From Candidatus Faecimonas gallistercoris (GTDB lineage: Bacteria; Bacillota_I; Bacilli_A; RF39; UBA660): a stretch of 56,846 nt of DNA. Of the stretch, positions 1-56,846 are shown piece by piece (position 1 is the stretch's first letter; the number at the start of each line of letters is the position of its first letter). Where the stretch lies: positions 1-56,846 of the forward strand of contig DVGU01000030.1 in assembly GCA_018712565.1 (NCBI GenBank), given 5' to 3'. The notes beneath the pieces were generated by a model. That model was not told the origin of the DNA and did not search any database. It worked only from the letters and a program-made list of their open reading frames with translations. The position numbers and the translations under genes are program-made.

Positions 1-574
1 CACCACCAAACCATAGATGAATAGATCCATCTTGTTCAATAACTTCTCCAAAAAACTTTGGCTTTTCACCTCTGGGATGAGAATCTTCTAAAGCCATTTC
101 ATGATTAACAATATTCTCTATTGTTTCTTCACTCATGGCTAAATTAATTTTCTTTTCTTCTAATAGTTGTTTCTTTTTAAACTCTCTTTTAGTTTTCTTT
201 CTAGCTTTAGGGGATAATATACCAGCTTTAGTTAATGTTTTGTAGATAAAATCATAGGATACTTTAATTTTTTCTTCTTCCTCTAGATATTCCTTAAAAT
301 GTCTAAAATTAAAGTCTTGATATTTAGTGTTATATAGAAGTATAATATTTTCCGAGAAAGACTTATCTAATGTTTTGGTTGGGCATTTACCGCGATTACC
401 GTGGACAAAACCAGGTTTGCCTTTCTCTTTATAAATAATTATTAGACGATTTACTTGTCTTACTGATATACCGAGTTTTAATGCGACTCGTTTTTTATTT
501 CCTCCATGATCTACTAAATTTTTAATTTCTTCATATTTTCTTTGTTCATTCATTCTTAATTCAACCTTTCTCAT
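1..574 (-). mobile_element. IS transposase, N-terminal part (ISNCY/IS1202-like HTH region), truncated by the window edge
   Basis: Reverse-strand translation from ATG 574 reads MRKVELRMNEQRKYEEIKNLVDHGGNKKRVALKLGISVRQVNRLIIIYKEKGKPGFVHGNRGKCPTK... It stays open to position 1. A GAGGTGA SD lies 5 nt upstream. The N-terminus matches ISNCY-family transposases as I remember them. Confidence 0.6.
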
Positions 575-688
575 TTTCGTCACCTCAAGTGACTTATTAT
601 ATATTAACTTCAGGACATTTTCAAAAGTTAACACTTAAGACATTATCATAAGTTAATCATACATTCCAAAAAGAATATAAGAAAATCC

Positions 689-717
689 TTGAAAAAGATA
701 AAAAAAATTGATATACT
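689..717 (+). promoter_or_regulatory. sigma-A type promoter upstream of rpmE
   Basis: TTGAAA (689-694), 17-nt spacer, TATACT (712-717), preceded by TG (extended -10). Confidence 0.45.
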
Positions 718-774
718 AATAACGCTATTAAATTACTATGATTTTTTTGAAATCATGGCGGAAGGAGAGATAAT

Positions 775-993
775 ATGAAAAAAGGAATACATCCAGAAGT
801 AAAAGACTGTACAGTAACTTGTGCATGTGGAGAAACTTTTACTTGTAAATCAACAAAAGATACTATCAGTGTTGAAGTATGTTCTAAATGTCATCCATTT
901 TATACTGGAAAACAAAGTAGAGCATCACGTGCTGGTCGTGTTGATAAATTTAACAAAAAATATGGATTTGATAAACAAGAAACTGCTGAGTAA
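775..993 (+). CDS. rpmE: 50S ribosomal protein L31 (Zn-ribbon type A)
   Basis: MKKGIHPE...CxC...[10 protein letters not shown] signature, 72 aa, GGAGAG SD. Confidence 0.95.
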
Positions 994-1006
994 TAGCAGT
1001 TTTTTA
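982..1006 (+). terminator. intrinsic terminator of rpmE
   Basis: ACTGCT/AGCAGT stem overlapping the stop codon, followed by a T-run. Confidence 0.6.
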
Positions 1007-1256
1007 ATGGATTTAAATACATATATCCACAATAACTGTGGAAAATACTAATAAAATTAAAAAAATAAAGTAAAATACTTTAATAAAAATAATATTCTAA
1101 ATTTTGCTAATAATAATTTTCTATAACATTATCTAATATTATTCTACCAACTAAGATAAAAACAACTAACTTCATTGATTTACTAATTAGCATGATACAT
1201 GCTATAATAATAACAGAAGATTATAAGAATTAAAAACATAGAAAGAAGGATAATAT

Positions 1257-1700
1257 ATGATAAAGATAGGAATAGCAAGTGATCATAGAGGTTATACTTT
1301 AAAAGAACAAATAATTGATAAAATAGCAAATCAATATGAAATTATAGACTGTGGAACAACATCTATAGAATCTGTAGATTATCCAGACTATGCTTTTAAA
1401 TTAGGAAATCTAGTAGCAGATAAGGATGTTGATTTTGGAATTGCAATCTGTGGAAGTGGAATAGGAATAAGTATAGCCTGTAACAAAGTAAAAGGAATAA
1501 GATGTGCTAAAGTATCAAATGAAAAAGAAGCTCAAGTAACAAGAAATGACAACGATGCCAATATTGTAGCATTTAGTTCAAATACACAACTAGAGGAAGC
1601 ATTAAAAATAATTAATACATTTATTAATACTCCATTCTCTAATGAACCAAGACATCAAAAAAGAATAGATAAGATAAAAGAATATGAGGAACAAGCATGA
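1257..1700 (+). CDS. rpiB: ribose-5-phosphate isomerase B (RpiB/LacAB family)
   Basis: MIKIGIASDHRG...CGSGIGISIACNK motif, 147 aa. Confidence 0.9.
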   Translation: MIKIGIASDHRGYTLKEQIIDKIANQYEIIDCGTTSIESVDYPDYAFKLGNLVADKDVDFGIAICGSGIGISIACNKVKGIRCAKVSNEKEAQVTRNDNDANIVAFSSNTQLEEALKIINTFINTPFSNEPRHQKRIDKIKEYEEQA

Positions 1701-1894
1701 TAGGAAAACTACTCTTATATATTTTTGTTACAATTCTTGTTATATGGGCAATGGATTCAGTAAATATAAATCAAATATTCAAAAAAAATCATATAATGCA
1801 AGCAAGAGTATTTTATTTTCTTTTAGGAATTTCACTAATTTATTTAGTAACTAACTTTTTAATGGATTTATTTACTTCATCAAAAATTTTTTAA
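1697..1894 (+). CDS. small two-TM membrane protein (possibly DUF1146/YwzB-like)
   Basis: ATGA overlap with the rpiB stop implies translational coupling. Two hydrophobic helices. The position matches ywzB in the B. subtilis order as I recall it. Confidence 0.45.
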   Translation: MIGKLLLYIFVTILVIWAMDSVNINQIFKKNHIMQARVFYFLLGISLIYLVTNFLMDLFTSSKIF

Positions 1895-1945
1895 AAGAAG
1901 TATAAATCTTTTTTTTTGGTAAAAACTTATAATGAGGTGAAAAAA

Positions 1946-2590
1946 ATGAAAAGAAGAAAATTAAAACCATACGTACTACCAACTTTCATGATCTTAGCAA
2001 TTACAAGTATAATCTTTGGTACAGCAATGATAAGTAATAGTTTAAAAACAACCAATAATAATGATGAACCTATTAGTTATGTAACAAATTCAATTTTAGA
2101 AGAAGCAGAAGCAGTAATTAATACATCTAAAACAATGATTAATCCATATACAGATACTACAGTAACAATAGGAAAGAACTATTATGACTATAAAGCAGAT
2201 GCCAAGACCCAGGAAAAATCTATTATTTATCATGACAACACATATTTACAAAATTCTGGAACAGATTTTATTAGTGAAAACGTATTTGATGTAATAGCAG
2301 TATTAGATGGTAGCGTAACAGATGTTAAAGAAGATGAAACACTTGGAAAAGTAGTTGAAATTAAACATGATAATGGCTACATCAGTATTTATCAAAGTTT
2401 ATCAGAAGTAACTGTTAAAAAAGGTGATATAATAACACAAGGTCAAGTAATTGGAAAAAGTGGTACAAATGAGTTAGATAAAGATATGGGAAATCATTTA
2501 CATTTTGAATTATATGTAAATGGACAGGTAGTAGATCCAACACTTTATTTAAACAAAGAAGTAAAAACTTCAGAAAATAAGGAAGAGTAA
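1946..2590 (+). CDS. membrane-anchored LytM/M23-domain protein with a degenerate HxxxD motif (SpoIIQ-like architecture)
   Basis: ATG 1946 follows a GAGGTGA SD; the track start at 1916 is a TTG. N-terminal TM helix. C-terminal HLHFELYVNGQVVDP. The expected HxGxD reads NSGTDF (His replaced by Asn). Confidence 0.6.
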   Translation: MKRRKLKPYVLPTFMILAITSIIFGTAMISNSLKTTNNNDEPISYVTNSILEEAEAVINTSKTMINPYTDTTVTIGKNYYDYKADAKTQEKSIIYHDNTYLQNSGTDFISENVFDVIAVLDGSVTDVKEDETLGKVVEIKHDNGYISIYQSLSEVTVKKGDIITQGQVIGKSGTNELDKDMGNHLHFELYVNGQVVDPTLYLNKEVKTSENKEE

Positions 2591-2690
2591 TATACTCTTT
2601 TTTTCATAAACAGAAAAAATATTCATATATTCTATTATAAAATTGAATTTTTATGATAAAATATTAATGACAGAAAAGGAAGTGACAAAT

Positions 2691-3686
2691 ATGTGGGCTA
2701 AAGATATTGGAATTGATTTAGGAACAGCAAATGTTTTAATTTATATAAAAGGTCAAGGAATTGTATTAAATGAACCTAGTATTGTCGCAATAGATACAGA
2801 TTCCAAAAGTGTAATTGCTGTAGGAAAAGAAGCAAACGATATGTTAGGTAGAACTCCTGGTAAAGTAAAGGCAATTAGACCTATGAAAGATGGAGTAATA
2901 GCAGATTTTGAAATTACAGAAATTATGTTAAATTCCTTTATAAAGAAAATAAAAGCGAAAAAGTTATTTTCAAGACCTAGAATTTTAATTTGTTGTCCTA
3001 CAAACATAACGCCAGTAGAAAAAAATGCAATAAAAGAAGCAGCAGAGAGAACTGGAGCAAGAAAAGTGTATATTGAAGAAGAACCAAAAGTAGCTGCAAT
3101 AGGAGCTGGAATGGATATTTCAAAGCCAACCGCGAATATGGTAATAGATATTGGTGGAGGAACGACAGATATTGCAATTCTTTCTTTAAATGATATTGTA
3201 TCATCTACATCAGTACGTATTGCTGGTAATGTATTTGATCAAGATATTATAAAATATATAAAAGAAAAATATAAATTATTAATAGGAGAAAGAACTGCTG
3301 AAGAAATTAAAATAAATTTTTCTAATATATTTGATCCAAATAAAAAAGAAAAGCTAGAAGTAAGAGGAAGAAATTTAATAACAGGACTACCACATACAAT
3401 AGAAATTACACAAGATGAAACCAAGGAGGCTTTAGAAGAAAGTATACAAAAAATAATAAAAGCAACGACAAACGTTTTAGAGCAAACTCCTCCAGAACTA
3501 TCTGGTGATATTGTGGAAAAAGGTATTATTTTAACAGGAGGAGGAGCGATGTTAAGAGGCCTTCCTGAACTTTTGGAAAAAGATTTGCAAGTCCCAATAT
3601 TAATTGCCGAATCTCCTCTAACCTGTGTAGCAGAGGGAACCGGTACTCTCTTAGATAATATTGCATTATTAGAAGAAGACCAATAA
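2691..3686 (+). CDS. mreB: rod-shape-determining actin homologue, MreB/Mbl family
   Basis: DIGIDLGTANV... and DIGGGTTDIA actin-fold motifs. ATG 2691 is preferred because it follows an AAGGAAG SD. Confidence 0.9.
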   Translation: MWAKDIGIDLGTANVLIYIKGQGIVLNEPSIVAIDTDSKSVIAVGKEANDMLGRTPGKVKAIRPMKDGVIADFEITEIMLNSFIKKIKAKKLFSRPRILICCPTNITPVEKNAIKEAAERTGARKVYIEEEPKVAAIGAGMDISKPTANMVIDIGGGTTDIAILSLNDIVSSTSVRIAGNVFDQDIIKYIKEKYKLLIGERTAEEIKINFSNIFDPNKKEKLEVRGRNLITGLPHTIEITQDETKEALEESIQKIIKATTNVLEQTPPELSGDIVEKGIILTGGGAMLRGLPELLEKDLQVPILIAESPLTCVAEGTGTLLDNIALLEEDQ

Positions 3687-3749
3687 AATTGGTTTTTTTC
3701 TTTTCTATTAAAAATAATTTTGATATAATTTTAATAGGAAGTGACAATA

Positions 3750-4874
3750 ATGAAAGAACAAATTCTAGATGCTAGCAAAATAGTGTTAATTACTTTTTTA
3801 TTTACAGCAGCAATTATTCCACTAATAAAAAGAATAGCTATACACGTAGATGCAATCGATGTTCCACGGGCTGATGAAGGCCATAGGCATATTCATAAAA
3901 AAGCAACCCCTATGTTAGGTGGCGTAGGTATCTTTTTAGGTTTTTTATTTGGTTATATGTTGTTTGGAGAACAAAGTATCAGGATGAATTCAATTTTAAT
4001 AGGAAGTTTCATTATTATATTGACTGGAATTATAGATGACATAAAACCAATAAGGGCATATCAAAAACTAATTGGTCATATAGTGGCTGCCTGTATTATC
4101 GTATTTTATGGACGGATAACACTAGATAATATTTCAGCATTTGGATTTTCTTTAGACTTTGGAATCTTTGCTCCATGGATTACAATTTTATTTATTGTAG
4201 CATGTACTAATATTATAAATTTAATAGATGGAGCCGATGGATTAAGTGGTGGAGTAGCTTCTATCTTTTACCTAACAATAGGAATTATAGGTTTTTATCA
4301 AGGAAGAGGCGGTAGCCTAGTTATGGTATTAACATTTATTATGCTTGGTTCAACACTAGGATTCTTACTACATAACTTTTATCCTGCTAAAATATTTGCT
4401 GGAGATTGCGCTACATTTATGGGATTTATTATTTCAATTATTACATTATTGGAATTTAAAGGTCCAGCATTAACATCGTTCTTTGTACCAATAATGATAC
4501 TTGGTATACCAATTCTAGATACTCTATTTGCTATTATTAGAAGATTATTAAAAGGAAAACCCCCTTTTCAAGCAGATAAACAGCATCTACACCATCAATT
4601 ATTAGGAATGAATTTTTCACAAAGGACAACGGTGTTAATTATATATGGTATAAATCTACTATTTGCAGCAGCATCTATTCTTTATACAATCAAAGATCCA
4701 GTTTTAGGAAAGATAGTATATATTATAATATTTATTATTGTATTGTGGTTTGTACTACATACTACAATTATTTCTGATAAAACTCCAACTAGAACAAAAA
4801 AGATAGAAGAGAAATTTTCGTTTTTCAGAAAAAAATCACCTAAAACTAAAAAAAGAGAAAAGCCTGCTAGATAA
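3750..4874 (+). CDS. tagO: undecaprenyl-phosphate GlcNAc-1-phosphate transferase (MraY/WecA/TagO family, GT4)
   Basis: Polytopic membrane protein with the NLIDGADGL motif. ATG 3750 follows an AGGAAG SD. Confidence 0.75.
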   Translation: MKEQILDASKIVLITFLFTAAIIPLIKRIAIHVDAIDVPRADEGHRHIHKKATPMLGGVGIFLGFLFGYMLFGEQSIRMNSILIGSFIIILTGIIDDIKPIRAYQKLIGHIVAACIIVFYGRITLDNISAFGFSLDFGIFAPWITILFIVACTNIINLIDGADGLSGGVASIFYLTIGIIGFYQGRGGSLVMVLTFIMLGSTLGFLLHNFYPAKIFAGDCATFMGFIISIITLLEFKGPALTSFFVPIMILGIPILDTLFAIIRRLLKGKPPFQADKQHLHHQLLGMNFSQRTTVLIIYGINLLFAAASILYTIKDPVLGKIVYIIIFIIVLWFVLHTTIISDKTPTRTKKIEEKFSFFRKKSPKTKKREKPAR

Positions 4875-4886
4875 TAGCAGTTTTTA
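4864..4886 (+). terminator. intrinsic terminator of tagO
   Basis: CTGCTA/TAGCAG stem overlapping the stop codon, followed by a T-run. Confidence 0.5.
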
Positions 4887-4930
4887 TTTAATAAATAACT
4901 GGAAAAATATGGAAACCAAAGGAGTGCAAT

Positions 4931-5662
4931 ATGATTAATTTTATAATTTGTGAAGATGAACCAGAATTATTAAAAGAGTACCAAAAACAAATAGATAAAT
5001 TTATGATGAAATATGATATTGATTATAAATGTTATATTTTCAATTGCTATAGTAAAGACTGGAAGAAAGCAGCAAAAAATATTAAAGGTTTTAAAATATT
5101 TTTACTAGATATAAAAACAGATGATGGATCTGGTATAGACGCAGCTAGATTAATAAGAGAAGAATATGATGACTGGGTCTCAATGATTATTATGATATCA
5201 GGATTCCCAGAATATAAATATGAAGCATTAGGTAAAAGATTAATGCTAGTAGACTTTATTAATAAATTAGATCATCCTACCAAGAAATTACAAGATTCCC
5301 TATTAATTTGTATGAAAAACTATGATAACAAATATAAAAGTTTAAAATATACATATAAAAATGTAGCATACAATATTGAGTTTAGAAATATTATCAAAAT
5401 AGAAAAAGAAATGGATAGTAAAAGATGTATTATTTATGCAGATGATACCCTATATCATATTCAAGGTTCACTAAATGATATTTTAAAAAGACTAGATAAA
5501 AGATTCTTTAAATGTAATCGAGGAGTAGCAATTAATATAGAACAAATACAAAGTTATAACTTTACTAAAAATGTAGTAGTCCTAAAAAATGGTGAAGAAT
5601 TCAAAGACATATCAAGAAGTAAAAGAAGGGAGTTGTATAATCGTGTTAGAGGTGTTGTCTGA
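4931..5662 (+). CDS. LytTR-family response regulator (AgrA-like)
   Basis: N-terminal receiver domain (FLLDIKTDDGSG) and a C-terminal LytTR-like region (FFKCNRGVAINIEQI). Adjacent to an AgrC-like kinase and to agrBD. Confidence 0.8.
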   Translation: MINFIICEDEPELLKEYQKQIDKFMMKYDIDYKCYIFNCYSKDWKKAAKNIKGFKIFLLDIKTDDGSGIDAARLIREEYDDWVSMIIMISGFPEYKYEALGKRLMLVDFINKLDHPTKKLQDSLLICMKNYDNKYKSLKYTYKNVAYNIEFRNIIKIEKEMDSKRCIIYADDTLYHIQGSLNDILKRLDKRFFKCNRGVAINIEQIQSYNFTKNVVVLKNGEEFKDISRSKRRELYNRVRGVV

Positions 5663-6932
5663 AATAATAGGATTGACAATAATGACAATAGCTGGATTTT
5701 ATATAATAAAAAAGATAATAGAAAGCAATCAAAAAATAACAAGTGCTAAAAATATATCTATAGTGGCACTTGGAGTTGTGATACCATTAATGATTTATCA
5801 AGTAGAATATAAAAGTATATACACACTAATAACCTACCTAACTAATATAATAATATATAAGCTTATTTTTAAAGAAAATATAGGAAAATCTATTATTCTT
5901 ACAAGTATAGCAATGATAATAACATTTATAGCAGATTTACTATTTTCAATTATAATAATACCTTTCTTTGATGTGAAAGATATAAGGGGGATATGGTATC
6001 TTAAAATAATTTCAAATATAGCTATTTTGATAATAAGTATTGTGCTATTAAAAATATTAGAAAAAATGAAAATTTTAAAGAAAATAAATAAAATGACTAA
6101 TACTATGGAAAATACATCTCTTATATTATTTTTAATTCTTTTAATAGTTGTAATTACAATTTTTGCTTATAATTCGTATACAATATTTAAATGGAATGAA
6201 GAGTATATTTTAAATATTATCTTAATAATAGTATTCTTACTATTATTATATATTTTTCTAAGAGAAAAAACGAATTATGAAAAATTAAGTGGAGAGTATG
6301 ACATGTTATTTTCATATGTTCAAAATTTCGAAGACTGGATAGAAAGAGAACAGTTAAATCGCCATGAATATAAAAATCAATTAGCTGTATTGCGCTGTTT
6401 AACAAAAGAAAAGAAAGTAAAAAATAAGATTGATGAAATTTTAGAGGATAATATTAATATTGAAGGACAAGCTGTAACAAATTTAAAAAGTCTTCCAAAA
6501 GGCGGAATTAAAGGGTTAATGTATTATAAAGCTGCAATTGCTCAAAAGTACAAAATAAATCTCACAACAGATGTAAGTATTGAAAGTAGTGGAATATTAA
6601 CAAAGTTATCAGAGAGGGATATTCGAGTATTGTGTAAACTAATAGGAATATATTTTGATAATGCCATTGAGGCTGCTCAAGAAAGTCGAAAGAAAAATAT
6701 ATCAATTGAAATATATGAATTAAAAGATAAAGTAAGTTTTGTATTTTCTAATACATTTAAAAAATATAAAAATATGAAAGATAGAAATAAAAAAGGTGTA
6801 TCTTCAAAAGGAGAAGGTCGAGGAAATGGACTATACTTTGCAGCAAAATTAATCAAAGAAAACCCGTGGATAACAGAAAAGCAGGAAATAATTGATAATT
6901 ATTATATACAACAAATAATCATAAAAAAATAA
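5643..6932 (+). CDS. AgrC-like sensor histidine kinase (polytopic sensor plus GHKL ATPase)
   Basis: About 6 TM helices, H-box RHEYKNQLAVL, G-box GEGRGNGLY. The start is uncertain: GTG 5643, or ATG 5682. The track start at 5589 lies inside the regulator gene. Confidence 0.75.
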   Translation: MLEVLSEIIGLTIMTIAGFYIIKKIIESNQKITSAKNISIVALGVVIPLMIYQVEYKSIYTLITYLTNIIIYKLIFKENIGKSIILTSIAMIITFIADLLFSIIIIPFFDVKDIRGIWYLKIISNIAILIISIVLLKILEKMKILKKINKMTNTMENTSLILFLILLIVVITIFAYNSYTIFKWNEEYILNIILIIVFLLLLYIFLREKTNYEKLSGEYDMLFSYVQNFEDWIEREQLNRHEYKNQLAVLRCLTKEKKVKNKIDEILEDNINIEGQAVTNLKSLPKGGIKGLMYYKAAIAQKYKINLTTDVSIESSGILTKLSERDIRVLCKLIGIYFDNAIEAAQESRKKNISIEIYELKDKVSFVFSNTFKKYKNMKDRNKKGVSSKGEGRGNGLYFAAKLIKENPWITEKQEIIDNYYIQQIIIKK

Positions 6933-6952
6933 AAGGTTTTCATAACAAAAAA

Positions 6953-7004
6953 AGAATAACTTAATATTATGCTATATAAAAATAGCTAATAAACAAGTTA
7001 TTCT
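6953..7004. terminator. bidirectional terminator between the convergent agrC-like and agrD-like genes
   Basis: Perfect 10-nt inverted repeat AGAATAACTT / AAGTTATTCT, with an inner GCTAT/ATAGC stem. Confidence 0.55.
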
Positions 7005-7027
7005 GTTCATATGTGTTATTTAATTGC

Positions 7028-7153
7028 TTAGTCTATTAAAAAATCGCTGTTACATTGAGGTTCGTCACAAACCCACCACATACACCCAAAACTTGCCGCT
7101 CCAGTTGCCATCATCGCAACTGCTCCCAAAATCATTGACAATCTTTTTTTCAT
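7028..7153 (-). CDS. agrD: AgrD-like autoinducing-peptide precursor (41 aa), not in the ORF track
   Basis: MKKRLSMILGAVAMMATGAASFGCMWWVCDEPQCNSDFLID. AAGGAGAG SD. Starts 34 nt downstream of agrB. The C-x4-x-E-P pattern is typical of clostridial/listerial AgrD. Confidence 0.7.
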   Translation of the reverse strand: MKKRLSMILGAVAMMATGAASFGCMWWVCDEPQCNSDFLID

Positions 7154-7187
7154 ATTCTCTCTCCTTTACTTAAATTTATATTAAATA

Positions 7188-7802
7188 CTATTTTGTATTT
7201 AACATCTTATAATTATTATAAGGTTCTCCAAACAATTTATAAGTAAGTGGACTAACAACAATAGTTTGTATAATCATTGCAGAAAGTATAATTGAAGTCC
7301 AATAATTACTATTTAATAAAATAATAGCTAATGTATAAATACAACCAATCAAAACAGTAACTATTTTACGAATAATTCTCTTTCTTTTATTAGGAAGAGG
7401 TCTTTTTTTAGTATCTGCAGGTGCAAACAATAAATAATGACTAACACAAATACTACTGATGATATATATAACTGAAATAGAAATATTTATATTTAATAAA
7501 AAGTAAGGTATAACAATAAAACTAAAAGTTGAAAATAACAAACACTGATAACTTTTACCAGCATGAAAACCAAAACCGGTATACCGAATAACATTAAATA
7601 ATAAAATAACTAAAACAAACTCCTTTACTATATCTAAAATTATTGCTAGAAATAATAACACAACTAATTTAGTAACAGTTAGATATATCCCTTCTAACCC
7701 ATATCTTAACTTTTTTATATCATTCTCAGAAAAAGCTTGATATTTACAAATAAAATTGATACCATAATCTAAAACCAATTGTTTCACAATATTCATCTCC
7801 AA
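7188..7802 (-). CDS. agrB: AgrB family accessory gene regulator (membrane peptidase that processes AgrD)
   Basis: Polytopic protein with RYTGFGFHAGKSYQC (conserved His/Cys pair) and APADTKKRP. The exact start is uncertain (TTG 7802, ATG 7796 or GTG 7787). Confidence 0.8.
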   Translation of the reverse strand: MEMNIVKQLVLDYGINFICKYQAFSENDIKKLRYGLEGIYLTVTKLVVLLFLAIILDIVKEFVLVILLFNVIRYTGFGFHAGKSYQCLLFSTFSFIVIPYFLLNINISISVIYIISSICVSHYLLFAPADTKKRPLPNKRKRIIRKIVTVLIGCIYTLAIILLNSNYWTSIILSAMIIQTIVVSPLTYKLFGEPYNNYKMLNTK

Positions 7803-7881
7803 CTATTTTATATAACAATTATAGACCCAAAAAAAACGTGTACATAAAAAAAGCATCAAAAAAAATATATAAAGTTAAATT

Positions 7882-7898
7882 TGTCGAATTTTGTCGAA
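7882..7898. promoter_or_regulatory. two tandem perfect Spo0A boxes (TGTCGAA), 10 bp centre to centre
   Basis: TTTGTCGAATTTTGTCGAAAA lies in the agrB/csp divergent intergenic region. Matches the B. subtilis 0A-box consensus TGNCGAA. Confidence 0.5.
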
Positions 7899-8027
7899 AA
7901 AGGTCCTATTTGCACCGAACAGGGACTGGTTATAGATAATTAAAGGAATTTATGTAAAAATGGATAATATTCTTGATACTATAAACTCACCAAGGAAATG
8001 TTGTTGGTAGAAATGAGGTGTATATGC

Positions 8028-8249
8028 ATGATGGTTGGACGCGTAAAGTGGTTCAATAATGATAAGGGTTATGGCTTTATCGAATACAAAGAAAATGAAG
8101 ATGTTTTTGTACATTATTCAGCAATTCAGATAGATGGCTATAAGACATTATCTGAAGGTCAACTAGTGGAATTTAAGTTGGTAGAAACAAGCAAAGGTTA
8201 CCAAGCTTTAAATGTGAAATTAGTTAAAGAAACTGCTACTGCTAAATAG
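8028..8249 (+). CDS. cold-shock protein (CspA family, S1-like OB fold)
   Basis: [15 protein letters not shown] and [11 protein letters not shown] motifs. ATG 8028 lies 7 nt after a GAGGTG SD. Confidence 0.9.
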
Positions 8250-8300
8250 TAGTTTTTTTTTATAAATTGTGCTATACTACAAGTATAAGGAGGTGATAGT

Positions 8301-8831
8301 ATGGAAATTATTATTCATGGAGATAAACTAAAAGTTACTGATTCTATGAAAGAGTACATTAAGGAAAAATTAAACAAGTTAAATAAGTATTTAGAAAATA
8401 GTGATAATGTTCGTGCTTCTGTCATAGTTAAAGTAAAAAATCATGAACAACGAGTAGAAATTACCATACCACTAAAAGCATATATTTTAAGATCAGAAGA
8501 GTCAAAAGATGACTTCTATGCAGCTGTTGATAAAACAGTTGACAAATTAGAAAGACAAATCAGAAAAAACAAAACAAGAATTATGTCTAAGCAAGGAAAG
8601 ACAAATCGTGATTTTGTTATATCTGAATTTGAAAAAGAAGATTTATCCGATGAAAGAAAGATTTTAAAAAGAAAGAAAGTTGAAGTAAAACCAATGAACG
8701 AAGAAGAGGCAATACTTCAAATGGAGCTATTAGGTCACCAATTCTATATGTATAAAGATAGAGATACAAGCGAAATGATGGTTGTGTATAAAAGAACAGA
8801 TGGTAATTATGGAATTATCGAACCTGAATAG
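8301..8831 (+). CDS. hpf: ribosome hibernation-promoting factor (long HPF/YvyD)
   Basis: 176 aa, sigma-54-modulation/S30EA fold plus a C-terminal dimerisation domain. Immediately upstream of secA, as in B. subtilis. Confidence 0.9.
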   Translation: MEIIIHGDKLKVTDSMKEYIKEKLNKLNKYLENSDNVRASVIVKVKNHEQRVEITIPLKAYILRSEESKDDFYAAVDKTVDKLERQIRKNKTRIMSKQGKTNRDFVISEFEKEDLSDERKILKRKKVEVKPMNEEEAILQMELLGHQFYMYKDRDTSEMMVVYKRTDGNYGIIEPE

Positions 8832-8848
8832 TAACTCTATTTTATGAA

Positions 8849-8884
8849 AAGGAAGAATACATCTTTCATTCTTTCTTTTTTTTT
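8849..8884 (+). terminator. intrinsic terminator after hpf
   Basis: AAGGAAGAAT / ATTCTTTCTT imperfect stem, followed by a long T-run. Confidence 0.5.
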
Positions 8885-8914
8885 GGTAAAATAATAAGTT
8901 AAGGAGATGTTAGA

Positions 8915-11413
8915 ATGAAATTATTAAGAAAATTATTTGATCATGAGTATAAAGAACTAAAAAGATTTGAAGTTCTAGCGGATAAAGTAATGGACTTAGA
9001 TGAAGAATATTCTAAGTTAACAGATACAGAATTAAAAGGAAAAACAGAAGAATTTAAAGAAAGATTACAAAATGGTGAAACTCTAGAAGATATTTTACCT
9101 GAAGCTTTCGCAACAGCAAGAGAAGCATCTTTTCGTGTATTAGGTGAAAAACATTTCTACGTCCAAATATTAGGTGGTCTTGCGATTCACTATGGTAATA
9201 TTGCAGAGATGAAAACCGGTGAAGGTAAAACGCTAACTTGTGTACTTCCAGGATACTTAAATGCTTTAACTGGAGAAGGAGTACATGTTATTACAGTTAA
9301 TGAATATCTAGCTTCTCGTGATGCAAAGTGGATGGGAGATATTTATAGATATTTAGGTTTAACAGTAGGTGTTAATGCAAGAGATTTAAGTGCTAAGGAA
9401 AAACAAGAAGCATATAACTGTGATATTTTATATTCTACCAATAATGAAATTGGATTTGATTATTTAAGAGATAATATGGTAATTCATAAAGAAGAAAGGG
9501 TACAAAGACCATTAAATTTTGCAATTATTGATGAAGTTGATTCTGTATTAATTGATGAAGCAAGAACACCATTGATTATTTCAGGTGGTCAAATGAAAAA
9601 TGCTAATTTATATATAGATGCAGATAATTTTGCAAAAAGTATAAAAGAAGAAACTGATTATGTATATGATGAAAAAACAAAAGCTGTAACACTAACTGAA
9701 ACAGGAAGTGAAAAAGCAGAAAAGAAATTTCATGTTAAAAATCTTTATGATATTGAAAATGCCTCTTTAGTACATTATATTAATCAAGCATTACGTGCAA
9801 ATTATGCCATGAAAAAAGATGTTGATTATGTAGTTCAAGATGATGAAGTAGTAATTGTAGATCAATTTACTGGACGTTTAATGAAAGGACGTGCTTATTC
9901 TGACGGACTTCATCAAGCGATTGAAGCTAAAGAAGGAGTAACTATTAACCAAGAAACAAAAACATTAGCTACTATTACTTTCCAAAATTTATTTAGGATG
10001 TATAAGAAATTATCTGGTATGACTGGTACTGCTAAAACAGAAGAAGAAGAGTTTAGAAATATTTATAATATGTATGTTATAGAAATTCCAACTAACAAAG
10101 AAGTAATTCGTATCGATGCACCAGATTTAGTATATGCCACCAAAGAAGCGAAATACAAAGCAATTATTAATTTTGTAAAAGAAAGATACGAAAAAGGACA
10201 ACCAGTTTTAATTGGTACAATTGCAATTGAAACAAGTGAATTAATAAGTGATTTACTAAAAAAAGCACATATTCCACACGAAGTATTAAATGCAAAAAAT
10301 CATGCTCGTGAAGCAGAAATAATCTCTAAAATAGGTCAAAAAAGATCAGTAACCATTGCTACTAACATGGCTGGTCGTGGTACCGATATAAAATTGTCAG
10401 ATGAAATTAGAAATTTAGGTGGATTATGTGTTGTTGGTACGGAACGCCATGAGTCACGTCGTATTGATAATCAGCTACGTGGTCGTTCTGGTCGTCAAGG
10501 AGATCCTGGATATACACAATTCTTCGTGTCAATGAAAGATGATTTAATGGTACGTTTTGGATCAGATAGAATCGGTGAAATGATGAAATCCATGGGATTA
10601 GGAGATCAAGCAATTCAAAGTAAGACTTTTACTCGTTCAATTGGAACTGCTCAAAAGCGTGTAGAAGGAAATAATTTTGATATACGTAAACAATTATTAC
10701 AATATGATGATGTAATGAATGATCAAAGAGAAATTATGTATGCAAAAAGAAATAGAATTTTAGATAGTGAATCAATTCATGAAATGGTTTTAGATACATT
10801 CCGTCATCATATAGAAGATTTAGTAAAATCACATTTAGCACCAGAAGGAGTATTAGAAAAAAAAGACTATGAAGAAATAACAGAATATGTAAATGAAAAT
10901 TTATTAAAAAATGATATAAAACTATCTGAAATTAATAAAAAATCAGAAGAAGAAACAATAGATATATTAGTAAAGAAAATTACAACAGAATATGAAAGTA
11001 AAATAAAAGATATTCCAGAAGAAGTAACAGATGAATTTGAAAAAGCTATAACATTACAAGTAGTTGACAATTATTGGATGGAACATATCAATACCATGTC
11101 ACATTTAAGAGAAGGAATCCATTTAAGAGGATATGCTCAAGAAGATCCACTTCGTGCATATACAATGGAAGGGTATGATATGTTTGATGATATGTTACAA
11201 AAAATTGATAAAGATGTAACAACGTTCCTATTAAGAGCAGAAATCAAACAAAATATTGAAAGAAAAGAAGTTTCAAAAAAGAAAATAACTAATGATGGAG
11301 GAAAAGAACCAGCAAAAAAAACACCAAAGAGAGTAAAGAAAATTGGTAGAAATGAACCATGTCCATGTGGTAGTGGTAAGAAATATAAACAATGCTGTGG
11401 AAAAAACGCATAA
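8915..11413 (+). CDS. secA: preprotein translocase ATPase SecA
   Basis: 832 aa. MKTGEGKT Walker A, DEVDSVLIDEARTPLIIS, C-terminal Zn motif CPCGSGKKYKQCCG. Confidence 0.98.
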   Translation: MKLLRKLFDHEYKELKRFEVLADKVMDLDEEYSKLTDTELKGKTEEFKERLQNGETLEDILPEAFATAREASFRVLGEKHFYVQILGGLAIHYGNIAEMKTGEGKTLTCVLPGYLNALTGEGVHVITVNEYLASRDAKWMGDIYRYLGLTVGVNARDLSAKEKQEAYNCDILYSTNNEIGFDYLRDNMVIHKEERVQRPLNFAIIDEVDSVLIDEARTPLIISGGQMKNANLYIDADNFAKSIKEETDYVYDEKTKAVTLTETGSEKAEKKFHVKNLYDIENASLVHYINQALRANYAMKKDVDYVVQDDEVVIVDQFTGRLMKGRAYSDGLHQAIEAKEGVTINQETKTLATITFQNLFRMYKKLSGMTGTAKTEEEEFRNIYNMYVIEIPTNKEVIRIDAPDLVYATKEAKYKAIINFVKERYEKGQPVLIGTIAIETSELISDLLKKAHIPHEVLNAKNHAREAEIISKIGQKRSVTIATNMAGRGTDIKLSDEIRNLGGLCVVGTERHESRRIDNQLRGRSGRQGDPGYTQFFVSMKDDLMVRFGSDRIGEMMKSMGLGDQAIQSKTFTRSIGTAQKRVEGNNFDIRKQLLQYDDVMNDQREIMYAKRNRILDSESIHEMVLDTFRHHIEDLVKSHLAPEGVLEKKDYEEITEYVNENLLKNDIKLSEINKKSEEETIDILVKKITTEYESKIKDIPEEVTDEFEKAITLQVVDNYWMEHINTMSHLREGIHLRGYAQEDPLRAYTMEGYDMFDDMLQKIDKDVTTFLLRAEIKQNIERKEVSKKKITNDGGKEPAKKTPKRVKKIGRNEPCPCGSGKKYKQCCGKNA

Positions 11414-11475
11414 AATAAGGGTTTTCGAGGGTTTTAAAAATTAAAAAATTACAAAAAATAGTCAATTTGTTTCCA

Positions 11476-11556
11476 TTTTGTTTCCAAAATTAGGAAAGAT
11501 GTTACCAAAATATCGGAAAAGCCTTATAAAATAAGGAAACAATTTTGGAAACAAAA
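11476..11556. repeat. perfect 16-nt inverted repeat TTTTGTTTCCAAAATT / AATTTTGGAAACAAAA with a 49-nt spacer, plus extra GTTTCC/GGAAAC copies
   Basis: Read directly. Arms at 11476-11491 and 11541-11556. Additional TTTGTTTCC at 11466-11474 and AAGGAAAC at 11533-11540. Confidence 0.8.
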
Positions 11557-11726
11557 AGTTAGCGTTCGTTTGCTAGCTTTTTTGTTAAATATAACTTCAT
11601 TTACATAAAGTAAGGAGTTGTGTAATAAGGAAAGTAAATGCGATAAAAAATGTAAGCTACTAAACTGACGATTATCAATACATACTTTAATTTAATTTTG
11701 TGATAGAATTATCTTGAGGTGATACG

Positions 11727-12128
11727 ATGAAAAAAATGAATGTAATAGTAATTTTTAACAAAGATATGACACATACATTAATGTGTAAACGTACAAAAGA
11801 TCCTTATATGGGAATGTATAATCTCGTTGGTGGGAAAATTGAAAAAGAAAATGATGGGTTAAACGAAGCTTATCGTGAACTCTACGAAGAAACCAATATA
11901 AAAAAAGCCGATGTTGAGTTAGTTTACTTCATGAACTTATCATATGTAAAATGGGGAAAAGAATTAGAAGTGTATTATGGCGTATTAAATAAAAATGTTA
12001 CACTTGTAGAAGAAGTGAATAAACTGGAATGGGTTCCAATTAATGATGATTTCTTTGATATGAACAAATATGCTGGTGAAGGAAATATTGGTCATATAAT
12101 TGAAGAGATAAAAATAGATATGAAATAA
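11727..12128 (+). CDS. NUDIX hydrolase
   Basis: Nudix box GGKIEKENDGLNEAYRELYEETN. 133 aa. GAGGTGA SD. Confidence 0.8.
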   Translation: MKKMNVIVIFNKDMTHTLMCKRTKDPYMGMYNLVGGKIEKENDGLNEAYRELYEETNIKKADVELVYFMNLSYVKWGKELEVYYGVLNKNVTLVEEVNKLEWVPINDDFFDMNKYAGEGNIGHIIEEIKIDMK

Positions 12129-12143
12129 AAGTTGAATAAATAA

Positions 12144-12178
12144 AAAATAGCTTTTTGTAACAGACAAAAGCTATTTTT
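12144..12178. terminator. bidirectional intrinsic terminator after the NUDIX gene
   Basis: AAAATAGCTTTT..AAAAGCTATTTT stem flanked by an A-run and a T-run. Confidence 0.65.
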
Positions 12179-12292
12179 ATATGTTCTATAATACCGCTTT
12201 GAACTAACAAACTGCTAAAGTTAAATCACCAATATGTATATTTTGACATACATTTTCTGCCTTATATTTTCATAGTTGCAGTTACCGATTTC

Positions 12293-12386
12293 TTGCAATT
12301 AATAATACAATAATGTATAATGAGACTGTAAATAGAGTTGTTGGATAAATTGTGAGCGAATGCACACAATGTTTCCTTTTTATTTT
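12293..12386 (+). ncRNA. candidate short transcript: strong promoter plus intrinsic terminator with no ORF
   Basis: TTGCAA (12293-12298), 17-nt spacer, TATAAT (12316-12321). Hairpin ATTGTG-GC/GC-CACAAT (12349-12370) followed by a T-rich tract. No coding potential. Flanked by a 14-nt perfect inverted repeat. Confidence 0.25.
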
Positions 12387-12522
12387 CAAAATATAAGGCA
12401 GACATAGTACCGATAGTACTATAAATACCACAAATATTTTTATTACCAGTGCCACAAAGCCTTGAAATACCAGTAATTACGTAAATAACATAAATACTAT
12501 AAATACTTGGATTTCTTGAACA

Positions 12523-12570
12523 TGCGGTTCGGGAAAGAAATATAAGAATTGTTGTGGAAAGAACGCATAA
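12523..12570 (+). repeat. orphan copy 2 of the secA 3' end (candidate att core)
   Basis: TGCGGTTCGGGAAAGAAATATAAGAATTGTTGTGGAAAGAACGCATAA encodes CGSGKKYKNCCGKNA*, versus CGSGKKYKQCCGKNA* in secA. An in-frame TGA lies two codons upstream. Similarity continues past the stop. Confidence 0.8.
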
Positions 12571-12724
12571 ATAAAGGGAAAAATTAATATTAATAAAATT
12601 AAAAATTGGTTCGGATTTTTATGAAATGTCCACCAAATATTAAAAATATGTAGTAAAATAAGGGTGTGAACAAGTATCTAATTTGTTGACACCCTTTAAT
12701 TTAATAGAATGGAGGTAATAATTA

Positions 12725-13609
12725 TTGAAAAAAGATTTAGTAACAACAGAAATAGTCGTTAAAGAAAATAAAGTGGGAATATTAAGAGTAGGAAATGTTA
12801 ATTATATTTCACTAACAGACTTAGCAAGGTATCAAAATTCAAGTGCTCCATCTTTTACAGTAAAGAACTGGTTAAGAAGAATTAATACTATAGATTATAT
12901 TGGTTTGTGGGAAGAAATCCATAACCAAGATTTTAATTTGGTCGAATTCGACCAAATTAAAACTGAGTATGGTAGAAACTCATTTGCCATGTCACCAACA
13001 CAATGGATAAAAAGAACTAACGCCATAGGTATTATTTCAAAAGGTGGAAGACATAGTATAGGAACTTATGCTCATCCAGATATTGCTTTTGAATTTGCAA
13101 GCTGGCTATCTCCAGAGTTTAAATTATATTTAATAACTGAATTTGAAAGATTAAAAGCAAATGAAGCATATCAAGAAAAGATGGATTGGCAAGCTAACAG
13201 AATATTAGCAAAGTTAAATTATGTAGTTCATACAGATGACGTTAAGGTTTATATAGTTCCACCACTTACAGAAGCACAAAAGAAATTTGTTTATGCTGAA
13301 GAAGCTGATGTTTTAAATGTGGCACTATTTGGTATGACAGCAAAAGAATGGAGAGAAAGCAATCCAGAACTTGCTAAAAATGGAAATATTAGGGACTATA
13401 CAGATTTACTTCATCTAGTAATATTAAATAACTTGGAAAATACAAATGCTGAATTAATAGAAGCCAAAGTTCCGCAAAATGAAAGATTAGTTAGACTTAA
13501 TAATTCTGCAAGAAGGCAAATGAAAGTGTTAAAAGATAATAAAAACATTAAGGGTTTAGAATTATTGCAAAAACAAATTAATGAAGATAATAATTTAATA
13601 GCTAATTAA
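12725..13609 (+). CDS. KilA-N domain-containing DNA-binding protein
   Basis: TTG start 9 nt after a GGAGG SD. The N-terminal ISLTDLARY...YAHPDIAFEFASWLSPEFKLYL pattern is typical of KilA-N. Confidence 0.6.
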   Translation: MKKDLVTTEIVVKENKVGILRVGNVNYISLTDLARYQNSSAPSFTVKNWLRRINTIDYIGLWEEIHNQDFNLVEFDQIKTEYGRNSFAMSPTQWIKRTNAIGIISKGGRHSIGTYAHPDIAFEFASWLSPEFKLYLITEFERLKANEAYQEKMDWQANRILAKLNYVVHTDDVKVYIVPPLTEAQKKFVYAEEADVLNVALFGMTAKEWRESNPELAKNGNIRDYTDLLHLVILNNLENTNAELIEAKVPQNERLVRLNNSARRQMKVLKDNKNIKGLELLQKQINEDNNLIAN

Positions 13610-13612
13610 TGA

Positions 13613-13648
13613 AAAGTATTGACAATCACATTCGTCAATACTTTTTTC
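13613..13648 (+). terminator. intrinsic terminator after the KilA-N gene
   Basis: AAAGTATTGAC / GTCAATACTTT perfect stem, followed by a T-run. Confidence 0.7.
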
Positions 13649-13682
13649 TGTAAAATAAAATAGATTAAAGGAGAGTGATAAA

Positions 13683-14497
13683 ATGATTAGTATAAGAAAA
13701 AGAGGAAGGGTTTATCAGTATTGTTTTGAGGCAGGAAAAGTAAATGGAAAAAGAAAGTAAATAACTAAATTTGGGTTTAAAATAAAAAATGAAGTCTTTG
13801 CTGCAGGGCAAAAAGCATATAATGAATTTATTAATGGTGAGAATACCACAGAATGTAATATGTTATATTCTGATTATCTAGATTACTGGATGAAAGAATA
13901 TTTTGAAATAAATTATAAGTATTCAACAGCCAAAAGATATAAAGAATCGTTTGATAAAACAAAGAAAGATGGTATTTGGGTACAACAAAAACAACAGGTA
14001 GTTGCAGAGAAGTTTATATTTGTGATACCTTGCATTCAATGTTATATGATTATAAAAACTTACAAAATAAATATAGGAAAGAATATGGAAAAAAGTATAA
14101 ACGATATATTATAGAAGAAGTGAGAAATAAGTATGGTAAGTTAGTAGAATATAAGATAATTCAAAGTAATATTAAAAGAAATTATATTAAAATGGTATTT
14201 ACTAGGAAAGATGGAACATATTCAGGAACAGATATTATAAAATATCCATTTAAAATTATTCATCACGAATTAGGAGTTAATTGTAGATTTTATGATTTAA
14301 GAGGAAGTTTTGCCACTATTAGTTTAAGAAACGGATGTGAAATAAAAGATATTGCTGAAGTGTTAGGACATAAAAGCGTTGAAACTACTGAAAAAAATTA
14401 TATTTCGAGTTCAAACGAAACACTGAAAAGTACAATTAAAAACTTTGAGAATAATATCCAATCTGACGTCATTAATAATATTATTAAATACAAATAA
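13683..14497 (+). pseudogene. tyrosine site-specific integrase, decayed (premature stop, frameshift, internal deletion)
   Basis: MISIRKRGRVYQY... Arm-binding N-terminus. In-frame TAA at 13758. Frame change near 13976. The C-terminus keeps YDLRGSFAT...LGHKSVETTEKNYI, but the region that would carry the first catalytic Arg is missing. Confidence 0.75.
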
Positions 14498-14549
14498 GTA
14501 GTTGACTAGTACTACCGATAACGGTACAATATATAGTGAGGTGATAACT

Positions 14550-15476
14550 ATGAAGTTTATGACTACAAAAGAAGCTGCAGAGAAATGGGAGATTAGCGAG
14601 AGAAGAATTAGACAATTATTAGAAGAAGGGCGAATCGAAGGAGCTATAAAGAATGGCAATAGTTGGAATATTCCTGATTATGCTATAAAACCAGTAGATA
14701 AAAGAAGTGTTAAACCAGATAATAAAGTGTTTATAATTGACTTACCAGTGAATTTTTTTGATAAAGTAGATAATATGAAGAAAGAATTAGATAGTAAAAG
14801 ACCATTTCCAAAACAGACGTTAAGGACATTAAAAGAGTCCATTAATTTAGAGTGGACTTATAATAGTAATGGAATAGAAGGTAATACATTAACATTGAGG
14901 GAGACACAAGTGGTTTTAGAAGGAATTACTGTTGGTGGTAAAACATTAAAAGAACACTTAGAAGCAATTAATCATGAAAAAGCAATTCTTTATTTAGATG
15001 ATTTAGTGAAAGAAAAAAATCCTATTACTGAATGGAATATAAAGAATATTCACAGATTAATTTTAAAAGATATTGATGATAAAAATGCTGGAAGATATAG
15101 GACAGAAAATGTAGTGATTAAAGGCGCAGTTCATGTTCCACCAGATTATTTAAAAGTACCAGAGTTGATGGAAAAATTAATTGTAAATTATCACTCATGG
15201 AGTTCATATCATCCAATTATAAGAGCAGCATTACTTCATGGGGAATTAGTTAAAATTCATCCTTTTGTTGATGGGAATGGTAGAACATCAAGATTACTCA
15301 TGAATTTAGATTTAATGAATCATGGGTTTAATCCAGTAATAATAAAAAAAGAAGATAGATTAAAATATTACGAAGCTCTAGATAAAGCACACACAACAGG
15401 TAATTATACAGATTTTATTAAATTAATAACTAAATTGGAAGTAGAAATATTAAAGAAATATTTAGAATTATTATAG
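14550..15476 (+). CDS. Fic-domain protein (AMPylase family) with an N-terminal HTH
   Basis: Canonical HPFVDGNGRTSRLLMN motif. N-terminal MTTKEAAEKWEISERRIRQL HTH. SNGIEGN matches the [ST]xxxE[GN] inhibitory helix. ATG 14550 follows a GAGGTGA SD. Confidence 0.85.
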   Translation: MKFMTTKEAAEKWEISERRIRQLLEEGRIEGAIKNGNSWNIPDYAIKPVDKRSVKPDNKVFIIDLPVNFFDKVDNMKKELDSKRPFPKQTLRTLKESINLEWTYNSNGIEGNTLTLRETQVVLEGITVGGKTLKEHLEAINHEKAILYLDDLVKEKNPITEWNIKNIHRLILKDIDDKNAGRYRTENVVIKGAVHVPPDYLKVPELMEKLIVNYHSWSSYHPIIRAALLHGELVKIHPFVDGNGRTSRLLMNLDLMNHGFNPVIIKKEDRLKYYEALDKAHTTGNYTDFIKLITKLEVEILKKYLELL

Positions 15477-15486
15477 GAGAAGTTTT

Positions 15487-15735
15487 ATGAAACAAGAATC
15501 GTTATTATTAGATATGCATTTACACTCTGAATATTCAAAAATTAATAAACCTAGAAAATCTAAAAAATTAAAATCTATGACAACAAAAGAATATGTAGAA
15601 ATTCTTTTAGATAAAAAAGTAAAAGTATTTAGTATAACGGACCATAATTACTTTTCTAAAAGTTATTATGATGAAATAGAAAAATATAATTTTGAAAAAG
15701 AAATAAATTTTGAAAAATTATTACGTGTTTATTAA
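15487..15735 (+). pseudogene. truncated PHP-domain gene remnant (N-terminal 82 codons only)
   Basis: DMHLHSEYS and SITDHNY PHP-type metal motifs. The ORF ends after 82 aa. Such N-termini normally lead into much larger proteins. Confidence 0.5.
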
Positions 15736-15873
15736 ATTTAGCCTTGTCTGTTAAAGTAAATATAGAAGATACTATTGAAGAAAAGACTGAAGCAGAAGAT
15801 AACCTAGTAAAACTAATTATTAGTATAAAAGATAATTATGGAGGAGGTTATGTAAAAGATAAATTAATTGGAA

Positions 15874-16402
15874 ATGAAAAAAATTTTATTCTATAATGAT
15901 GAAGAAGGAAATATTAAAGTAGAAGTATTACTTGAAATGAAGATGTTTGGTTAAATACGGAAACATTATCAACCCTTTTTAATATTGATAGAAGTGGTAT
16001 TGTTAGACATATTAATAATATTTATAAAGACGATGAATTAAGTGAAAATAGCACATGTGCAAAAATTGCACATGTAGGTAATGATGGGAAACAAACCTAT
16101 AATACAAAATATTATAATCTTGATATGATTATCTCTATTGGTTTTAGAGTTAATTCTAAAAAGCCATTAAATTTAGAGTTTGGGCAAATAAAACAATTAA
16201 AGATTATATGGTTCAAGGTTTTGCTTTAAATGATGAAAAATTCGTGAAGGAGAGAAGGTCTGATCAAGAATATTTCAAAAGATTACTTGAAAGAATAAAA
16301 TTAATTCATACAATTGAAAGAATGTTTTATCAAAAAATAATTGATATATTGTTAAAATATAGTATGATTATATCAGTGAACGAATGTGGAAATTGTCTAT
16401 AA
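15874..16402 (+). pseudogene. RhuM-family protein gene, frameshifted and truncated
   Basis: MKKILFYNDEEGNIKVEVLLE..DVWLNTETLSTLFNIDRSGIVRHINNIYKDDEL...YYNLDMIISIGFRVNSKK... is spread over at least 3 frames. Confidence 0.65.
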
Positions 16403-16527
16403 TCTGTTCAAAAGTAGTAATCTTTATAACATTATCAATGCAATAAATATAAAAAGCAAGTTGACCTTATATTTCAAAATGAACACGTAAAATTATAAAT
16501 ACCCATAATCATTTAATCTGAATAATT

Positions 16528-16569
16528 TGTGGTTCAGATAAAAAATATAAACAATGTTGTGAAAAGTAA
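16528..16569 (+). repeat. orphan copy 3 of the secA 3' end (most diverged; candidate displaced original end)
   Basis: TGTGGTTCAGATAAAAAATATAAACAATGTTGTGAAAAGTAA encodes CGSDKKYKQCCEK*. An in-frame TGA lies three codons upstream. Confidence 0.7.
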
Positions 16570-16575
16570 ATGAAG

Positions 16576-16609
16576 GATGTAGATAAAATTTAATGTCTGC
16601 ATCTTTTTT
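16576..16609 (+). terminator. intrinsic terminator directly after the vestigial secA end
   Basis: GATGTAGA / TCTGCATC 8-bp stem (one G-U pair), followed by TTTTTT. Confidence 0.6.
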
Positions 16610-16648
16610 CTATAATTGATGTTATAATGAAAATAGGAGTTGATATAT

Positions 16649-17725
16649 ATGAGTAAGCCTAAAAAATTAAATAAAGGTGACAAAGTAGCAATTGTAAGCC
16701 TATCTAGTGGAATTCTTGGTATGCCATACTGTGAACATGAATTAAAAATTGCTTTGAAAAGATTAGAAGAAATGGAACTTGTTCCAGTTATTATGCCAAA
16801 TGCATTAAAAGGTGTAGATTATATAAAAAATCATCCAGAGGCAAGAGCTGCCGATTTAAAACAGGCCTTTATGGATAATAGTATAAAAGGAATAATATGT
16901 GCTATTGGAGGCGATGATACTTATAGAACCATTCCTTATTTAATGGAAGATAAAGAGTTTGTTAAAGCAGTAAAGAATAATCCTAAAATATTTACCGGAT
17001 TTTCAGATACAACAAATAATCATCTTATGTTAAACAAATTAGGATTATCTACATTTTATGGTCCCTGCGTAATAGTTGATTTAGCAGAACTAGATAAGGA
17101 TATGCTTCCATATACAAAAGAACAATTTTATAAATTCTTCTCAAATGATTCAGATTATGAAATTACATCAAGTCCCATTTGGTATAAAGAAAGAAAAAGT
17201 TTTGGAGTAGAAGAAATAGGAACACCACGAGAAGTACAACAAGAACAACATGGATATGAAACATTGAATGGACGTGGTATCGTGTCAGGAAAATTATATG
17301 GTGGTTGTATTGAAAGTATTTATGATGCTTTTACAGGTAATAGATATGGGGATGAACCACAGATTTTTGAAAAATATAAAATATTCCCAACTGATGAGGA
17401 ATGGAAAGAAAAAATATTATTTTTAGAAACTTCAGAAGAAAAACCAACACCAGAAGAATTAGAAAAGATGTTATTAGAACTAAAAAATAGACAAATATTA
17501 AGTCTAGTCAAAGGAATTATTATTGGAAAGCCACAGGATGAACAATACTATGAAGAGTACAAAGAAATATATAGAAAAGTATTTAAAGATTTAAATACAC
17601 CTGTATTATATAATATTAATTTTGGTCACTCAGTTCCAAGGTGTATAATTCCTTATGATGTAGAAGCTACTATAGACTATGATAATAAACGTATATTCAT
17701 TAACAGTCAAATTTTAGAAAATTAA
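16649..17725 (+). CDS. S66 family LD-carboxypeptidase (MccF-like)
   Basis: KGDKVAIVSLSSG, GFSDTT (nucleophile Ser) and NFGHSVP (His) motifs. ATG 16649 follows an AGGAG SD. Confidence 0.75.
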   Translation: MSKPKKLNKGDKVAIVSLSSGILGMPYCEHELKIALKRLEEMELVPVIMPNALKGVDYIKNHPEARAADLKQAFMDNSIKGIICAIGGDDTYRTIPYLMEDKEFVKAVKNNPKIFTGFSDTTNNHLMLNKLGLSTFYGPCVIVDLAELDKDMLPYTKEQFYKFFSNDSDYEITSSPIWYKERKSFGVEEIGTPREVQQEQHGYETLNGRGIVSGKLYGGCIESIYDAFTGNRYGDEPQIFEKYKIFPTDEEWKEKILFLETSEEKPTPEELEKMLLELKNRQILSLVKGIIIGKPQDEQYYEEYKEIYRKVFKDLNTPVLYNINFGHSVPRCIIPYDVEATIDYDNKRIFINSQILEN

Positions 17726-17742
17726 AAAATAAATAATTACAT

Positions 17743-17775
17743 AAAGTATTGACAATCATTGTTAATACTTTTTTG
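17743..17775 (+). terminator. intrinsic terminator, related in sequence to the one at 13613
   Basis: AAAGTATTGACAATCA...TTAATACTTTTTT. Confidence 0.6.
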
Positions 17776-17940
17776 ATAGTTAAAAAATGTAACAGGAACA
17801 AATTATAATAAAAAAATTAAATTCAATTAACAAATACTAATCATATGTAAATAACATGAAATAAACGAATCAAAACACCTATAATTCTAAATAATTTTAT
17901 ATCTTAAAATGATATAATAAGAATAAATAATTAAAAGATA

Positions 17941-17971
17941 TTGACTCTCCCCTTAAGGGAAGTGATATATT
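17941..17971 (+). promoter_or_regulatory. MerR-type promoter (19-bp spacer with a central palindrome)
   Basis: TTGACT (17941-17946), 19-nt spacer containing the perfect palindrome CCCTTAAGGG (17950-17959), then TATATT (17966-17971). Confidence 0.6.
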
Positions 17972-17990
17972 GATAACGAAAGGAGAAATT

Positions 17991-19136
17991 ATGTATAAAA
18001 TAGGAGAATTCTCATATCTTTGTGAATGTACAATGAAAACATTAAGACACTATGATAAGATTGGTATTTTAATACCTAAAAAAACAGATGAATTTAATGG
18101 TTACAGATACTATAGTGAAGAACAATTAAATACCTATCATAATATAAAAATGCTACAAGATGCAGGATTCAGTTTAAAAGAAATCAAAAATATTCTCGAT
18201 AATCCTAAAGATAAAAATATATTAGAAGAAGTAAAAAAGTTAACGCAAGATTATCAAGAAAAACTAAAAAAACTTGAAAAGATTAAAAATAAACTAAGGG
18301 GGAATATTTCTATGGAATTAATTAAAAATCCTAAATTTGTTATGCTTGGTGAATATAAAGAATTAAAAACAAGAAATGATTTCAAAAAAGAATTAGAAAT
18401 AATTGATAAGAAAGTAAATAACAAAATGTTTTCTATATTACCTAGTGTTTTAATTTGTTTTGAAGTGGGATTCAAAGAAAATAATATTACATGCTTTATT
18501 GGTAGAGTATTAAATGATGATTTAAAGATTAATTATAATTTTATTAAAATGATGAAAACTATTGGGTTAGAAACAATAACTTACAACAAACCAGATTCTA
18601 TGTTATATACAAACAGTAATAATACTAAAGAATCTTATAAAGAAATGATTAAATATGCTAATAAGAATAAGATTCAAATAGCAGGAGAATTTATAGAAAT
18701 ATATGATGGTTCTAAAACTGATATATATATAGAAGCTTATGATTTGACCAAGGATAATGAAGACGCTAAACTACATATGAAAGAACTAAAAGAAAAGTTT
18801 AAATCTACTGATCCTATATATGATTCTAAATATATTGGTAAATGGATATTACAAGGACAAATAGTAGAACCTCTAAAAATATTTAATCCCAGGAAAGAGC
18901 ATTTTATGCCTGATACGAAGTTTAAAGAATTAATATTAAATTTCGATGGAACTACAAACTATGATAACGTTACTTGGAGAGATGGATATTTACTAATAGA
19001 AAAAAATAATATAATAATTGATAACTCTCTATACCAGGAATCCTCTAAAGACGGTACTCGGTACCTAGGAATTTTAATGAATAATGAAAATATAAATGCA
19101 AGACCATATCTATATTATTATAAAGAAGAAAAATAA
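17991..19136 (+). CDS. MerR-family transcriptional regulator with a GyrI-like effector domain and a C-terminal extension
   Basis: MYKIGEFSYLCECTMKTLRHYDKIGIL MerR HTH. ATG 17991 follows an AAAGGAG SD. Confidence 0.75.
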   Translation: MYKIGEFSYLCECTMKTLRHYDKIGILIPKKTDEFNGYRYYSEEQLNTYHNIKMLQDAGFSLKEIKNILDNPKDKNILEEVKKLTQDYQEKLKKLEKIKNKLRGNISMELIKNPKFVMLGEYKELKTRNDFKKELEIIDKKVNNKMFSILPSVLICFEVGFKENNITCFIGRVLNDDLKINYNFIKMMKTIGLETITYNKPDSMLYTNSNNTKESYKEMIKYANKNKIQIAGEFIEIYDGSKTDIYIEAYDLTKDNEDAKLHMKELKEKFKSTDPIYDSKYIGKWILQGQIVEPLKIFNPRKEHFMPDTKFKELILNFDGTTNYDNVTWRDGYLLIEKNNIIIDNSLYQESSKDGTRYLGILMNNENINARPYLYYYKEEK

Positions 19137-19259
19137 TATAAACATGATAATCTTTTTCTAATATCTGAAAAAACTAAACTATTTTTCATCAGCGGTAGTA
19201 TTAACTAAACTTTTAATAATTATATCAACCATTTTACACTATCCGATTGCCATGCTAGT

Positions 19260-19288
19260 TTGACATAGTTGCCTGTTAATGTTAAAAT
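19260..19288 (+). promoter_or_regulatory. consensus-like sigma-A promoter for the acyltransferase gene
   Basis: TTGACA, 17-nt spacer, TAAAAT. Confidence 0.5.
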
Positions 19289-19315
19289 AATCCAAAAAAG
19301 TGTTGAGGGAAAATT

Positions 19316-20347
19316 ATGACAAAGAGAGAAAACGTAGTATCTTTTATTAAAGATATAAAAAATGATACAAGCCATACATTAGATTATTTATTAAATGATG
19401 AAGTAGAAAAGACTTTATCAAAAAAAGGAATAAAAGTAAGAAAGGTTTTAGCACCAATATTAAGACTCGGCTATGGATTGACAACAGATTATAAGTTGAA
19501 AGTAGACTCTAGAGAAAAATTAACGCATTCAAAAAAAGGAAAAATATTTTTAGTAAATCATAGGCAAGGAGATGATATGGTTTTAAGTGCAAAAGCTATT
19601 GCCAAAAGTGGATATTTTGTATTTGGTAATAAAACTCTTGCTTTAGAATCATTATCTAATGGATATGGCTTATGGGGATATGGAATGATTTTATTAGATA
19701 GAAATAATGATAAAAGCAGAAAAGCCTGTTATGAAAAAATGAAATATGTACTTGAACATGGTGGAAATATTATTGTATTTTCAGAAGGATATTGGAATTT
19801 AGATGATAATGGCCAAAAAGATGAAAGAAATGCAGCGGATGATCATAATTCAGAAAACTGGTTAATTCAGGATATTAATATAGGAGCAATTCGTTTAGCA
19901 AAAGAAATAGGAAGTGAAATAGTACCTACAGTTCTTCATTACGATGAAATAGGAAAGAAAAAGTGTTATGCAAAACGAGGAAAACCAATAAAAGTTGAAA
20001 AAAATGATGATATATTCGTAAAAAAATATCAAATACTAGAAACAATGACGACTATGTATTGGGATTTAATGTCAAAATATTCTTCATATTGCAGAAAAGA
20101 GCTAGAAGAAGATGGCGTTACTTTAAAGGAACAATGGGAAATTTTAAAGAAACAATTAGTAGCTTTTTGTGATATTGATAAAGTAAATTACAAATTAGAC
20201 TTACAAAATGAAAAACTAATAGGAAAAGCTAAAGTAGTAAATGGAGTAACAACAAATGAAGAGGCCTTTTCTCATTTAAATAATTTGATTCCAAATAAGT
20301 CCAATGCCTTTCTACTGTCTAAGCAAAGAACTGGCATAAGAAAATAA
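19316..20347 (+). CDS. PlsC-like lysophospholipid/glycerolipid acyltransferase family protein
   Basis: NHRQGDD (HX4D) and FSEGYW (xEG) acyltransferase motifs. Confidence 0.55.
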   Translation: MTKRENVVSFIKDIKNDTSHTLDYLLNDEVEKTLSKKGIKVRKVLAPILRLGYGLTTDYKLKVDSREKLTHSKKGKIFLVNHRQGDDMVLSAKAIAKSGYFVFGNKTLALESLSNGYGLWGYGMILLDRNNDKSRKACYEKMKYVLEHGGNIIVFSEGYWNLDDNGQKDERNAADDHNSENWLIQDINIGAIRLAKEIGSEIVPTVLHYDEIGKKKCYAKRGKPIKVEKNDDIFVKKYQILETMTTMYWDLMSKYSSYCRKELEEDGVTLKEQWEILKKQLVAFCDIDKVNYKLDLQNEKLIGKAKVVNGVTTNEEAFSHLNNLIPNKSNAFLLSKQRTGIRK

Positions 20348-20413
20348 AAGATATTTAAAAGTTCCATCAAGGGAACTTTTTTTGTTATACTATATTATAT
20401 AGTAGGTGATAAT

Positions 20414-22396
20414 ATGAGTAATTTATATATACCATTTTGCAGTTTTATTTTAGGACTATTTTTAATAATATTATTTTTAATAAAAGTAAAAAAAGTTCAA
20501 AGCAATGAAAATAAATACTATTTCATTATGATTTTAGATACCTTCATGTCTACTATTTTTTGTATTATAGCTATTTTTTTAATATATCGTAATCACTCAG
20601 ACTCAATTATTGTAAGTATTACTAATAAGCTAGAATGTTTTACAATAACGAATTTTGCTATAAGTCTGTTAATGTATGTTTATACTTTTTGTTATAATGA
20701 TAAAAAATACCAGCAATCTTATAGAGTTATAAATATTCTCATATTGTTATTAATACTTATTATGCCAATTTCTTTAGATATTAATCATAAATCAAATTAT
20801 ATGGTTGTTACCGGTATCCCAGTGACTTTTACAAATGTTATAGCTTTTATTTACCTTTTAATTACAACTATATTGTCTATTAAAGAAAGAAAAAAGCTAA
20901 AAGAAAAATTAATATCTGTAACCTGTATAATTATCTTTTTAGGATTAATTGCAGTAATAAGAAGAATTATACCACAATTTACTTGTGTTGAATTTTTATT
21001 AACAATATCAGTACTAATTATGTACCATACAATAGAAAATCCAGATGTAAAAATGATTACACAGCTAGAACTAGCAAAAGACCAGGCAGAAAGAGCAAAT
21101 CGTGCCAAATCAGACTTCTTATCTAGTATGTCACATGAAATACGTACACCATTAAATGCAATTGTAGGATTATCAGAGGATAACTTAACCTATAAAGACC
21201 ATTTGCCAAAAGAAGTTGTAGAAAACTCAAAAGATATAATGAATGCAAGTGAGACCTTACTAGAAATTGTTGGTAATATTTTAGATATTAATAAAATCGA
21301 AGCAAACAAACTGGAAATGGTTGAAGCGACATATAATTTTAGAGAAGAAATCACAAATCTATGTAAAATTACAAAAACACGAATTGGAGAAAAAAATATA
21401 ATATTTAATTTAAGTATTGCAGACGATATTCCTTATGAAGTAATAGGAGACAAATCTAAAGTAAAAGAAATAATTAATAATATACTTACGAATGCAATTA
21501 AATACACAGAAAAAGGAGAAATTAATTTAAATATAAGATGTATTAATAATACAAATAAGAATATTTCTAATATTATTATCAGCTGTCAAGATACTGGAAG
21601 AGGAATTAAGGCAGAAAATATTAATAAACTATTTACAAAATTTGAAAGGTTAGATGTAGAGAAGAATACGACAACAGAAGGAACAGGGTTAGGTTTAGCA
21701 ATCACAAAGGCCTTAGTAGAAATGATGTCTGGTAAGATAAATGTTCAATCACAATATGGGAAAGGTTCCATTTTTATAATAACTATTCCTCAAAAAATTA
21801 GCAGATTAACATCACCGATAACAGAAGAAAAATTAATGGATACAGCTACAAGATTGCGTATACAAAATATTTCTTATCAAAATAAAAAAGTATTAATAGT
21901 AGATGATAATAAATTAAATATTAAGGTAGCAAAAAAAGCATTGCAAGACTTAAATCTTGATATAGATGAATGCTATGACGGGTTACAATGTTTAGAAAAA
22001 GTAAAAGAAAATAAGTATGATATAATATTAATGGATATAATGATGCCAAACATGAATGGAGAAACTACATTACAAGAATTAAAAAAGAATCCAAACTTTG
22101 ATATTCCAGCGATTGCTTTAACCGCAGATGCAGTAGCAGGTGCAAAAGAAAAATATATGAAAGAAGGTTTTATAGATTATATAGCGAAACCATTTAATAG
22201 AGAGCAAATAAAAGAGAAATTGGATAAAATTTTTGCGGATAAGGGAAGTAAGGAAAGAATAGAGATATTAAATGAAGATAATAATGAGTCCCCTAAATAC
22301 AATCCTAATATAGATAGATTTAAAGGTACTGAAGCATATGTATTTGGAAATATGAACATGGATGAAGAAATAGAGAATAAGGATGAAACTTCCTAA
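20414..22396 (+). CDS. hybrid sensor histidine kinase/response regulator (multi-TM sensor, HisKA, HATPase, REC)
   Basis: [12 protein letters not shown]-box, [11 protein letters not shown]-box, C-terminal receiver VLIVDDN...[12 protein letters not shown]...KPF. Confidence 0.9.
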
Positions 22397-22461
22397 TATT
22401 ATGATATAATTGTATAAAAGATTATAAACATTAACCTAGTATTGGAAAGGAAAAGTAGTAG

Positions 22462-23058
22462 ATGAGAAATAAAGAAGTAATAGCTGATATTAGAAAACTA
22501 ACAAGACAAGAACAAAGAGAAATGCCTTATGAAGATTTTGTAAAAATGTTAGAAAACTTATCACCAGAGGAAATAATGGAAGTAAGTAAAGTCTATGGTT
22601 ATCCAGTGTTTATAAGAAAGTGCATGGGAACATTACAACATAAAATTCCAATTTTACAAGATGGAGCAGCAGCAATTATTGAAAATGATAAAGGAGAAAT
22701 ACTATTACAAAGCAGAAAAGATAATGATAAATGGGGATTACCCGGAGGCTGTCAAGAAGCAGGAGAAAGGTTTCAAGAAGTAGTAATTAGAGAAATAAAA
22801 GAAGAAACGAATCTAGATGTAAGAGAAGAAAATTTAGAATTATTAGATATTGTCTCAGGCCTTTCTAGAAAAAATGAGTACTCTAATGGAGATGTTGTAA
22901 TAAATAATACCGCATTATATTTGATTAGAAAGTATTCGGGAGATTTAATCTGGGATGAAGAATCAAAAGATATGAAGTTTTTTTCATTAGATAACCTACC
23001 AAAAAATCAAAACGATCCAGATTTAATAAAAGTATATATAAATAAAAAAAGAAAATAA
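22462..23058 (+). CDS. NUDIX hydrolase
   Basis: GLPGGCQEAGERFQEVVIREIKEETN Nudix box. Confidence 0.8.
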   Translation: MRNKEVIADIRKLTRQEQREMPYEDFVKMLENLSPEEIMEVSKVYGYPVFIRKCMGTLQHKIPILQDGAAAIIENDKGEILLQSRKDNDKWGLPGGCQEAGERFQEVVIREIKEETNLDVREENLELLDIVSGLSRKNEYSNGDVVINNTALYLIRKYSGDLIWDEESKDMKFFSLDNLPKNQNDPDLIKVYINKKRK

Positions 23059-23156
23059 TATAAATGTAAAGTTACACTAAAAAGTGTAATTTTTTAATTC
23101 TAAAACGATTTAATTTATACTTAAGTGATATACTAAAAAAGAAAGGTAGGGAAAAA

Positions 23157-24212
23157 ATGAAAGGATTAAAAATATTTCAATATGGTTGTGGAAAAATGAG
23201 TGTTTACACCATGCGTTACGTAATAGAAAATGGTGGAACAATCATAGGAGCTGTGGATAATAATCCAGCAGTAATAGGAAAAGATATTGGAGAAATCATG
23301 GGAACAGATAAAGTAGGAGTAGTTGTAGAAAATGCAGCAAAGTCAGAAGAACTACTAAATAGTTTAAAACCAGACTGTGTCATTGTAACAACAATGAGTC
23401 TACTTGTAGACCTTGAAGAGGCATTAATGACTTGCGCAAAATGTGGAGTTAATGCAATTACTACTTGTGAAGAGGCATTCTTCCCAATGAATTCTAATCC
23501 AACATTAACTAGTAAAATCGATAAACTTGCTAAGGAAAATAACTGTACTATTACTGGTAGTGGATATCAAGATGCGTTCTGGGGAAATTTAATTACTACT
23601 TTAGTAGGAGCAAGTCATAATATTACAAAGATTAAAGGTAGTTCTTCTTATAATGTTGAAGATTATGGAATTGCTTTAGCAAAAGCACATGGAGCAGGAC
23701 TAACAAAAGAAGAGTTTGAACGTGATGTAGCAAGTGTAGATGAAATTTCTGATGAAGAAAGACAAAAAGTAATTGAAAGTGGTGCTTATGCTCCATCATA
23801 TATGTGGAATGTGAATGGATGGCTTTGCGATAAACTAGGTTTAACTGTGGTAAGTCAAAGACAAAAATGTGTACCACAATTTAATGATTATGATATTGAA
23901 TCTAGTACCTTAGGTATGACCGTAAAAGCAGGTATGGCAACAGGTATGAGTGCTGTTGTTACTACTGAAACAAAAGAAGGTATTACCCTAGAAACAGAAT
24001 GTATTGGAAAAGTATATAATAAAGATGAATTCGATAGAAATGAATGGACTATTTATGGTGAACCAAATACAACAATGGTAATTGATAAACCAAATACAGT
24101 AGAACTTACTTGTGCAACTGTTGTAAACAGAATTCCTGATGTTATTGCAGCAGAAGCAGGTTTTGTACCAACATCACGCATGGGAGAATTAAAATATATT
24201 GAAAAAGCCTAA
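23157..24212 (+). CDS. NAD(P)-binding oxidoreductase, DapB-N-like (amine dehydrogenase/diaminopentanoate dehydrogenase-like)
   Basis: N-terminal Rossmann-like IFQYGCGKMS...GAVD. The overall resemblance is from memory only. Confidence 0.4.
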   Translation: MKGLKIFQYGCGKMSVYTMRYVIENGGTIIGAVDNNPAVIGKDIGEIMGTDKVGVVVENAAKSEELLNSLKPDCVIVTTMSLLVDLEEALMTCAKCGVNAITTCEEAFFPMNSNPTLTSKIDKLAKENNCTITGSGYQDAFWGNLITTLVGASHNITKIKGSSSYNVEDYGIALAKAHGAGLTKEEFERDVASVDEISDEERQKVIESGAYAPSYMWNVNGWLCDKLGLTVVSQRQKCVPQFNDYDIESSTLGMTVKAGMATGMSAVVTTETKEGITLETECIGKVYNKDEFDRNEWTIYGEPNTTMVIDKPNTVELTCATVVNRIPDVIAAEAGFVPTSRMGELKYIEKA

Positions 24213-24216
24213 AACA

Positions 24217-24246
24217 AAAAACTATTGAAAAAAATCAATAGTTTTT
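24217..24246 (+). terminator. intrinsic terminator
   Basis: AAAAACTATTGA / TCAATAGTTTTT stem. Confidence 0.65.
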
Positions 24247-24493
24247 AAAATTTAAATAAAGATAATTATAAATTATAAAAAACAAGGAGCCTAACTCGGC
24301 TCCTTTATCTATTTACAGAGGATCTTCACACTTAATAGTGAACCTTCCTCACTAATAATATATGTAAAATGTAAATAATATATACAAAATTATTAAAAAA
24401 GTTTGAGAAATTATAAAAAATATGTTACCTTATCATTGATTTAAGAAAAGAATAGAAACTGAAATTTAGAACAAACTAAAAAGGAGAAGAGAA

Positions 24494-25592
24494 ATGGAAT
24501 TAAAAGAAATAAAAGAAAGATTAACACACAATAAAGAAAAACTAGAAGAATTATGGAGGTCACTTTGACATCGATTCAATAAAACAAAAAGTAAAAGAAC
24601 TAGAAGAAGAAACAAAAGGAGTAAACTTCTGGAATGATAGAGAAAATGCAGAAAAAATAATTAAAGAATTAAACGAAGAAAAAACAACAGTAGATAAAGT
24701 AGACCAATTATTAACAAAAGTAAAAGATGATTTAGAATTAGTAGAACTTCTAGAAATAGAAAAAGATGAAGAATCAGTACAAGAGTTAGAACAAGAAACT
24801 GTATTATTAGAACAAAAAACAGAAGAATTAAGTTTACTTTTATTATTGAATGGACCATATGATAAGAATAACTGTATTTTAGAAATTCACCCAGGAGCAG
24901 GAGGTACAGAGTCATGTGACTGGGCACAAATGCTTTACAGAATGTATACAAGATGGTGTGAAAAGAAGAAATATAAAGTAGAAGTATTGGACTATCAAGA
25001 TGGAGAAGAAGCTGGGATTAAAAGCGTAGTTATAAGAATAAAAGGAAAAGATGCTTATGGGTATTTAAAAAATGAAAAAGGCATACATCGTTTAGTAAGA
25101 CTTTCACCATTTGATTCTAATAACAGACGCCATACTTCATTTGCATCTGTAGAAGTAACTCCAGAAATAGATCAAGATAATAGTATAGAAATAGATGAGA
25201 AAGATTTAAAAATTGATGTCTATCGATCCACTGGTGCTGGAGGACAAGGAGTAAATACAACAGATTCAGCAGTAAGAATTACCCATTTACCAACTAAGAT
25301 TGTAGTAACGTGTCAAAATGAAAGAAGTCAAATACAAAATAAAGAACAAGCTTTAAAAGTATTAAAAAATAAACTTCTAATGAAAAAATTAGAAGAACAA
25401 GAGAATGAATTAAATGCAATTAAAGGAGATCAAGCAAATATTAATTTTGGATCTCAAATCAGAAGTTATGTCCTACACCCTTATTCCATGGTAAAAGATC
25501 ATAGAACAAATATGGAGACAAGTAATGTAGGAAAAGTATTAGACGGTGATATTGATATGTTTATAGAAGCAAATCTCAAAAACAAATCATAA
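24494..25592 (+). CDS. prfB: peptide chain release factor 2, with programmed +1 frameshift at CTT TGA C (24563-24569)
   Basis: MELKEIKERLTHNKEKLEELWRSL, then an in-frame TGA at 24566. Internal SD GGAGG (24555-24559) lies 3 nt before CTT. The +1 frame continues DIDSIKQK... into the listed ORF, which carries the SPF and GGQ motifs. Confidence 0.95.
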
Positions 25593-25613
25593 GAATAAAA
25601 GGTGAGTGTACAA

Positions 25614-26495
25614 ATGAAACTATTTTCCAAAAGTCAAGATTTTAAAATACTAGATCAAATTTACTCAAAATCTAGTATAAAAAGACATATTCAATTTATA
25701 ATTGGATGTCTATTGATTGCTATCTCCTACAATCTATTTTTAGTTCCAAATAATATTGTAGCTGGAGGCGTCGGAGGTCTAGCAATTATTGTTAATTATT
25801 TAATTAATATAGATAATTCAATATTTATTTTTATAGTGGATGTACTATTACTAATTTTAAGTTATTTTTTATTAGGAACGAAAAAAACAAAAGCAACCAT
25901 CCTAGGATCAATATTATTTCCAATTTTTGTAAATTTAACAAGCAATATAGGAACAATAATAGAAATTGATACCAATCAACTTCTATTAATATCTGTTTTT
26001 GGAGGAGTAGTGTACGGCTTCGGTGCGGGAATGATTTATAAAGCTGGATTCACAACAGGAGGAACAGACATAATCAATCAGATTCTTTCTAAATATTTAA
26101 AAATAAGTATAGGAAATAGTATGTTATATTGCGATGGGACAATCGTATTATTAACAGCATTTATCTTTGGACCAACTCATTTTATGTATTCTATTATAGT
26201 TTTATATGTAATTAGTTATATGTCGGATAGAGTAATTCTAGGAGTGTCTGATAGTAAAGCATTCTACATCGTAACAGAAGAAGAAAAAAAGATAAAAGAA
26301 TATATATTAAAATACTTAAATCATGGAGTTACAGTCTTTAATGCCAAAGGAGGGTATGCAAAAGAAAAAGAAAATGTATTAATGTGCGTTCTTCCTACAA
26401 AAGATTATTATAGGTTAAAAGAAGGAATTCATGAGATTGATGCCAATGCATTCTTTGTAGTAACAGATGCTTATGAAGTATTTGGAGGTGAATAA
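25614..26495 (+). CDS. YitT-family membrane protein (DUF2179 C-terminal domain)
   Basis: Polytopic N-terminus and C-terminal FFVVTDAYEVFGG. ATG 25614 follows an AAAGGTGAG SD. Confidence 0.75.
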   Translation: MKLFSKSQDFKILDQIYSKSSIKRHIQFIIGCLLIAISYNLFLVPNNIVAGGVGGLAIIVNYLINIDNSIFIFIVDVLLLILSYFLLGTKKTKATILGSILFPIFVNLTSNIGTIIEIDTNQLLLISVFGGVVYGFGAGMIYKAGFTTGGTDIINQILSKYLKISIGNSMLYCDGTIVLLTAFIFGPTHFMYSIIVLYVISYMSDRVILGVSDSKAFYIVTEEEKKIKEYILKYLNHGVTVFNAKGGYAKEKENVLMCVLPTKDYYRLKEGIHEIDANAFFVVTDAYEVFGGE

Positions 26496-27364
26496 TGGAT
26501 ACTTTTTTTGAAAATATGATAAATCACATAAAAAAAAGAAATATTATAAAACGCTTATTCACCTTATTATTATCATTATTAGTTTTATCTTTTGTATTTA
26601 ATTTACTATTGTTACCAACAGACCTAATATCTGGAGGAGTAAATGGAATAGCAGTTATTACAAACTATGTTTATGGCATAGACCCATCTATTATGATTTT
26701 TTTAATCTCTCTTGCTTGCTTATTTTTTAGTTTAATGTATTTAGGAAAAGAAAGAACTGCAGGTAGTATATTAGCTACTTTTATTTATCCACTATTTGTA
26801 AAAATAACTGCAATAATTACTCAAAATATCAATATAGATTATGATGACAAGTTTTTAATTATTATTTTTGCTGGAGTAATAGGAGGCCTAGCTAATGGTT
26901 TTATTTATAAAACTGGGTTCAGTAATGGTGGCTTACCAATAATAAGTCAAATACTATATAAATATCATAAAATATCAATTGCTAAGTCGAGCATGATAAT
27001 AAACTCAATAATAATAATTATAGGAAGTATCTTTTTCGGTTGGACAACAATGATGTATGCAATTATCTTATTATCAATAAATAATATGATGATAGATAAA
27101 GTATTATTAGGTATATCAAGTAATAAGGCATTTTATATAGTAACAACAAAAGCCAAAGAGGTAAATGACTATATCTTAAATAATTTAAAACATACAGTGA
27201 CTATATTTAATGTAAAAGGAGCTTTTTTAGAGAAAAAAAGGAAAATTCTATTTTCTGTAATTCCTAAACGAGATTATTATAAATTAACAGAAGGAATTAA
27301 ATTAATTGATCCAGAAGTATTTTTTGTTGTAGAAGATGCTTATGAAGTAAAAGGCGGTAAATAG
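26495..27364 (+). CDS. YitT-family membrane protein, tandem paralogue
   Basis: Same architecture (FFVVEDAYEVKGG). TAATG overlap with the upstream paralogue. Confidence 0.75.
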   Translation: MDTFFENMINHIKKRNIIKRLFTLLLSLLVLSFVFNLLLLPTDLISGGVNGIAVITNYVYGIDPSIMIFLISLACLFFSLMYLGKERTAGSILATFIYPLFVKITAIITQNINIDYDDKFLIIIFAGVIGGLANGFIYKTGFSNGGLPIISQILYKYHKISIAKSSMIINSIIIIIGSIFFGWTTMMYAIILLSINNMMIDKVLLGISSNKAFYIVTTKAKEVNDYILNNLKHTVTIFNVKGAFLEKKRKILFSVIPKRDYYKLTEGIKLIDPEVFFVVEDAYEVKGGK

Positions 27365-27373
27365 TGTCTAATC

Positions 27374-27401
27374 AGAGGAGATTTCACAAAACTCCTCTTT
27401 T
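27374..27401 (+). terminator. intrinsic terminator after the YitT pair
   Basis: AGAGGAG / CTCCTCT stem, followed by a T-run. Confidence 0.6.
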
Positions 27402-27451
27402 GTTATGTCGAAATATGTGGTATAATTAAATATACTAGAGTGGAGGTAAAT

Positions 27452-28150
27452 ATGGACTTAATCAGGCTTAAAAATGTAGAAAAAAAATACAAAAACGGCG
27501 TTACAGCAATCTATGATTTAAATCTTGCTATTGGAAAAGGTTCTTTTACTTTCGTAATTGGAGGCTCAGGTAGTGGTAAAAGTACTCTAATAAAAATGTT
27601 ATATCGTGAAGAAAAGCCAACAAAAGGACAAATTATTGTTGGAGGCTTAGATGTAGCTAAACTAAGAAATACAAAAGTATACAAACTTAGAAGAAAACTA
27701 GGGATTGTTTTTCAAGATTATAGACTATTACCAAAACTAACAGTTTATGAAAATGTTGCATTTGCCATGGAAGTGATTGGTGCAAGTAAAGAAGTAACTA
27801 GAAAGAATGTATTAAAAGCATTAGAAGAAGTAGGCTTAAAAAATAAAGTACATAATTATCCAGATCAATTATCAGGAGGAGAACAACAACGTGTAGCAAT
27901 CGCAAGAGCAATAGTAAACAATCCAAAACTTCTATTATGTGACGAGCCTACAGGAAATCTAGATCCAGAAAGAAGTATGGAAATTATGAAAGTATTAGAT
28001 AACATAAATAAAACAAGAGGAACTACGATTATTATGGCAACGCATGATAAAGAAATTGTTAATAAAATGAAAAAACAAGTTGTAACATTAAAAGATGGAC
28101 ATTTGGTTAACTTTAAGCAGAAAGGAACTTACGTAGATGAAAATATTTAG
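27452..28150 (+). CDS. ftsE: cell-division ABC transporter ATP-binding protein FtsE
   Basis: GGSGSGKST Walker A, LSGGEQQR signature, LLLCDEPTGNLD. ATG 27452 follows a GGAGG SD. Confidence 0.9.
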   Translation: MDLIRLKNVEKKYKNGVTAIYDLNLAIGKGSFTFVIGGSGSGKSTLIKMLYREEKPTKGQIIVGGLDVAKLRNTKVYKLRRKLGIVFQDYRLLPKLTVYENVAFAMEVIGASKEVTRKNVLKALEEVGLKNKVHNYPDQLSGGEQQRVAIARAIVNNPKLLLCDEPTGNLDPERSMEIMKVLDNINKTRGTTIIMATHDKEIVNKMKKQVVTLKDGHLVNFKQKGTYVDENI

Positions 28151-29042
28151 AATGTTAGGAAGAAGCATTAGAGATGCCTTTAAAAGTGTAATAAGAAACT
28201 TCAGTTTATCATTAGCATCCATCTCTTGTATTACGATTACACTGATTATTGTAGCAATCGCTATTATGGCTTCATTTAATGTTCAAAATTTTACAAAAGA
28301 AATTGAAAAAGATTTAACAATAGTTATCTTTTTGGATAATAATACAACAGAAGACGAAGTATCCGAAATCAAGCAAGAATTAAGAAAAATACCAAATGTT
28401 GATAAAAAAAGCATAGAGTTCGCATCAAAACAAGATGTAAAGGAAAATATGCAAGATGAATCTGAAGTGTTTGACACTGTGTTGGATGAATGGAATGAAG
28501 AAGACAGTCCATTAAAAGATACATTTCAAGTAAAAGTTAAAAATGTAGAACAAATATCTAACACAGCAAAAAGAATAGAAAAAATAGATAAAGTAAATAC
28601 AGTAAGATATGGAGAAGGGATGGTAGATCAAATGGTTAGTGCATTCTCATCTATTGAGAAAGTAACTTATGGAGTCGTTATAGCTTTAGTAATAGTAACA
28701 ATATTCCTAATTATAAATACTATTAAATTAACAATTTCAGCTAGAAGACGAGAAATAGGAATTATGAGATTAGTTGGAGCAAGTAATTTTACAATCAAAA
28801 CACCATTTATTATTGAAGGAATGATTTTGGGTTTATTGGGTTCAATAATTCCAGTACTATTTACAACATATGGATATTTAGCATTTTATAAACATTTTGA
28901 TGGTTATTTATTCACACAATTAATACAATTGATAAAACCAGAACCATTCATATATTCTACAGCTGGAATAGTAGTAATAATAGGTATTTTAGTAGGTATG
29001 GTTGGTAGTGCCAGTGCCGTAAGAAAGTATTTAAAAATATAA
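28137..29042 (+). CDS. ftsX: cell-division permease-like protein FtsX
   Basis: Four TM helices with a large first extracellular loop. Overlaps the ftsE stop. Confidence 0.85.
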   Translation: MKIFRMLGRSIRDAFKSVIRNFSLSLASISCITITLIIVAIAIMASFNVQNFTKEIEKDLTIVIFLDNNTTEDEVSEIKQELRKIPNVDKKSIEFASKQDVKENMQDESEVFDTVLDEWNEEDSPLKDTFQVKVKNVEQISNTAKRIEKIDKVNTVRYGEGMVDQMVSAFSSIEKVTYGVVIALVIVTIFLIINTIKLTISARRREIGIMRLVGASNFTIKTPFIIEGMILGLLGSIIPVLFTTYGYLAFYKHFDGYLFTQLIQLIKPEPFIYSTAGIVVIIGILVGMVGSASAVRKYLKI

Positions 29043-30265
29043 TGAAAAAACATAAAATAATTGCACTTCTAGCGATAACTTCTGTAATAGCATCCTATAT
29101 AATACTACCTATGGATACGAAAGCAGAGGCAACTACACTAGCAGAATTTAGAGCAGAAGTAGAAAAATACACATCAGAGTTAGAAGAAAAACAAAATAAA
29201 GTTGCGAAAAATGATAAAGAAGTGGCTGAGATAAAAGAAAGAATTAATGAGATAGAAAAAGAATTAGATAATATAGTCGATGAAATAAGTACTCTACAAA
29301 CAGAAATAGATGAAAGTAATCAAGAAATTAAGGAAAAAAGTGAAGAAAGTAAAAAAATATTAGAATATTATCAACTTGCAAATGGTGAAAACGCATATCT
29401 AGAGTATGCTTTTGGAGCAACAAGTATAACAGAAATGATTTATCGTATGTCTGTAGTAGAACAATTAACTGAATATAACGATAAAGTAATGAATGAATTA
29501 GATGAATTGATTTCTAAAAATGAAAATCAAAAAAAGGAATTAAAAACAAAACAAGAAAATCAAAAAAATCTTCAAACAGAATTAGAAGAGCAAAGAGAAA
29601 AAATTAATGCTGATACAGCAGCATTAAAAGATGCTATGCCTGGAGTTCAAGATCAAATTGATTCTGCCAAGGAAAGTGTTAAATATTATGAAAGTATTGG
29701 CTGTGGTGAAAATGAAAATATAAATTCATGTCAATTACGTCACGATAGAGCAAATGCATCTAGTGGTGGCGGAAGTGGTTCTGGTGGTGCAGGAAACGTT
29801 ATGCCTCCATCAGCATCAGGATTCTATCGTCCAATGGAAAGTGGATATGTTACACAAAATTGGATGAACTATGGTCATCTTGGAATAGATCTTTCTAATA
29901 GTAATAAAACAATACCAGTATATTCAATCGCTAATGGAGTTGTTTTTGCAAAATATTATGATAATGCTGGCGCTCTAGTATTAAAAATTAGACATTATAC
30001 TGGTGGAAGGTATTTATATTCTACATATGCCCATTTATCTGCATGGTATGTTAATGTAGGTGATATTGTAACATCGAATACAATGATTGGTCGTATGGGA
30101 AATACAGGTAATTCAACAGGAGCTCATCTTCACCTAGAAATTACAACTTGTGATTGGCATGCTGGAGGTGGATGTACCTGGGGAACATATCAAAATAGTA
30201 CTTTAAATCCAAGAAGTTATATTGGATTCCCATCAGGTCTACGTTCATGGTGGTATGGAAGATAA
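29042..30265 (+). CDS. secreted coiled-coil M23/LytM peptidoglycan endopeptidase (EnvC/PcsB-like FtsEX partner architecture)
   Basis: Signal peptide, about 200 aa of heptad-rich coiled coil, G/S linker, intact HLGIDL (HxxxD) and GAHLHLEI (HxH). TAATG overlap with ftsX. Confidence 0.8.
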   Translation: MKKHKIIALLAITSVIASYIILPMDTKAEATTLAEFRAEVEKYTSELEEKQNKVAKNDKEVAEIKERINEIEKELDNIVDEISTLQTEIDESNQEIKEKSEESKKILEYYQLANGENAYLEYAFGATSITEMIYRMSVVEQLTEYNDKVMNELDELISKNENQKKELKTKQENQKNLQTELEEQREKINADTAALKDAMPGVQDQIDSAKESVKYYESIGCGENENINSCQLRHDRANASSGGGSGSGGAGNVMPPSASGFYRPMESGYVTQNWMNYGHLGIDLSNSNKTIPVYSIANGVVFAKYYDNAGALVLKIRHYTGGRYLYSTYAHLSAWYVNVGDIVTSNTMIGRMGNTGNSTGAHLHLEITTCDWHAGGGCTWGTYQNSTLNPRSYIGFPSGLRSWWYGR

Positions 30266-30540
30266 TAAGAAATAACAAAAGGAATAGAACTATGTCTATT
30301 CCTTTTAAAATTTTTATATTTCTTTCTATATAGTAATACAAAACAAATTTTTGTAAAAAAGAAAAAACTAACTTATTAAAATACTATATCTTTCCTAAGG
30401 AAAATTAGTATATCAAAAATAATTAAAAATAAAATATTGTATTTTATGAAATGAAATAGTATGATAAAAATAACAGAAAAGGAATAAAAGGGAATAAATA
30501 AAAAAAACGTCTCAAAATCTAAAGAAAAGGAAAGAAAGTT

Positions 30541-33063
30541 ATGCCAAGAAAAAAAGAAGTAAGAAATGAAAATGAATTTATTGATTCAGTTATTAATGCA
30601 ATTGAAGAAGTAGATACATTAAAAGAATTAGAACAAAAAATAGGAGAAGAGTTAACACCAGAAGTATTATCAAAAATTCGTCATCGTTTTATCACATTAA
30701 GAAAACAAACATTATCATTAGCAAGAACATATAGTACTAGAGGAGATTTAGACCTATCTATAGAACAAAAAGAAAATCTAAAAAATTTAAAAGATTTATT
30801 TGAAAAATTCAAAGATATGAAAAAAAATGAAAATAATAACCAAAAGCAAGAGAAAAAATTATCTTCTAAAAAAACAGTTAGCAAAATAGAATCTAGAAAG
30901 CAAAAAATAATATCTGAAATTGAAAGCATAAATCATTGGATATCATTAGAATCCAAACAACAATTTGCAGAGTATCAACAAAAAAGTATGTATGGGGACC
31001 GCTTAGATATATTAAAAAGGTTAACAACACTATATATTGAGTATATGGAAAAATTAAAAGTATATCAAAAAGAAACCATGGAAGAAATAATGGGAATTGT
31101 AATAGCAAATACAAAGATAGAAGGCAATCGAGCAACCACAAAAAAATTAGTATATGATACTCTAAATACAGAGGCATATAAACCATTTCAAGAAAAAATC
31201 CAATCTTTAATTGAGAAAAATAGAAAAACAAAAAGAATAATCGAAGACTTAAAACGATTACAAAACATAGAAAAAGAAATCATAAAACCTTATATGTATC
31301 CAGAACTTACTAATGAAGATTTAATAGAAAAACGTAAATATATAAGTCCTAAAAATGATATTGAGAAACAGTATCAACAACTTTTAAAAGGAATTATTTC
31401 AAGAAGATACGTAAAACAGTATAAAGATAAATTAAAGCAAGGACTTCCAGAAGAAATTAATGAAATGTTAGAAAGTTTTCAAAATTTACCTCCATACGAA
31501 TTAGAATCACTAATTGCCTTAGCAACAGATATTATAAAAAATAAAAGAAATAGAATTAAAAAAGGTTTTAGTGAAACAGGTGATTTAGAAAGAGATTTTC
31601 TAAAGAAACTTATAGATGAACTGAAGAAAATGCGTCCTATATATTATGAAGATGACGAAGACACTAGAGTGTATTATGATATATTAGATGTATTAATGCA
31701 AGACGATCGTAACTATAACTATATTAAAGAGTTATTAGAAATAGATGAATTTCGACGAGCTAGACAAGTATATAAAACTAGAGGAGGAAGACAAAAAAAC
31801 ACTAAAAAAGAACATATATTATTATTAGTATTGGATAATTTTATAAAAAATTATAAATTAAAACTAGTAAACCAAAATATAGAATACATAGAACCATCCT
31901 ATTATAAAGAAATAATAAAGTTATTTATTGAAAAACAACCAAACCTATATCCAGAAGAACTAGAAGAATATAGTCAAAGAATAGAAGAATTTAGAGATTA
32001 TATAAAAAATAAGAAGTATCATACTACAACCAATGTATTAAACGATATAGATGAAATAAGTAATTTTCATCCAGAGATACAATCAACACCAAAAGAAGAA
32101 AAAGAAAACCAGAAATTAAATCAAAATAGAAAAAAAGTTTATCAAGAATGTTTAAAATATGGAGTTTTAAAAAATAGAAAAAATGGAGTGATAGAGTATT
32201 ACCCTACAGAGACAACAAAAACATTTCAAATTCAAGGAACAACACCTTATGCCTTTTCTTTAAGATATTTACAAGATGGAAGACAAATGATAGGAGTTCA
32301 TATACTAGATACATCAAAGATAACTCAAGAATTAGATTTTTTAAATCAAGAACTACAACAAGGTAAGGTAAAATTACCAACTTTTAACCAAGAACAAACT
32401 TATCCAACTATCTCTATCCAAGGAATAATAGGATATAATAATGAAATAACTGATGAAAAAATAATGTCATCAAATATTAAAATTGATACTTACTATACCA
32501 AGGAAGATTTAGAGCATTATAAAATGATACCAGAATTAAAAGAAATGAGAAACTGGTTATATATTATCCAAAATAAATTAGATATAACTGAAAATGGAAT
32601 AAAAAATATAGTAAATAATTATCTATCAGAAGTAATATCTGAAAATTTTCAAACAGAAGGGATACCATTTATATATAAAACATCACTACCGCAAATGGAT
32701 AAGTTAATAGTAAAAAACCATAATGATACTTGTGTACTTCTTTCTAAAATGCCTAAAAAAACAGCTCATCAAATATATGATATCCTAGACTCTCAACAGG
32801 CAGGAGTTTACTATACACCTGAAAATATAAATGATGCTAAAATAGATTTAAGACCAGATACAGAATTAGGAGTATATTTGTTAACAACACTAAATAAAAT
32901 AAATGCAGGAAGATATAACCCAGATATAGCCCAGGAAGAAATAAAGAATTTATTAACAAAATATAATGATCAGAGTGAATATCTACCTCCTATTATTACA
33001 GAAAAAAATGATAAAAAAGTAAATCAAATGGTAAAAAAATATCAAAAAGTAGCACAAGGATAA
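30541..33063 (+). CDS. large K/E-rich hypothetical protein; the C-terminal ~280 aa resemble a degenerate RNB (RNase II/R) domain
   Basis: 840-aa uninterrupted ORF with an AAGGAAAG SD. IGVHILDTSK resembles the RNB motif GVHIADVS. The preceding Asp cluster is absent (TTPYAFSL). Confidence 0.6.
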   Translation: MPRKKEVRNENEFIDSVINAIEEVDTLKELEQKIGEELTPEVLSKIRHRFITLRKQTLSLARTYSTRGDLDLSIEQKENLKNLKDLFEKFKDMKKNENNNQKQEKKLSSKKTVSKIESRKQKIISEIESINHWISLESKQQFAEYQQKSMYGDRLDILKRLTTLYIEYMEKLKVYQKETMEEIMGIVIANTKIEGNRATTKKLVYDTLNTEAYKPFQEKIQSLIEKNRKTKRIIEDLKRLQNIEKEIIKPYMYPELTNEDLIEKRKYISPKNDIEKQYQQLLKGIISRRYVKQYKDKLKQGLPEEINEMLESFQNLPPYELESLIALATDIIKNKRNRIKKGFSETGDLERDFLKKLIDELKKMRPIYYEDDEDTRVYYDILDVLMQDDRNYNYIKELLEIDEFRRARQVYKTRGGRQKNTKKEHILLLVLDNFIKNYKLKLVNQNIEYIEPSYYKEIIKLFIEKQPNLYPEELEEYSQRIEEFRDYIKNKKYHTTTNVLNDIDEISNFHPEIQSTPKEEKENQKLNQNRKKVYQECLKYGVLKNRKNGVIEYYPTETTKTFQIQGTTPYAFSLRYLQDGRQMIGVHILDTSKITQELDFLNQELQQGKVKLPTFNQEQTYPTISIQGIIGYNNEITDEKIMSSNIKIDTYYTKEDLEHYKMIPELKEMRNWLYIIQNKLDITENGIKNIVNNYLSEVISENFQTEGIPFIYKTSLPQMDKLIVKNHNDTCVLLSKMPKKTAHQIYDILDSQQAGVYYTPENINDAKIDLRPDTELGVYLLTTLNKINAGRYNPDIAQEEIKNLLTKYNDQSEYLPPIITEKNDKKVNQMVKKYQKVAQG

Positions 33064-33082
33064 CGATAAATAATTAATAAAT

Positions 33083-33117
33083 AAAAATTAGACTTTAAAA
33101 TCAGAGGTCTAATTTTT
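33083..33117. terminator. bidirectional terminator
   Basis: AAAAATTAGAC / GTCTAATTTTT stem. Confidence 0.65.
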
Positions 33118-33126
33118 AACTTTTTA

Positions 33127-34157
33127 TTAAAACAAAGTAATTTTAACAGTATCTAAAGGATAACAATTTGGATTTTGTATTAAGGCATGTATAGTCTTTT
33201 TTAATTCCGAAGAATCGATATTAGGTAATGTTATTTTATCAAAATATAAATCCTCTGTAATAGAAAGTAAATGAGAAAAAATATAGTATTTCGCAACAGA
33301 TAACTTAAAATTAGTAAATACATAATCATAATAAGAAATATATTTTTTTAATACTTCATCTTCAGGAATATTTATTATCCTATCACGATATAAGTAAGAT
33401 ATCTTTGCCCATTTTTGGCTACAGATTTTACAGCATCAATACCACAAGTTTTTAAAATCTATAAAATTTGTTTAGAAGCCTTAAAATATTTTGCCAATAT
33501 ATTCATCTTGACAATTACCACGACTAAAAGATAACCAATTTTAAATACAAATATCATCAATGAAGTGATATTTTAATAAAAAATAGAGTCCTAAAAAATC
33601 AGCAATCGCTTCTTCACAAACAGGAGCGGTAGATATTTGTTCCTCTTTTTAGGAACTAATTCTTCAATAACATAATGCATTAATTCATGAGCTAGCATAA
33701 TTTCAGAAATTCCATGTGCAGTATATTTTTCTAATAAATAAATATCTTTTTGACAATGATAATATTGAGCTTGATATTCATTAAAATTCATAGCTTTAAA
33801 GTTAGACTTTTCAAAAGGATGTGGAAAAGAGTCTACAATTTGAATATTAGGTTTATCATAATTTGTTAATTGGAATTCCTCATAAAAGCAATCAATCATT
33901 TCCAAAAATAGCACATAAAAATTATCTTTTTCCATTGTAACAAAGTTTTTCTTAGAAGTTAAAGAAAGAAAAGAATTTCGCATAAGATTAATCTGTTCTT
34001 TCAAAAATTGCTGTTGAATAGCATCTAAATTCTTAGTAATTGGTTTCCCATCATCATCAATATATTTAAATATTTCATCGATTTGAGCAAATTTAGGATG
34101 ATTTAAATAATATACACCAATTAATAATTTATTCTTTTCTAGCATAATAAAATTCAC
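33127..34157 (-). pseudogene. HExxH (zinc metallopeptidase-like) gene disrupted by several frameshifts
   Basis: The intact 188-aa N-terminal ORF (33591-34157) ends just after AHELMHY. Protein-like reading continues in other frames (..APVCEEAIADFLG.., ..RDRIINIPEDEVLKKYISYYDYVF..) down to about 33127. Confidence 0.5.
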
Positions 34158-34337
34158 TTTCTTTAGTATATTGTATCATAAAAAAATAAAAGGGTTGTAA
34201 ATTCAAATAATTATTACTTCTAACTGAATCATTATAATTAATAATAAAAATAGAATGTTGAGAAGAAAAGATAACTAAAGAAAGTTACGTGTACTTAATT
34301 ATTTTAATCTGTTAGAATAAATTTGTGTGGTGATAAA

Positions 34338-35051
34338 ATGAAAGTACAGATTTTAGGAACAGGAGCGATATACTCAAAAAGAAATTGTGCTAGTTTAATA
34401 ATTGATAAAAAGATTTTATTTGATATTGGTCCTGGAACAATAAAACAATTATTAAAAGAAAATTATGATTTAAAAGAAATTAATACTATATTAATATCTC
34501 ATCTTCATTCAGATCATATCTTAGATTTTCCAATATTTATAGTTAATTTAGAAGTTTTAAATATAAATCACAAAGTAAGAGTTATAGGACCAGTTAACAT
34601 GAAAGAAAAATTATTAAAACTATTAGAGCTGATGTATGGTAATTATTTCGATAATTTTATAAATAAAAACTTTGAATTTATCGAAGTAAAAGAAAACAAC
34701 TATGATATTCTTTATAATAACTATAAAATTAATATGTTAAAAGTTAATCATGAAGGTATTGAAGCATATGGCTTTATAATTAATGATAAACTAGGTTTAA
34801 CTGGAGATAGTTCAATTTGTGATGGTGTTCAAGAAATCTTTAGCAATAGTAAAGTAATAGTAGCAGATTGTTCTTTAATAAAAGGGGATAATTACCATAT
34901 GGGATTTAATGATATAAAGAACCTGTTAAAAGAAAATAAAGAAAAAATAGTAATGGCAACTCATTTAAGAGATGATACGAGAGAGTTATTAGTAGCTAAA
35001 AAAATAAAAAATTTTAATGTTGTAGAAGATGGTTATTATTTTGATATTTAG
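34338..35051 (+). CDS. MBL-fold metallo-hydrolase
   Basis: ISHLHSDH (HxHxDH) motif. ATG 34338 is preferred over the upstream TTG. Confidence 0.7.
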   Translation: MKVQILGTGAIYSKRNCASLIIDKKILFDIGPGTIKQLLKENYDLKEINTILISHLHSDHILDFPIFIVNLEVLNINHKVRVIGPVNMKEKLLKLLELMYGNYFDNFINKNFEFIEVKENNYDILYNNYKINMLKVNHEGIEAYGFIINDKLGLTGDSSICDGVQEIFSNSKVIVADCSLIKGDNYHMGFNDIKNLLKENKEKIVMATHLRDDTRELLVAKKIKNFNVVEDGYYFDI

Positions 35052-35061
35052 GAGGAAGATT

Positions 35062-35532
35062 ATGCTAGAAAAATTAAAAGAAAAATATATATTTTTTGAT
35101 GTTGATGGAACATTATCAGAGTATAGATACAATGATAAATTATATAGTGGTGCATGTCCTGAACTAGGATGCCAAACTTTAGAAGATTTATTATTTTCTA
35201 ATCTTTTCTCTAAAGCAAGACCCTTAAAAACAATGCAAAAGATAGTTAGTAATCTAGATTCTAATAAAGTATTTGTATTAGGAACAATAGTAACAAATAA
35301 TGAAATAGAACAAAAATATTCTTGGTTAAAAAAGAATTATTCTACTATTAAAAAAGAAAATATTTGTTTTATTTCAAATACAATGTTAAAACCAGAAGTA
35401 ATAATAGAGTATTGTAAACACTTAAATATTAAGAAAGAGGATGTAGTTTTTGTAGATGATAGATTAGATATCTTAAGAAAAGCAGAAGAACTAGGAATAA
35501 CTTCATATCACCCAAGTTCTTTTATGGAGTAA
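35062..35532 (+). CDS. HAD-superfamily hydrolase (nucleotidase-like)
   Basis: FFDVDGTL (DxDxT) motif and late VDDR. ATG 35062 follows an AGGAGG SD. Confidence 0.6.
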   Translation: MLEKLKEKYIFFDVDGTLSEYRYNDKLYSGACPELGCQTLEDLLFSNLFSKARPLKTMQKIVSNLDSNKVFVLGTIVTNNEIEQKYSWLKKNYSTIKKENICFISNTMLKPEVIIEYCKHLNIKKEDVVFVDDRLDILRKAEELGITSYHPSSFME

Positions 35533-35826
35533 AAATAAAATATATAATAATTAAAATAAATATAGCTGCTTTGAATAGAAATTTTACTATTTCTAGATTT
35601 ATTAAGTAAGGTAGGAAAAATATCACGAAATAACGCACTTTCCCTTTCTTGTTTTATAGAAAAATAAGTGTTAAAATATGTTAATAAAAAACATCTAGTA
35701 TTATGAAGTAATTGTGACTGAGATTCGTATTTATTCGTTTTCAAAAAATGGTATTAAAAGAATACGACTTTTTCAACTAAGAAAACAAAATATTTAGTTG
35801 AACATGGTCATAGTAAGGAGGTCAAA

Positions 35827-37779
35827 ATGTTTAAATTAGAATCAAAATTCAAACCATCTGGAGACCAACCTGAGGCAATTAAAGAATTAGTAGAAGGAAT
35901 CAAAGAAGGCAAGAAAGAACAGGTTTTACTAGGAGCAACAGGAACAGGAAAGACTTTTACAATTGCCAATGTCATAAAAGAAGTAAACAAGCCTACTCTA
36001 GTTTTAGCTCACAATAAGACACTTGCAGGGCAACTTTACTCAGAATTAAAAGAATTATTCCCAGAAAATAGAGTTGAGTATTTTGTCTCATACTATGACT
36101 ATTACCAACCAGAAGCATATGTTCCATCAACAGATACTTATATAGAAAAAGATTCATCTATCAATGATGAAATCGACGAACTTCGTCATGCGGCAACTAG
36201 TAGCTTATTATCCCGTGATGATGTTATTGTTGTTGCTAGTGTTTCTTGTATCTATGGTATTGGAGAAGTAGAAGAATATAGAAATAAAATGTTAACGCTA
36301 TCGGTTGGAGAAGAAGTAGAAAGAAATGAAATATTAACAAAGTTAGTAGAAATGATGTATGAGAGAAATGACTTGGACTTTAAACGTGGTACTTTTAGAG
36401 TACGTGGAGATATTGTCGAAATCATCCCTGCCTATCAAAATACAACAGGATATCGAGTAGAGTTCTTTGGAAATGAAATTGATAGAATTAGTGAGATTGA
36501 TACATTAACAGGAGCAATTATTTCAAATAAAAAGAATTTAAGTCTCTTTCCAGCCAGTCACTTCGTAGTTAGTGATGATAAATTAAAGGCCGCAATCGTT
36601 CGTATTAAAGAAGAATTAAAAGAAAGACTACAAGAATTAAAGGATAACAACAAACTACTAGCAGCAGAGCGTCTAGAACAAAGAACCAACTATGATATTG
36701 AAATGTTAGAAGAAACAGGTTTTTGTTCTGGTATTGAAAACTATTCTGCACCAATGGCTGGAAGAAAAAAAGGAGAAACTCCAACAACATTAATGGACTT
36801 CTTTCCAAAAGACTATTTGTTAGTAGTCGATGAATCACATGTTACTTTGCCACAAGTTAGAGGGATGTACAATGGAGATAGAGCTAGAAAAATGAATCTT
36901 GTAGAATATGGGTTTCGTCTTCCAAGTGCTCTAGATAATAGACCATTAAAATATGATGAGTTTGAAAAAAAGATAAATCAAGCAATCTATGTATCTGCAA
37001 CACCAGGAGATTTAGAATTAGAACATACTGGTGGAAAATATGTAGAACAAATCATCCGTCCAACAGGACTACTAGATCCAACGATTGAAGTGAGAAAAAC
37101 AGAAGGACAAATTGATGACTTAGTAGGAGAAATTAAAGATAGAATAGAAAAGAATGAAAGAGTCTTAGTAACAACATTAACAATACGTATGTCAGAAGAA
37201 TTAACAAATTATTTAAAGGAGTTAGATATCAAAGTAGCCTATCTTCACTCAGAAATAAAAACACTAGAACGACTTCAAATTATTCACGATTTACGCATCG
37301 GAAAATATGATGTCGTAGTTGGAATTAACTTATTACGTGAAGGAATTGATATTCCAGAAGTCTCACTGATCGCTATACTAGATGCGGATAAAGAAGGATT
37401 CCTACGTAGCAGCCGTAGTTTAATTCAAACAGTAGGACGCTGTGCCAGAAATGCAAATGGTCATGTTATTATGTATGGAGATAAAATTACTGACTCTATG
37501 AAAGAGACCATAGAAGAGACAGCAAGACGTAGAAAAATTCAAGAAGAATATAATAAAAAACATGGAATTACGCCACAGACGATTAAGAAAGAAATTAGAG
37601 AAGTTATCAGTAACATTGATGAAAAAGCAGCAGAAAAGCCAAAGAAGATGACCAAGAAAGAATTTGCCAAAACAGTAGATGCAATCGAACAAGAGATGAG
37701 AGAGGCAGCCAAGGCATTAGACTTCGAACGTGCTATGGAATTGCGTGATATTCTATTTGAAATGAAATCAGGAAATTAA
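35827..37779 (+). CDS. uvrB: excinuclease ABC subunit B
   Basis: [13 protein letters not shown]-terminal UVR domain (FERAMELRD). Confidence 0.98.
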
Positions 37780-37780
37780 T

Positions 37781-38614
37781 ATGGACAAGTATAAAAAAGT
37801 CTATATTGAAATCACGAATTGCTGTAATCTAAATTGTTCTTTCTGTTCAACTGTTACAAAAGATAAGCGCTTTATGACAGAGCCAGAGTTTGAACATATT
37901 CTAAAAGAAGTATCTAAAGTGACAAAAGTTATCTATCTTCATGTGAAGGGAGAACCATTACTGCATCCTAAAATAATAAAGTTTCTAGAGTTAGCAGAAA
38001 AGTACAACTTAAACGTAAATATCACAACCAATGGAACATTATTTCCAAAGTTAGTAGATAAATTAAAAAACTGTAAAGCTCTACATAAGATAAATTTTTC
38101 TCTTCATTGTGAACAAAATAATACAACCTATGAAGAAGAAATATTTAAGAATGTGGAAAAGTTATCCGCAGATACTGTGATTATTTATCGTTTATGGACA
38201 TTAAAAGATAATAAACTAGATAAAAAATCCACAAAAGTAGTGGAAAAATTAAAAGATTATTATCATTTATCCACAGGAACAGTGGAAAAACTACAAAATG
38301 AAAACAATGTAAAAATATCATCCACAATATATGTGGATAAAGACAATGAATTTATCTGGCCAGAAATTACAAATCACAAAAGTTGTGGATATTGTCACGC
38401 ACTAAAAACACAACTCGCAATTTTATCAGATGGAACAGTAGTACCGTGTTGTCTTGACAGTAATGGTATAATTAATTTAGGAAATATATTTAAAAAATCC
38501 ATAGAAGAAATACAAAATACAAAAAGATACCAAAAACTAAAAAAGTCTTTTCAAGATAGAAAGCCATCAGAAGAACTATGCAAATCTTGTACTTTTAAAG
38601 AAAAAAATAATTAA
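37781..38614 (+). CDS. radical SAM protein with a SPASM-like C-terminal Cys cluster
   Basis: CCNLNCSFC (CxxxCxxC) at residues 14-22. C-terminal CGYC...CC...C..C. The ATG lies 1 nt after the uvrB stop. Confidence 0.75.
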   Translation: MDKYKKVYIEITNCCNLNCSFCSTVTKDKRFMTEPEFEHILKEVSKVTKVIYLHVKGEPLLHPKIIKFLELAEKYNLNVNITTNGTLFPKLVDKLKNCKALHKINFSLHCEQNNTTYEEEIFKNVEKLSADTVIIYRLWTLKDNKLDKKSTKVVEKLKDYYHLSTGTVEKLQNENNVKISSTIYVDKDNEFIWPEITNHKSCGYCHALKTQLAILSDGTVVPCCLDSNGIINLGNIFKKSIEEIQNTKRYQKLKKSFQDRKPSEELCKSCTFKEKNN

Positions 38615-38662
38615 AGAGTGATAAAGTTAGAAAAATCATTCTTTTTCTTTTTGTTCGATTGA

Positions 38663-38676
38663 CGAACAAATGTTTC
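38663..38676 (+). promoter_or_regulatory. LexA (Cheo) box upstream of uvrA
   Basis: CGAACAAATGTTTC fits the B. subtilis consensus CGAACRNRYGTTYC. It overlaps a putative promoter (TTGACG 38659-38664, TATAAA 38681-38686). Confidence 0.6.
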
Positions 38677-38757
38677 TTGCTATAAAATAAGTATGCATCG
38701 AATTAATGAAGAAAAATGTATAAAGTTATGTTATAATATGTGGCAGGTGAAGTATAA

Positions 38758-41571
38758 ATGGATAAAATTATTGTAAAAGGTGCAAGAGAAAATAACTTAA
38801 AAAATGTAAATATAGAAATACCAAAGAATAAATTAGTTGTCATGACTGGAGTATCAGGAAGTGGAAAAAGTAGTCTAGCATTCGATACGATTTATGCAGA
38901 AGGACAAAGAAGATATGTAGAAAGTCTATCTGCTTATGCAAGACAATTTTTAGGTGGAAGTGAGAAACCAGACGTCGATAGTATTGAGGGACTTTCTCCA
39001 GCAATTAGTATTGATCAAAAAACAACCAACAACAATCCCAGATCAACTGTAGGTACGGTAACAGAAATTTATGATTATCTAAGATTAATTTTTGCTAGGG
39101 TAGGAGTTCCTTATTGCCCAAACCATAATATTCCAATATCTAGTCAAAGTGTAGAGGAAATGACAAATAAGGTGTTAGAATATCCTCTAGGAACCAAGAT
39201 AATTATTATGGCACCGGTTGTTCATGGAGAAAAGGGAACCCAGAAAGATTTACTAGAACATCTTCGTAAAGAAGGATATATTCGAGTTCGTGTAGATGAT
39301 GAAATGGTAGACTTATCAGAAGAAATTATTCTTGATAAAAATAAAAAACACAAAATAGATGTTGTAATAGATCGTTTAATTATGAAAGAAGGAATAAGAT
39401 CTAGATTATTTGAAGCAATAGAGGCAGCAACAAAATTAGCAGAAGGAAAAGTAGTGATTCAAAGACTAGGAGAAAATAAAAAAGAAGTTGTTCTTTCAGA
39501 ATCATTTGCTTGTCCATATTGCGAATTTTCTCTACCTGAGTTAGAGCCAAGAATATTTAGTTTTAATGCTCCATACGGAGCTTGCCCAGATTGTAAAGGT
39601 CTAGGTATGAAATTACAAATTGATGAAGATTTAATTATTCCGGATACAAACAAATCCATTGCAGGAGGATGTATTAAAACTTTAACAGACGACTCAGAAG
39701 GTATTGATTATAAAAAGTTAGAATGTGTATGTAAGCATTATAAGATTGATATGACTAAACCATGGAAAAAACTAACGAAAAAACAAAGACAAATGATTCT
39801 ATATGGTTCAGATGAAATAATTCATTTTCAATATTCTTCTAAAAGTGGAAATAAATATAACAACAGAGATTTTTATGAAGGAATTATTAACAATTTAGAA
39901 AGAAGATATATGGAAACAAGTTCGTTATGGATTAGAGAATGGTTAGAACGCTATATGGTAGAACATACTTGTGAAACCTGTCATGGAGCAAGATTAAACG
40001 ACGATGTATTATCCGTAAAATTAAATGGAAAAAATATCTATGAAGTAACCAAGATGAGTATTAAAGAATTAATTCCGTTCTTTGATAATCTAAAACTTTC
40101 AGAAGAGAAAAAAGAAATTGCTAAATTAGTCATTAAAGAAGTACAAGATCGCCTTCACTTTTTAGCAAATGTAGGACTTGAATATCTAACATTAAGTAGA
40201 AGTGCAGGTACTCTATCCGGTGGAGAAGCCCAAAGAATTAGATTAGCAACTCAAATAGGTTCTCATTTAACAGGTGTATTATATGTTTTAGATGAACCAA
40301 GTATCGGACTACATCAAAGAGATAATGAAAAATTAATAAACTCGATGTTAGAAATGAGAGATTTAGGTAATACCCTAATTGTAGTAGAACATGATACTGA
40401 TACCATGTTAGCCTGTGATTATCTAGTAGATATTGGTCCAGGTGCAGGAGATCATGGTGGAGAAATAGTCGCAGCCGGAACACCAAAAGAAGTCATGAAT
40501 AATAAAAATAGCTTAACAGGTCAATATTTAAGTGGTAAAAAATGTATAGAAGTACCAAAACAAAGAAGAAAAGGAAACAAAAAGTTTTTAAAAATTAAAG
40601 GGGCTGAAGAACATAACTTAAAAAATATAGATGTAGATATTCCACTAGGTACTTTTACTTGTATAACAGGTGTATCAGGAAGTGGAAAAAGTAGTTTGAT
40701 TAATGAAATACTTTGTAAAGCAGTTGCCAATAAATTATATAACTCTAAAGAAAAACCAGGAAAATTCAAAAAAATATTAGGATTAGATAATATTGATAAA
40801 TTGGTAGCCATCTCTCAAAACCCAATTGGAAGAACTCCAAGATCAAACCCTGCCACTTATACAGGTGTTTTTGACGATATTCGTACGCTATTTACAACTA
40901 CCAAGGAAGCAAAAATGTATGGATTTGAAAAAAATCGTTTCTCTTTCAATGTTAAGGGAGGACGCTGTGAAGCTTGCCGAGGAGATGGTGTGAAAAAAAT
41001 TGAAATGCATTTCTTGCCAGACGTTTATGTACCATGTGAAGTATGTCATGGAACAAGGTATAATAGAGAAACATTAAACATAAAATATAAAGGAAAAAAT
41101 ATTGCCGAAGTATTAGACATGAGAGTATCAGAAGCATTAGAATTTTTCTCCAATGTGCCAAAAATAAAGAACAAGTTACAAGTATTAGAGGATGTAGGCC
41201 TAGGTTATATCAAATTAGGACAAAGTGCACCAACTCTTTCAGGAGGAGAAGCAGAACGTGTAAAATTAGCCAAGGAATTACAGAAAAAAGCGACAGGAAA
41301 AACACTATTTATTTTAGATGAACCAACAACAGGTTTACATACAGATGATATAAAACGCTTACTTGCAATTTTACAAAAAATAGTAGATAATAAAGATACT
41401 GTAGTTGTAATAGAACATAATCTTGATGTTATAAAAGTAGCAGACTATATTATTGATTTAGGCCCAGAAGGTGGAGATGAAGGTGGTCAAGTAGTAGCAA
41501 CCGGAACACCAGAAGAAGTAGCACAGGTCAAAAATTCTTATACTGGACAATTTTTAAAAAAGATATTATAA
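38758..41571 (+). CDS. uvrA: excinuclease ABC subunit A
   Basis: 937 aa. Two ABC modules (GVSGSGKSS twice, LSGGE twice) and Zn-finger Cys clusters. Confidence 0.98.
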   Translation: MDKIIVKGARENNLKNVNIEIPKNKLVVMTGVSGSGKSSLAFDTIYAEGQRRYVESLSAYARQFLGGSEKPDVDSIEGLSPAISIDQKTTNNNPRSTVGTVTEIYDYLRLIFARVGVPYCPNHNIPISSQSVEEMTNKVLEYPLGTKIIIMAPVVHGEKGTQKDLLEHLRKEGYIRVRVDDEMVDLSEEIILDKNKKHKIDVVIDRLIMKEGIRSRLFEAIEAATKLAEGKVVIQRLGENKKEVVLSESFACPYCEFSLPELEPRIFSFNAPYGACPDCKGLGMKLQIDEDLIIPDTNKSIAGGCIKTLTDDSEGIDYKKLECVCKHYKIDMTKPWKKLTKKQRQMILYGSDEIIHFQYSSKSGNKYNNRDFYEGIINNLERRYMETSSLWIREWLERYMVEHTCETCHGARLNDDVLSVKLNGKNIYEVTKMSIKELIPFFDNLKLSEEKKEIAKLVIKEVQDRLHFLANVGLEYLTLSRSAGTLSGGEAQRIRLATQIGSHLTGVLYVLDEPSIGLHQRDNEKLINSMLEMRDLGNTLIVVEHDTDTMLACDYLVDIGPGAGDHGGEIVAAGTPKEVMNNKNSLTGQYLSGKKCIEVPKQRRKGNKKFLKIKGAEEHNLKNIDVDIPLGTFTCITGVSGSGKSSLINEILCKAVANKLYNSKEKPGKFKKILGLDNIDKLVAISQNPIGRTPRSNPATYTGVFDDIRTLFTTTKEAKMYGFEKNRFSFNVKGGRCEACRGDGVKKIEMHFLPDVYVPCEVCHGTRYNRETLNIKYKGKNIAEVLDMRVSEALEFFSNVPKIKNKLQVLEDVGLGYIKLGQSAPTLSGGEAERVKLAKELQKKATGKTLFILDEPTTGLHTDDIKRLLAILQKIVDNKDTVVVIEHNLDVIKVADYIIDLGPEGGDEGGQVVATGTPEEVAQVKNSYTGQFLKKIL

Positions 41572-41599
41572 AAATTGAAAATAGTAAGGAAGAGTAAAA

Positions 41600-42379
41600 A
41601 TGGATAAAATAGCCTTAAAATTAGGACCAATTCAAATTTATTGGTATTCTATATTTATATTTATAGGAATGCTAGTAGCATGCTTTATAATTTATAAAGA
41701 AGCAAGAAAAAAAAGGATAAAGGAAGAATTTTTAGTAAATTTGACTTTTTACACCATAATTTTAGGAATCCTCGGTGCTAGAATTTATTATGTAATTTTT
41801 AATTTATCTTACTATTTAAAAAATCCACTAGAAATAATACAAATATGGAACGGTGGTTTAGCCATCCATGGTGGTATCATAGCAGGACTTATATTTATAA
41901 TATATTATTGCAAAAAGCATAATGTAAATATTTGGAAAATACTAGATATTATTGTAGTTGGTCTAATAATTGCCCAAGCCATAGGAAGATGGGGAAACTT
42001 TTTTAATCAAGAAGCCTATGGACCTATTACAAGCTTAGAACAGTTAAAACAATTAGGGATACCTAGATTTATCATTAACGGAATGTATATTTCTGGAACT
42101 TATCACCATCCTACATTCTTTTATGAATCACTATGGTGTTTAATTGGCTTTATGATTATGTTAGTAATTAGAAGATATAAAAAGTTAAAATTTAGTCAAT
42201 TAACAAGTTTCTATTTAATTTGGTATGGAATTATTCGTTTTATAATAGAATCCTTGCGAACGGACTCTTTAATGTTAGGTACAATTAAAGTTGCCCAGTT
42301 GGTATCAGTTGTTTTTATCATAGCAGGAATATTTATTTTAATAAAAAGTAAACAAAAAAAATTATATAGTACAAAATAA
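41600..42379 (+). CDS. lgt: prolipoprotein diacylglyceryl transferase
   Basis: GRWGNFFNQEAYG signature, polytopic, 259 aa. Confidence 0.9.
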   Translation: MDKIALKLGPIQIYWYSIFIFIGMLVACFIIYKEARKKRIKEEFLVNLTFYTIILGILGARIYYVIFNLSYYLKNPLEIIQIWNGGLAIHGGIIAGLIFIIYYCKKHNVNIWKILDIIVVGLIIAQAIGRWGNFFNQEAYGPITSLEQLKQLGIPRFIINGMYISGTYHHPTFFYESLWCLIGFMIMLVIRRYKKLKFSQLTSFYLIWYGIIRFIIESLRTDSLMLGTIKVAQLVSVVFIIAGIFILIKSKQKKLYSTK

Positions 42380-42391
42380 GGAGGCAGAAGA

Positions 42392-43345
42392 ATGTATAAA
42401 AAAGTTGTAGTCTTTGGTGGTGGAACAGGAATTTCGTACTTATTAAAAGGATTAAAAAACTTTCCAGTAGATATCACAGCAGTAATAACGGTATCAGATA
42501 ATGGAAGATCAACTGGAAAATTAAGAAAAGAATTTAACACTCCTGCAGTAGGAGATATTAGAAAAGTGATTACTGCTTTATCAGAAATAGATGAACCTAT
42601 AAAAAAAATGGTAGAGTATAGATTTCACACCTCAAGTGATTTAGATGGTCATGCCATGGGAAATTTAATTTTAACTTCTATGTTAGATATTACAGGATCA
42701 CTAAAAGAAGCCATCGCATCATTAAGCAAATTATTTGATGTAAAGCACACAGTTTTACCTATTTCTGAAGATTCATCACTAACGTTAATGGCCAAGGATA
42801 AAAGTGGGCATATTATTGAAGGAGAAGAACAAATTACTAAAGCACATCATAAAATAGAAAAAATCTATTATAAAGAAGAACCTAAAGTATTACCAGAAGT
42901 AGTCACTGCCATAAAACAAGCTGATCTAGTCATTTTTAGTATGGGTAGTTTATATACTAGTATTTTGCCAAATATAATTTGTAATGAAGTAAAAAGTGCT
43001 CTAAAAGAAACCAAGGCACCAATTATGTATTTATGTAATGCAGTGACTCAGCCTGGAGAAACCGATAACTATACAGTAAGTGATCATATAAAACTATTAA
43101 ATAGATATCTAGATTTTAGAAAAATAGATGTAGTCATTGCCAGTAATACAAAAATAGATAAAAAAATAGCTAGAAAATACGCAACAGACGAACAAAAAGA
43201 TCCTGTTAAAATAGATTATGCAGTAATAGAAAAATTACAAACAGAATTAATTGAAGATGATTTAATAACAATTGAAGATAATACCCTAAGACATAATAGT
43301 TTAAAACTAAGTACTTTAATTTTTAATTATTTAATGAGGAATTAA
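42392..43345 (+). CDS. yvcK: gluconeogenesis factor YvcK (CofD-like, UPF0052)
   Basis: VVVFGGGTGISYLLKGLK N-terminus. Directly upstream of whiA, as in Bacillus. Confidence 0.85.
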   Translation: MYKKVVVFGGGTGISYLLKGLKNFPVDITAVITVSDNGRSTGKLRKEFNTPAVGDIRKVITALSEIDEPIKKMVEYRFHTSSDLDGHAMGNLILTSMLDITGSLKEAIASLSKLFDVKHTVLPISEDSSLTLMAKDKSGHIIEGEEQITKAHHKIEKIYYKEEPKVLPEVVTAIKQADLVIFSMGSLYTSILPNIICNEVKSALKETKAPIMYLCNAVTQPGETDNYTVSDHIKLLNRYLDFRKIDVVIASNTKIDKKIARKYATDEQKDPVKIDYAVIEKLQTELIEDDLITIEDNTLRHNSLKLSTLIFNYLMRN

Positions 43346-43346
43346 C

Positions 43347-44306
43347 ATGTCATATACAACAAAAATAAAAGAAGAAATTTCTAAAGATATAGGAACAAAA
43401 TCAGAAATGCTAGCTGAGTTATCAGGCTATATTAGAAATAACGGACATAATACTCCACGTGGCTTTCAACTAACTACCGAAAACCCTTTAATTTGTGAAC
43501 GAATTGAAAAACAAATAGAAGCACTATATGAAATTAAAATAAAAAAAGAAGTAAAAGATAGTCTAAATTTTAGTAAAAAGGATTTACTTGTTTTAACAAT
43601 TGATAATAAAAAAGATTTTATTTTAGAAGATTTAGGATATCAAGATAATAATCGAAAATATTTAGATAAACCACCTCAATACATTGTAGGTGCAAACGAA
43701 GAAATCAGAGCTTATTTAAAAGGTGTATTTCTAAGTTCGGGAAGTATTAATGATCCAAAGACCTCAAGATATCATATGGAATTACTAATAGAAAAATCAG
43801 GAGAAGCGGTATTCGTTCAAAAATTATTAAATTTATTTGATTTAAACGTAAAGATATTAACACGAGATAAAGGGTATATGTTATATATTAAAGAAGCTGA
43901 TAAAATAAGTGACTATTTAAAAATAATAAGAGCAAATAATGCTGTACTTTATTTTGAAAATCAAAGAATTTATAGAAATAAAAAAAATCAGGCGAATAGA
44001 TTAAACAATTGTGAACAAGCAAACATGGATAAAGTAGTAGCAACAGCAACAGCACAACTTGATAATATAGCAATTATAGAAAATAATTTAGCGTTGTCGC
44101 TTTTAGATGAAAAAACGAAAGAGGCTTTAGAATATCGCAAAAAATATCCAGAAGCTTCTCTAAAAGAATTAAGTGAAATCATCTCATTAGAAACAGGAAA
44201 ACCAATTACAAAATCAGGACTAAATCATAGATTTCGAAAAATTAAAGAACTAGCTACTAAATTTAAAAAACTAAATAAAAAAAGTCATGAAACTAATGAT
44301 TCTTAG
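43347..44306 (+). CDS. whiA: DNA-binding protein WhiA
   Basis: SYTTKIKEEIS... degenerate LAGLIDADG region plus a C-terminal HTH (SKSGLNHRFRKI). Confidence 0.85.
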   Translation: MSYTTKIKEEISKDIGTKSEMLAELSGYIRNNGHNTPRGFQLTTENPLICERIEKQIEALYEIKIKKEVKDSLNFSKKDLLVLTIDNKKDFILEDLGYQDNNRKYLDKPPQYIVGANEEIRAYLKGVFLSSGSINDPKTSRYHMELLIEKSGEAVFVQKLLNLFDLNVKILTRDKGYMLYIKEADKISDYLKIIRANNAVLYFENQRIYRNKKNQANRLNNCEQANMDKVVATATAQLDNIAIIENNLALSLLDEKTKEALEYRKKYPEASLKELSEIISLETGKPITKSGLNHRFRKIKELATKFKKLNKKSHETNDS

Positions 44307-44320
44307 GAATTCATGACTTT
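44281..44320. terminator. bidirectional terminator shared by whiA and clpP
   Basis: AAAGTCATGAA / TTCATGACTTT 11-nt perfect inverted repeat overlapping both 3' ends. Confidence 0.6.
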
Positions 44321-44895
44321 TATTTTTTAATAATCTTATCAATAATACCATATTCTAAAGCTTCTTTCGCATCCAAATAATAATCTCTTTCTGTATCTTT
44401 TTCTATTCTACGAATGGATTGTTTTGTATTTTTAGCGAGTATCTTATTTAAACGTTTACGCAGTAGCAAAATTCTATCAGAAACAATTTTGATATCAGTA
44501 GCTTGACCTTCCGCCCCTCCTAATGGTTGATGAATCATGATATCAGAATTAGGCAAAGCATATCGTTTTCCAATCGTTCCACTAGAAAGCAAAAATGCTC
44601 CCATACTAGCTGCAATACCAACACAAATAGTAGAAACATCACTAGAGATAAATTGCATCGTATCATAAATTGCAAAACCTGACGAAACACTGCCCCCAGG
44701 AGAATTAATATAAATACAAATATCGTCATGATTAATAGAATCTAAATATAATAGTGATGCAATCACATTATTTGCTAAGACATCATTAATCTCTCCACTA
44801 ATAAAAATAATTCTCTCTTTTAATAATCTCGAAAAAATATCATAACTTCTTTCTCCATCAAATTCTTTTTCAATAACAACAGGAACTAAACTCAT
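44320..44895 (-). CDS. clpP: ATP-dependent Clp protease proteolytic subunit
   Basis: Catalytic triad context GIAASMG, MIHQP, DTERD. 191 aa. Confidence 0.95.
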
Positions 44896-45001
44896 AAATT
44901 TATCACCTATGATTAGTATAAGTGTAAAGAAAACAAATTATGCATATTCTAAAACGACAAAGTATGATACAATAAATAAAGAAAATAAAAGGGGTGATAA
45001 G

Positions 45002-46657
45002 ATGATTGAAACAATCGAGGTTAAAATAAAAAATAAAAAATATCAACTAAGTAAAGGAATGACTTTAGAAGAAATATCAAAAGAATTTCAAAAAGAATAT
45101 AAATATCCCATTCTTTTAGCAAAAGTAAATAATAAATTAGAAGAGTTAACAAGCACTGTAAATGATAATGCAACAATTACATTTTATGATCTAACAACAA
45201 GAGAAGGAAATAGAACTCATATTAGTGGTCTTACTTATGTTTTACTATATGCTGTAAAGAAACTATTTGGTGAAACTGCTAATATTACAGTTCAACATTC
45301 CTTAGATAAAGGAATTTATATAGAAACAAATTTTAAATTAACAGAAAATCGAATAAAAAATATAAAAGAAGCAATGAAAAAAGTGATAGAAGCCGATATG
45401 CCAATAACAAAAAGTACTGTAGATAGACAAGAAGCAATTAAATATTTTGAAAGTAAACAGGATTTGACTAAAGCTAAGGTAATGACTTACATTACTAGTG
45501 ATTATATAACTTTATATCGATTAGGAAACTATTATAATTATTTTTATAACCTAATGCCTTCATCTACAGAAAAAGTAAAAGACTTTAATTTAACTTACAT
45601 CAAAGAAAATGGTTTTGTACTACGTTTTCCAACTGTTTATCAACCAGAAAAGATACCTCCATACAAACATCATCCACATATGTTTGAAGTCTTCCAAGAA
45701 TGCCGTGAATGGGCCAAAATTATTGGAGTAGAAAATTCAGTAGACTTAAATAAAGTGGTATCTTTAGGAAAGATAAACGATTTAATCAGAATAGATGAAA
45801 CTCTGCAAAGTAATAGATTATTAACCTTAGCAAGAGAAATTAATAAAAAGAAAAAAGAACTAAAGATAGTATTAATAGCAGGACCATCCTCATCAGGAAA
45901 AACAACAACATCCAAGAAATTATGCATGTATTTAGAAAGTTTTGGGTTATATCCAAAAGTATTATCTATGGATGATTACTTTGTAGAAAGAGAAAATACA
46001 CCACTAGATAGTGAAGGAAAACCAGACTATGAATGTCTAGAAGCAATAGATATGAAATTATTTGATAAACAAGTAGAAGAACTCTTACAAGGAAAAACAG
46101 TAAAAGTTCCGACTTATAGTTTTCCTCTAGGAAAAAAAGAATACAAACATGAGATAACTTTAAATGAAAAAGAGATATTAGTAATTGAAGGAATTCATGC
46201 GTTAGACTCTAAAATATTAACTAATATTCCTAGAAATAAAAAATATAAAATATATATATCTGCTTTAACAGAATTAAATTTAGATGACCATAACCGTCTT
46301 TCAACTACTGATAATCGAATATTAAGAAGAATTATTCGAGATAATAGAACGAGAAATAATGATGTAGAATATACATTAAAAACATGGGACAGTGTAAGAA
46401 GAGGAGAAGAAAAATATATTTTTCCTTATCAAGACGATGCAGATTTTACATTTAATTCAGCCCTAATTTATGAAATAGGTGTATTAAAAACATATGTAGA
46501 ACCTTTATTATATTCAGTTTCTCAAGATTCTCCATATTATGAAGAAGCCAAAAGACTAATAAATTTTCTACGGTTATTTTTACCAATTCCATCAGATGTA
46601 ATACCACAAGATTCTATTTTAAGAGAATTTATTGGAGGAAGCTGCTTTCATGAATAA
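45002..46657 (+). CDS. nucleoside (uridine/cytidine-type) kinase family protein with a TGS-like N-terminal extension
   Basis: P-loop GPSSSGKTTT in the C-terminal half. ATG 45002 follows an AGGGGTGA SD. The track start at 44909 would overlap the clpP promoter region. Confidence 0.6.
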   Translation: MIETIEVKIKNKKYQLSKGMTLEEISKEFQKEYKYPILLAKVNNKLEELTSTVNDNATITFYDLTTREGNRTHISGLTYVLLYAVKKLFGETANITVQHSLDKGIYIETNFKLTENRIKNIKEAMKKVIEADMPITKSTVDRQEAIKYFESKQDLTKAKVMTYITSDYITLYRLGNYYNYFYNLMPSSTEKVKDFNLTYIKENGFVLRFPTVYQPEKIPPYKHHPHMFEVFQECREWAKIIGVENSVDLNKVVSLGKINDLIRIDETLQSNRLLTLAREINKKKKELKIVLIAGPSSSGKTTTSKKLCMYLESFGLYPKVLSMDDYFVERENTPLDSEGKPDYECLEAIDMKLFDKQVEELLQGKTVKVPTYSFPLGKKEYKHEITLNEKEILVIEGIHALDSKILTNIPRNKKYKIYISALTELNLDDHNRLSTTDNRILRRIIRDNRTRNNDVEYTLKTWDSVRRGEEKYIFPYQDDADFTFNSALIYEIGVLKTYVEPLLYSVSQDSPYYEEAKRLINFLRLFLPIPSDVIPQDSILREFIGGSCFHE

Positions 46658-46707
46658 AGCAAAAGTCATCTATGACGACAAAAAAGTGTAAAAAAACAAG
46701 TAATATA

Positions 46708-46736
46708 TTGAAAGTAAAAATAGAAAACTATATAAT
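46708..46736 (+). promoter_or_regulatory. sigma-A promoter of the gap operon
   Basis: TTGAAA, 17-nt spacer, TATAAT. Confidence 0.55.
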
Positions 46737-46758
46737 GAAAATAAAGGAGGAATAATAA

Positions 46759-47763
46759 ATGGTAAAAGTTGCTATTAATGGATTCGGAAGAATTGGAAGA
46801 CTAGCATTTCGTTTAATGGAAGAAGATCCAGATTTTGAAGTGGTTGCAATTAATGACTTAACGGATGCTGAACAATTAGCATATTTATTAAAGTATGATA
46901 CAAATCATAGAAATTATCGCATTGATGAAATTCATAGTGAAGAAGACTACATTGTAATAGGAGATAGGAAAATAAAAGTCTATGCTCAAACAGATCCATC
47001 AAATCTTCCATGGAAAGATTTAGATATTGATGTTGTATTAGAATGTACAGGTAGATTTACTTCAGAAGAAAAAGCTATGGCTCATATCAATGCTGGAGCA
47101 AAAAAAGTAATTATCTCTGCTCCTGCAAAAGGAGATATGAAAACAATTGTTTATAATGTTAATCACAGAATTTTAACAGGGGATGAAAAAATAATCTCTG
47201 CTGCTAGTTGTACTACAAACTGTCTAGCACCAGTAGTAGATGTCTTAGATAAGGCATTTGGTATTGTAAAAGGATATATGACAACAGTACATGCCTACAC
47301 TAACGATCAAGCAACCCTAGATGTACCTCATAAAAAAGGAATCAAAGCACGACGTGGTAGAGCTTGTGCTGCTAATATCGTCCCAGCATCAACTGGAGCA
47401 GCAGCAGCTATTGGAAAGGTATGTCCTAACCTAGATGGAAAACTAGATGGAGCAGCAATGCGTGTCCCTGTACCAACAGGATCAGTTGTAGATTTAGTAC
47501 TTGAATTTAATAAAAATACAACACCTGAAGAAATTAATAAAGTATTAAAAGATGCTCAAAATGAGACATTACAATATACAGATGATCCAATTGTATCTAG
47601 TGATGTCATTGGTAGAACTTGCGGATCATTAGTAGATGGATTATCAACTAGCGTACTAGAAGTAGAAGGAAAACAATTAGTAAGAGTTGTTTCATGGTAC
47701 GATAATGAAATGAGCTATACTGCTCAAATGGTAAGAACAGCAAAGTATTTAATGGAACAATAA
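46759..47763 (+). CDS. gap: glyceraldehyde-3-phosphate dehydrogenase
   Basis: INGFGRIGR, SCTTNCLAP active site, WYDNE. Confidence 0.97.
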   Translation: MVKVAINGFGRIGRLAFRLMEEDPDFEVVAINDLTDAEQLAYLLKYDTNHRNYRIDEIHSEEDYIVIGDRKIKVYAQTDPSNLPWKDLDIDVVLECTGRFTSEEKAMAHINAGAKKVIISAPAKGDMKTIVYNVNHRILTGDEKIISAASCTTNCLAPVVDVLDKAFGIVKGYMTTVHAYTNDQATLDVPHKKGIKARRGRACAANIVPASTGAAAAIGKVCPNLDGKLDGAAMRVPVPTGSVVDLVLEFNKNTTPEEINKVLKDAQNETLQYTDDPIVSSDVIGRTCGSLVDGLSTSVLEVEGKQLVRVVSWYDNEMSYTAQMVRTAKYLMEQ

Positions 47764-47765
47764 TC

Positions 47766-47792
47766 AAAAAAGAAGAAAGTCTTCTTTTTTTT
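47766..47792 (+). terminator. intrinsic terminator/attenuator between gap and pgk
   Basis: AAAGAAG / CTTCTTT stem, followed by a long T-run. Confidence 0.5.
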
Positions 47793-47838
47793 CGTTAAAA
47801 AAAATGCTATACTGGACATAGATAGGAGAAGATAACTA

Positions 47839-49011
47839 ATGAAAACAATAAAACAAATGAATTTAGAAAATAAAAAAACATTAATTCGTTGTGATTTTAA
47901 TGTACCAATGAAAGATGGAAAAATTATAGATGATACAAGAATAACAGCAGCTATACCAACCATTAAATATGCAATAGATAATAATGCTAAAGTAATTCTA
48001 TTTTCCCATTTAGGAAGAATAAAAGAAGCATCCGATTTAGAAAAAAACAATTTAGCACCAGTTGCTAAAAGGTTAGAAGAATTATTAGGACAACCTGTAA
48101 CATTTATCGAAAAAACTCGTGGAGAAGAATTAGAAAGTGCTATAAAACATATGAAAAGTAAAGACATTATTTTAGTTCAAAATACAAGATATGAAGATTT
48201 AGATGGAAAAAAAGAAAGTAAAAATGATAAAGACTTAGGAGCCTACTGGGCATCGTTAGGTGATATATTTGTAAATGATGCTTTCGGTACTATTCATAGA
48301 GCACACGCATCAAACGTAGGGATTGCCTCTCATTTACAATCATGTATCGGATTTTTAATTGAAAAAGAACTAAACGCTCTAAAAGAATTAGATAATCCAA
48401 AACATCCATTTATTGTTGTATTAGGAGGAGCAAAAGTCAGTGATAAAATAGGAGTAATAGAAAACCTTGTTAAAAAAGCGGATAAAATTTTAATTGGCGG
48501 AGGAATGGCCTTTACTTTCCTAAAATCAGAAGGTTATGAGATTGGAAATTCTTTATTAGATGAAGAGAATATAGACTTTTGTAAAAAGATTATTAAAGAA
48601 TACCCAGAAAAAATTATTTTACCAATAGATGTAGCAGTAACAACAGAATATAGTGAAAAAGAAGAGTATAAAACTAAGGATATAACAGAGTTAGAATATA
48701 ATGAAATGGGATTAGACATTGGACCCAGAACAGAAGAGTTATTTAAAAGCTATTTAAAAGATGCTAAAATAGCAGTATGGAATGGTCCATTAGGTGTATA
48801 TGAATTTGAAAAGTATAAGCAAGGAACAAACCATATTTTACAATTTGTAACAGAAAATAATATTAAAATAATCTTAGGTGGAGGAGATATAGTTGCAGCA
48901 GCCTCAACAGCAGGTTATAAAGATAAAGTATATCATGCTTCAACTGGTGGAGGAGCAACGCTAGAATATCTTGAAGGAAAACCTCTTCCCGGATTGGAAG
49001 CAATTAAGTAA
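47839..49011 (+). CDS. pgk: phosphoglycerate kinase
   Basis: RCDFNVP, FSHLGR, STGGGA motifs. 390 aa. Confidence 0.97.
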   Translation: MKTIKQMNLENKKTLIRCDFNVPMKDGKIIDDTRITAAIPTIKYAIDNNAKVILFSHLGRIKEASDLEKNNLAPVAKRLEELLGQPVTFIEKTRGEELESAIKHMKSKDIILVQNTRYEDLDGKKESKNDKDLGAYWASLGDIFVNDAFGTIHRAHASNVGIASHLQSCIGFLIEKELNALKELDNPKHPFIVVLGGAKVSDKIGVIENLVKKADKILIGGGMAFTFLKSEGYEIGNSLLDEENIDFCKKIIKEYPEKIILPIDVAVTTEYSEKEEYKTKDITELEYNEMGLDIGPRTEELFKSYLKDAKIAVWNGPLGVYEFEKYKQGTNHILQFVTENNIKIILGGGDIVAAASTAGYKDKVYHASTGGGATLEYLEGKPLPGLEAIK

Positions 49012-49013
49012 AG

Positions 49014-49508
49014 ATGAAAGAAAATATTTTAATTGCCAATCCATATAATGAAGAGCATATTCGCCTATTCCAACAATATGAACAAAGAAACAATCTATCA
49101 CCAACTACATCATCTTATTTGATAAAAATAAAAAATACGATGTCAGAACAAGAGTATAAACAGCTAGAACAAGAACGACCAGAAGTTGCAAAAACTATAT
49201 TTATGGTACAGAATGGAAAAATACTAACAACTATTCACTTAATAGGAGAAAAAGACAGAAAGAGTTGTAGAGCAACAACAGATAACATGTCGACTGCTAA
49301 AGTAGAAGAAAAAATGTTAGAAGAACTAGAAAATTATGTTTTTACAACTTTAGGTATGGAAGAACTCATTATACTGCAAGAAACAAGCAAAGAAAAATCT
49401 ACTAATTCCTTTATAAAAAGTAACTATGAAGATTTAGGTATGGAAGAGGGAATGCATGTATATATGAAAACCAAACCAAATAAAAAACAAACAGCCTATA
49501 ATAGATAA
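49014..49508 (+). CDS. hypothetical protein (164 aa) between pgk and tpiA
   Basis: Open frame starting 3 nt after the pgk stop. I recognise no family motif. Confidence 0.45.
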   Translation: MKENILIANPYNEEHIRLFQQYEQRNNLSPTTSSYLIKIKNTMSEQEYKQLEQERPEVAKTIFMVQNGKILTTIHLIGEKDRKSCRATTDNMSTAKVEEKMLEELENYVFTTLGMEELIILQETSKEKSTNSFIKSNYEDLGMEEGMHVYMKTKPNKKQTAYNR

Positions 49509-49519
49509 GGAGAAATAAC

Positions 49520-50221
49520 ATGATAATAGCTTTAAATAATAAATGTAATTTAACAAAACCAGAATTTATAACTTATCAAAAAGAATTAACTCATCTATCG
49601 ACAACAGCAACATTAATTTTATGTCCAAGTAGCTTATATTTAGGAGAAATAGCTCCTTCATCAATAAAATTAGGAGCCCAGAATGTAAGTAGTACAGAAT
49701 GTGGAGCCTATACTGGAGAAATCTCTGCTAGCCAGTTAAAGTCAGCATCAGTAAAGTATTGTATTGTAGGCCATTCAGAAAGAAGAGCCAATCAACATGA
49801 GACAGATGACGAAATTGCCAAAAAAATAAAATTATTATTAAAAGAAGAAATAATTCCAATACTTTGCGTAGGAGAAGATAAAACAAAAAGGCAAGAAAAT
49901 TTACAACTTCAAGTAATTATGGAAGAATTAAAGATGGCAATGAAAAATTTATCTATGGAAGAACAAAAGAAAGTAATTATCGCATATGAGCCAATTTGGT
50001 CAATTGGTACAGGAATAATCCCTACGAATAATCAAATTGAAGAAGTTATTAATGCAATAAAGAAATTATATCCAGAAAACCAAGTGTTATATGGTGGAAG
50101 TGCAAATGAAGAAAATATAGATGAATTAAAAAACATATCATGTATTGATGGCTATCTAATAGGAGGACTAAGTTTAAAACCAGAAAAGCTAAAAATATTT
50201 TTAGAAAAATTAGAAAATTAG
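49520..50221 (+). CDS. tpiA: triosephosphate isomerase (short form)
   Basis: VGHSERR and AYEPIWSIGTG motifs. 233 aa. Confidence 0.9.
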   Translation: MIIALNNKCNLTKPEFITYQKELTHLSTTATLILCPSSLYLGEIAPSSIKLGAQNVSSTECGAYTGEISASQLKSASVKYCIVGHSERRANQHETDDEIAKKIKLLLKEEIIPILCVGEDKTKRQENLQLQVIMEELKMAMKNLSMEEQKKVIIAYEPIWSIGTGIIPTNNQIEEVINAIKKLYPENQVLYGGSANEENIDELKNISCIDGYLIGGLSLKPEKLKIFLEKLEN

Positions 50222-50235
50222 ACAAATTAGACAGT

Positions 50236-50242
50236 TTCGACA
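50236..50242 (-). promoter_or_regulatory. single Spo0A box (TGTCGAA on the minus strand) upstream of spo0A, within the tpiA terminator hairpin
   Basis: TTCGACA is read on the + strand, about 80 nt upstream of the spo0A ATG. Confidence 0.3.
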
Positions 50243-50322
50243 AAACTTGTCTTTTTTTTCTCTATCATTTTTTGAAAAGCTAGTATATAATGAAAATACG
50301 TGCAGTACTGAGAGGAGAACAA

Positions 50323-51096
50323 ATGAAAAAGACAAAAGTATTAGTAGTAGATGATAATAAGAGTTTAGTAGAAATGATTAAGGAGTACTTCACAGAACGT
50401 CCTGATGTCACAATTTCGCTAGAGGCTTATGATGGTGCAGAGGGAATTCGTTTGATAGAAAAGAAACAAGATGAGTATGATATCGTTCTATTAGATTTAA
50501 TCATGCCTAATAAAGATGGAGTTGCAGTACTGGAATATATGAAGAAAAAATCAATTGATAAAAAAGTAATTGTCCTAACTTCATATAATACACAAGATAT
50601 GATTCGTAAAGTTTCTGAATTAGGAGTAAATTACTTTATTCTGAAACCATTTGAGTTAGAAGACTTAGAAAAGAGAATATTAGAAGTAGCCGAAGGTGTA
50701 AAGTTTGGTGGCAAAGAAGTAGACGTATATCATAACAATCTACAAATTGCTATTACCAAAACATTACATGAATTAGGTGTACCTTCACATATAAAAGGAT
50801 ATCAATATATTAGAGAAAGTATTTCTTTAGTATATGAAAGACCAGAAATAGTCGGTGGGATTACGAAAGAATTATATCCCGAAGTAGCAAAGAAATTTAA
50901 TACAACCGTATCTCGTGTAGAAAGAGCCATAAGACATGCAATTGAGGTAAGTTGGAATAGAGGTAACTGGCAATTGATGGAGGAGATATTTGGACATAGC
51001 GTAGATATTGATAAAGCCAAACCAACCAATTCAGAATTTATTGTAACAGTAGCCGATAAATTAAGATTAGAATTTAGTAAACCATTAGCAAATTAA
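50323..51096 (+). CDS. spo0A: sporulation master regulator Spo0A
   Basis: Receiver (VLVVDDN, LLDLIMP, LKPF) plus the diagnostic Spo0A C-terminal domain ([55 protein letters not shown]). ATG 50323 follows a GAGAGGAG SD. Confidence 0.93.
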
Positions 51097-51188
51097 GACG
51101 ATAGCCCGTCTTTTTTTCTTCTTACATTGACTTTTTATAAGAAAAAACGTATACTTAATTTATAAATTGTGTAAGGAGGATACATATT

Positions 51189-52466
51189 ATGGAACGAAAA
51201 ATAATAAGTTTCCTACAAAAGTGGCAAAAAGATATTATCAGAAAACCATTGATTTTATATGGACCAAAACAAGTAGGTAAAAGTTATTCTGCCTTAGAGT
51301 TCGGACACAGAAACTATAAAAATACAATTTATTTTAACACCACCAACAATAAGACTATAGAAGAGTTATTTAAAAAGGAAAAGTCAACAGATCGCTTAAT
51401 TTTAAATTTATCTCTATTATCAAAAGAGACAATCTTACCAGAAGATACACTACTTATTTTTGATAATGTAAATAGTATTGAAATAGTAAAAGGATTAAAA
51501 TTATTTGGAAGTGAACGAAGTAAATATCACATAATAGCAATAACATCTCGTAGAGAAAATTTAATGGAATTTAAAGGTGAAGAATTGCAATTTAAAGGAA
51601 TGAATGAAATGGATTTTGAAGAGTTTTTGTGGGCAAAAAACGAAAAGGCCTTAGCAGAACTAATTAAAGAATCATTTACCAAGCATAAATCTTGTCCTTT
51701 CCATAAACTTGCTTTAGAATTATTCCAAGAATATTTAATGACTGGAGGATTTCCAGAAGTCATTACAGCAAATTTAGAGGGAAAAAGTGAATATGAAATA
51801 GATATTATTAAACAAAAAATCTTAGAAGTATATGAAAAAGAATTAATTTCTTGTAAAAACTTAATAGATATACCAAGGGGATTAGAAGTCATTGAGTCAT
51901 TACCAGAACAATTAAAAAAAGATAATAAGAAGTTTCAATATGGAGTAATTGGGACTGGAAGACGAGCAAAAGAATATGAAAATACCATTAGTTACTTAGT
52001 TAACAATCAAATAGTATATAGAAGTTACAAGGTTTCTACGGTAAAATCCCCATTAAGTAGCTGCCGTGAAAAAGATAGTTTTAAATTATATCTACCAGAT
52101 AATGGAATATTATTTTCCATGTTACATATTACTATGAAACAACTATTAAGTGATGAAAAAATAAAAGAAATCTTATATGAGAATAGTATAGCCAAAACTT
52201 TAGCAGAAGCGGGGTATGCACTATATTATTATCAATCAGAAGGAAAAGCAGAAGTGAATTTTGTAATTCAAAATAGAATGGGAAAAATTATTCCAATAGA
52301 GTTAATTACAAAATCAGATTCCAAGGCAAAATCCCTTTCTGTATTTATGAAAAAATTTACAGTAACCGAAGCTTATAGAGTCACAGAAAATAATTTTGCA
52401 ACAAAAAAAGATGTAAGATATATTCCAATATATGCCATCTTTTGTTTAAATGATAATAGAATGTAA
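51189..52466 (+). CDS. AAA-family ATPase with a DUF4143-type C-terminus
   Basis: LILYGPKQVGKS Walker A. About 425 aa, the typical AAA_14/DUF4143 size and layout. Confidence 0.7.
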   Translation: MERKIISFLQKWQKDIIRKPLILYGPKQVGKSYSALEFGHRNYKNTIYFNTTNNKTIEELFKKEKSTDRLILNLSLLSKETILPEDTLLIFDNVNSIEIVKGLKLFGSERSKYHIIAITSRRENLMEFKGEELQFKGMNEMDFEEFLWAKNEKALAELIKESFTKHKSCPFHKLALELFQEYLMTGGFPEVITANLEGKSEYEIDIIKQKILEVYEKELISCKNLIDIPRGLEVIESLPEQLKKDNKKFQYGVIGTGRRAKEYENTISYLVNNQIVYRSYKVSTVKSPLSSCREKDSFKLYLPDNGILFSMLHITMKQLLSDEKIKEILYENSIAKTLAEAGYALYYYQSEGKAEVNFVIQNRMGKIIPIELITKSDSKAKSLSVFMKKFTVTEAYRVTENNFATKKDVRYIPIYAIFCLNDNRM

Positions 52467-52478
52467 GGAGACGATGAT

Positions 52479-53981
52479 ATGAAAAAACCAATAGTATTAA
52501 TGATATTAGATGGATATGGATTAAGAGAAGAAACCCATGGAAATGCAGTTAAATTAGCAGATAATAAAGTATTTACAGAATTATGGAATACATATCCTCA
52601 TACAAAATTAACGGCCTCAGGACAATTAGTAGGACTTCCAAAAGGGCAAATGGGTAATAGTGAAGTTGGACATATGAATATTGGTGCCGGAAGAATTGTT
52701 TATCAACCTTTGGAATTAATTAACAAGTCAATTCAAGATAAGGAATTTTTTCAAAATAAAGAAATAAAAAAAGTAATGCATCATGTAAAAGAAAATGATT
52801 CTAAACTACATTTAATGGGACTTGTGAGTGATGGGGGAGTTCATTCTCATATTAATCATTTGCTAGCATTACTTGATATGTGTCAATTAGAAGGAGTAAA
52901 AGACGTATATCTTCATCTATTTACAGATGGCCGTGATGTACCACCAAAGAGTGCATATATATATATAGAAATGGTGGAAAATAAATTAAAAGAATTAGGA
53001 TTTGGAAAAATAGCCTCTATCTCAGGAAGATACTATGCAATGGATCGCGATAATAATTTTGATAGATTAATAAAAGCTTATGATGTCATTGTAAATAATA
53101 AAGGACAAATAGAACCATCCCCTAAAGAATATATAGAAAAAAGTTATAAAGAAGAAATAACTGATGAATTTTTCTTACCTGCTAAATTTACAGAACATGG
53201 TAATGTAGAAGAAAATGATGGAATTATTGCTTTCAACTTTAGAAAAGATAGACTACGTGAGCTATTTACAGCAATTACCAATCCTGATGCAGTAGATATG
53301 GAAACTAAAAAATTTAACAATGTTAAAACGCTAACTATGATGCCTGTAGTAGAATCTGTAAAAGCACCACACGCATTTAATGATCCAGAACTAACTAATA
53401 TTTTAGGAGAGTATATAGAAAAACAAGACCTATCACAATTAAGAATTGCGGAAACAGAAAAATATGCTCATGTTACCTTCTTCTTTGATGGAGGAAAAGA
53501 AGTAGACTACAAAAACGAAAAGAAAATACTAATACCATCACCAAAAGTTGCAACTTATGATTTAAAACCAGAAATGAGTGCTGATGAAGTAACAGAAAAA
53601 TTACTTGCAGAACTACCACATACAGATTTAGTTATATTAAACTTTGCAAATGGTGATATGGTAGGACACACAGGAGTCTTAGAAGCAGCTATCAAAGCTG
53701 TAGAAACAGTAGATAAAGACATAAAACGAATTTATGATAAAGTAATGGAGTTAGGTGGAACTTTAATTGTAACAGCGGATCACGGAAATTGTGAAGAAAT
53801 GCTAGATGATAATAATAACATAGTAACATCCCATACGACTAATCCTGTGCCATTTATCATAACGGAAAAAGGTTTAAAATTACATGAAGGAAAACTAGGG
53901 GATATTGCTCCAACAATATTAGATTTAATGAACATAGAAAAACCAAACGAAATGACAGGAGAAAGTTTAATAGAAAAATAG
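52479..53981 (+). CDS. gpmI: 2,3-bisphosphoglycerate-independent phosphoglycerate mutase
   Basis: LMILDGYG, MGNSEVGH (catalytic Ser), TADHGN motifs. 500 aa. Confidence 0.96.
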   Translation: MKKPIVLMILDGYGLREETHGNAVKLADNKVFTELWNTYPHTKLTASGQLVGLPKGQMGNSEVGHMNIGAGRIVYQPLELINKSIQDKEFFQNKEIKKVMHHVKENDSKLHLMGLVSDGGVHSHINHLLALLDMCQLEGVKDVYLHLFTDGRDVPPKSAYIYIEMVENKLKELGFGKIASISGRYYAMDRDNNFDRLIKAYDVIVNNKGQIEPSPKEYIEKSYKEEITDEFFLPAKFTEHGNVEENDGIIAFNFRKDRLRELFTAITNPDAVDMETKKFNNVKTLTMMPVVESVKAPHAFNDPELTNILGEYIEKQDLSQLRIAETEKYAHVTFFFDGGKEVDYKNEKKILIPSPKVATYDLKPEMSADEVTEKLLAELPHTDLVILNFANGDMVGHTGVLEAAIKAVETVDKDIKRIYDKVMELGGTLIVTADHGNCEEMLDDNNNIVTSHTTNPVPFIITEKGLKLHEGKLGDIAPTILDLMNIEKPNEMTGESLIEK

Positions 53982-54012
53982 CATAACCCAAAAAACAATA
54001 CATAAGAAAAAT

Positions 54013-54057
54013 CAAGGATGTAAAATGATTTTCTATCACATTCATCCTTGTTTTTTT
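54013..54057. terminator. terminator after gpmI (also faces the convergent XRE gene)
   Basis: CAAGGATG / CATCCTTG stem, followed by TTTTTTT. Confidence 0.65.
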
Positions 54058-54083
54058 ACGATATAAATTATGAAAAGCAACAA

Positions 54084-54383
54084 TTAAGAATAATTATTTT
54101 TCTTCATAGCTTTTTCTACAGTTTTTCTAAAAGCATTCATATCAAAATCTAATAAAGTATTTAAATCTACATCCAATGCTTTAGCAATTCTCCATACAGT
54201 AAAAGCAGAGAAAGAGTTTTTACCTTTAAGAGACTCTAAGGAACGAATAAACTCATGGGATACATCGATTTCTTCAGCTAGCTTTGCCTGAGTCCAGCCT
54301 TTCTCTAATCTTGCTTCTCGAATATGTTCAATGACTACTTTTTTAAAAAAGCTCTCATATAATTTTCTTTCTTCTCGGCTCAT
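54084..54383 (-). CDS. XRE-family HTH transcriptional regulator
   Basis: GWTQAKLAEEIDVSHEFIRSLE HTH. ATG 54383 is preferred because it follows a GGAAGG SD. Divergent from dinB. Confidence 0.75.
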   Translation of the reverse strand: MSREERKLYESFFKKVVIEHIREARLEKGWTQAKLAEEIDVSHEFIRSLESLKGKNSFSAFTVWRIAKALDVDLNTLLDFDMNAFRKTVEKAMKKNNYS

Positions 54384-54515
54384 ACTACCCACCTTCCAAA
54401 ATTAGTATGCCCAAAATAAGAAAAATAATATGTAAACCAAAAAACTACATTTATCCTTAGCTGTTCGATTGTAGGATGAAAAAAAATAATTTATAATATA
54501 ACTTGAGGAGATAAA

Positions 54516-55742
54516 ATGAAAGAAAGATTAATTTTTCATATTGATGTTAATAATGCATTTTTATCATGGACAGCCGTACTATTATTAAAGCAAGGATATC
54601 AAAAAGATATTAGGACGATACCAGCAATCATTGGTGGAGATAAATCAAAACGTCATGGAATTGTATTAGCTAAGTCACCTATTGCCAAGAAATTTGGTAT
54701 AAAAACAGCCGAGACAATATATCAAGCGAAAAAGAAATGTCCCAAATTAGAAATCTATCCACCAGATTATAAATGGTATTATAAACAGTCACAAAATTTA
54801 TTTAATTATTTATCTCAGTATTCACCCCAACTTGAAAAGTTTTCAATCGATGAATGTTTCTTAGATATGACAGGTACAAACTATTTATATAAAGACTATT
54901 ATGCTTTAGCAATCAAAATAAAAGAAGATATTAAAACAAAATTTGGTTTTACAGTAAATATTGGAATTGGTAATAATAAACTATGTGCCAAAATGGCATC
55001 GGACTTTGAAAAGCCAGACAAAGTACATACCGTATTAAAACAAGAAATTGAAACGAAACTATGGCCTCTAGATGTAGGGAATTTATTTATGGTCGGTAAA
55101 AGAACAAAAGAAGAATTGAATAAATTAAACATTTATACAATCAAAGACCTTGCTTTTACAAACGATAAAATATTAGAGAAAAAATTTAAAAATCAAGCAA
55201 AGTATTTAAAAGAGTCCGCCTGGGGAATAGATAATACGAAAGTAACACCAAAAAGTGAAAAAACAACAAGTATCTCCACAACAGAAACGCTTGCCTATGA
55301 TCATACAGATGAAGAAAAGTTAAAAGATATATTATTTAGACAAACAGAAGATGTAGCAAGAGAATTAAGAAAACAAAAGCAATATGCCAAAACTGTTGCA
55401 GTTGTCTATAAAAATAATCACTTTCAAAATTACTCAGCCCAGGCAAAATTACCACATCAAACAAATAATACAAAAGAAATTTATAAATTAGTAATAGAAA
55501 TATTTAATAAAAGTTATAAAAAAGATCCAATTCGTTTAATTGGCGTGAGATTATCAGATTTACAAGAGACAAAAGAAAGACAAATGACTTTATTTGAAGA
55601 AAATTATGATAATGAACAAAAAGAAGAAGAAATTCAAAAAACAATTGATAATATTAATCAAAAATTCGGAAAATCAATCGTGGCACCAGCATCATTAAAG
55701 ATTATAGGAAATCCAAAATCTAAAAGAAATTTAAAAGACTAA
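54516..55742 (+). CDS. dinB: Y-family DNA polymerase IV
   Basis: IFHIDVNNAFLS, SIDECFLD, and the palm/little-finger layout. 408 aa. Confidence 0.9.
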   Translation: MKERLIFHIDVNNAFLSWTAVLLLKQGYQKDIRTIPAIIGGDKSKRHGIVLAKSPIAKKFGIKTAETIYQAKKKCPKLEIYPPDYKWYYKQSQNLFNYLSQYSPQLEKFSIDECFLDMTGTNYLYKDYYALAIKIKEDIKTKFGFTVNIGIGNNKLCAKMASDFEKPDKVHTVLKQEIETKLWPLDVGNLFMVGKRTKEELNKLNIYTIKDLAFTNDKILEKKFKNQAKYLKESAWGIDNTKVTPKSEKTTSISTTETLAYDHTDEEKLKDILFRQTEDVARELRKQKQYAKTVAVVYKNNHFQNYSAQAKLPHQTNNTKEIYKLVIEIFNKSYKKDPIRLIGVRLSDLQETKERQMTLFEENYDNEQKEEEIQKTIDNINQKFGKSIVAPASLKIIGNPKSKRNLKD

Positions 55743-55840
55743 ATTTTGACAAAATAATTCTTATAAGTATAGAATAAAATGAAAAGAAAGGAGAGGATAC
55801 TATAAAAAGTTTAAAAAAAGTACAAATAGAACCATTTAAG

Positions 55841-56287
55841 ATGGAAATATTAAATAATATGGTGACAGAGGAAATAGTTAATGCCTTAGCAAAAGACGAG
55901 GCAGAGTTTATAGAAGGTATTGTTGCAACAGGGCAGGAATTTGGAGCGATACCAGGATCAGGAGTTAATCTACTATTTTTATATAATGGTTATGCACCAG
56001 TAATGGTAGAATCAAAATATATAGAAAATGCAGACATCAAAATGTATGTTCATACAGAAAGTACAGGAATATGGCAACTAGATAATGAAAAAATGAGAAC
56101 TACAATGTTTGCTAATTATTCCTGGGAACAAGAAGTAAAATATGGAACAATTTTATATGATAGAACCGACAATGTAAAAAAATTACGTGAAAGCTTATTA
56201 GAGGAAGGAACAAATGATATTAATTCTTGGGCCGCAATGTGCGAATTCGAGCCACCAGTACAATATAAAAAAAGAGCAAAAAAATAA
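55841..56287 (+). CDS. hypothetical protein downstream of dinB
   Basis: 148-aa ORF. The frame is open upstream to 55778, and a strong SD (AAAGGAGAGG, 55787-55796) is followed by ATA at 55802, so the true start is uncertain. Confidence 0.45.
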   Translation: MEILNNMVTEEIVNALAKDEAEFIEGIVATGQEFGAIPGSGVNLLFLYNGYAPVMVESKYIENADIKMYVHTESTGIWQLDNEKMRTTMFANYSWEQEVKYGTILYDRTDNVKKLRESLLEEGTNDINSWAAMCEFEPPVQYKKRAKK

Positions 56288-56397
56288 AAAGACATATTTT
56301 GCAACTGCTGAAAAAACATACAAAGATTACTGTAAATTATATCAGTAGTCTTTTTCTTTTGATACAATATAGATGGTAGATATAAAGAGATTGATAT

Positions 56398-56846
56398 ATG
56401 ACGATAAAGCAAAAGAATCAATTAGAATTAAATTTTAGTAAGTATTCCGAACTTTATAATATGGTAATAAAAGAAGAAAAATTTTGGAAACAGTTAAATG
56501 ATATGGCAGATTTACTATTTTACCAGGAGTAAAAGAACAAATAGAGTATTTAGAAGAAACTATGAATGATACAGAAATAGAATTAGAATATTCAAAAGAT
56601 CAAGATACAAAAGTAGGACATAAAACTGCTGATACATCATTTTTGGATACAAAACTCAAATAGCCATGACACCAGAGCAAATTATTACAGCCACAACTAT
56701 TACTAGTGGTGAAAGACATGATGGTAAAGAACTAGTTAATCTAATAAAGAAAAGCAAAAATAATGGGATTAAAGTAGAGGCAGTAATTGGTGATGGGGCA
56801 TATTCTGAAAAAGACAATTTAGAATATTGTGAAGAAAATAATATTA
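56398..56846 (+). pseudogene. IS1182-family transposase remnant (internal deletion and frameshifts), runs off the window
   Basis: MTIKQKNQLELNFSKYSELYNMVIKEEKFWKQLNDMADL.. N-terminus, then a stop. Later ..GHKTADTSF..MTPEQIITAATITSGERHDGKELVNLIKKSKNNGIKVEAVIGDGAYSEKDNL is read in other frames. Confidence 0.6.

What the first reader, a model, noticed from the sequence alone, without database searches (positions are those of the whole stretch)
4931..7802. agr-type quorum-sensing locus with an unlisted AgrD gene and a convergent layout
The ORF track lacks a 41-codon gene at 7028-7153 (minus strand). It has a good SD and starts 34 nt after agrB. It encodes MKKRLSMILGAVAMMATGAASFGCMWWVCDEPQCNSDFLID. 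The C-x4 followed by x-E-P pattern matches AgrD propeptides I recall: Clostridium perfringens ..CLWFTHQPEEP.., Listeria ..CFMFVYEPKSP.., S. aureus ..CDFIMDEVEVP... This predicts a five-residue thiolactone ring, CMWWV. Two features are unusual. First, the propeptide has three cysteines, one immediately after the predicted ring and one in the very short acidic tail. Second, the operon is split into agrA-agrC-like genes (+ strand) convergent with agrB-agrD (- strand), sharing a bidirectional terminator, rather than the usual agrBDCA layout.
Basis: partly seen in the sequence, partly recalled or inferred. Interest (0 to 1): 0.6.

Follow-up and report, generated by a model that had tools for sequence, protein, structure and literature searches.

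The report
Convergent agr quorum-sensing locus, swappable alleles
This is a real peptide quorum-sensing (agr-type) gene set from an uncultured small-genome gut bacterium, including a genuine 41-codon signal-peptide gene; the system is a well-known kind, but the signal ring is probably six residues rather than five, and the species carries at least five interchangeable signal-plus-receptor versions.

Summary
Observation confirmed. The 41-codon ORF at 7028-7153(-) exists, has a Shine-Dalgarno site, and lies 34 nt after an AgrB gene (Pfam 3.9e-30). It converges on a LytTR response regulator and an AgrC-like kinase. The peptide itself hits no AgrD profile. Its syntenic orthologues in sister genera pass TIGR04223 (22.8-36.4 bits, cut-off 19). 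The conservation pattern is classic AgrD: conserved leader, invariant Cys24, hypervariable core, conserved D/E-E-P.

- The spacing is C-x5-D-E-P, the same register as Clostridium acetobutylicum CVLVTL|YEP, a confirmed six-membered ring. The predicted ring is therefore CMWWVC, not CMWWV.
- Cys29 and Cys34 are not conserved.
- The hairpin terminator is allele-specific and has a clean U-tract only on the agrBD side.

The convergent layout is ancestral to the whole family at one fixed chromosomal site.

Contigs from the same species have 99-100% identical flanks, agrA and agrB. They carry at least five different cassettes made of agrC plus the agrD core, with breakpoints near 5653 and 7085.

This scan has already reported the same kind of locus on other DNA (31 notes).

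The parts
4931..5662 (+). agrA-like response regulator (243 aa). It has a receiver domain with an E8-D9 acidic pair and a predicted phospho-acceptor at D60, plus a LytTR DNA-binding domain.
   Evidence: Pfam LytTR 3e-13. Response_reg scores 20.1 bits, below the 30.2 cut-off. NCBIfam AgrA equivalog 4e-13, far below its cut-off. Residue positions. The gene is 99.7-99.9% nt identical in same-species contigs that carry other alleles.
5643..6932 (+). agrC-like sensor histidine kinase (429 aa from GTG 5643; the longest ORF starts at 5589). About six hydrophobic segments lie in residues 1-206. It has an H-box RHEYKNQL (H241), an N-box FDNAIEA and a G-box GEGRGNGLY.
   Evidence: Pfam HATPase_c_5 1.9e-7. 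NCBIfam AgrC 4.4e-14, below cut-off. Motifs and hydropathy. The N-terminus MLEVL is shared with 5 of 8 genus relatives, and a 20-nt overlap with the RR gene is seen in public gene calls. The sensor half is about 35% identical within the genus and the cytoplasmic half about 83%.
5654..7085 (.). Allelic (pherotype) cassette. It contains all of agrC except its first codons, the spacer, and agrD codons about 23-41 (ring plus C-terminal tail). In other members of the same species it is replaced by unrelated or diverged sequence.
   Evidence: Same-species contigs L119, L121 and L123 have flanks, RR, agrB and the agrD leader at 96-100% nt identity. The sensor, spacer and agrD 3' part show no detectable nt similarity, and the kinase cytoplasmic half is 81-86% identical. 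The breakpoints were read from the alignment. A fifth allele is on L128.
6953..7004 (-). AT-rich hairpin followed on the minus strand by U7 (6946-6952). It is the likely intrinsic terminator of agrBD. On the plus strand it is followed only by an interrupted U-rich stretch.
   Evidence: Folds (z = -3.3 and -3.4). The consensus scan did not call it. The spacer is not conserved: the HK-agrD gap ranges from -11 to +230 nt in the genus.
7028..7153 (-). agrD, a 41-aa autoinducing-peptide precursor. It has a signal-peptide-like leader (1-23), the ring-forming Cys24, a hypervariable core (25-29), a conserved D30-E31-P32, and a short acidic tail.
   Evidence: for the ORF. Alignments A1 and A2. Syntenic orthologues pass TIGR04223. 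The ring sequence co-varies with the kinase sensor.
7188..7802 (-). agrB, the AgrD-processing membrane peptidase. The ORF runs to TTG 7802 (204 aa). The likely start is GTG 7787 (199 aa), preceded by GGAG at 7800-7797. It carries a catalytic-type H80-x6-C87 motif.
   Evidence: Pfam AgrB 3.9e-30, 105 bits against a 23-bit cut-off. NCBIfam PRK01100 1.2e-28. It is the only AgrB in the genome. Public calls of 199 aa in the same species. Motif.
7818..7823 (-). Conserved TATAAT, the candidate -10 element of the agrBD promoter.
   Evidence: Conserved column block in the genus alignment of the agrB-csp intergenic region.
7882..7898 (+). Two TGTCGAA (Spo0A-box) copies 10 bp apart, about 60-75 nt upstream of the candidate agrBD -10. 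They are invariant across the genus.
   Evidence: Alignment: TTTTCGACAAnnTTCGACA is identical in all 9 sequences. A Spo0A gene is present in the same window, matching at 50752-51063. The boxes were first noted in e1-3366127.

Best explanation
The region is a complete agr-type peptide quorum-sensing system built as two converging transcription units.

Shown by profile, motif or comparison:
- agrB (7188-7787/7802, minus strand) encodes the membrane peptidase.
- agrD (7028-7153, minus strand) encodes its 41-aa substrate.
- agrA-like (4931-5662) and agrC-like (5643-6932) genes on the plus strand encode the LytTR regulator and the multi-pass kinase.

Inferred mechanism:
1. AgrB recognises the conserved D30-E31-P32 region and cleaves before D30.
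2. AgrB joins the carbonyl of residue 29 to the thiol of Cys24, making a six-residue macrocycle, CMWWVC.
3. The signal-peptide-like leader is removed just before Cys24, where Ser occupies -3 and Gly -1.
4. With no N-terminal tail, the thiolactone would rearrange (S to N acyl shift) into a head-to-tail lactam, as shown for clostridial AIPs.
5. The peptide is sensed by the hypervariable membrane half of the kinase, which signals through the LytTR regulator. The regulator's targets are unknown.

agrBD is probably driven by Spo0A through two invariant 0A boxes, not by an AgrA-type direct repeat. No such repeat is conserved here.

At the population level, agrC plus the agrD core form one contiguous 1.4-kb cassette with at least five alleles in this species. 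agrB and agrA stay constant. One AgrB therefore has to process several different cores.
For: AgrB:
- PF04647 at 3.9e-30.
- H-x6-C motif.
- Single copy in the genome.

AgrD:
- The ORF sits downstream of agrB in 18 of 20 genus genomes and in other genera of the family.
- Cys24 and E31 are invariant, P32 is nearly invariant, the leader is conserved, and the five residues after Cys are hypervariable.
- Syntenic orthologues score 22.8-36.4 bits on TIGR04223 against a 19-bit cut-off.
- 10 of 20 alignment members match TIGR04223 and 4 of 20 match PF05931, at E-values up to 10.

Ring register:
- C. acetobutylicum AgrD reads ...GKCVLVTLYEPKMPEEL.
- Its AIP was detected as a six-membered macrocycle with no N-terminal extension. 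Rc-AIP1 is CWFWSY. Both rearrange to lactams (PMC8251862).

Ligand-receptor link:
- Sensors that pair with similar rings are similar. CMWFMV and CIWFMV pair with sensors 82% identical. CIWMLI and CIWMLI pair with sensors 95% identical. The background is 26-47%.
- The sensor half is about 35% identical within the genus, against about 83% for the catalytic half and 90-94% for flanking genes.

Cassette.

Layout: convergent at the same tagO | csp-hpf-secA site across the family.

Spo0A: boxes, gene.
Against: - The window's own peptide matches neither PF05931 nor TIGR04223. It lacks the second Pro of the P-x-x-P motif and the basic PKSLIK-type tail.
- The sixth core position is chemically mixed across homologues (C, V, N, S, G, A, I, F). 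The fifth is almost always hydrophobic. That would suit a five-residue ring ending at V28.
- The leader fits a permissive lipobox pattern, and the genome has Lgt and Lsp.
- No peptide has been observed.
- The Spo0A link rests on a motif only. The boxes could serve the divergent csp gene.
- The receiver domain of the regulator scores below Pfam's cut-off.
Confidence: 0.85

Rival explanations
1. One reading: the same agr system, but AgrB cleaves after Val28. The AIP is then the five-residue thiolactone CMWWV, and Cys29 is the first residue of the discarded tail.
For: - Five-residue rings are the commonest AIP type. The Listeria AIP is CFMFV (PMC4916163). The C. perfringens 5R peptide is likely the natural signal (PMC7492741).
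- Core position 4 after Cys is almost always hydrophobic. Position 5 includes N, S, G and A. C-terminal ring residues of known AIPs are usually hydrophobic (recalled from the S. aureus AIPs).
Against: - Anchored on the conserved E-P, the peptide has one residue more than the five-ring register C-x4-x-E-P.
- It has exactly the register of C. acetobutylicum CVLVTL|YEP, whose six-membered product was detected.
- The C-x5-[DE]-E-P spacing is constant in all family orthologues.
Confidence: 0.27
2. The small ORF is an ordinary Sec or lipoprotein precursor. Its mature 17-aa part is a secreted or lipid-anchored peptide unrelated to AgrB processing.
For: - The leader MKKR-LSMILGAVAMMATGAAS-FG-C has the n-region, h-region and small -1 residue before Cys of a lipoprotein signal peptide (read from the sequence).
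- Two homologues weakly match NCBIfam LP_plasma (E = 1.6).
- Lgt, Lsp and signal peptidase I are all encoded in the genome.
Against: - The ORF always lies directly after agrB.
- Orthologues grade continuously into peptides that pass the AgrD model.
- The residues after Cys are hypervariable and are swapped together with the kinase sensor.
- Position -3 is Ser in almost all genus homologues. The genome's 14 candidate lipoproteins have L, I, V, T or G there, and their h-regions are rich in Leu, Ile and Phe rather than Ala, Gly and Met.
Confidence: 0.03
3. The locus is a decaying or silent remnant that no longer signals.
For: - The genome is reduced (1.29 Mb).
- The receiver domain and the AgrC/AgrA equivalog scores are low.
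- No expression data are available.
Against: - All four ORFs are intact, and the catalytic motifs are present.
- The locus is retained at the same site in many genera.
- Several full-length alleles are maintained within the species.
- The allele carried by this window is on 51 public contigs.
Confidence: 0.03

Closest known systems
Clostridium acetobutylicum agrBD / agrCA system and its AIP cyclo-CVLVTL (PMC10301443; PMC8251862)
   Same: - Same C-x5-x-E-P register in AgrD, predicting a six-residue macrocycle.
- Separate agrBD and agrCA transcription units.
- No N-terminal tail is expected, so rearrangement to a lactam is likely.
- Both occur in organisms that carry sporulation genes.
   Different: - There, the two units point the same way, the leader is amphipathic, and the tail keeps P-x-x-P (YEPKMPEEL).
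- Here, the units converge, the leader looks like a signal peptide, and the tail (DEPQCNSDFLID) has lost the second Pro and the basic end. The AgrD profiles therefore fail.
- No LanM-like CA_C0082 gene lies next to the locus.
Staphylococcus aureus agrBDCA with specificity groups I-IV
   Same: - Same four protein types.
- Within-species pherotypes, with co-varying signal and receptor sensor domain and a conserved regulator.
   Different: - S. aureus has one operon with an autoregulated P2 promoter plus RNAIII. Its five-residue ring carries a tail. Its variable region covers the C-terminal part of AgrB, AgrD and the N-terminal half of AgrC (recalled knowledge).
- Here agrB is constant, with one amino-acid difference among the three alleles for which complete agrB sequences were compared.
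- Here the cassette is the whole of agrC plus the agrD core.
- No Rfam RNA was found, and no LytTR-type repeat is conserved.
Convergent agrAC/agrBD loci of small-genome gut Bacilli and Clostridia already noted by this scan (e1-983597, e1-738118, e1-1397169)
   Same: - Same layout.
- 39-41-aa AgrD with no assigned function.
- A six-residue ring argument.
- Swappable alleles.
   Different: - Different genomes.
- This window contributes one allele (CMWWVC, with two extra cysteines and a 95-nt spacer hairpin).
- It also adds the precise breakpoints in this species.

Membership tests
agr-type quorum sensing (AgrB/AgrD/AgrC/AgrA) | AgrB-family membrane peptidase (PF04647) above the curated cut-off | tested here: met
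   105 bits against a 23-bit cut-off, E = 3.9e-30. Also 2.3e-30 in the whole-genome search.
agr-type quorum sensing (AgrB/AgrD/AgrC/AgrA) | AgrB catalytic His and Cys seven residues apart (S. aureus H77/C84, recalled) | tested here: met
   H80-AGKSYQ-C87.
AgrD precursor (TIGR04223 / PF05931) | Direct profile match of the peptide itself | tested here: not met
   No hit for the window peptide at E <= 1 or E <= 10. Two further genus-level homologues scanned individually also gave no TIGR04223 hit.
AgrD precursor (TIGR04223 / PF05931) | Homology to bona fide AgrD: alignable, syntenic orthologues that pass the curated cut-off | tested here: met
   Six family-level orthologues at the same position after agrB score 22.8-36.4 bits against a 19-bit cut-off. 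They align without gaps around Cys and E-P. tblastn identity to the window peptide is 50-57% for two of them.
AgrD precursor (TIGR04223 / PF05931) | Small ORF next to agrB with an invariant ring-forming Cys or Ser, a hypervariable core, and a conserved acidic/Pro recognition motif | tested here: met
   C24 and E31 are invariant and P32 is at least 90% conserved. Positions 25-29 are variable.
AgrD precursor (TIGR04223 / PF05931) | P-x-x-P motif in the C-terminal recognition region (PMC8748961) | tested here: not met
   The window has DEPQCNSD with no second Pro. Genus homologues mostly have DEP-N/D-S-x-x. More distant family orthologues keep DEPKMPKSL.
agr-type quorum sensing (AgrB/AgrD/AgrC/AgrA) | Multi-pass sensor kinase with an HPK10-type H-box and a GHKL (HATPase_c_5) domain | tested here: met
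   PF14501 at 31.4 bits against a 22-bit cut-off. About six hydrophobic segments and the RHEYKNQL H-box. The staphylococcal AgrC equivalog scores only 52.5 against 500, so it is AgrC-like and not an equivalog.
agr-type quorum sensing (AgrB/AgrD/AgrC/AgrA) | LytTR-family response regulator | tested here: met
   LytTR at 50.2 bits against a 22.6-bit cut-off. The receiver domain is below cut-off (20.1 against 30.2), but D60 is present.
agr-type quorum sensing (AgrB/AgrD/AgrC/AgrA) | Single agrBDCA operon with an AgrA-autoregulated promoter and a divergent effector RNA (staphylococcal archetype) | tested here: not met
   Two converging units. No conserved 21-bp-period direct repeat lies upstream of either unit. 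No Rfam family matches.
agr-type quorum sensing (AgrB/AgrD/AgrC/AgrA) | Signal and receptor co-vary (pherotypes) | tested here: met
   At least five alleles in one species. Sensor identity tracks ring similarity.
agr-type quorum sensing (AgrB/AgrD/AgrC/AgrA) | A secreted cyclic thiolactone or lactam peptide is made and activates the kinase | not testable with these tools
   This needs co-expression, mass spectrometry and reporter assays.
Bacterial lipoprotein precursor | Lipobox as used by the organism's own lipoproteins | tested here: inconclusive
   By inspection, the leader fits the permissive pattern used. However, -3 is Ser and -2 is Phe. The genome's 14 candidates have L, I, V, T or G at -3 and mostly T, S or A at -2.

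The most novel reading that the evidence does not exclude
The convergent layout is not incidental. It places the agrD core next to agrC, so that signal and receptor form one contiguous 1.4-kb pherotype cassette. Homologous recombination at the conserved agrD leader and at the agrA/agrC junction can then swap the cassette within and between species. A single generalist AgrB and a single AgrA serve all pherotypes. In this window's allele the product would be a six-residue lactam with two cysteines, able to close a second, disulfide ring.
Probability: 0.4. Interest if true: 0.5.

Novelty: new variant of a known kind. Interest (0 to 1): 0.33.

Why it matters
agr-type signalling is usually studied in pathogens. 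Here it is a core, vertically kept locus of a whole family of uncultured, small-genome gut Bacilli. It has a clean natural experiment built in: one species, one AgrB, one AgrA, and at least five signal/receptor pairs with sharp recombination breakpoints. That offers a ready set of cognate and non-cognate peptide-receptor pairs for studying specificity, AgrB substrate tolerance, and strain-level interference in the gut. On the practical side, standard AgrD models miss the peptide, so genome mining that relies on them undercounts this family. Ring-size prediction should be anchored on the E-P motif, not counted from the Cys.

Tried and rejected
- Direct Pfam and NCBIfam scans of the peptide gave no hit.
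- The listing of cluster members returned no source names for the peptide or its neighbours.
- The supplements of PMC8251862 are not held. The C. acetobutylicum AgrD sequence was taken from the supplement of PMC10301443 instead.
- I looked for a published convergent agr layout. The C. difficile 'agrACDB' papers only give a reversed gene order and argue for a single transcript, so I do not cite them as a precedent. One malformed paper search failed.
- I searched for conserved LytTR-type direct repeats upstream of agrB and of the regulator gene. The only conserved elements were the 10-bp-spaced 0A boxes, a -10 element and a TGGAAAAATTTGGAA-like element.
- The Rfam scan of 4500-8400 found nothing.
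- tblastn with the window's kinase was too insensitive outside the family. I replaced it with a local HMM.
- I rejected the idea that the extra cysteines are a conserved feature.
- I rejected the idea that the hairpin is a conserved bidirectional terminator.
Full report
**1. The observation**

The ORF listing gives a 41-aa ORF at 7028-7153(-) with exactly the quoted sequence. The minus-strand read shows AAAGGAG at 7167-7161, seven bases before the ATG at 7153. The ORF starts 34 nt after the stop of the upstream ORF 7188-7802(-).

Pfam assigns the four neighbouring products as follows:
- 7188-7802(-): AgrB, 3.9e-30, 105 bits against a 23-bit cut-off.
- 4931-5662(+): LytTR, 3e-13, with a weak receiver domain.
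- 5589-6932(+): HATPase_c_5, 1.9e-7.
- The 41-aa peptide: nothing.

NCBIfam agrees. It gives AgrB-like PRK01100 at 1.2e-28, and AgrA and AgrC equivalogs far below their cut-offs. It gives nothing for the peptide. The genome is a 1.29-Mb, 74-contig, 89%-complete assembly with only this one AgrB.

**2. Gene starts**

The kinase most likely starts at GTG 5643. That start gives the N-terminus MLEVL, which 5 of 8 genus relatives share. It also gives the same 20-nt overlap with the regulator gene that public gene calls show.

agrB most likely starts at GTG 7787 (199 aa), nine bases after GGAG. Public gene calls in the same species are also 199 aa.

**3. Is the small ORF a gene, and is it agrD?**

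A search of 5.8 billion proteins found 20 homologues of 39-51 aa. Their alignment shows the following pattern:
- an invariant MKKRL...A.A.MATG.A..GC block;
- five variable residues;
- then [D/E]-E-P;
- a final Asp.

In 60 related genomes, AgrB is found in 18 of 20 genomes of the genus and 29 of 36 of the family. A homologous small ORF follows agrB in essentially every locus long enough to show it.

The more distant family orthologues end in DEPKMPKSLIK, DEPECPKALIK and the like. Scanned individually, six of them pass the curated TIGR04223 AgrD cut-off, scoring 22.8-36.4 bits against 19. Of 20 aligned members, 10 match TIGR04223 and 4 match PF05931, at E-values up to 10.

The window peptide fails these profiles because its genus has lost the second Pro of the P-x-x-P motif and the basic tail. 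That motif is described in PMC8748961. Membership is therefore established by orthology, not by a direct profile hit.

The exact 41-aa sequence is already a called gene on 51 public contigs, but it carries no name.

**4. Ring size**

The sequence is C24-M-W-W-V-C29-D30-E31-P32, which has one residue more. The C-x5-[D/E]-E-P spacing holds across all 20 family sequences.

C. acetobutylicum AgrD reads ...GKCVLVTLYEPKMPEEL (supplement of PMC10301443). Its AIP was detected as a six-membered macrocycle without an N-terminal extension. Rc-AIP1 of Ruminiclostridium cellulolyticum is CWFWSY. Both rearrange from thiolactone to lactam (PMC8251862). Listeria makes the five-ring CFMFV (PMC4916163). From memory, its precursor reads CFMFV-YEP, so Pro again sits at P3'.

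With Pro at P3', the cleavage here falls between C29 and D30, and the ring is CMWWVC. I rate this reading at about 60-65%.

The five-ring reading keeps about 25-30%. The reason is that the fifth core position is almost always hydrophobic, while the sixth is chemically mixed.

Cys29 and Cys34 are not conserved. They are peculiarities of this allele. In a six-residue lactam they would leave two thiols in the ring, which is a speculative route to a disulfide.

**5. The leader**

The leader MKKR-LSMILGAVAMMATGAAS-FG-C looks like a signal peptide and fits a permissive lipobox pattern. The genome encodes Lgt, Lsp and signal peptidase I.

Fourteen candidate lipoproteins of the same genome have L, I, V, T or G at -3 and h-regions rich in Leu, Ile and Phe. 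AgrD has Ser at -3, Phe at -2, and an h-region rich in Ala, Gly and Met.

Ser at -3 and Gly at -1 fit the signal peptidase I rule (established knowledge). Cleavage there would leave Cys24 N-terminal, giving an AIP with no tail.

**6. Layout**

The order mreB, tagO-like, RR> HK> <agrD <agrB, csp> hpf> secA> is kept in all eight genus loci fetched. It is also kept in ten more loci from other genera of the family and one from a sister family. Not every one of these loci retains all the flanking genes. Eight further family genera are also convergent.

Outside the family, 11 AgrB loci of the same class had a detectable kinase within 1.5 kb. None was convergent. In 5 the kinase follows agrB on the same strand, and in 6 it precedes agrB on the same strand.

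The layout is therefore an ancestral, family-wide trait at a fixed housekeeping site. It is not a rearrangement peculiar to this genome.

Related records are labelled uncultured Bacilli, Tenericutes or Mycoplasmatota gut MAGs, Candidatus Faecimonas intestinavium, and Clostridium sp. CAG:417.

**7. Terminator**

The 95-nt spacer folds into an AT-rich hairpin at 6953-7004 (z about -3.3 on both strands). It has a U7 run only on the agrBD side. The consensus scan missed it.

In relatives, the gap between the kinase stop and the agrD stop ranges from -11 to +230 nt. Where the gap is 7-9 nt, a short hairpin straddles the agrD stop, and its U-run is the complement of the kinase's C-terminal Lys codons. 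The 'shared bidirectional terminator' is therefore only partly right and is not conserved.

**8. Diversification**

Within the genus, average amino-acid identities to the window are as follows:

| Segment | Identity |
|---|---|
| Flanking proteins | 85-94% |
| Regulator | 73-79% |
| AgrB | 62-68% |
| Kinase catalytic half | 83% |
| Kinase sensor half | 35% |

More telling are the contigs that carry other AgrD variants:
- L119 and L120 carry P0003, L121 and L122 carry P0006, and L123 carries P0005.
- Over mreB, tagO, the regulator gene, agrB, the agrB-csp spacer and csp they are 99-100% identical in nucleotides to the window; L123 is 94% in the agrB-csp spacer.
- hpf and secA are 95-99% identical.
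- The agrD leader is 96-97% identical.
- The kinase sensor, the spacer and the agrD ring and tail have no detectable nucleotide similarity.
- The kinase catalytic half is 81-86% identical.

The alignment puts the breakpoints near 5653, about ten bases into agrC, and near 7085, at agrD codon about 23. A short contig, L128, carries P0004 and has agrB 99% identical to the window. That adds a fifth allele.

AgrB differs by one residue (T180A) between the window and the three alleles with complete agrB sequences.

Sensor identity follows ring similarity across species borders:
- The CMWFMV allele of this species is 82% identical in the sensor to the CIWFMV allele of another species.
- It is only 33% identical to the window's own sensor.
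- Two CIWMLI alleles from different species are 95% identical.

This co-variation is good comparative evidence that the peptide core is the ligand of the converging kinase.

The cassette differs from the S. aureus variable region (recalled knowledge). It contains the whole of agrC and leaves out agrB.

**9. Regulation**

Upstream of agrB, the genus alignment shows only two conserved blocks. One is TTTTCGACAAnnTTCGACA, which is two Spo0A boxes at 7882-7898. The other is a TATAAT at 7823-7818. Spo0A is encoded in the same window. The boxes were flagged earlier in note e1-3366127, and I confirm their conservation.

Upstream of the regulator gene there is only the tagO terminator and a conserved TGGAAAAAT-ATGGAA element. 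No LytTR-type repeat pair is conserved. Rfam finds no RNA family.

**10. Comparison and novelty**

The system works like agr and is a divergent member of it. Six-membered rings, tail-less rearranging AIPs and separate agrBD and agrCA units are all published. AIP families of the gut have been mined at scale (PMC11953309).

I did not find a paper describing the convergent arrangement or a cassette that excludes agrB.

This scan has reported the same type of locus on other DNA: 31 notes, among them e1-983597, e1-738118 and e1-1397169. My tests agree with them independently.

The finding is therefore sound, corrected in detail, and of modest interest.

**11. Limits**

- No expression or peptide data are available.
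- Ring size, leader cleavage, Spo0A control and the regulon are inferences.

Noticed in passing
window 7882-7898: Two TGTCGAA Spo0A-type boxes 10 bp apart are invariant in all nine genus sequences aligned. Most of the rest of the agrB-csp spacer varies, apart from a TATAAT at 7823-7818 and a few short blocks. Spo0A is encoded at about 50.7-51.1 kb of the same window. This suggests sporulation-linked control of agrBD, or of the divergent csp gene.
   Followed up: partly
window 4899-4917: A conserved CTGGAAAAAT-ATGGAAAC element lies between the tagO terminator (4864-4880) and the regulator gene's ribosome-binding site in all genus relatives. It is the only candidate promoter or operator for the agrA-agrC unit, and its type is unclear.
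   Followed up: no
L032, L033, L034, L050 (gap 7-9 nt); L035 (11-nt overlap): In several sister species the converging kinase and agrD genes end 7-9 nt apart or overlap. The U-run of the agrD terminator is encoded by the complement of the kinase's C-terminal Lys codons. Converging transcripts must overlap there, so antisense interference is possible.
   Followed up: partly
L037 vs L125 and L050: In a sister species (tagO 100% identical between L037 and L125) the two agr alleles also differ in AgrB (85%). L125's AgrB and sensor are 99% and 95% identical to those of L050, from another species. The swapped segment can therefore include agrB in other lineages and seems to cross species borders.
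   Followed up: partly
L119, L120, L126 downstream of secA; L124 between hpf and secA: Same-species and sister-species contigs differ in what follows secA: Fic, NUDIX or a phage-type integrase. One contig has a 452-aa gene with no Pfam hit between hpf and secA. This is consistent with the secA-end insertion hotspot noted in e1-3366121.
   Followed up: no
L031 (G037, sister family): I did not recognise a Cys-type AgrD ORF after agrB in this locus. The best downstream ORF ends ...KVSALYEKEMPKHMLNK and has no Cys in the core. It may be a Ser/Thr-lactone type or a different precursor.
   Followed up: no

Follow-up and report, generated by a model that had tools for sequence, protein, structure and literature searches.

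The closest described counterparts of the locus analysed here are elements that accumulate at the 3' ends of genes in other bacteria. In Streptococcus thermophilus, ICESt1, ICESt3 and CIMEs form accretions at the fda 3' end (Pavlovic 2004 and Bellanger 2011, summarised in PMC5704250). Streptococcal IMEs with tyrosine integrases use 11 target genes, among them ebfC, guaA, rpsI, rplL, rpmE, rpmG and tatD (Coluzzi 2017, PMC5357655), and secA does not occur in the text of that survey. Tandem integration at the 3' end of trmE is described for SGI1 and MGI-type islands (PMC2297512). We found no report of secA as a target of such integration.

The window (the whole stretch of 56,846 nt that was analysed) carries secA followed by two further copies of its 3' end. 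A first-pass annotation had proposed site-specific integration into the secA end and compared the region with the ICE/CIME accretions. Integrases, intact elements and empty and occupied sites in relatives support the first proposal. The comparison, whose model PMC5704250 summarises, is apt. The region is very probably a fossil accretion array, left when tyrosine integrases that carry an arm-binding domain inserted two site-specific integrative elements within the 15 final codons of secA. Accretion of this IME/CIME type follows a well-known mechanism. Its setting here is an essential gene, for which each of the stacked small elements brings a replacement end.

Copies of the secA end

A protein identical to the window's SecA has Pfam domains running from SecA_DEAD through SEC-C, and the SEC-C zinc-binding tail is intact. 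All three co-oriented copies reported in the first pass lie where described, on the + strand (Table 1). Copy 1 (11366-11413) is the true end of the secA ORF and encodes CGSGKKYKQCCGKNA and a stop. Copy 2 (12523-12570) and copy 3 (16528-16569) encode CGSGKKYKNCCGKNA and CGSDKKYKQCCEK, each also with a stop, and are preceded, as claimed, by an in-frame TGA two codons upstream and a TGA three codons upstream, respectively. The copies form the top repeat family of the window (58 nt), the latter two being 79% and 62% identical to copy 1. A degenerate 38-nt pattern, built from the three copies themselves, recovers exactly these three in 56.8 kb and none in 100 shuffles. With a profile built mostly from copies in other genomes they score E = 2e-11, 5e-9 and 9e-8, and there is no significant match elsewhere in the window or on its minus strand.

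Table 1 Features of the secA locus in the window
Feature	Position	Strand	Basis or remark
secA, target gene	8915..11413	+	832-aa ORF; ORF list
att copy 1, attL of segment A, working secA end	11364..11413	+	
Left (P') arm of segment A	11414..11606	+	
NUDIX hydrolase gene, sole cargo of segment A	11727..12128	+	PF00293, E = 1.7e-9
Right (P) arm of segment A	12302..12520	+	
att copy 2, attR of segment A	12521..12570	+	
KilA-N domain protein, segment B cargo	12725..13609	+	PF04383, E = 1.2e-17; phrog_2657
Tyrosine integrase, N-terminal fragment, arm-binding domain	13683..13969	+	Translation; alignment to intact L004 integrase
Tyrosine integrase, C-terminal fragment	13956..14497	+	PF00589, E = 1.8e-9
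HTH-Fic protein, segment B cargo	14550..15476	+	PF02661, E = 1.7e-23
82-aa ORF, possible PHP-domain N-terminus remnant	15487..15735	+	PF02811, E = 0.022, below cut-off; weak
RhuM pseudogene, frameshifted, C-terminal half missing	15874..16402	+	PF13310 on one fragment; three-frame translation
Right (P) arm remnant of segment B	16460..16525	+	Groups with right-end family
att copy 3, probable displaced original secA end, decaying	16526..16569	+	
Probable original secA terminator	16572..16609	+	14-bp stem, -16.1 kcal/mol, z = -5.3, then U run
LD-carboxypeptidase (S66) gene, first after copy 3	16649..17725	+	PF02016, PF17676; L040 homologue 72% identical

The copies delimit segment A (copy 1 to copy 2) and segment B (copy 2 to copy 3). 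At copy 1, CATGTGG (11364-11370) is the likely crossover, judging from an element of a relative, E1, seen in two contexts (described below). The 15 codons past it, the stop codon and the flank would then be supplied by the element. The same flank (11364-11588) is found behind an orphan copy in one relative (L004) and directly after secA in two others (L007 and L009). The core and right flank of copy 2 are the former attL of segment B; positions 12515-12733 match the secA end and its flank in L016, L024, L046 and L077, and the core is similar to that of E1. Similarity of copy 2 beyond its stop, also claimed in the first pass, is present as an ATAAA(T)AAGGG box 3' of both copy 1 and copy 2, although it is short.

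Copy 3 has changes in two invariant SEC-C glycines (G to D and G to E). It is probably the native secA end, displaced, by analogy with a relative (L065) in which the last copy retains the flank of the empty site. The terminator that the first-pass annotation placed after copy 3 is supported by folding, and was not picked up by a simple terminator scan. The LD-carboxypeptidase gene that comes next is presumably the host flank right of the array.

Segments between the copies

Segment A has no integrase. Its P' arm, 83-88% identical in L004, L007 and L009, contains four TTGTTTCC motifs at 11467-11554 (two direct, two inverted), so that four of the window's seven TTGTTTCC sites fall within 88 nt. 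A hairpin terminator at 11550-11586 (-14.5 kcal/mol, z = -3.3) now serves secA. The NUDIX gene matches PADLOC candidate PDC-S07 (E = 9e-10) and has its own terminator, within about 12143-12178 by folding. In the P arm, ATAAATAC repeats at 12421, 12490 and 12499 are presumed arm-binding sites of the integrase. This arm is a member of a family of 14 right ends; cassettes in L004, L009, L026, L029, L032 and L081 have right ends that align with it, and the same architecture adjoins the xis-int genes of L084-L089.

The gene content read in the first pass (NUDIX, KilA-N, the C-terminal part of a tyrosine integrase, HTH-Fic and a RhuM fragment) was recovered throughout, with the PHP remnant remaining a weak match below the cut-off. 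The segment B integrase is dead. Gln26 is replaced by a stop codon at 13758-13760, and a 419-nt internal deletion, mapped against L004 and contig L100, took out residues of about 96-244 and with them the box I arginine. The N-terminal fragment is 87.9% identical at the nucleotide level to L004 and 96.5% to L100. L100 is 96.5% identical to window positions 12583-13969, and its integrase is intact and has the 419 nt gone from the window; L004 is 88-93% identical to segment B. Both intact integrases measure 413 aa (gene call) to 416 aa (longest ORF). Among the cargo, the KilA-N protein is a candidate defence gene that matches PADLOC PDC-S22 over nearly its full length (E = 8.7e-115), and the HTH-Fic gene matches SoFic (E = 1.3e-35) and PDC-S04; with PDC-S07 in segment A, PDC-S22 and SoFic are the candidate anti-phage defence families of the array. 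The RhuM pseudogene is about 88% identical at the nucleotide level to intact genes of 339-341 aa in L020, L022 and L024, over 15859-16350 only. The P-arm remnant has TATAAATAC at 16494, and positions 16354-16569 align with the right end and orphan copy of L022.

Related loci and the probable order of events

The comparison set comprised 80 loci from genomes of related uncultured gut Bacilli, all of them MAGs or metagenome contigs, in which some arrangements could be assembly artefacts. Integrase homologues beside secA had been suggested as a check, and 14 of the 80 loci have an intact tyrosine integrase gene on the secA strand, about 200-250 bp beyond secA. Another follows a more distant SecA (914 aa) in a 'Clostridia' MAG. 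The integrases carry the arm-binding domain PF14657 with PF14659 and PF00589; both element arms contain clustered repeat motifs, which the integrase would bind as arm sites. Orphan secA ends occur in 19 loci (18 of the 49 having at least 1.5 kb of downstream sequence), always downstream of secA and on the + strand, in up to four copies (L011 and L074); no significant orphan copy was found elsewhere in about 1.3 Mb. Their similarity ends sharply at (C)CA/TGTGG, with stop codons just upstream. Two large integrase-first elements (L038 and L057) show no orphan copy in the downstream sequence at hand, which spans 8.7-10 kb.

The checks proposed in the first pass each gave a favourable outcome in relatives, though not in the window's species. 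Relatives show both empty and occupied sites. In L065 a 1546-nt insertion bounded by a 42-nt repeat follows secA, and in L069 and L053 the right flank of L065 follows secA directly, with 97% identity in its first 400 nt and 89-90% over about 1.17 kb. The rightmost L065 copy retains this flank, and it is therefore the native one.

An intact element, also sought in other genomes, was found as E1 of L004 and on contig L100. E1 encodes a 416-aa integrase and is bounded by secA-end copies; the window, L007 and L009 lack it at the same junction. E1 is 99.87% identical over 4594 nt in L004, where it directly follows secA, and in L098, where it follows the right arm of another element. The left-junction core and flank go along with E1, whereas the right-junction core differs between the two contexts, which places strand exchange within CA/TGTGG. 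Sequence comparison thus marks E1 as a mobile element of 4.5 kb with an intact integrase, and the crossover within CATGTGG would correspond to the Pro-Cys-Gly codons of secA. The final 15 codons of the gene, its stop codon and a terminator come with the element. In L004, a cassette with ends matching segment A is separated from secA by E1, so the newest element is nearest secA. No excised circle or attP junction was seen in the MAGs and metagenome contigs.

The array does not vary within the species of the window (22-23 contigs read in each of four look-ups, all the same), and no empty site was found among these contigs. In two metagenome scans the native flank alone likewise gave no match, so the absence of matches there is uninformative. 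The array is a fixed fossil, now immobile.

These observations suggest the following order of events. The chromosomal site would be the Pro-Cys-Gly part of the SEC-C zinc-finger codons, with exchange within CATGTGG. Each element would bring its own version of the codons that directly follow CATGTGG (GSGKKYKxCCGK...), together with a stop codon and a terminator, so that secA stays intact while the earlier gene end is left as an orphan beyond the element. Segment B, resembling L100 and E1 (KilA-N, integrase, then further cargo), probably integrated first and displaced the native end, copy 3, with its own terminator. Segment A, an integrase-less CIME-like NUDIX cassette, would then have integrated at the secA-proximal junction, making copy 2; it may have come via an integrase acting in trans, or have lost its own. 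The nonsense codon and the 419-nt deletion would finally have killed the segment B integrase, and the array became fixed.

Alternative readings and known systems

An unlikely reading, which overlaps with the accretion array and is not mutually exclusive with it, is that the arrays are a working cassette platform like an integron. Cassettes that hold one to three genes but no integrase, keeping full P and P' arms and thus more than decay products, would be moved by trans integrases at the secA site. Consistent with this, 21 of 25 att-bounded segments lack an integrase; these are 0.7-3.2 kb long, hold one to three genes and are all co-oriented with secA. The 14 right ends of one family are common to integrase-bearing elements too, and the L065 cassette is a clean insertion with no integrase remnant. 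The cargo of segment A (NUDIX), of L004 E2 (an MqsR/Panacea toxin-antitoxin pair) and of the L009 cassette (a HAD hydrolase) is unrelated, but in all three it lies between two ends that match at 83-91% identity. However, no integrase-less cassette was near-identical in two contexts, and the co-orientation fits the strand bias of the genome (43 of 52 ORFs >= 100 aa on the + strand). The integrases reach 45-75 bits on TIGR02249, whose cut-off is 265, and so are not IntI; segment A also carries its own terminators. Integron attC sites are imperfect palindromes, recombined as a hairpin, whereas the repeats here are direct copies of coding sequence.

It is more doubtful still that segment B is the remnant of a prophage or phage satellite, moved by phage packaging rather than linked to conjugation. 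Phages commonly carry KilA-N, RhuM and Fic families (phrog_2657, phrog_11900), the integrase belongs to phrog_1, and related integrase-first elements have replication-initiator-like genes. Yet segment B, E1, L100 and L101 contain no capsid, terminase, primase or packaging gene, the latter three span only 3.7-4.5 kb, and the nearest phage integrases are only 34% identical. Two relatives, L038 and L048, have both an integrase and a MobV relaxase (Mob_Pre E = 4e-27 in L038; the N-terminal sequence in L048 is near-identical).

That the orphans are remnants of unrelated SEC-C-motif genes, or duplications by slippage or unequal homologous recombination without an integrase, is largely refuted and extremely improbable. 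In its favour, SEC-C motifs occur in many proteins, one L086 gene call reads through an orphan copy and scores as a weak SEC-C, and L080 has a second copy of the whole secA 3' half 7.4 kb downstream, which hints at homologous exchange at this locus as well. Against it, the orphans keep to one side and strand of secA with a sharp boundary behind stop codons, no two of the intervening segments are related and hence they are not duplications, integrases are adjacent in 14 genomes, and E1 moves together with its left core.

An accretion array is the reading we retain, and it can be set against the known systems. With SGI1 and MGI-type islands it shares site-specific integration in a conserved gene 3' end and tandem arrays of related islands. 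The SGI1 and MGI-type elements are large resistance islands of Proteobacteria, with another integrase family and mobilisation that needs an IncA/C helper plasmid. Integrons likewise have short co-oriented cassettes of one to three genes, a repeated recombination site between them, an adjoining tyrosine recombinase gene and cargo rich in GNAT, NUDIX, toxin-antitoxin and accessory genes. In contrast, the integrase here belongs to the phage/ICE type, has an arm-binding domain and scores far under the cut-off of the IntI model. The repeated unit is the coding end of a gene, flanked by an arm of about 200 nt on either side, and segment A brings its own terminators. Streptococcal IMEs are also small integrase-bearing elements in the 3' ends of conserved genes (PMC5357655); the integrase and MobV relaxase of L038 and L048 and the toxin-antitoxin and defence-type cargo are further likenesses, whereas segment B and E1 lack a relaxase. 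The ICESt1/ICESt3/CIME system differs in its target, fda rather than secA; the host here is an uncultured low-GC gut Bacilli lineage, and the elements are much smaller (0.7-4.5 kb), with no conjugation module seen and arrays of up to four copies. In both, the tyrosine integrase acts on a housekeeping gene at its 3' end, which the element restores, decayed elements that keep attL and attR pile up in tandem with newer arrivals, and the three-step model of integration, decay and accretion fits the window (PMC5704250).

Copies of the secA 3' end and the segments between them

In the window (G+C 27.9%), secA is an intact ORF with an intact SEC-C motif. SecA shares 95% identity with the protein of 'uncultured Bacilli bacterium BRZ_NH bin11' and 79% with that of Candidatus Onthousia faecipullorum. 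The first-pass annotation had placed two orphan secA ends downstream of the gene, each with a TGA upstream, and a good terminator after the second; all were borne out (Table). Together with the end of secA itself (copy 1), orphan copies 2 and 3 are the top-ranked family in a repeat search of the window. A degenerate 38-nt pattern, derived from the copies themselves, has these three sites only and none in 100 shuffles, and a profile built mainly from copies in other genomes matches the three with E = 2e-11, 5e-9 and 9e-8, with no other significant match in the window. These results show three copies beyond chance. The hairpin 3' of copy 3 was missed by a consensus terminator scan because its loop and GC limits were too strict, and was settled by folding. 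An Rfam search of 11200-16800 gave chance-level matches only. The two glycines lost from copy 3 are invariant in SEC-C, as expected for a displaced end without selection.

Segments A (1.1 kb, between copies 1 and 2) and B (between copies 2 and 3) lie between direct repeats, attL and attR, that contain the target gene's end, and secA is reconstituted. Their gene content is that of the earlier description (NUDIX in A; KilA-N, decayed tyrosine integrase, HTH-Fic and RhuM pseudogene in B), apart from a PHP remnant whose assignment is weak (E = 0.022).

Segment A consists of one NUDIX gene with both arms, both att copies and its own terminators. Copy 1 and the left arm make up a left cassette end whose family has further members, 83-88% identical, in the related contigs L004 (as element E2), L007 and L009. 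Four clustered TTGTTTCC motifs and the hairpin that now terminates secA lie in this arm. The right arm is one of a family of 14 right ends, members of which also adjoin xis-int genes in a widespread element (contigs L084-L089). A small hydrophobic ORF (VIKI..FIVLSVLCL..KHCVHS) is conserved in the right arm of segment A-type cassettes, with a promoter-like site and a hairpin opposite; the whole may be a type I toxin-antitoxin pair or no more than conserved arm DNA.

Copy 2 and its flank match the secA end and flank of L016, L024, L046 and L077, and are therefore the former attL of segment B. The closest relative of this segment is contig L100, 96.5% identical over window positions 12583-13969 (KilA-N, then integrase), which has the 419 nt absent from the window and an intact integrase of 413 aa. 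The window holds only a dead integrase copy, with a stop at Gln26 and residues ~96-244 missing, including the box I arginine; intact integrases in L100 and L004 run from 413 aa (gene call) to 416 aa (longest ORF). RhuM is frameshifted and truncated. Segment A has the CIME trait of attL and attR bounds without integration or transfer genes, and segment B also qualifies functionally because its integrase is dead. Segment B would have integrated first and segment A second, with decay coming last.

Two further features of segment B were observed. Of the palindrome in the KilA-N gene, 29 nt are identical in L024 (15302-15330), at a non-homologous position right after the integrase-homologous region. 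The N-terminal HTH of the Fic protein is like excisionase-type HTH domains, scoring just under the cut-offs (PF12728, 24 bits vs 27; TIGR01764, 23 bits vs 28.8).

Features of the secA region in the window and in related contigs
Feature	Position or size	Strand	Remarks
agr-like quorum-sensing cluster	4931-7802		LytTR response regulator, HATPase_c_5 kinase, 41-aa peptide ORF, AgrB
secA	8915-11413	+	C-terminal end CPCGSGKKYKQCCGKNA, then stop
secA-prfB interval	11414-24845		13.4 kb
Segment A, left arm	11414-11606
Hydrophobic ORF	12282-12455; L004 18629-18844		57-71 aa, minus strand in both contigs; no Pfam match
Promoter-like site	12293-12321		opposite hydrophobic ORF
Segment A, right arm	12302-12520		ATAAATAC repeats
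Orphan copy 2	12523-12570	same as secA	TGA two codons upstream
Flank of copy 2	12571-12733
Palindrome	12929-12964		34 nt, near-perfect, AATTTGGTCGAATTCGACCAAATT core; within KilA-N gene
Fic N-terminal HTH	14550-14680		directly 3' of integrase
Orphan copy 3	16528-16569	same as secA	TGA three codons upstream; two glycines changed
Hairpin 3' of copy 3	16572-16609		-16.1 kcal/mol, z = -5.3, then U run
L004 (relative)			order: secA, E1, orphan copy, E2, second orphan copy with own terminator
E1 (L004)	4.5 kb		Ser/Thr kinase, 416-aa integrase, PDC-M59A/B pair
E2 (L004)	1.9 kb		MqsR-like toxin, Panacea antitoxin
L038, L048 (relatives)	L038 12696-19837; L048 12715-17519		order: int1, Schlafen/AlbA_2 ATPase (L038 only), 218-aa ORF, replication-like HTH gene, xis, int2, MobV relaxase
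L084 element	7765-9607		xis (HTH_17) and 423-aa integrase at right end
L080 (relative)	8471-10957		resident secA
L080, second secA 3' half	18374-19634		open; aa 412-830; own att core at end

Empty and occupied secA ends among relatives

To place the window in context we compared 80 secA loci at 75-95% protein identity, from a scan with one genome per species; all comparative data are metagenome assemblies. Intact integrase homologues beside secA, which the first-pass annotation proposed to look for in other genomes, are present in 14 loci, 200-250 bp after the secA stop and on the same strand, with another integrase further downstream in both L038 and L048. In a 'Clostridia' MAG, a 67%-identical integrase likewise lies between prfB and a 914-aa SecA, which it directly follows. 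Orphan secA ends were found in 19 loci (18 of the 49 whose downstream sequence reaches 1.5 kb or more), always downstream of secA and on the same strand, with four copies each in L011 and L074.

Empty sites, also anticipated in the first-pass annotation, are precise where they occur. Contig L065 aligns to L069 and L053 through secA up to 12490 and resumes at 14036, equivalent to 12449 in L069. From these points of break and resumption, the 1546 nt absent from L069 and L053 are an insertion bounded by a 42-nt direct repeat. It carries genes for a TetR-like protein and a SAM methyltransferase, with no integrase. The far-side copy in L065 retains the core and flank that directly follow secA in the empty genomes; the rightmost copy is therefore the displaced native end. 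In L004 (SecA identity 95%), the flank of the first orphan copy matches the sequence directly after secA in the window, L007 and L009. Thus, all three are 'empty' for E1, which is absent from this junction in each of them, and the newest element is the one nearest secA.

Presence/absence polymorphism of the array had also been expected, and within the window's own species this expectation failed. Exact-protein look-ups with SecA, the S66 peptidase, KilA-N and NUDIX each covered 22-23 contigs, all with the same gene order, and we conclude that the array is fixed in this species. Among JGI metagenome contigs, the secA anchor followed by a 35-65 nt gap and the native flank had 0 matches; the native flank alone also had 0, so the species is absent from that collection.

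The secA-prfB synteny is kept across the clade with an interval of ~1.8 kb to 13.4 kb, the latter in the window. Comparison with L051, L078 and L013 shows the whole interval to be variable. From copy 3 to prfB it contains genes for an S66 peptidase, MerR, an acyltransferase, a hybrid kinase, a second NUDIX protein and a DAP-dehydrogenase-like protein, patchily shared with relatives and with no att copies among them. The cold-shock, HPF and secA genes have an agr-like quorum-sensing cluster immediately upstream. In L080, a second copy of the secA 3' half lies 7.4 kb past the resident gene, with 72% nucleotide identity to it; this looks as if half the gene had been replaced through homologous exchange, and the locus would then also gain islands in a different way.

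By raw count, 20 of 73 contigs stop <600 nt after secA, and starts are also common just upstream. Seven contigs (L005, L013, L032, L033, L049, L064 and L078) start <300 nt upstream of secA, so assembly breaks are common on that side too. The ends after secA are only a hint of a repeated or polymorphic junction, and secA-end integration may be partly behind them.

Crossover site and range of the element family

Element E1 was found at the same kind of site in two contexts. Its integrase protein is identical in L004 and on contig L098, and the element is 99.87% identical between them over 4594 nt. In L098 it is preceded by another xis-int element's right arm and followed by RhuM and a DAP-dehydrogenase-like gene. 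The left junction is identical in both contexts from CA|TGTGGTTCGGG onward. At the right junction the P (right) arm is identical and the core differs (GGC vs GGA; AACGCATAA vs AATAAATAA), so the core belongs to the target. Based on these junctions, strand exchange takes place within CATGTGG (Pro-Cys-Gly codons), and all orphan copies have a sharp left edge at (C)CA|TGTGG, which fits an exchange inside this heptamer. The element itself provides the last 15 codons together with the stop codon and flank. SecA tails vary among relatives (ending GK, GKNA or GKNK before the stop, with K to R changes) because the element brings the last codons.

The intact elements sought by the earlier annotation are thus represented by L004 and L100, which carry intact integrases. 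No circular form was found: the element-sized L100 and L101 are without terminal overlap, L100 breaks at att cores, and no attP junction or excised circle was observed in the metagenome assemblies compared.

The intact integrases have PF14657 (arm-binding), PF14659 and PF00589 domains, fall in phrog_1 and reach no more than 34% identity to phage integrases of the collection, the nearest belonging to C. difficile phages. The integrases that use this target form a distinct clade. The integrase protein of the L084-L089 element is identical in 247 contigs. This element terminates in the same arm, rich in ATAAATAC, and a core of the secA type; what lies downstream varies from contig to contig, and no left att or link to secA was found within 8 kb upstream of the integrase.

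A MobV relaxase adjoins a related integrase only in L038 (Mob_Pre E = 4e-27, beside xis-int) and L048, where the same arrangement was judged from the near-identical N-terminal sequence of the relaxase ORF. Genes resembling replication initiators are confined to the larger relatives L038 and L057. Because some relatives have a relaxase and E1 and L100 have none, the family spans IME-like elements to a minimal integrase plus cargo. In both L038 and L048 two integrases lie downstream of secA, int2 of L038 being fragmented; no att copy was detected between them, and the large integrase-first elements (L038, L057) showed no orphan secA end within the 8.7-10 kb available downstream.

Integrase-less cassettes and comparison with known systems

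Among 25 att-bounded segments, 21 are without an integrase; these are 0.7-3.2 kb long, contain one to three genes and are co-oriented with secA. Their cargo includes SDR oxidoreductase, GNAT acetyltransferases, NTPase, DNA-alkylation repair enzyme, HSP20, radical-SAM protein, HAD hydrolase, type I R-M M and S subunits and toxin-antitoxin pairs. By match, much cargo of the secA-end elements consists of candidate anti-phage systems (PDC-S22, PDC-M59, PD-T4-6-like kinases, SoFic). Matches in the window are KilA-N to PDC-S22 (E = 9e-115), HTH-Fic to SoFic and PDC-S04, and NUDIX to PDC-S07; those in L004 are the kinase to PD-T4-6 and mad6, and a gene pair to PDC-M59A/B.

Conserved arms around such unrelated cargo suggest that the secA end could act as a gene-cassette dock analogous to an integron, where integrase-less cassettes of one to three genes, keeping complete P and P' (left) arms, are moved in and out in trans by resident or incoming secA-specific integrases. 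However, none of the integrase-less cassettes turned up near-identical in two contexts, and we regard this reading as unlikely. If true, the effect in gut Bacilli with small genomes would be a shuffling of defence, toxin-antitoxin and accessory genes.

A relaxase of its own, one mark of an IME alongside oriT, is absent from A, B, E1 and L100; more broadly, E1, L100, L101 and the window segments contain no relaxase, replication, packaging or conjugation genes. The window segments are also without the structural, packaging and phage-replication genes of a phage or phage satellite. An integron proper is dismissed by integrase scores of 45-75 bits for TIGR02249 (cut-off 265) and 24-41 bits for NF011946 (cut-off 435). 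Integron cassettes are promoterless and separated by attC sites, which are imperfect palindromes; the repeats here are direct copies of the secA coding end with long asymmetric arms, and segment A has its own terminators.

Successive integration at the secA end accounts for the hypervariability of the secA-prfB interval in this uncultured gut lineage with genomes of ~1.5 Mb. Being short and highly conserved, the att core (CATGTGG plus SEC-C codons) is a simple marker with which to delimit islands and harvest their cargo from metagenomes. An integrase and its att pair might also be turned into a tool for site-specific integration in low-GC Bacillota.

The first-pass annotation knew of no description of the secA end as an attachment site. 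Consistent with this, we found nothing relevant in the open-access full-text literature, although large island catalogues may still include secA, and a survey of streptococcal IMEs with 11 target genes does not mention it (PMC5357655). The zinc-finger tail of secA is an addition to the conserved gene ends that serve as docks for integrative elements. The mechanism itself is textbook and the conceptual surprise modest. For streptococcal ICEs and IMEs, a three-step model proposes integration, decay to a CIME and arrival of a newcomer at the att site (PMC5704250); it fits the secA region, in agreement with the ICE/CIME array comparison made at the outset.

Follow-up and report, generated by a model that had tools for sequence, protein, structure and literature searches.

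The 840-codon open reading frame described here lies in a 56,846-nucleotide stretch of DNA from Candidatus Faecimonas gallistercoris (the window) and probably encodes a protein of the RNase II/R (RNB) superfamily that is non-catalytic (a "pseudo-RNB" protein), derives from a paralogue and acts most likely by binding. The gene and its flanking signals are as follows.

30266-30540, + strand: 275-nt AT-rich upstream region, beginning after the stop codon of the M23/PcsB gene at 30265 (GC 0.28 over 30000-30499).
30277-30306, both strands: hairpin that ends the ftsE-ftsX-pcsB(M23) unit, terminator-like in a scan (-13.5 kcal/mol, z = -4.4).
30541-33063, + strand: uninterrupted 840-codon frame (P0001) encoding the pseudo-RNB protein.
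33074-33130, both strands: AT-rich hairpin, the probable terminator of the 840-codon gene (-16.4 kcal/mol, z = -6.3 versus shuffles).

A long unbroken frame, an AT-rich upstream region of its own, and a bidirectional terminator had all been noted in a preliminary description of this DNA, and each of these features is borne out. The downstream hairpin, which is preceded by an A-run and followed by a U-run and is thus terminator-like on both strands, was missed by a simple consensus scan because its stem is AT-rich. The upstream hairpin, 3′ of pcsB, separates the ftsE-ftsX-pcsB unit from the pseudo-RNB gene, which is monocistronic and forms a unit bounded by its own terminators. A Shine-Dalgarno-like run, AAAGGAAAG, occupies positions 30526-34 and ends 6 nt before the ATG; a scan of the upstream region did not locate a promoter (27 promoter-like matches versus 24.5 expected from shuffles). 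The encoded protein is rich in lysine (12.4%) and glutamate (10.5%).

The C-terminal portion of this protein corresponds to the catalytic domain of RNB nucleases.

32146-33039, + strand: residues ~536-833, a cut-down RNB (RNase II/R) fold that lacks the catalytic apparatus (Foldseek, hhalign).

An RNB-like character had been proposed for this region, and the contrary outcome considered was that profile and structure searches would return no RNB match; Foldseek and hhalign gave the opposite. The AF2 model of the 840-residue protein has a mean pLDDT of 79, with values of ~70-94 per 10-residue block over residues 531-840. The top 40 Foldseek matches in the PDB are all RNB proteins (E 7.8e-9 to 1.5e-4, with the next match at E 0.09) and include B. 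subtilis RNase R (8cdu, E 7.8e-9), Ssd1 (7am1, E 3e-7), DIS3, Dis3L2 and RNase II, although use of the entire 840-residue model as query makes the rmsd of the alignments high (about 10 Å). Profile comparison with hhalign relates the broad family to 30 RNase R sequences (96.3% probability, E 1.6e-9, 288 columns), and the RNB domain to a family of RNB-only paralogues linked to dnaI (98.1%, E 1.1e-13). One family member (P0074) exceeds the Pfam RNB (PF00773) cut-off, with 50.7 bits versus 29.3. The window protein itself has no Pfam or NCBIfam match other than a chance hit to Malic_M at E 0.096, a phmmer search with it against PDB sequences gave nothing useful, and pI and Arg content do not separate its C-terminal domain from real RNB domains. 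Taken at the level of the predicted structure and the profile alignments, residues ~536-833 are shown to keep the RNase II/R fold.

Within this fold, vestiges of several RNB motifs can be placed, together with one block that is peculiar to the family.

32221-32265, + strand: motif I remnant, TFQIQGTTPYAFSLR (alignments).
32290-32316, + strand: motif II remnant IGVHILDTS, aligned with GVHIADVS (HMMER, BLASTP, alignment).
32665-32676, + strand: PFIY, aligned with PFIYR(V)H of RNase R (alignments).
32716-32769, + strand: family-specific block NHNxTCxxLSKxPKKxAH, which has no RNase R counterpart (alignment).

The motif II and PFIY blocks occur in the same order as in RNase R. The equation of AFSLRYLQDGRQMIGVHILDTS with the block of RNase R that contains GVHIADVS, made in the preliminary description, is recovered by BLASTP against the genome's own RNase R (E 0.01), by HMMER against 8cdu and by hhalign, and the pairing of IPFIYK(T) with PFIYRVH is reproduced by BLASTP, an HMMER profile and hhalign. 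In the broad family alignment, H587 of motif II is nearly invariant and D590 is invariant, while P709 and Y712 of the PFIY block are at least 90% conserved.

The catalytic residues fare differently. In E. coli RNase II numbering, the motif-I Asp positions are D201, D207, D209 and D210, and the arginine of motif IV (TSPIRRY) is R500. The equivalent of D201 is Q565 in the window protein and Glu in at least 90% of the genus homologues, that of D207 falls within a four-residue deletion, and those of D209 and D210 are P569 and Y570; of the four Asp positions that make up the Mg-binding cluster of motif I, three are lost, and DxDD is found in none of the 61 family representatives. Motif III is deleted and GHxGL is lost. 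The region of motif IV is either deleted or replaced by T775-E776-L-G777, with no conserved Arg in either case, and the tail after residue 775 is helical in the AF2 model. An earlier alignment of GRYNPD with RRYPD was not reproduced, since hhalign puts motif IV at T775-Y779 or deletes it, and R791 in the GRYNPD alternative is non-conserved. The wider claim made alongside it, that the catalytic Asp cluster and the conserved Arg are replaced, holds in that both are gone in the alignments. By sequence comparison, then, the predicted catalytic residues are shown to be lost, and with these losses in motifs I, III and IV the protein is not expected to degrade RNA by the RNB mechanism.

Conceivably, the protein could still be an enzyme, with a new catalytic center assembled from H587/D590, E565/E568 and N726-H727-N728/H743 in place of the Asp cluster. 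Within the genus, these residues vary little or not at all: E565 and E568 are conserved there, and N726, H727, N728, A742 and H743 of the family-specific block are invariant. H587 and D590 are retained family-wide. However, the window protein carries Q565 and T568 where its relatives carry Glu, the family-specific block is only a majority consensus in the broad family, with H727 and H743 missing in several distant members, H587 and D590 are inherited from RNB motif II, and the substrate-holding motifs III and IV are deleted, so that a new active site of this kind seems highly improbable.

RNase R and RNase II (PF00773; 8cdu, 2ix0) share with the window protein the catalytic-domain fold, but differ from it beyond the catalytic motifs. 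The window protein lacks CSD1, CSD2 and S1 (neither CSD nor S1 gives a Pfam match in it or in 18 aligned homologues), and about 530 residues of helical sequence precede its RNB domain. Two segments of this helical sequence can be delimited.

30541-31395, + strand: residues 1-285, a K/E-rich basic region of long helices (AF2 model, composition).
31585-32085, + strand: residues ~349-515, a conserved helical domain with one beta-hairpin (hhalign, AF2, dN/dS).

The second of these segments points to the probable source of the protein. In the same bacterial family there is an RNB-only paralogue (e.g., L081, P0081) that likewise consists of a helical domain and an RNB domain without OB folds, and that in sister genera is located directly after dnaI (before thrS); this position is seen in 13 of 15 loci. 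These paralogues are 557-682 aa in length and pass the Pfam RNB threshold, and most of them keep TID...DD and TSPxRR, whereas in the family of the window protein the motifs are lost, an extra N-terminal coiled coil is present, and the gene lies instead between pcsB and uvrB. Over the full length, hhalign relates the family of the window protein to the paralogue family with 99.3% and E 1.7e-20 over 440 columns, a significance reached only with the broader 61-sequence profile, compared profile against profile; the genus-level profile (A1) gave no significant HMMER match to single paralogue sequences. The helical domain taken separately (residues 360-515) matches the N-domain of the paralogues with 97.3% and E 2.5e-11, compared with E 0.22 and 0.11 for controls. 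At the level of profile alignment, these results show homology of the 840-aa protein to the dnaI-linked RNB-only paralogue. The N-terminal half of one intact paralogue (x073) has only two relatives in a big protein search. In the window's own genome, the dnaI-thrS interval holds other genes and no paralogue, and a weak match to the paralogue N-domain elsewhere (C39) is a P-type ATPase and spurious.

The helical domain is modeled with a pLDDT of 81, and its beta-hairpin (residues 408-425) is the only beta structure predicted N-terminal to the RNB domain. No PDB fold match was found for it with a separate AF2 model of residues 285-535 (best Foldseek E 0.63). Residues ~349-515 are also the most constrained part of the protein, with dN/dS mostly 0.04-0.25 in unsaturated pairs. 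Upstream of this domain, the N-terminal 285 residues have a pI of 9.3 and are modeled as helices at residues 40-67, 70-130, 151-193 and 211-251. A linker at about residues 81-140 is near-neutral, with dN/dS ~1 in sliding windows from residues 81 and 101 in one pair (L052-L053) and from residue 81 in another (L050-L053), and in relatives at the level of Ca. Onthousia the alignment to the window protein begins only at residue 237-278. Thus, of the "large charged domain" to which the RNB region had been said to be fused, the coiled-coil extension stands, while the remainder is a conserved helical domain that was probably inherited from an RNB-only paralogue mostly keeping its catalytic motifs.

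The unannotated family forms at least 61 clusters when grouped at 50% identity, and occurs in MAGs of uncultured gut Bacilli and "Mycoplasmatota"; the earlier term "orphan" was inexact, given 20 full-length homologues (37-46% identity) and a total of 61 cluster representatives. Its distribution is patchy, extending to 7 of 150 other genera of the bacterial family in a search with the shorter A3 profile. The long A2 profile, run against genomes across the class with few candidates scored per genome, was less informative than A3 and returned only the window's own genome plus weak matches in ORFs of ~620-740 aa, which are likely to be RNase R.

Within the genus, the gene always resides between ftsEX-pcsB and uvrB, and its adjacency to ftsEX-pcsB is kept in those genomes whose loci reach these genes. 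The preliminary description had placed it in a ~5-kb segment interrupting the line from ftsEX to uvrB; more precisely, what lies in the pcsB-uvrB interval varies within the genus, and this gene is its most constant occupant. Its genomic setting, the fast evolution of neighboring PcsB, the long helices of residues 1-285 and the loss of RNA-gripping elements would be consistent with a coiled-coil scaffold or cytoskeleton-like protein, in which the dead RNB body serves as a protein-protein module for the division/envelope or RNA-decay machinery and makes no contact with nucleic acid. The linkage to ftsEX-pcsB fails outside the genus, however, where the gene lies beside CotF and an ABC-FtsX fusion in one locus (L069) and Tex, Crp and NrdD in another (L062). 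The gene also sits in its own terminator-bounded unit, and the segment under greatest constraint is not the coiled coil but the helical domain common to predicted active nucleases. A purely structural role of this type is therefore considered unlikely. More generally, the neighborhood differs outside the genus, and no conserved gene partner that would point to a pathway was found.

The sequence of the pseudo-RNB protein changes rapidly relative to its surroundings. Its identity is 36-51%, against 93-98% for UvrB (86-99% for UvrB, FtsE and FtsX together), and its dN/dS is 0.18-0.28, compared in the same pairs with 0.01-0.02 (UvrB) and 0.05-0.12 (FtsX). These values are uniform across the three regions of the gene, and finer sliding windows reveal that the domain cores are the most constrained, with several core windows at 0.04-0.15, and that the linkers are near neutral. 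Of 20 genomes of the genus, 17 carry full-length homologues without stops; two species (G005 and G014, the latter 92% complete) lack the gene at the pcsB-uvrB slot, and in G019 it is broken. Losses of this sort, together with fast evolution, might indicate a decaying gene without function, but intact full-length frames persist in the genus and beyond it in other genera although divergence exceeds 50%, and the dN/dS of about 0.2 falls lower still in the domain cores, which leaves that explanation with almost negligible probability. The comparisons show a dispensable, fast-evolving gene under moderate purifying selection: it is an accessory rather than a housekeeping gene, and it has been lost repeatedly. 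There is no missing function for it to replace, because the genome has a normal copy of RNase R elsewhere, as well as RNase Y, PNPase and two RNases J.

An alternative account of this divergence is an arms race, in which the protein would be a conflict-related accessory factor for phage defense or counter-defense, for example a nuclease fold put to use as a decoy or sensor. Its low identity beside highly conserved neighbors, the variable content of its slot, its patchy occurrence and its repeated loss are all compatible with such a role. Against it, PADLOC and PHROG return nothing for the window protein, and four members scanned gave only chance-level matches; a tblastn search with the window protein against 50,697 phage records found no match; and the gene stands alone without partner genes, in a position that is stably syntenic rather than mobile. 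Moreover, 40-codon windows clearly above a dN/dS of 1 are confined to low-complexity linkers and the poorly conserved C-terminal tail, in single pairs. A conflict function is accordingly regarded as quite improbable.

For a binding role of the pseudo-RNB protein, the closest precedents are the fungal pseudonucleases Ssd1 and Sts5 (PDB 7am1; PMC8934651, PMC8097288), which have the RNB fold and have lost catalytic residues. Ssd1 is reported to keep its CSDs and to bind RNA through them (PMC8934651). It offers a precedent for an RNB protein working as a binder, although by sequence and model the window protein has neither CSD nor S1, and its bacterial family is of independent origin. The cyanobacterial protein Zam is a bacterial parallel (PMC9145284): the canonical active site of its RNB-family clade is degenerate, its phenotype is not a housekeeping one, and it is reported to retain CSD1 with functionally essential redox cysteines. 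The family of the window protein differs from it in having no CSD and a different N-terminus, and in belonging to a different phylum.

A likely history of the pseudo-RNB protein would begin with a lineage-specific RNB-only paralogue, composed of the helical N-domain and the RNB domain without cold-shock or S1 domains. In one branch, motif III would then have disappeared, along with the arginines of motif IV and three of the four Asp positions of motif I. The same branch would have acquired a coiled-coil extension at the N-terminus, which differs in length among family members and is about 350 residues long here. The conserved helical domain and the remnant RNB body may together form a binding module for RNA or a protein partner, with the coiled coil potentially mediating oligomerization or scaffolding. 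We infer that the protein binds and does not catalyze, and that its ligand is RNA or another protein; RNA binding is not assured, because CSD1/2, S1 and motif III are all missing. A more specific and rather doubtful extension of this idea is that the protein is a neo-functionalized, dead derivative of an RNB nuclease that is itself coupled to dnaB-dnaI, the replication-restart operon. Through its helical domain and dead RNB body it would grip the 3′ ends of nucleic acids or else another protein, for example the active paralogue, RNase R or a factor of replication or repair, and would in this way be a regulator or antagonist in reduced-genome gut bacteria. If so, its role as a bacterial pseudo-enzyme would differ from that of Ssd1.

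The practical weight of these observations is limited, in that the hosts are uncultured, the gene is dispensable and the function is putative. Nevertheless, it is only in fungi (Ssd1) that inactive members of the RNase II family have been studied well, and a single described case, cyanobacterial Zam, was found in the literature as a bacterial precedent. The present family would represent a different route to a dead RNB protein, in which an RNB-only enzyme that already had a helical domain in place of OB folds lost motifs I, III and IV and gained a coiled coil. It also draws attention to an unannotated helical domain without a solved relative. Paralogues that keep their catalytic motifs, partly degenerate forms and dead forms make up a natural series, sometimes within one 1.3-1.5-Mb genome, that lets one ask what the RNB fold does after cutting stops.

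The reading frame at 30541-33063 on the forward strand comprises 840 uninterrupted codons and lies directly downstream of an ftsE-ftsX-M23/PcsB unit. The long ORF, AT-rich upstream region, terminator and charged product of the preliminary description are all present, and the gene is bordered by the following elements.

30277-30306, both strands: terminator-like hairpin at the end of the ftsE-ftsX-M23/PcsB unit
275 nt immediately 5′ of the focal ATG: AT-rich gap containing a ribosome-binding-like run, AAAGGAAAG
33074-33130, 3′ of the focal stop codon: AT-rich hairpin bounded by an A-run and a U-run (-16.4 kcal/mol, z = -6.3)

Lysine and glutamate make up 12.4% and 10.5% of the protein, respectively, and residues 1-285 are basic (pI 9.3).

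The C-terminal third of the protein has the RNB (RNase II/R-like) fold that had been proposed for it. Pfam and NCBIfam scans of the window protein return no match, and a genus-level profile finds a weak match to B. subtilis RNase R among PDB sequences (E 1.3), which covers exactly two of the motifs named beforehand, in the same order in both proteins. The top BLASTP segment between the focal protein and RNase R of its own genome spans the same motif block (E 0.01). In an AF2 model built from an alignment of 19 sequences (mean pLDDT 79; about 70-94 per 10-residue block across residues 531-840), the fold is recovered by Foldseek: the top 40 PDB matches are all RNB proteins, led by RNase R (8cdu, E 7.8e-9) and including the yeast pseudonuclease Ssd1 (7am1, E 3e-7), DIS3/Rrp44, M. 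genitalium RNase R, Dis3L2 and RNase II, and the next match has E 0.09. The contrary outcome, profile and structure searches alike giving no RNB-fold match, did not occur. Profile evidence is divided between the single protein, which Pfam and NCBIfam miss, and its family: the member P0074 exceeds the Pfam RNB gathering score (50.7 vs 29.3 bits), and in profile-profile comparison with 30 RNase R sequences of the same class, the C-terminal part matches with 58% probability when the genus profile is used and with 96.3% (E 1.6e-9) when a 61-sequence profile is used, the latter alignment being extendable to 288 columns.

Within this fold, the catalytic and substrate-holding motifs have been lost. 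In alignments, the motif-I aspartate positions read Q565, a four-residue deletion, P569 and Y570. Most genus homologues (at least 90%) have glutamate at position 565, and the DxDD cluster occurs in none of the 61 family representatives. Also missing are the counterpart of motif III (SxYL...PMLP...SL), which is deleted, and GHxGL, and neither arginine of TSPIRRY remains, the site being deleted or substituted. The loss of the Asp cluster and conserved Arg was correctly read from the sequence. The family retains motif II (H587, D590) and PFIY, and the earlier line-ups for these two blocks (GVHI.D.S and PFIY) stand; the pairing of GRYNPD with RRYPD (motif IV) was not reproduced by the alignments, and R791 is not conserved. 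Cold-shock and S1 domains are absent, with no Pfam match in any of 19 members; in the AF2 model, a single hairpin (408-425) supplies all of the beta structure ahead of the RNB domain, and beyond residue 775 the tail is helical. Published practice is to presume that an RNase II homologue without these residues is a pseudonuclease (PMC8097288), and by that criterion the focal protein would be one. It is very probably a non-catalytic RNB-fold protein.

Sister genera contain a second class of RNB proteins (557-682 aa), in which a helical N-terminal half is joined to an RNB domain without OB folds and in which Pfam recognises RNB alone. These RNB-only paralogues occur in 11 of 150 genera of the family, and most retain TID...(I/L)DD and TSP(I/L)RR, x061 and the protein of locus L082 being among the few partly degenerate ones. 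The gene lies directly 3′ of dnaI in 13 of 15 loci, with thrS next where the flank reaches; the family is represented by L081, L083-L093, L072 and L073. Profile-profile comparison matches focal residues 360-515 to the N-domain of these paralogues (97.3%, E 2.5e-11; controls: RNase R, E 0.22; column-reversed alignment, E 0.11) and the full-length families to one another over 440 columns (99.3%, E 1.7e-20); the focal RNB part is also closer to the paralogues (E 1.1e-13) than to RNase R (E 1.6e-9). The focal family thus descends from a dnaI-linked RNB-only paralogue and is a dead offshoot of that lineage with an added coiled-coil N-terminus. Genome G436 carries both kinds, L081 after dnaI and the dead-family locus L062 elsewhere, so the two families are paralogues. 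The focal genome has no RNB gene between dnaI and thrS and no second Pfam-RNB match. When residues 285-535 were modelled on their own with AF2 (pLDDT 81), Foldseek gave no fold match in the PDB (best E 0.63).

Two further observations concern these genes. In the focal genome, the place between dnaI and thrS (L098, G000:C7:25500-32400) is taken by another M23-type peptidase of 266 aa, an opposite-strand ORF (298 aa) and an ORF of 165 aa. Genome G437 (1.4 Mb) has four RNB-family genes (L065, L079, L080, L082). Besides RNase R it encodes another RNase R-like protein (777 aa), an RNB-only protein of ~570 aa whose motifs are partly degenerate (frame of 580 codons) and a dead-family member.

The protein is not the orphan it was first taken to be. 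A word-indexed search yields 20 full-length homologues at 37-46% identity, and exhaustive phmmer against 1.8 billion representatives yields 61 cluster representatives at E <= 0.001, none bearing a name or Pfam domain annotation. Matching genome records are titled 'uncultured Bacilli', 'Mycoplasmatota' or 'Tenericutes' MAGs; Candidatus Faecimonas intestinavium has a homologue at 39% identity, and Candidatus Onthousia a match (33%) to residues 278-836 only. Genome searches place the gene in 17 of the 20 other genus genomes, and its helical middle domain in 7 of 150 further genera belonging to this GTDB family.

The gene is real, selected and dispensable. In genus loci that reach the flanking genes, it always occupies the ftsEX-pcsB/uvrB interval; it is missing from this slot in G005 and in G014 (92% complete), where the slot is almost empty and pcsB-uvrB spacing is 1.2 kb. 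In G019, a 63%-complete MAG, all that remains of the gene is four fragments with TGA, TAG and TAA stops (G019:C30:1597-2439), which may reflect either pseudogenisation or faulty assembly. Other genera have different genes around it: one locus has CotF and an ABC-FtsX fusion, another Tex, Crp and NrdD. The pcsB-uvrB interval (window 30266-35826; L001, L004, L095, L096) has variable content: MBL-fold, HAD and one truncated HExxH ORF in the window; Hydrolase_3, a GT8 glycosyltransferase and unknowns in L001; DUF2975, an HTH protein, DUF4153 and Sua5 in L004. Directly after uvrB, a radical SAM/SPASM gene (window 37781-38614; 76-86% identity to the window copy) is found in every genus locus reaching there (L001, L004, L049 and others).

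Identity to window copies is 36-42% for the focal protein, compared with 93-98% for UvrB, 95-97% for FtsE and 86-97% for FtsX; between divergent pairs of relatives' loci, that of the focal protein reaches about 51%. In unsaturated pairs (dS 0.3-0.8), its dN/dS is 0.18-0.28, against 0.01-0.02 for UvrB, 0.05-0.12 for FtsX and 0.03-0.06 for PcsB, and is similar across its three regions. Over sliding 40-codon windows, constraint is strongest in the helical domain (361-500; mostly 0.04-0.25) and in RNB blocks ~561-580 and 701-740, and linkers ~81-140 and 501-560 are near neutral; elsewhere, values near or above 1 arise only in the C-terminal tail, in single pairs. PcsB (M23/PcsB-like, window 29042-30265; orthologues in L001-L061) is 47-79% identical to the window copy beside FtsE/FtsX at 86-97%, with dN/dS of 0.03-0.06 in close and 0.2-0.4 in distant pairs, as if it existed in distinct allelic types.

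RNA decay in the focal genome (1.29 Mb assembly) is covered by the enzymes typical of Bacillota, namely RNase R, RNase Y, PNPase and two RNase J. The focal protein replaces none of them. The nearest described analogues are fungal Ssd1 (PMC8934651, PMC8097288) and cyanobacterial Zam (PMC9145284), which differ in retaining cold-shock domains and a cold-shock domain, respectively. The focal protein presumably works by binding rather than cutting. A protein scaffold, a new enzymatic site and a conflict-related role share what probability an RNA-binding regulator leaves, although the gene carries no defence-system or phage signal that would favour conflict. An RNA-binding regulator is itself a tentative assignment, somewhat short of even odds; with OB folds and motif III missing, any RNA binding would depend on what is left of the RNB surface, on the helical domain or on the basic coiled coil.
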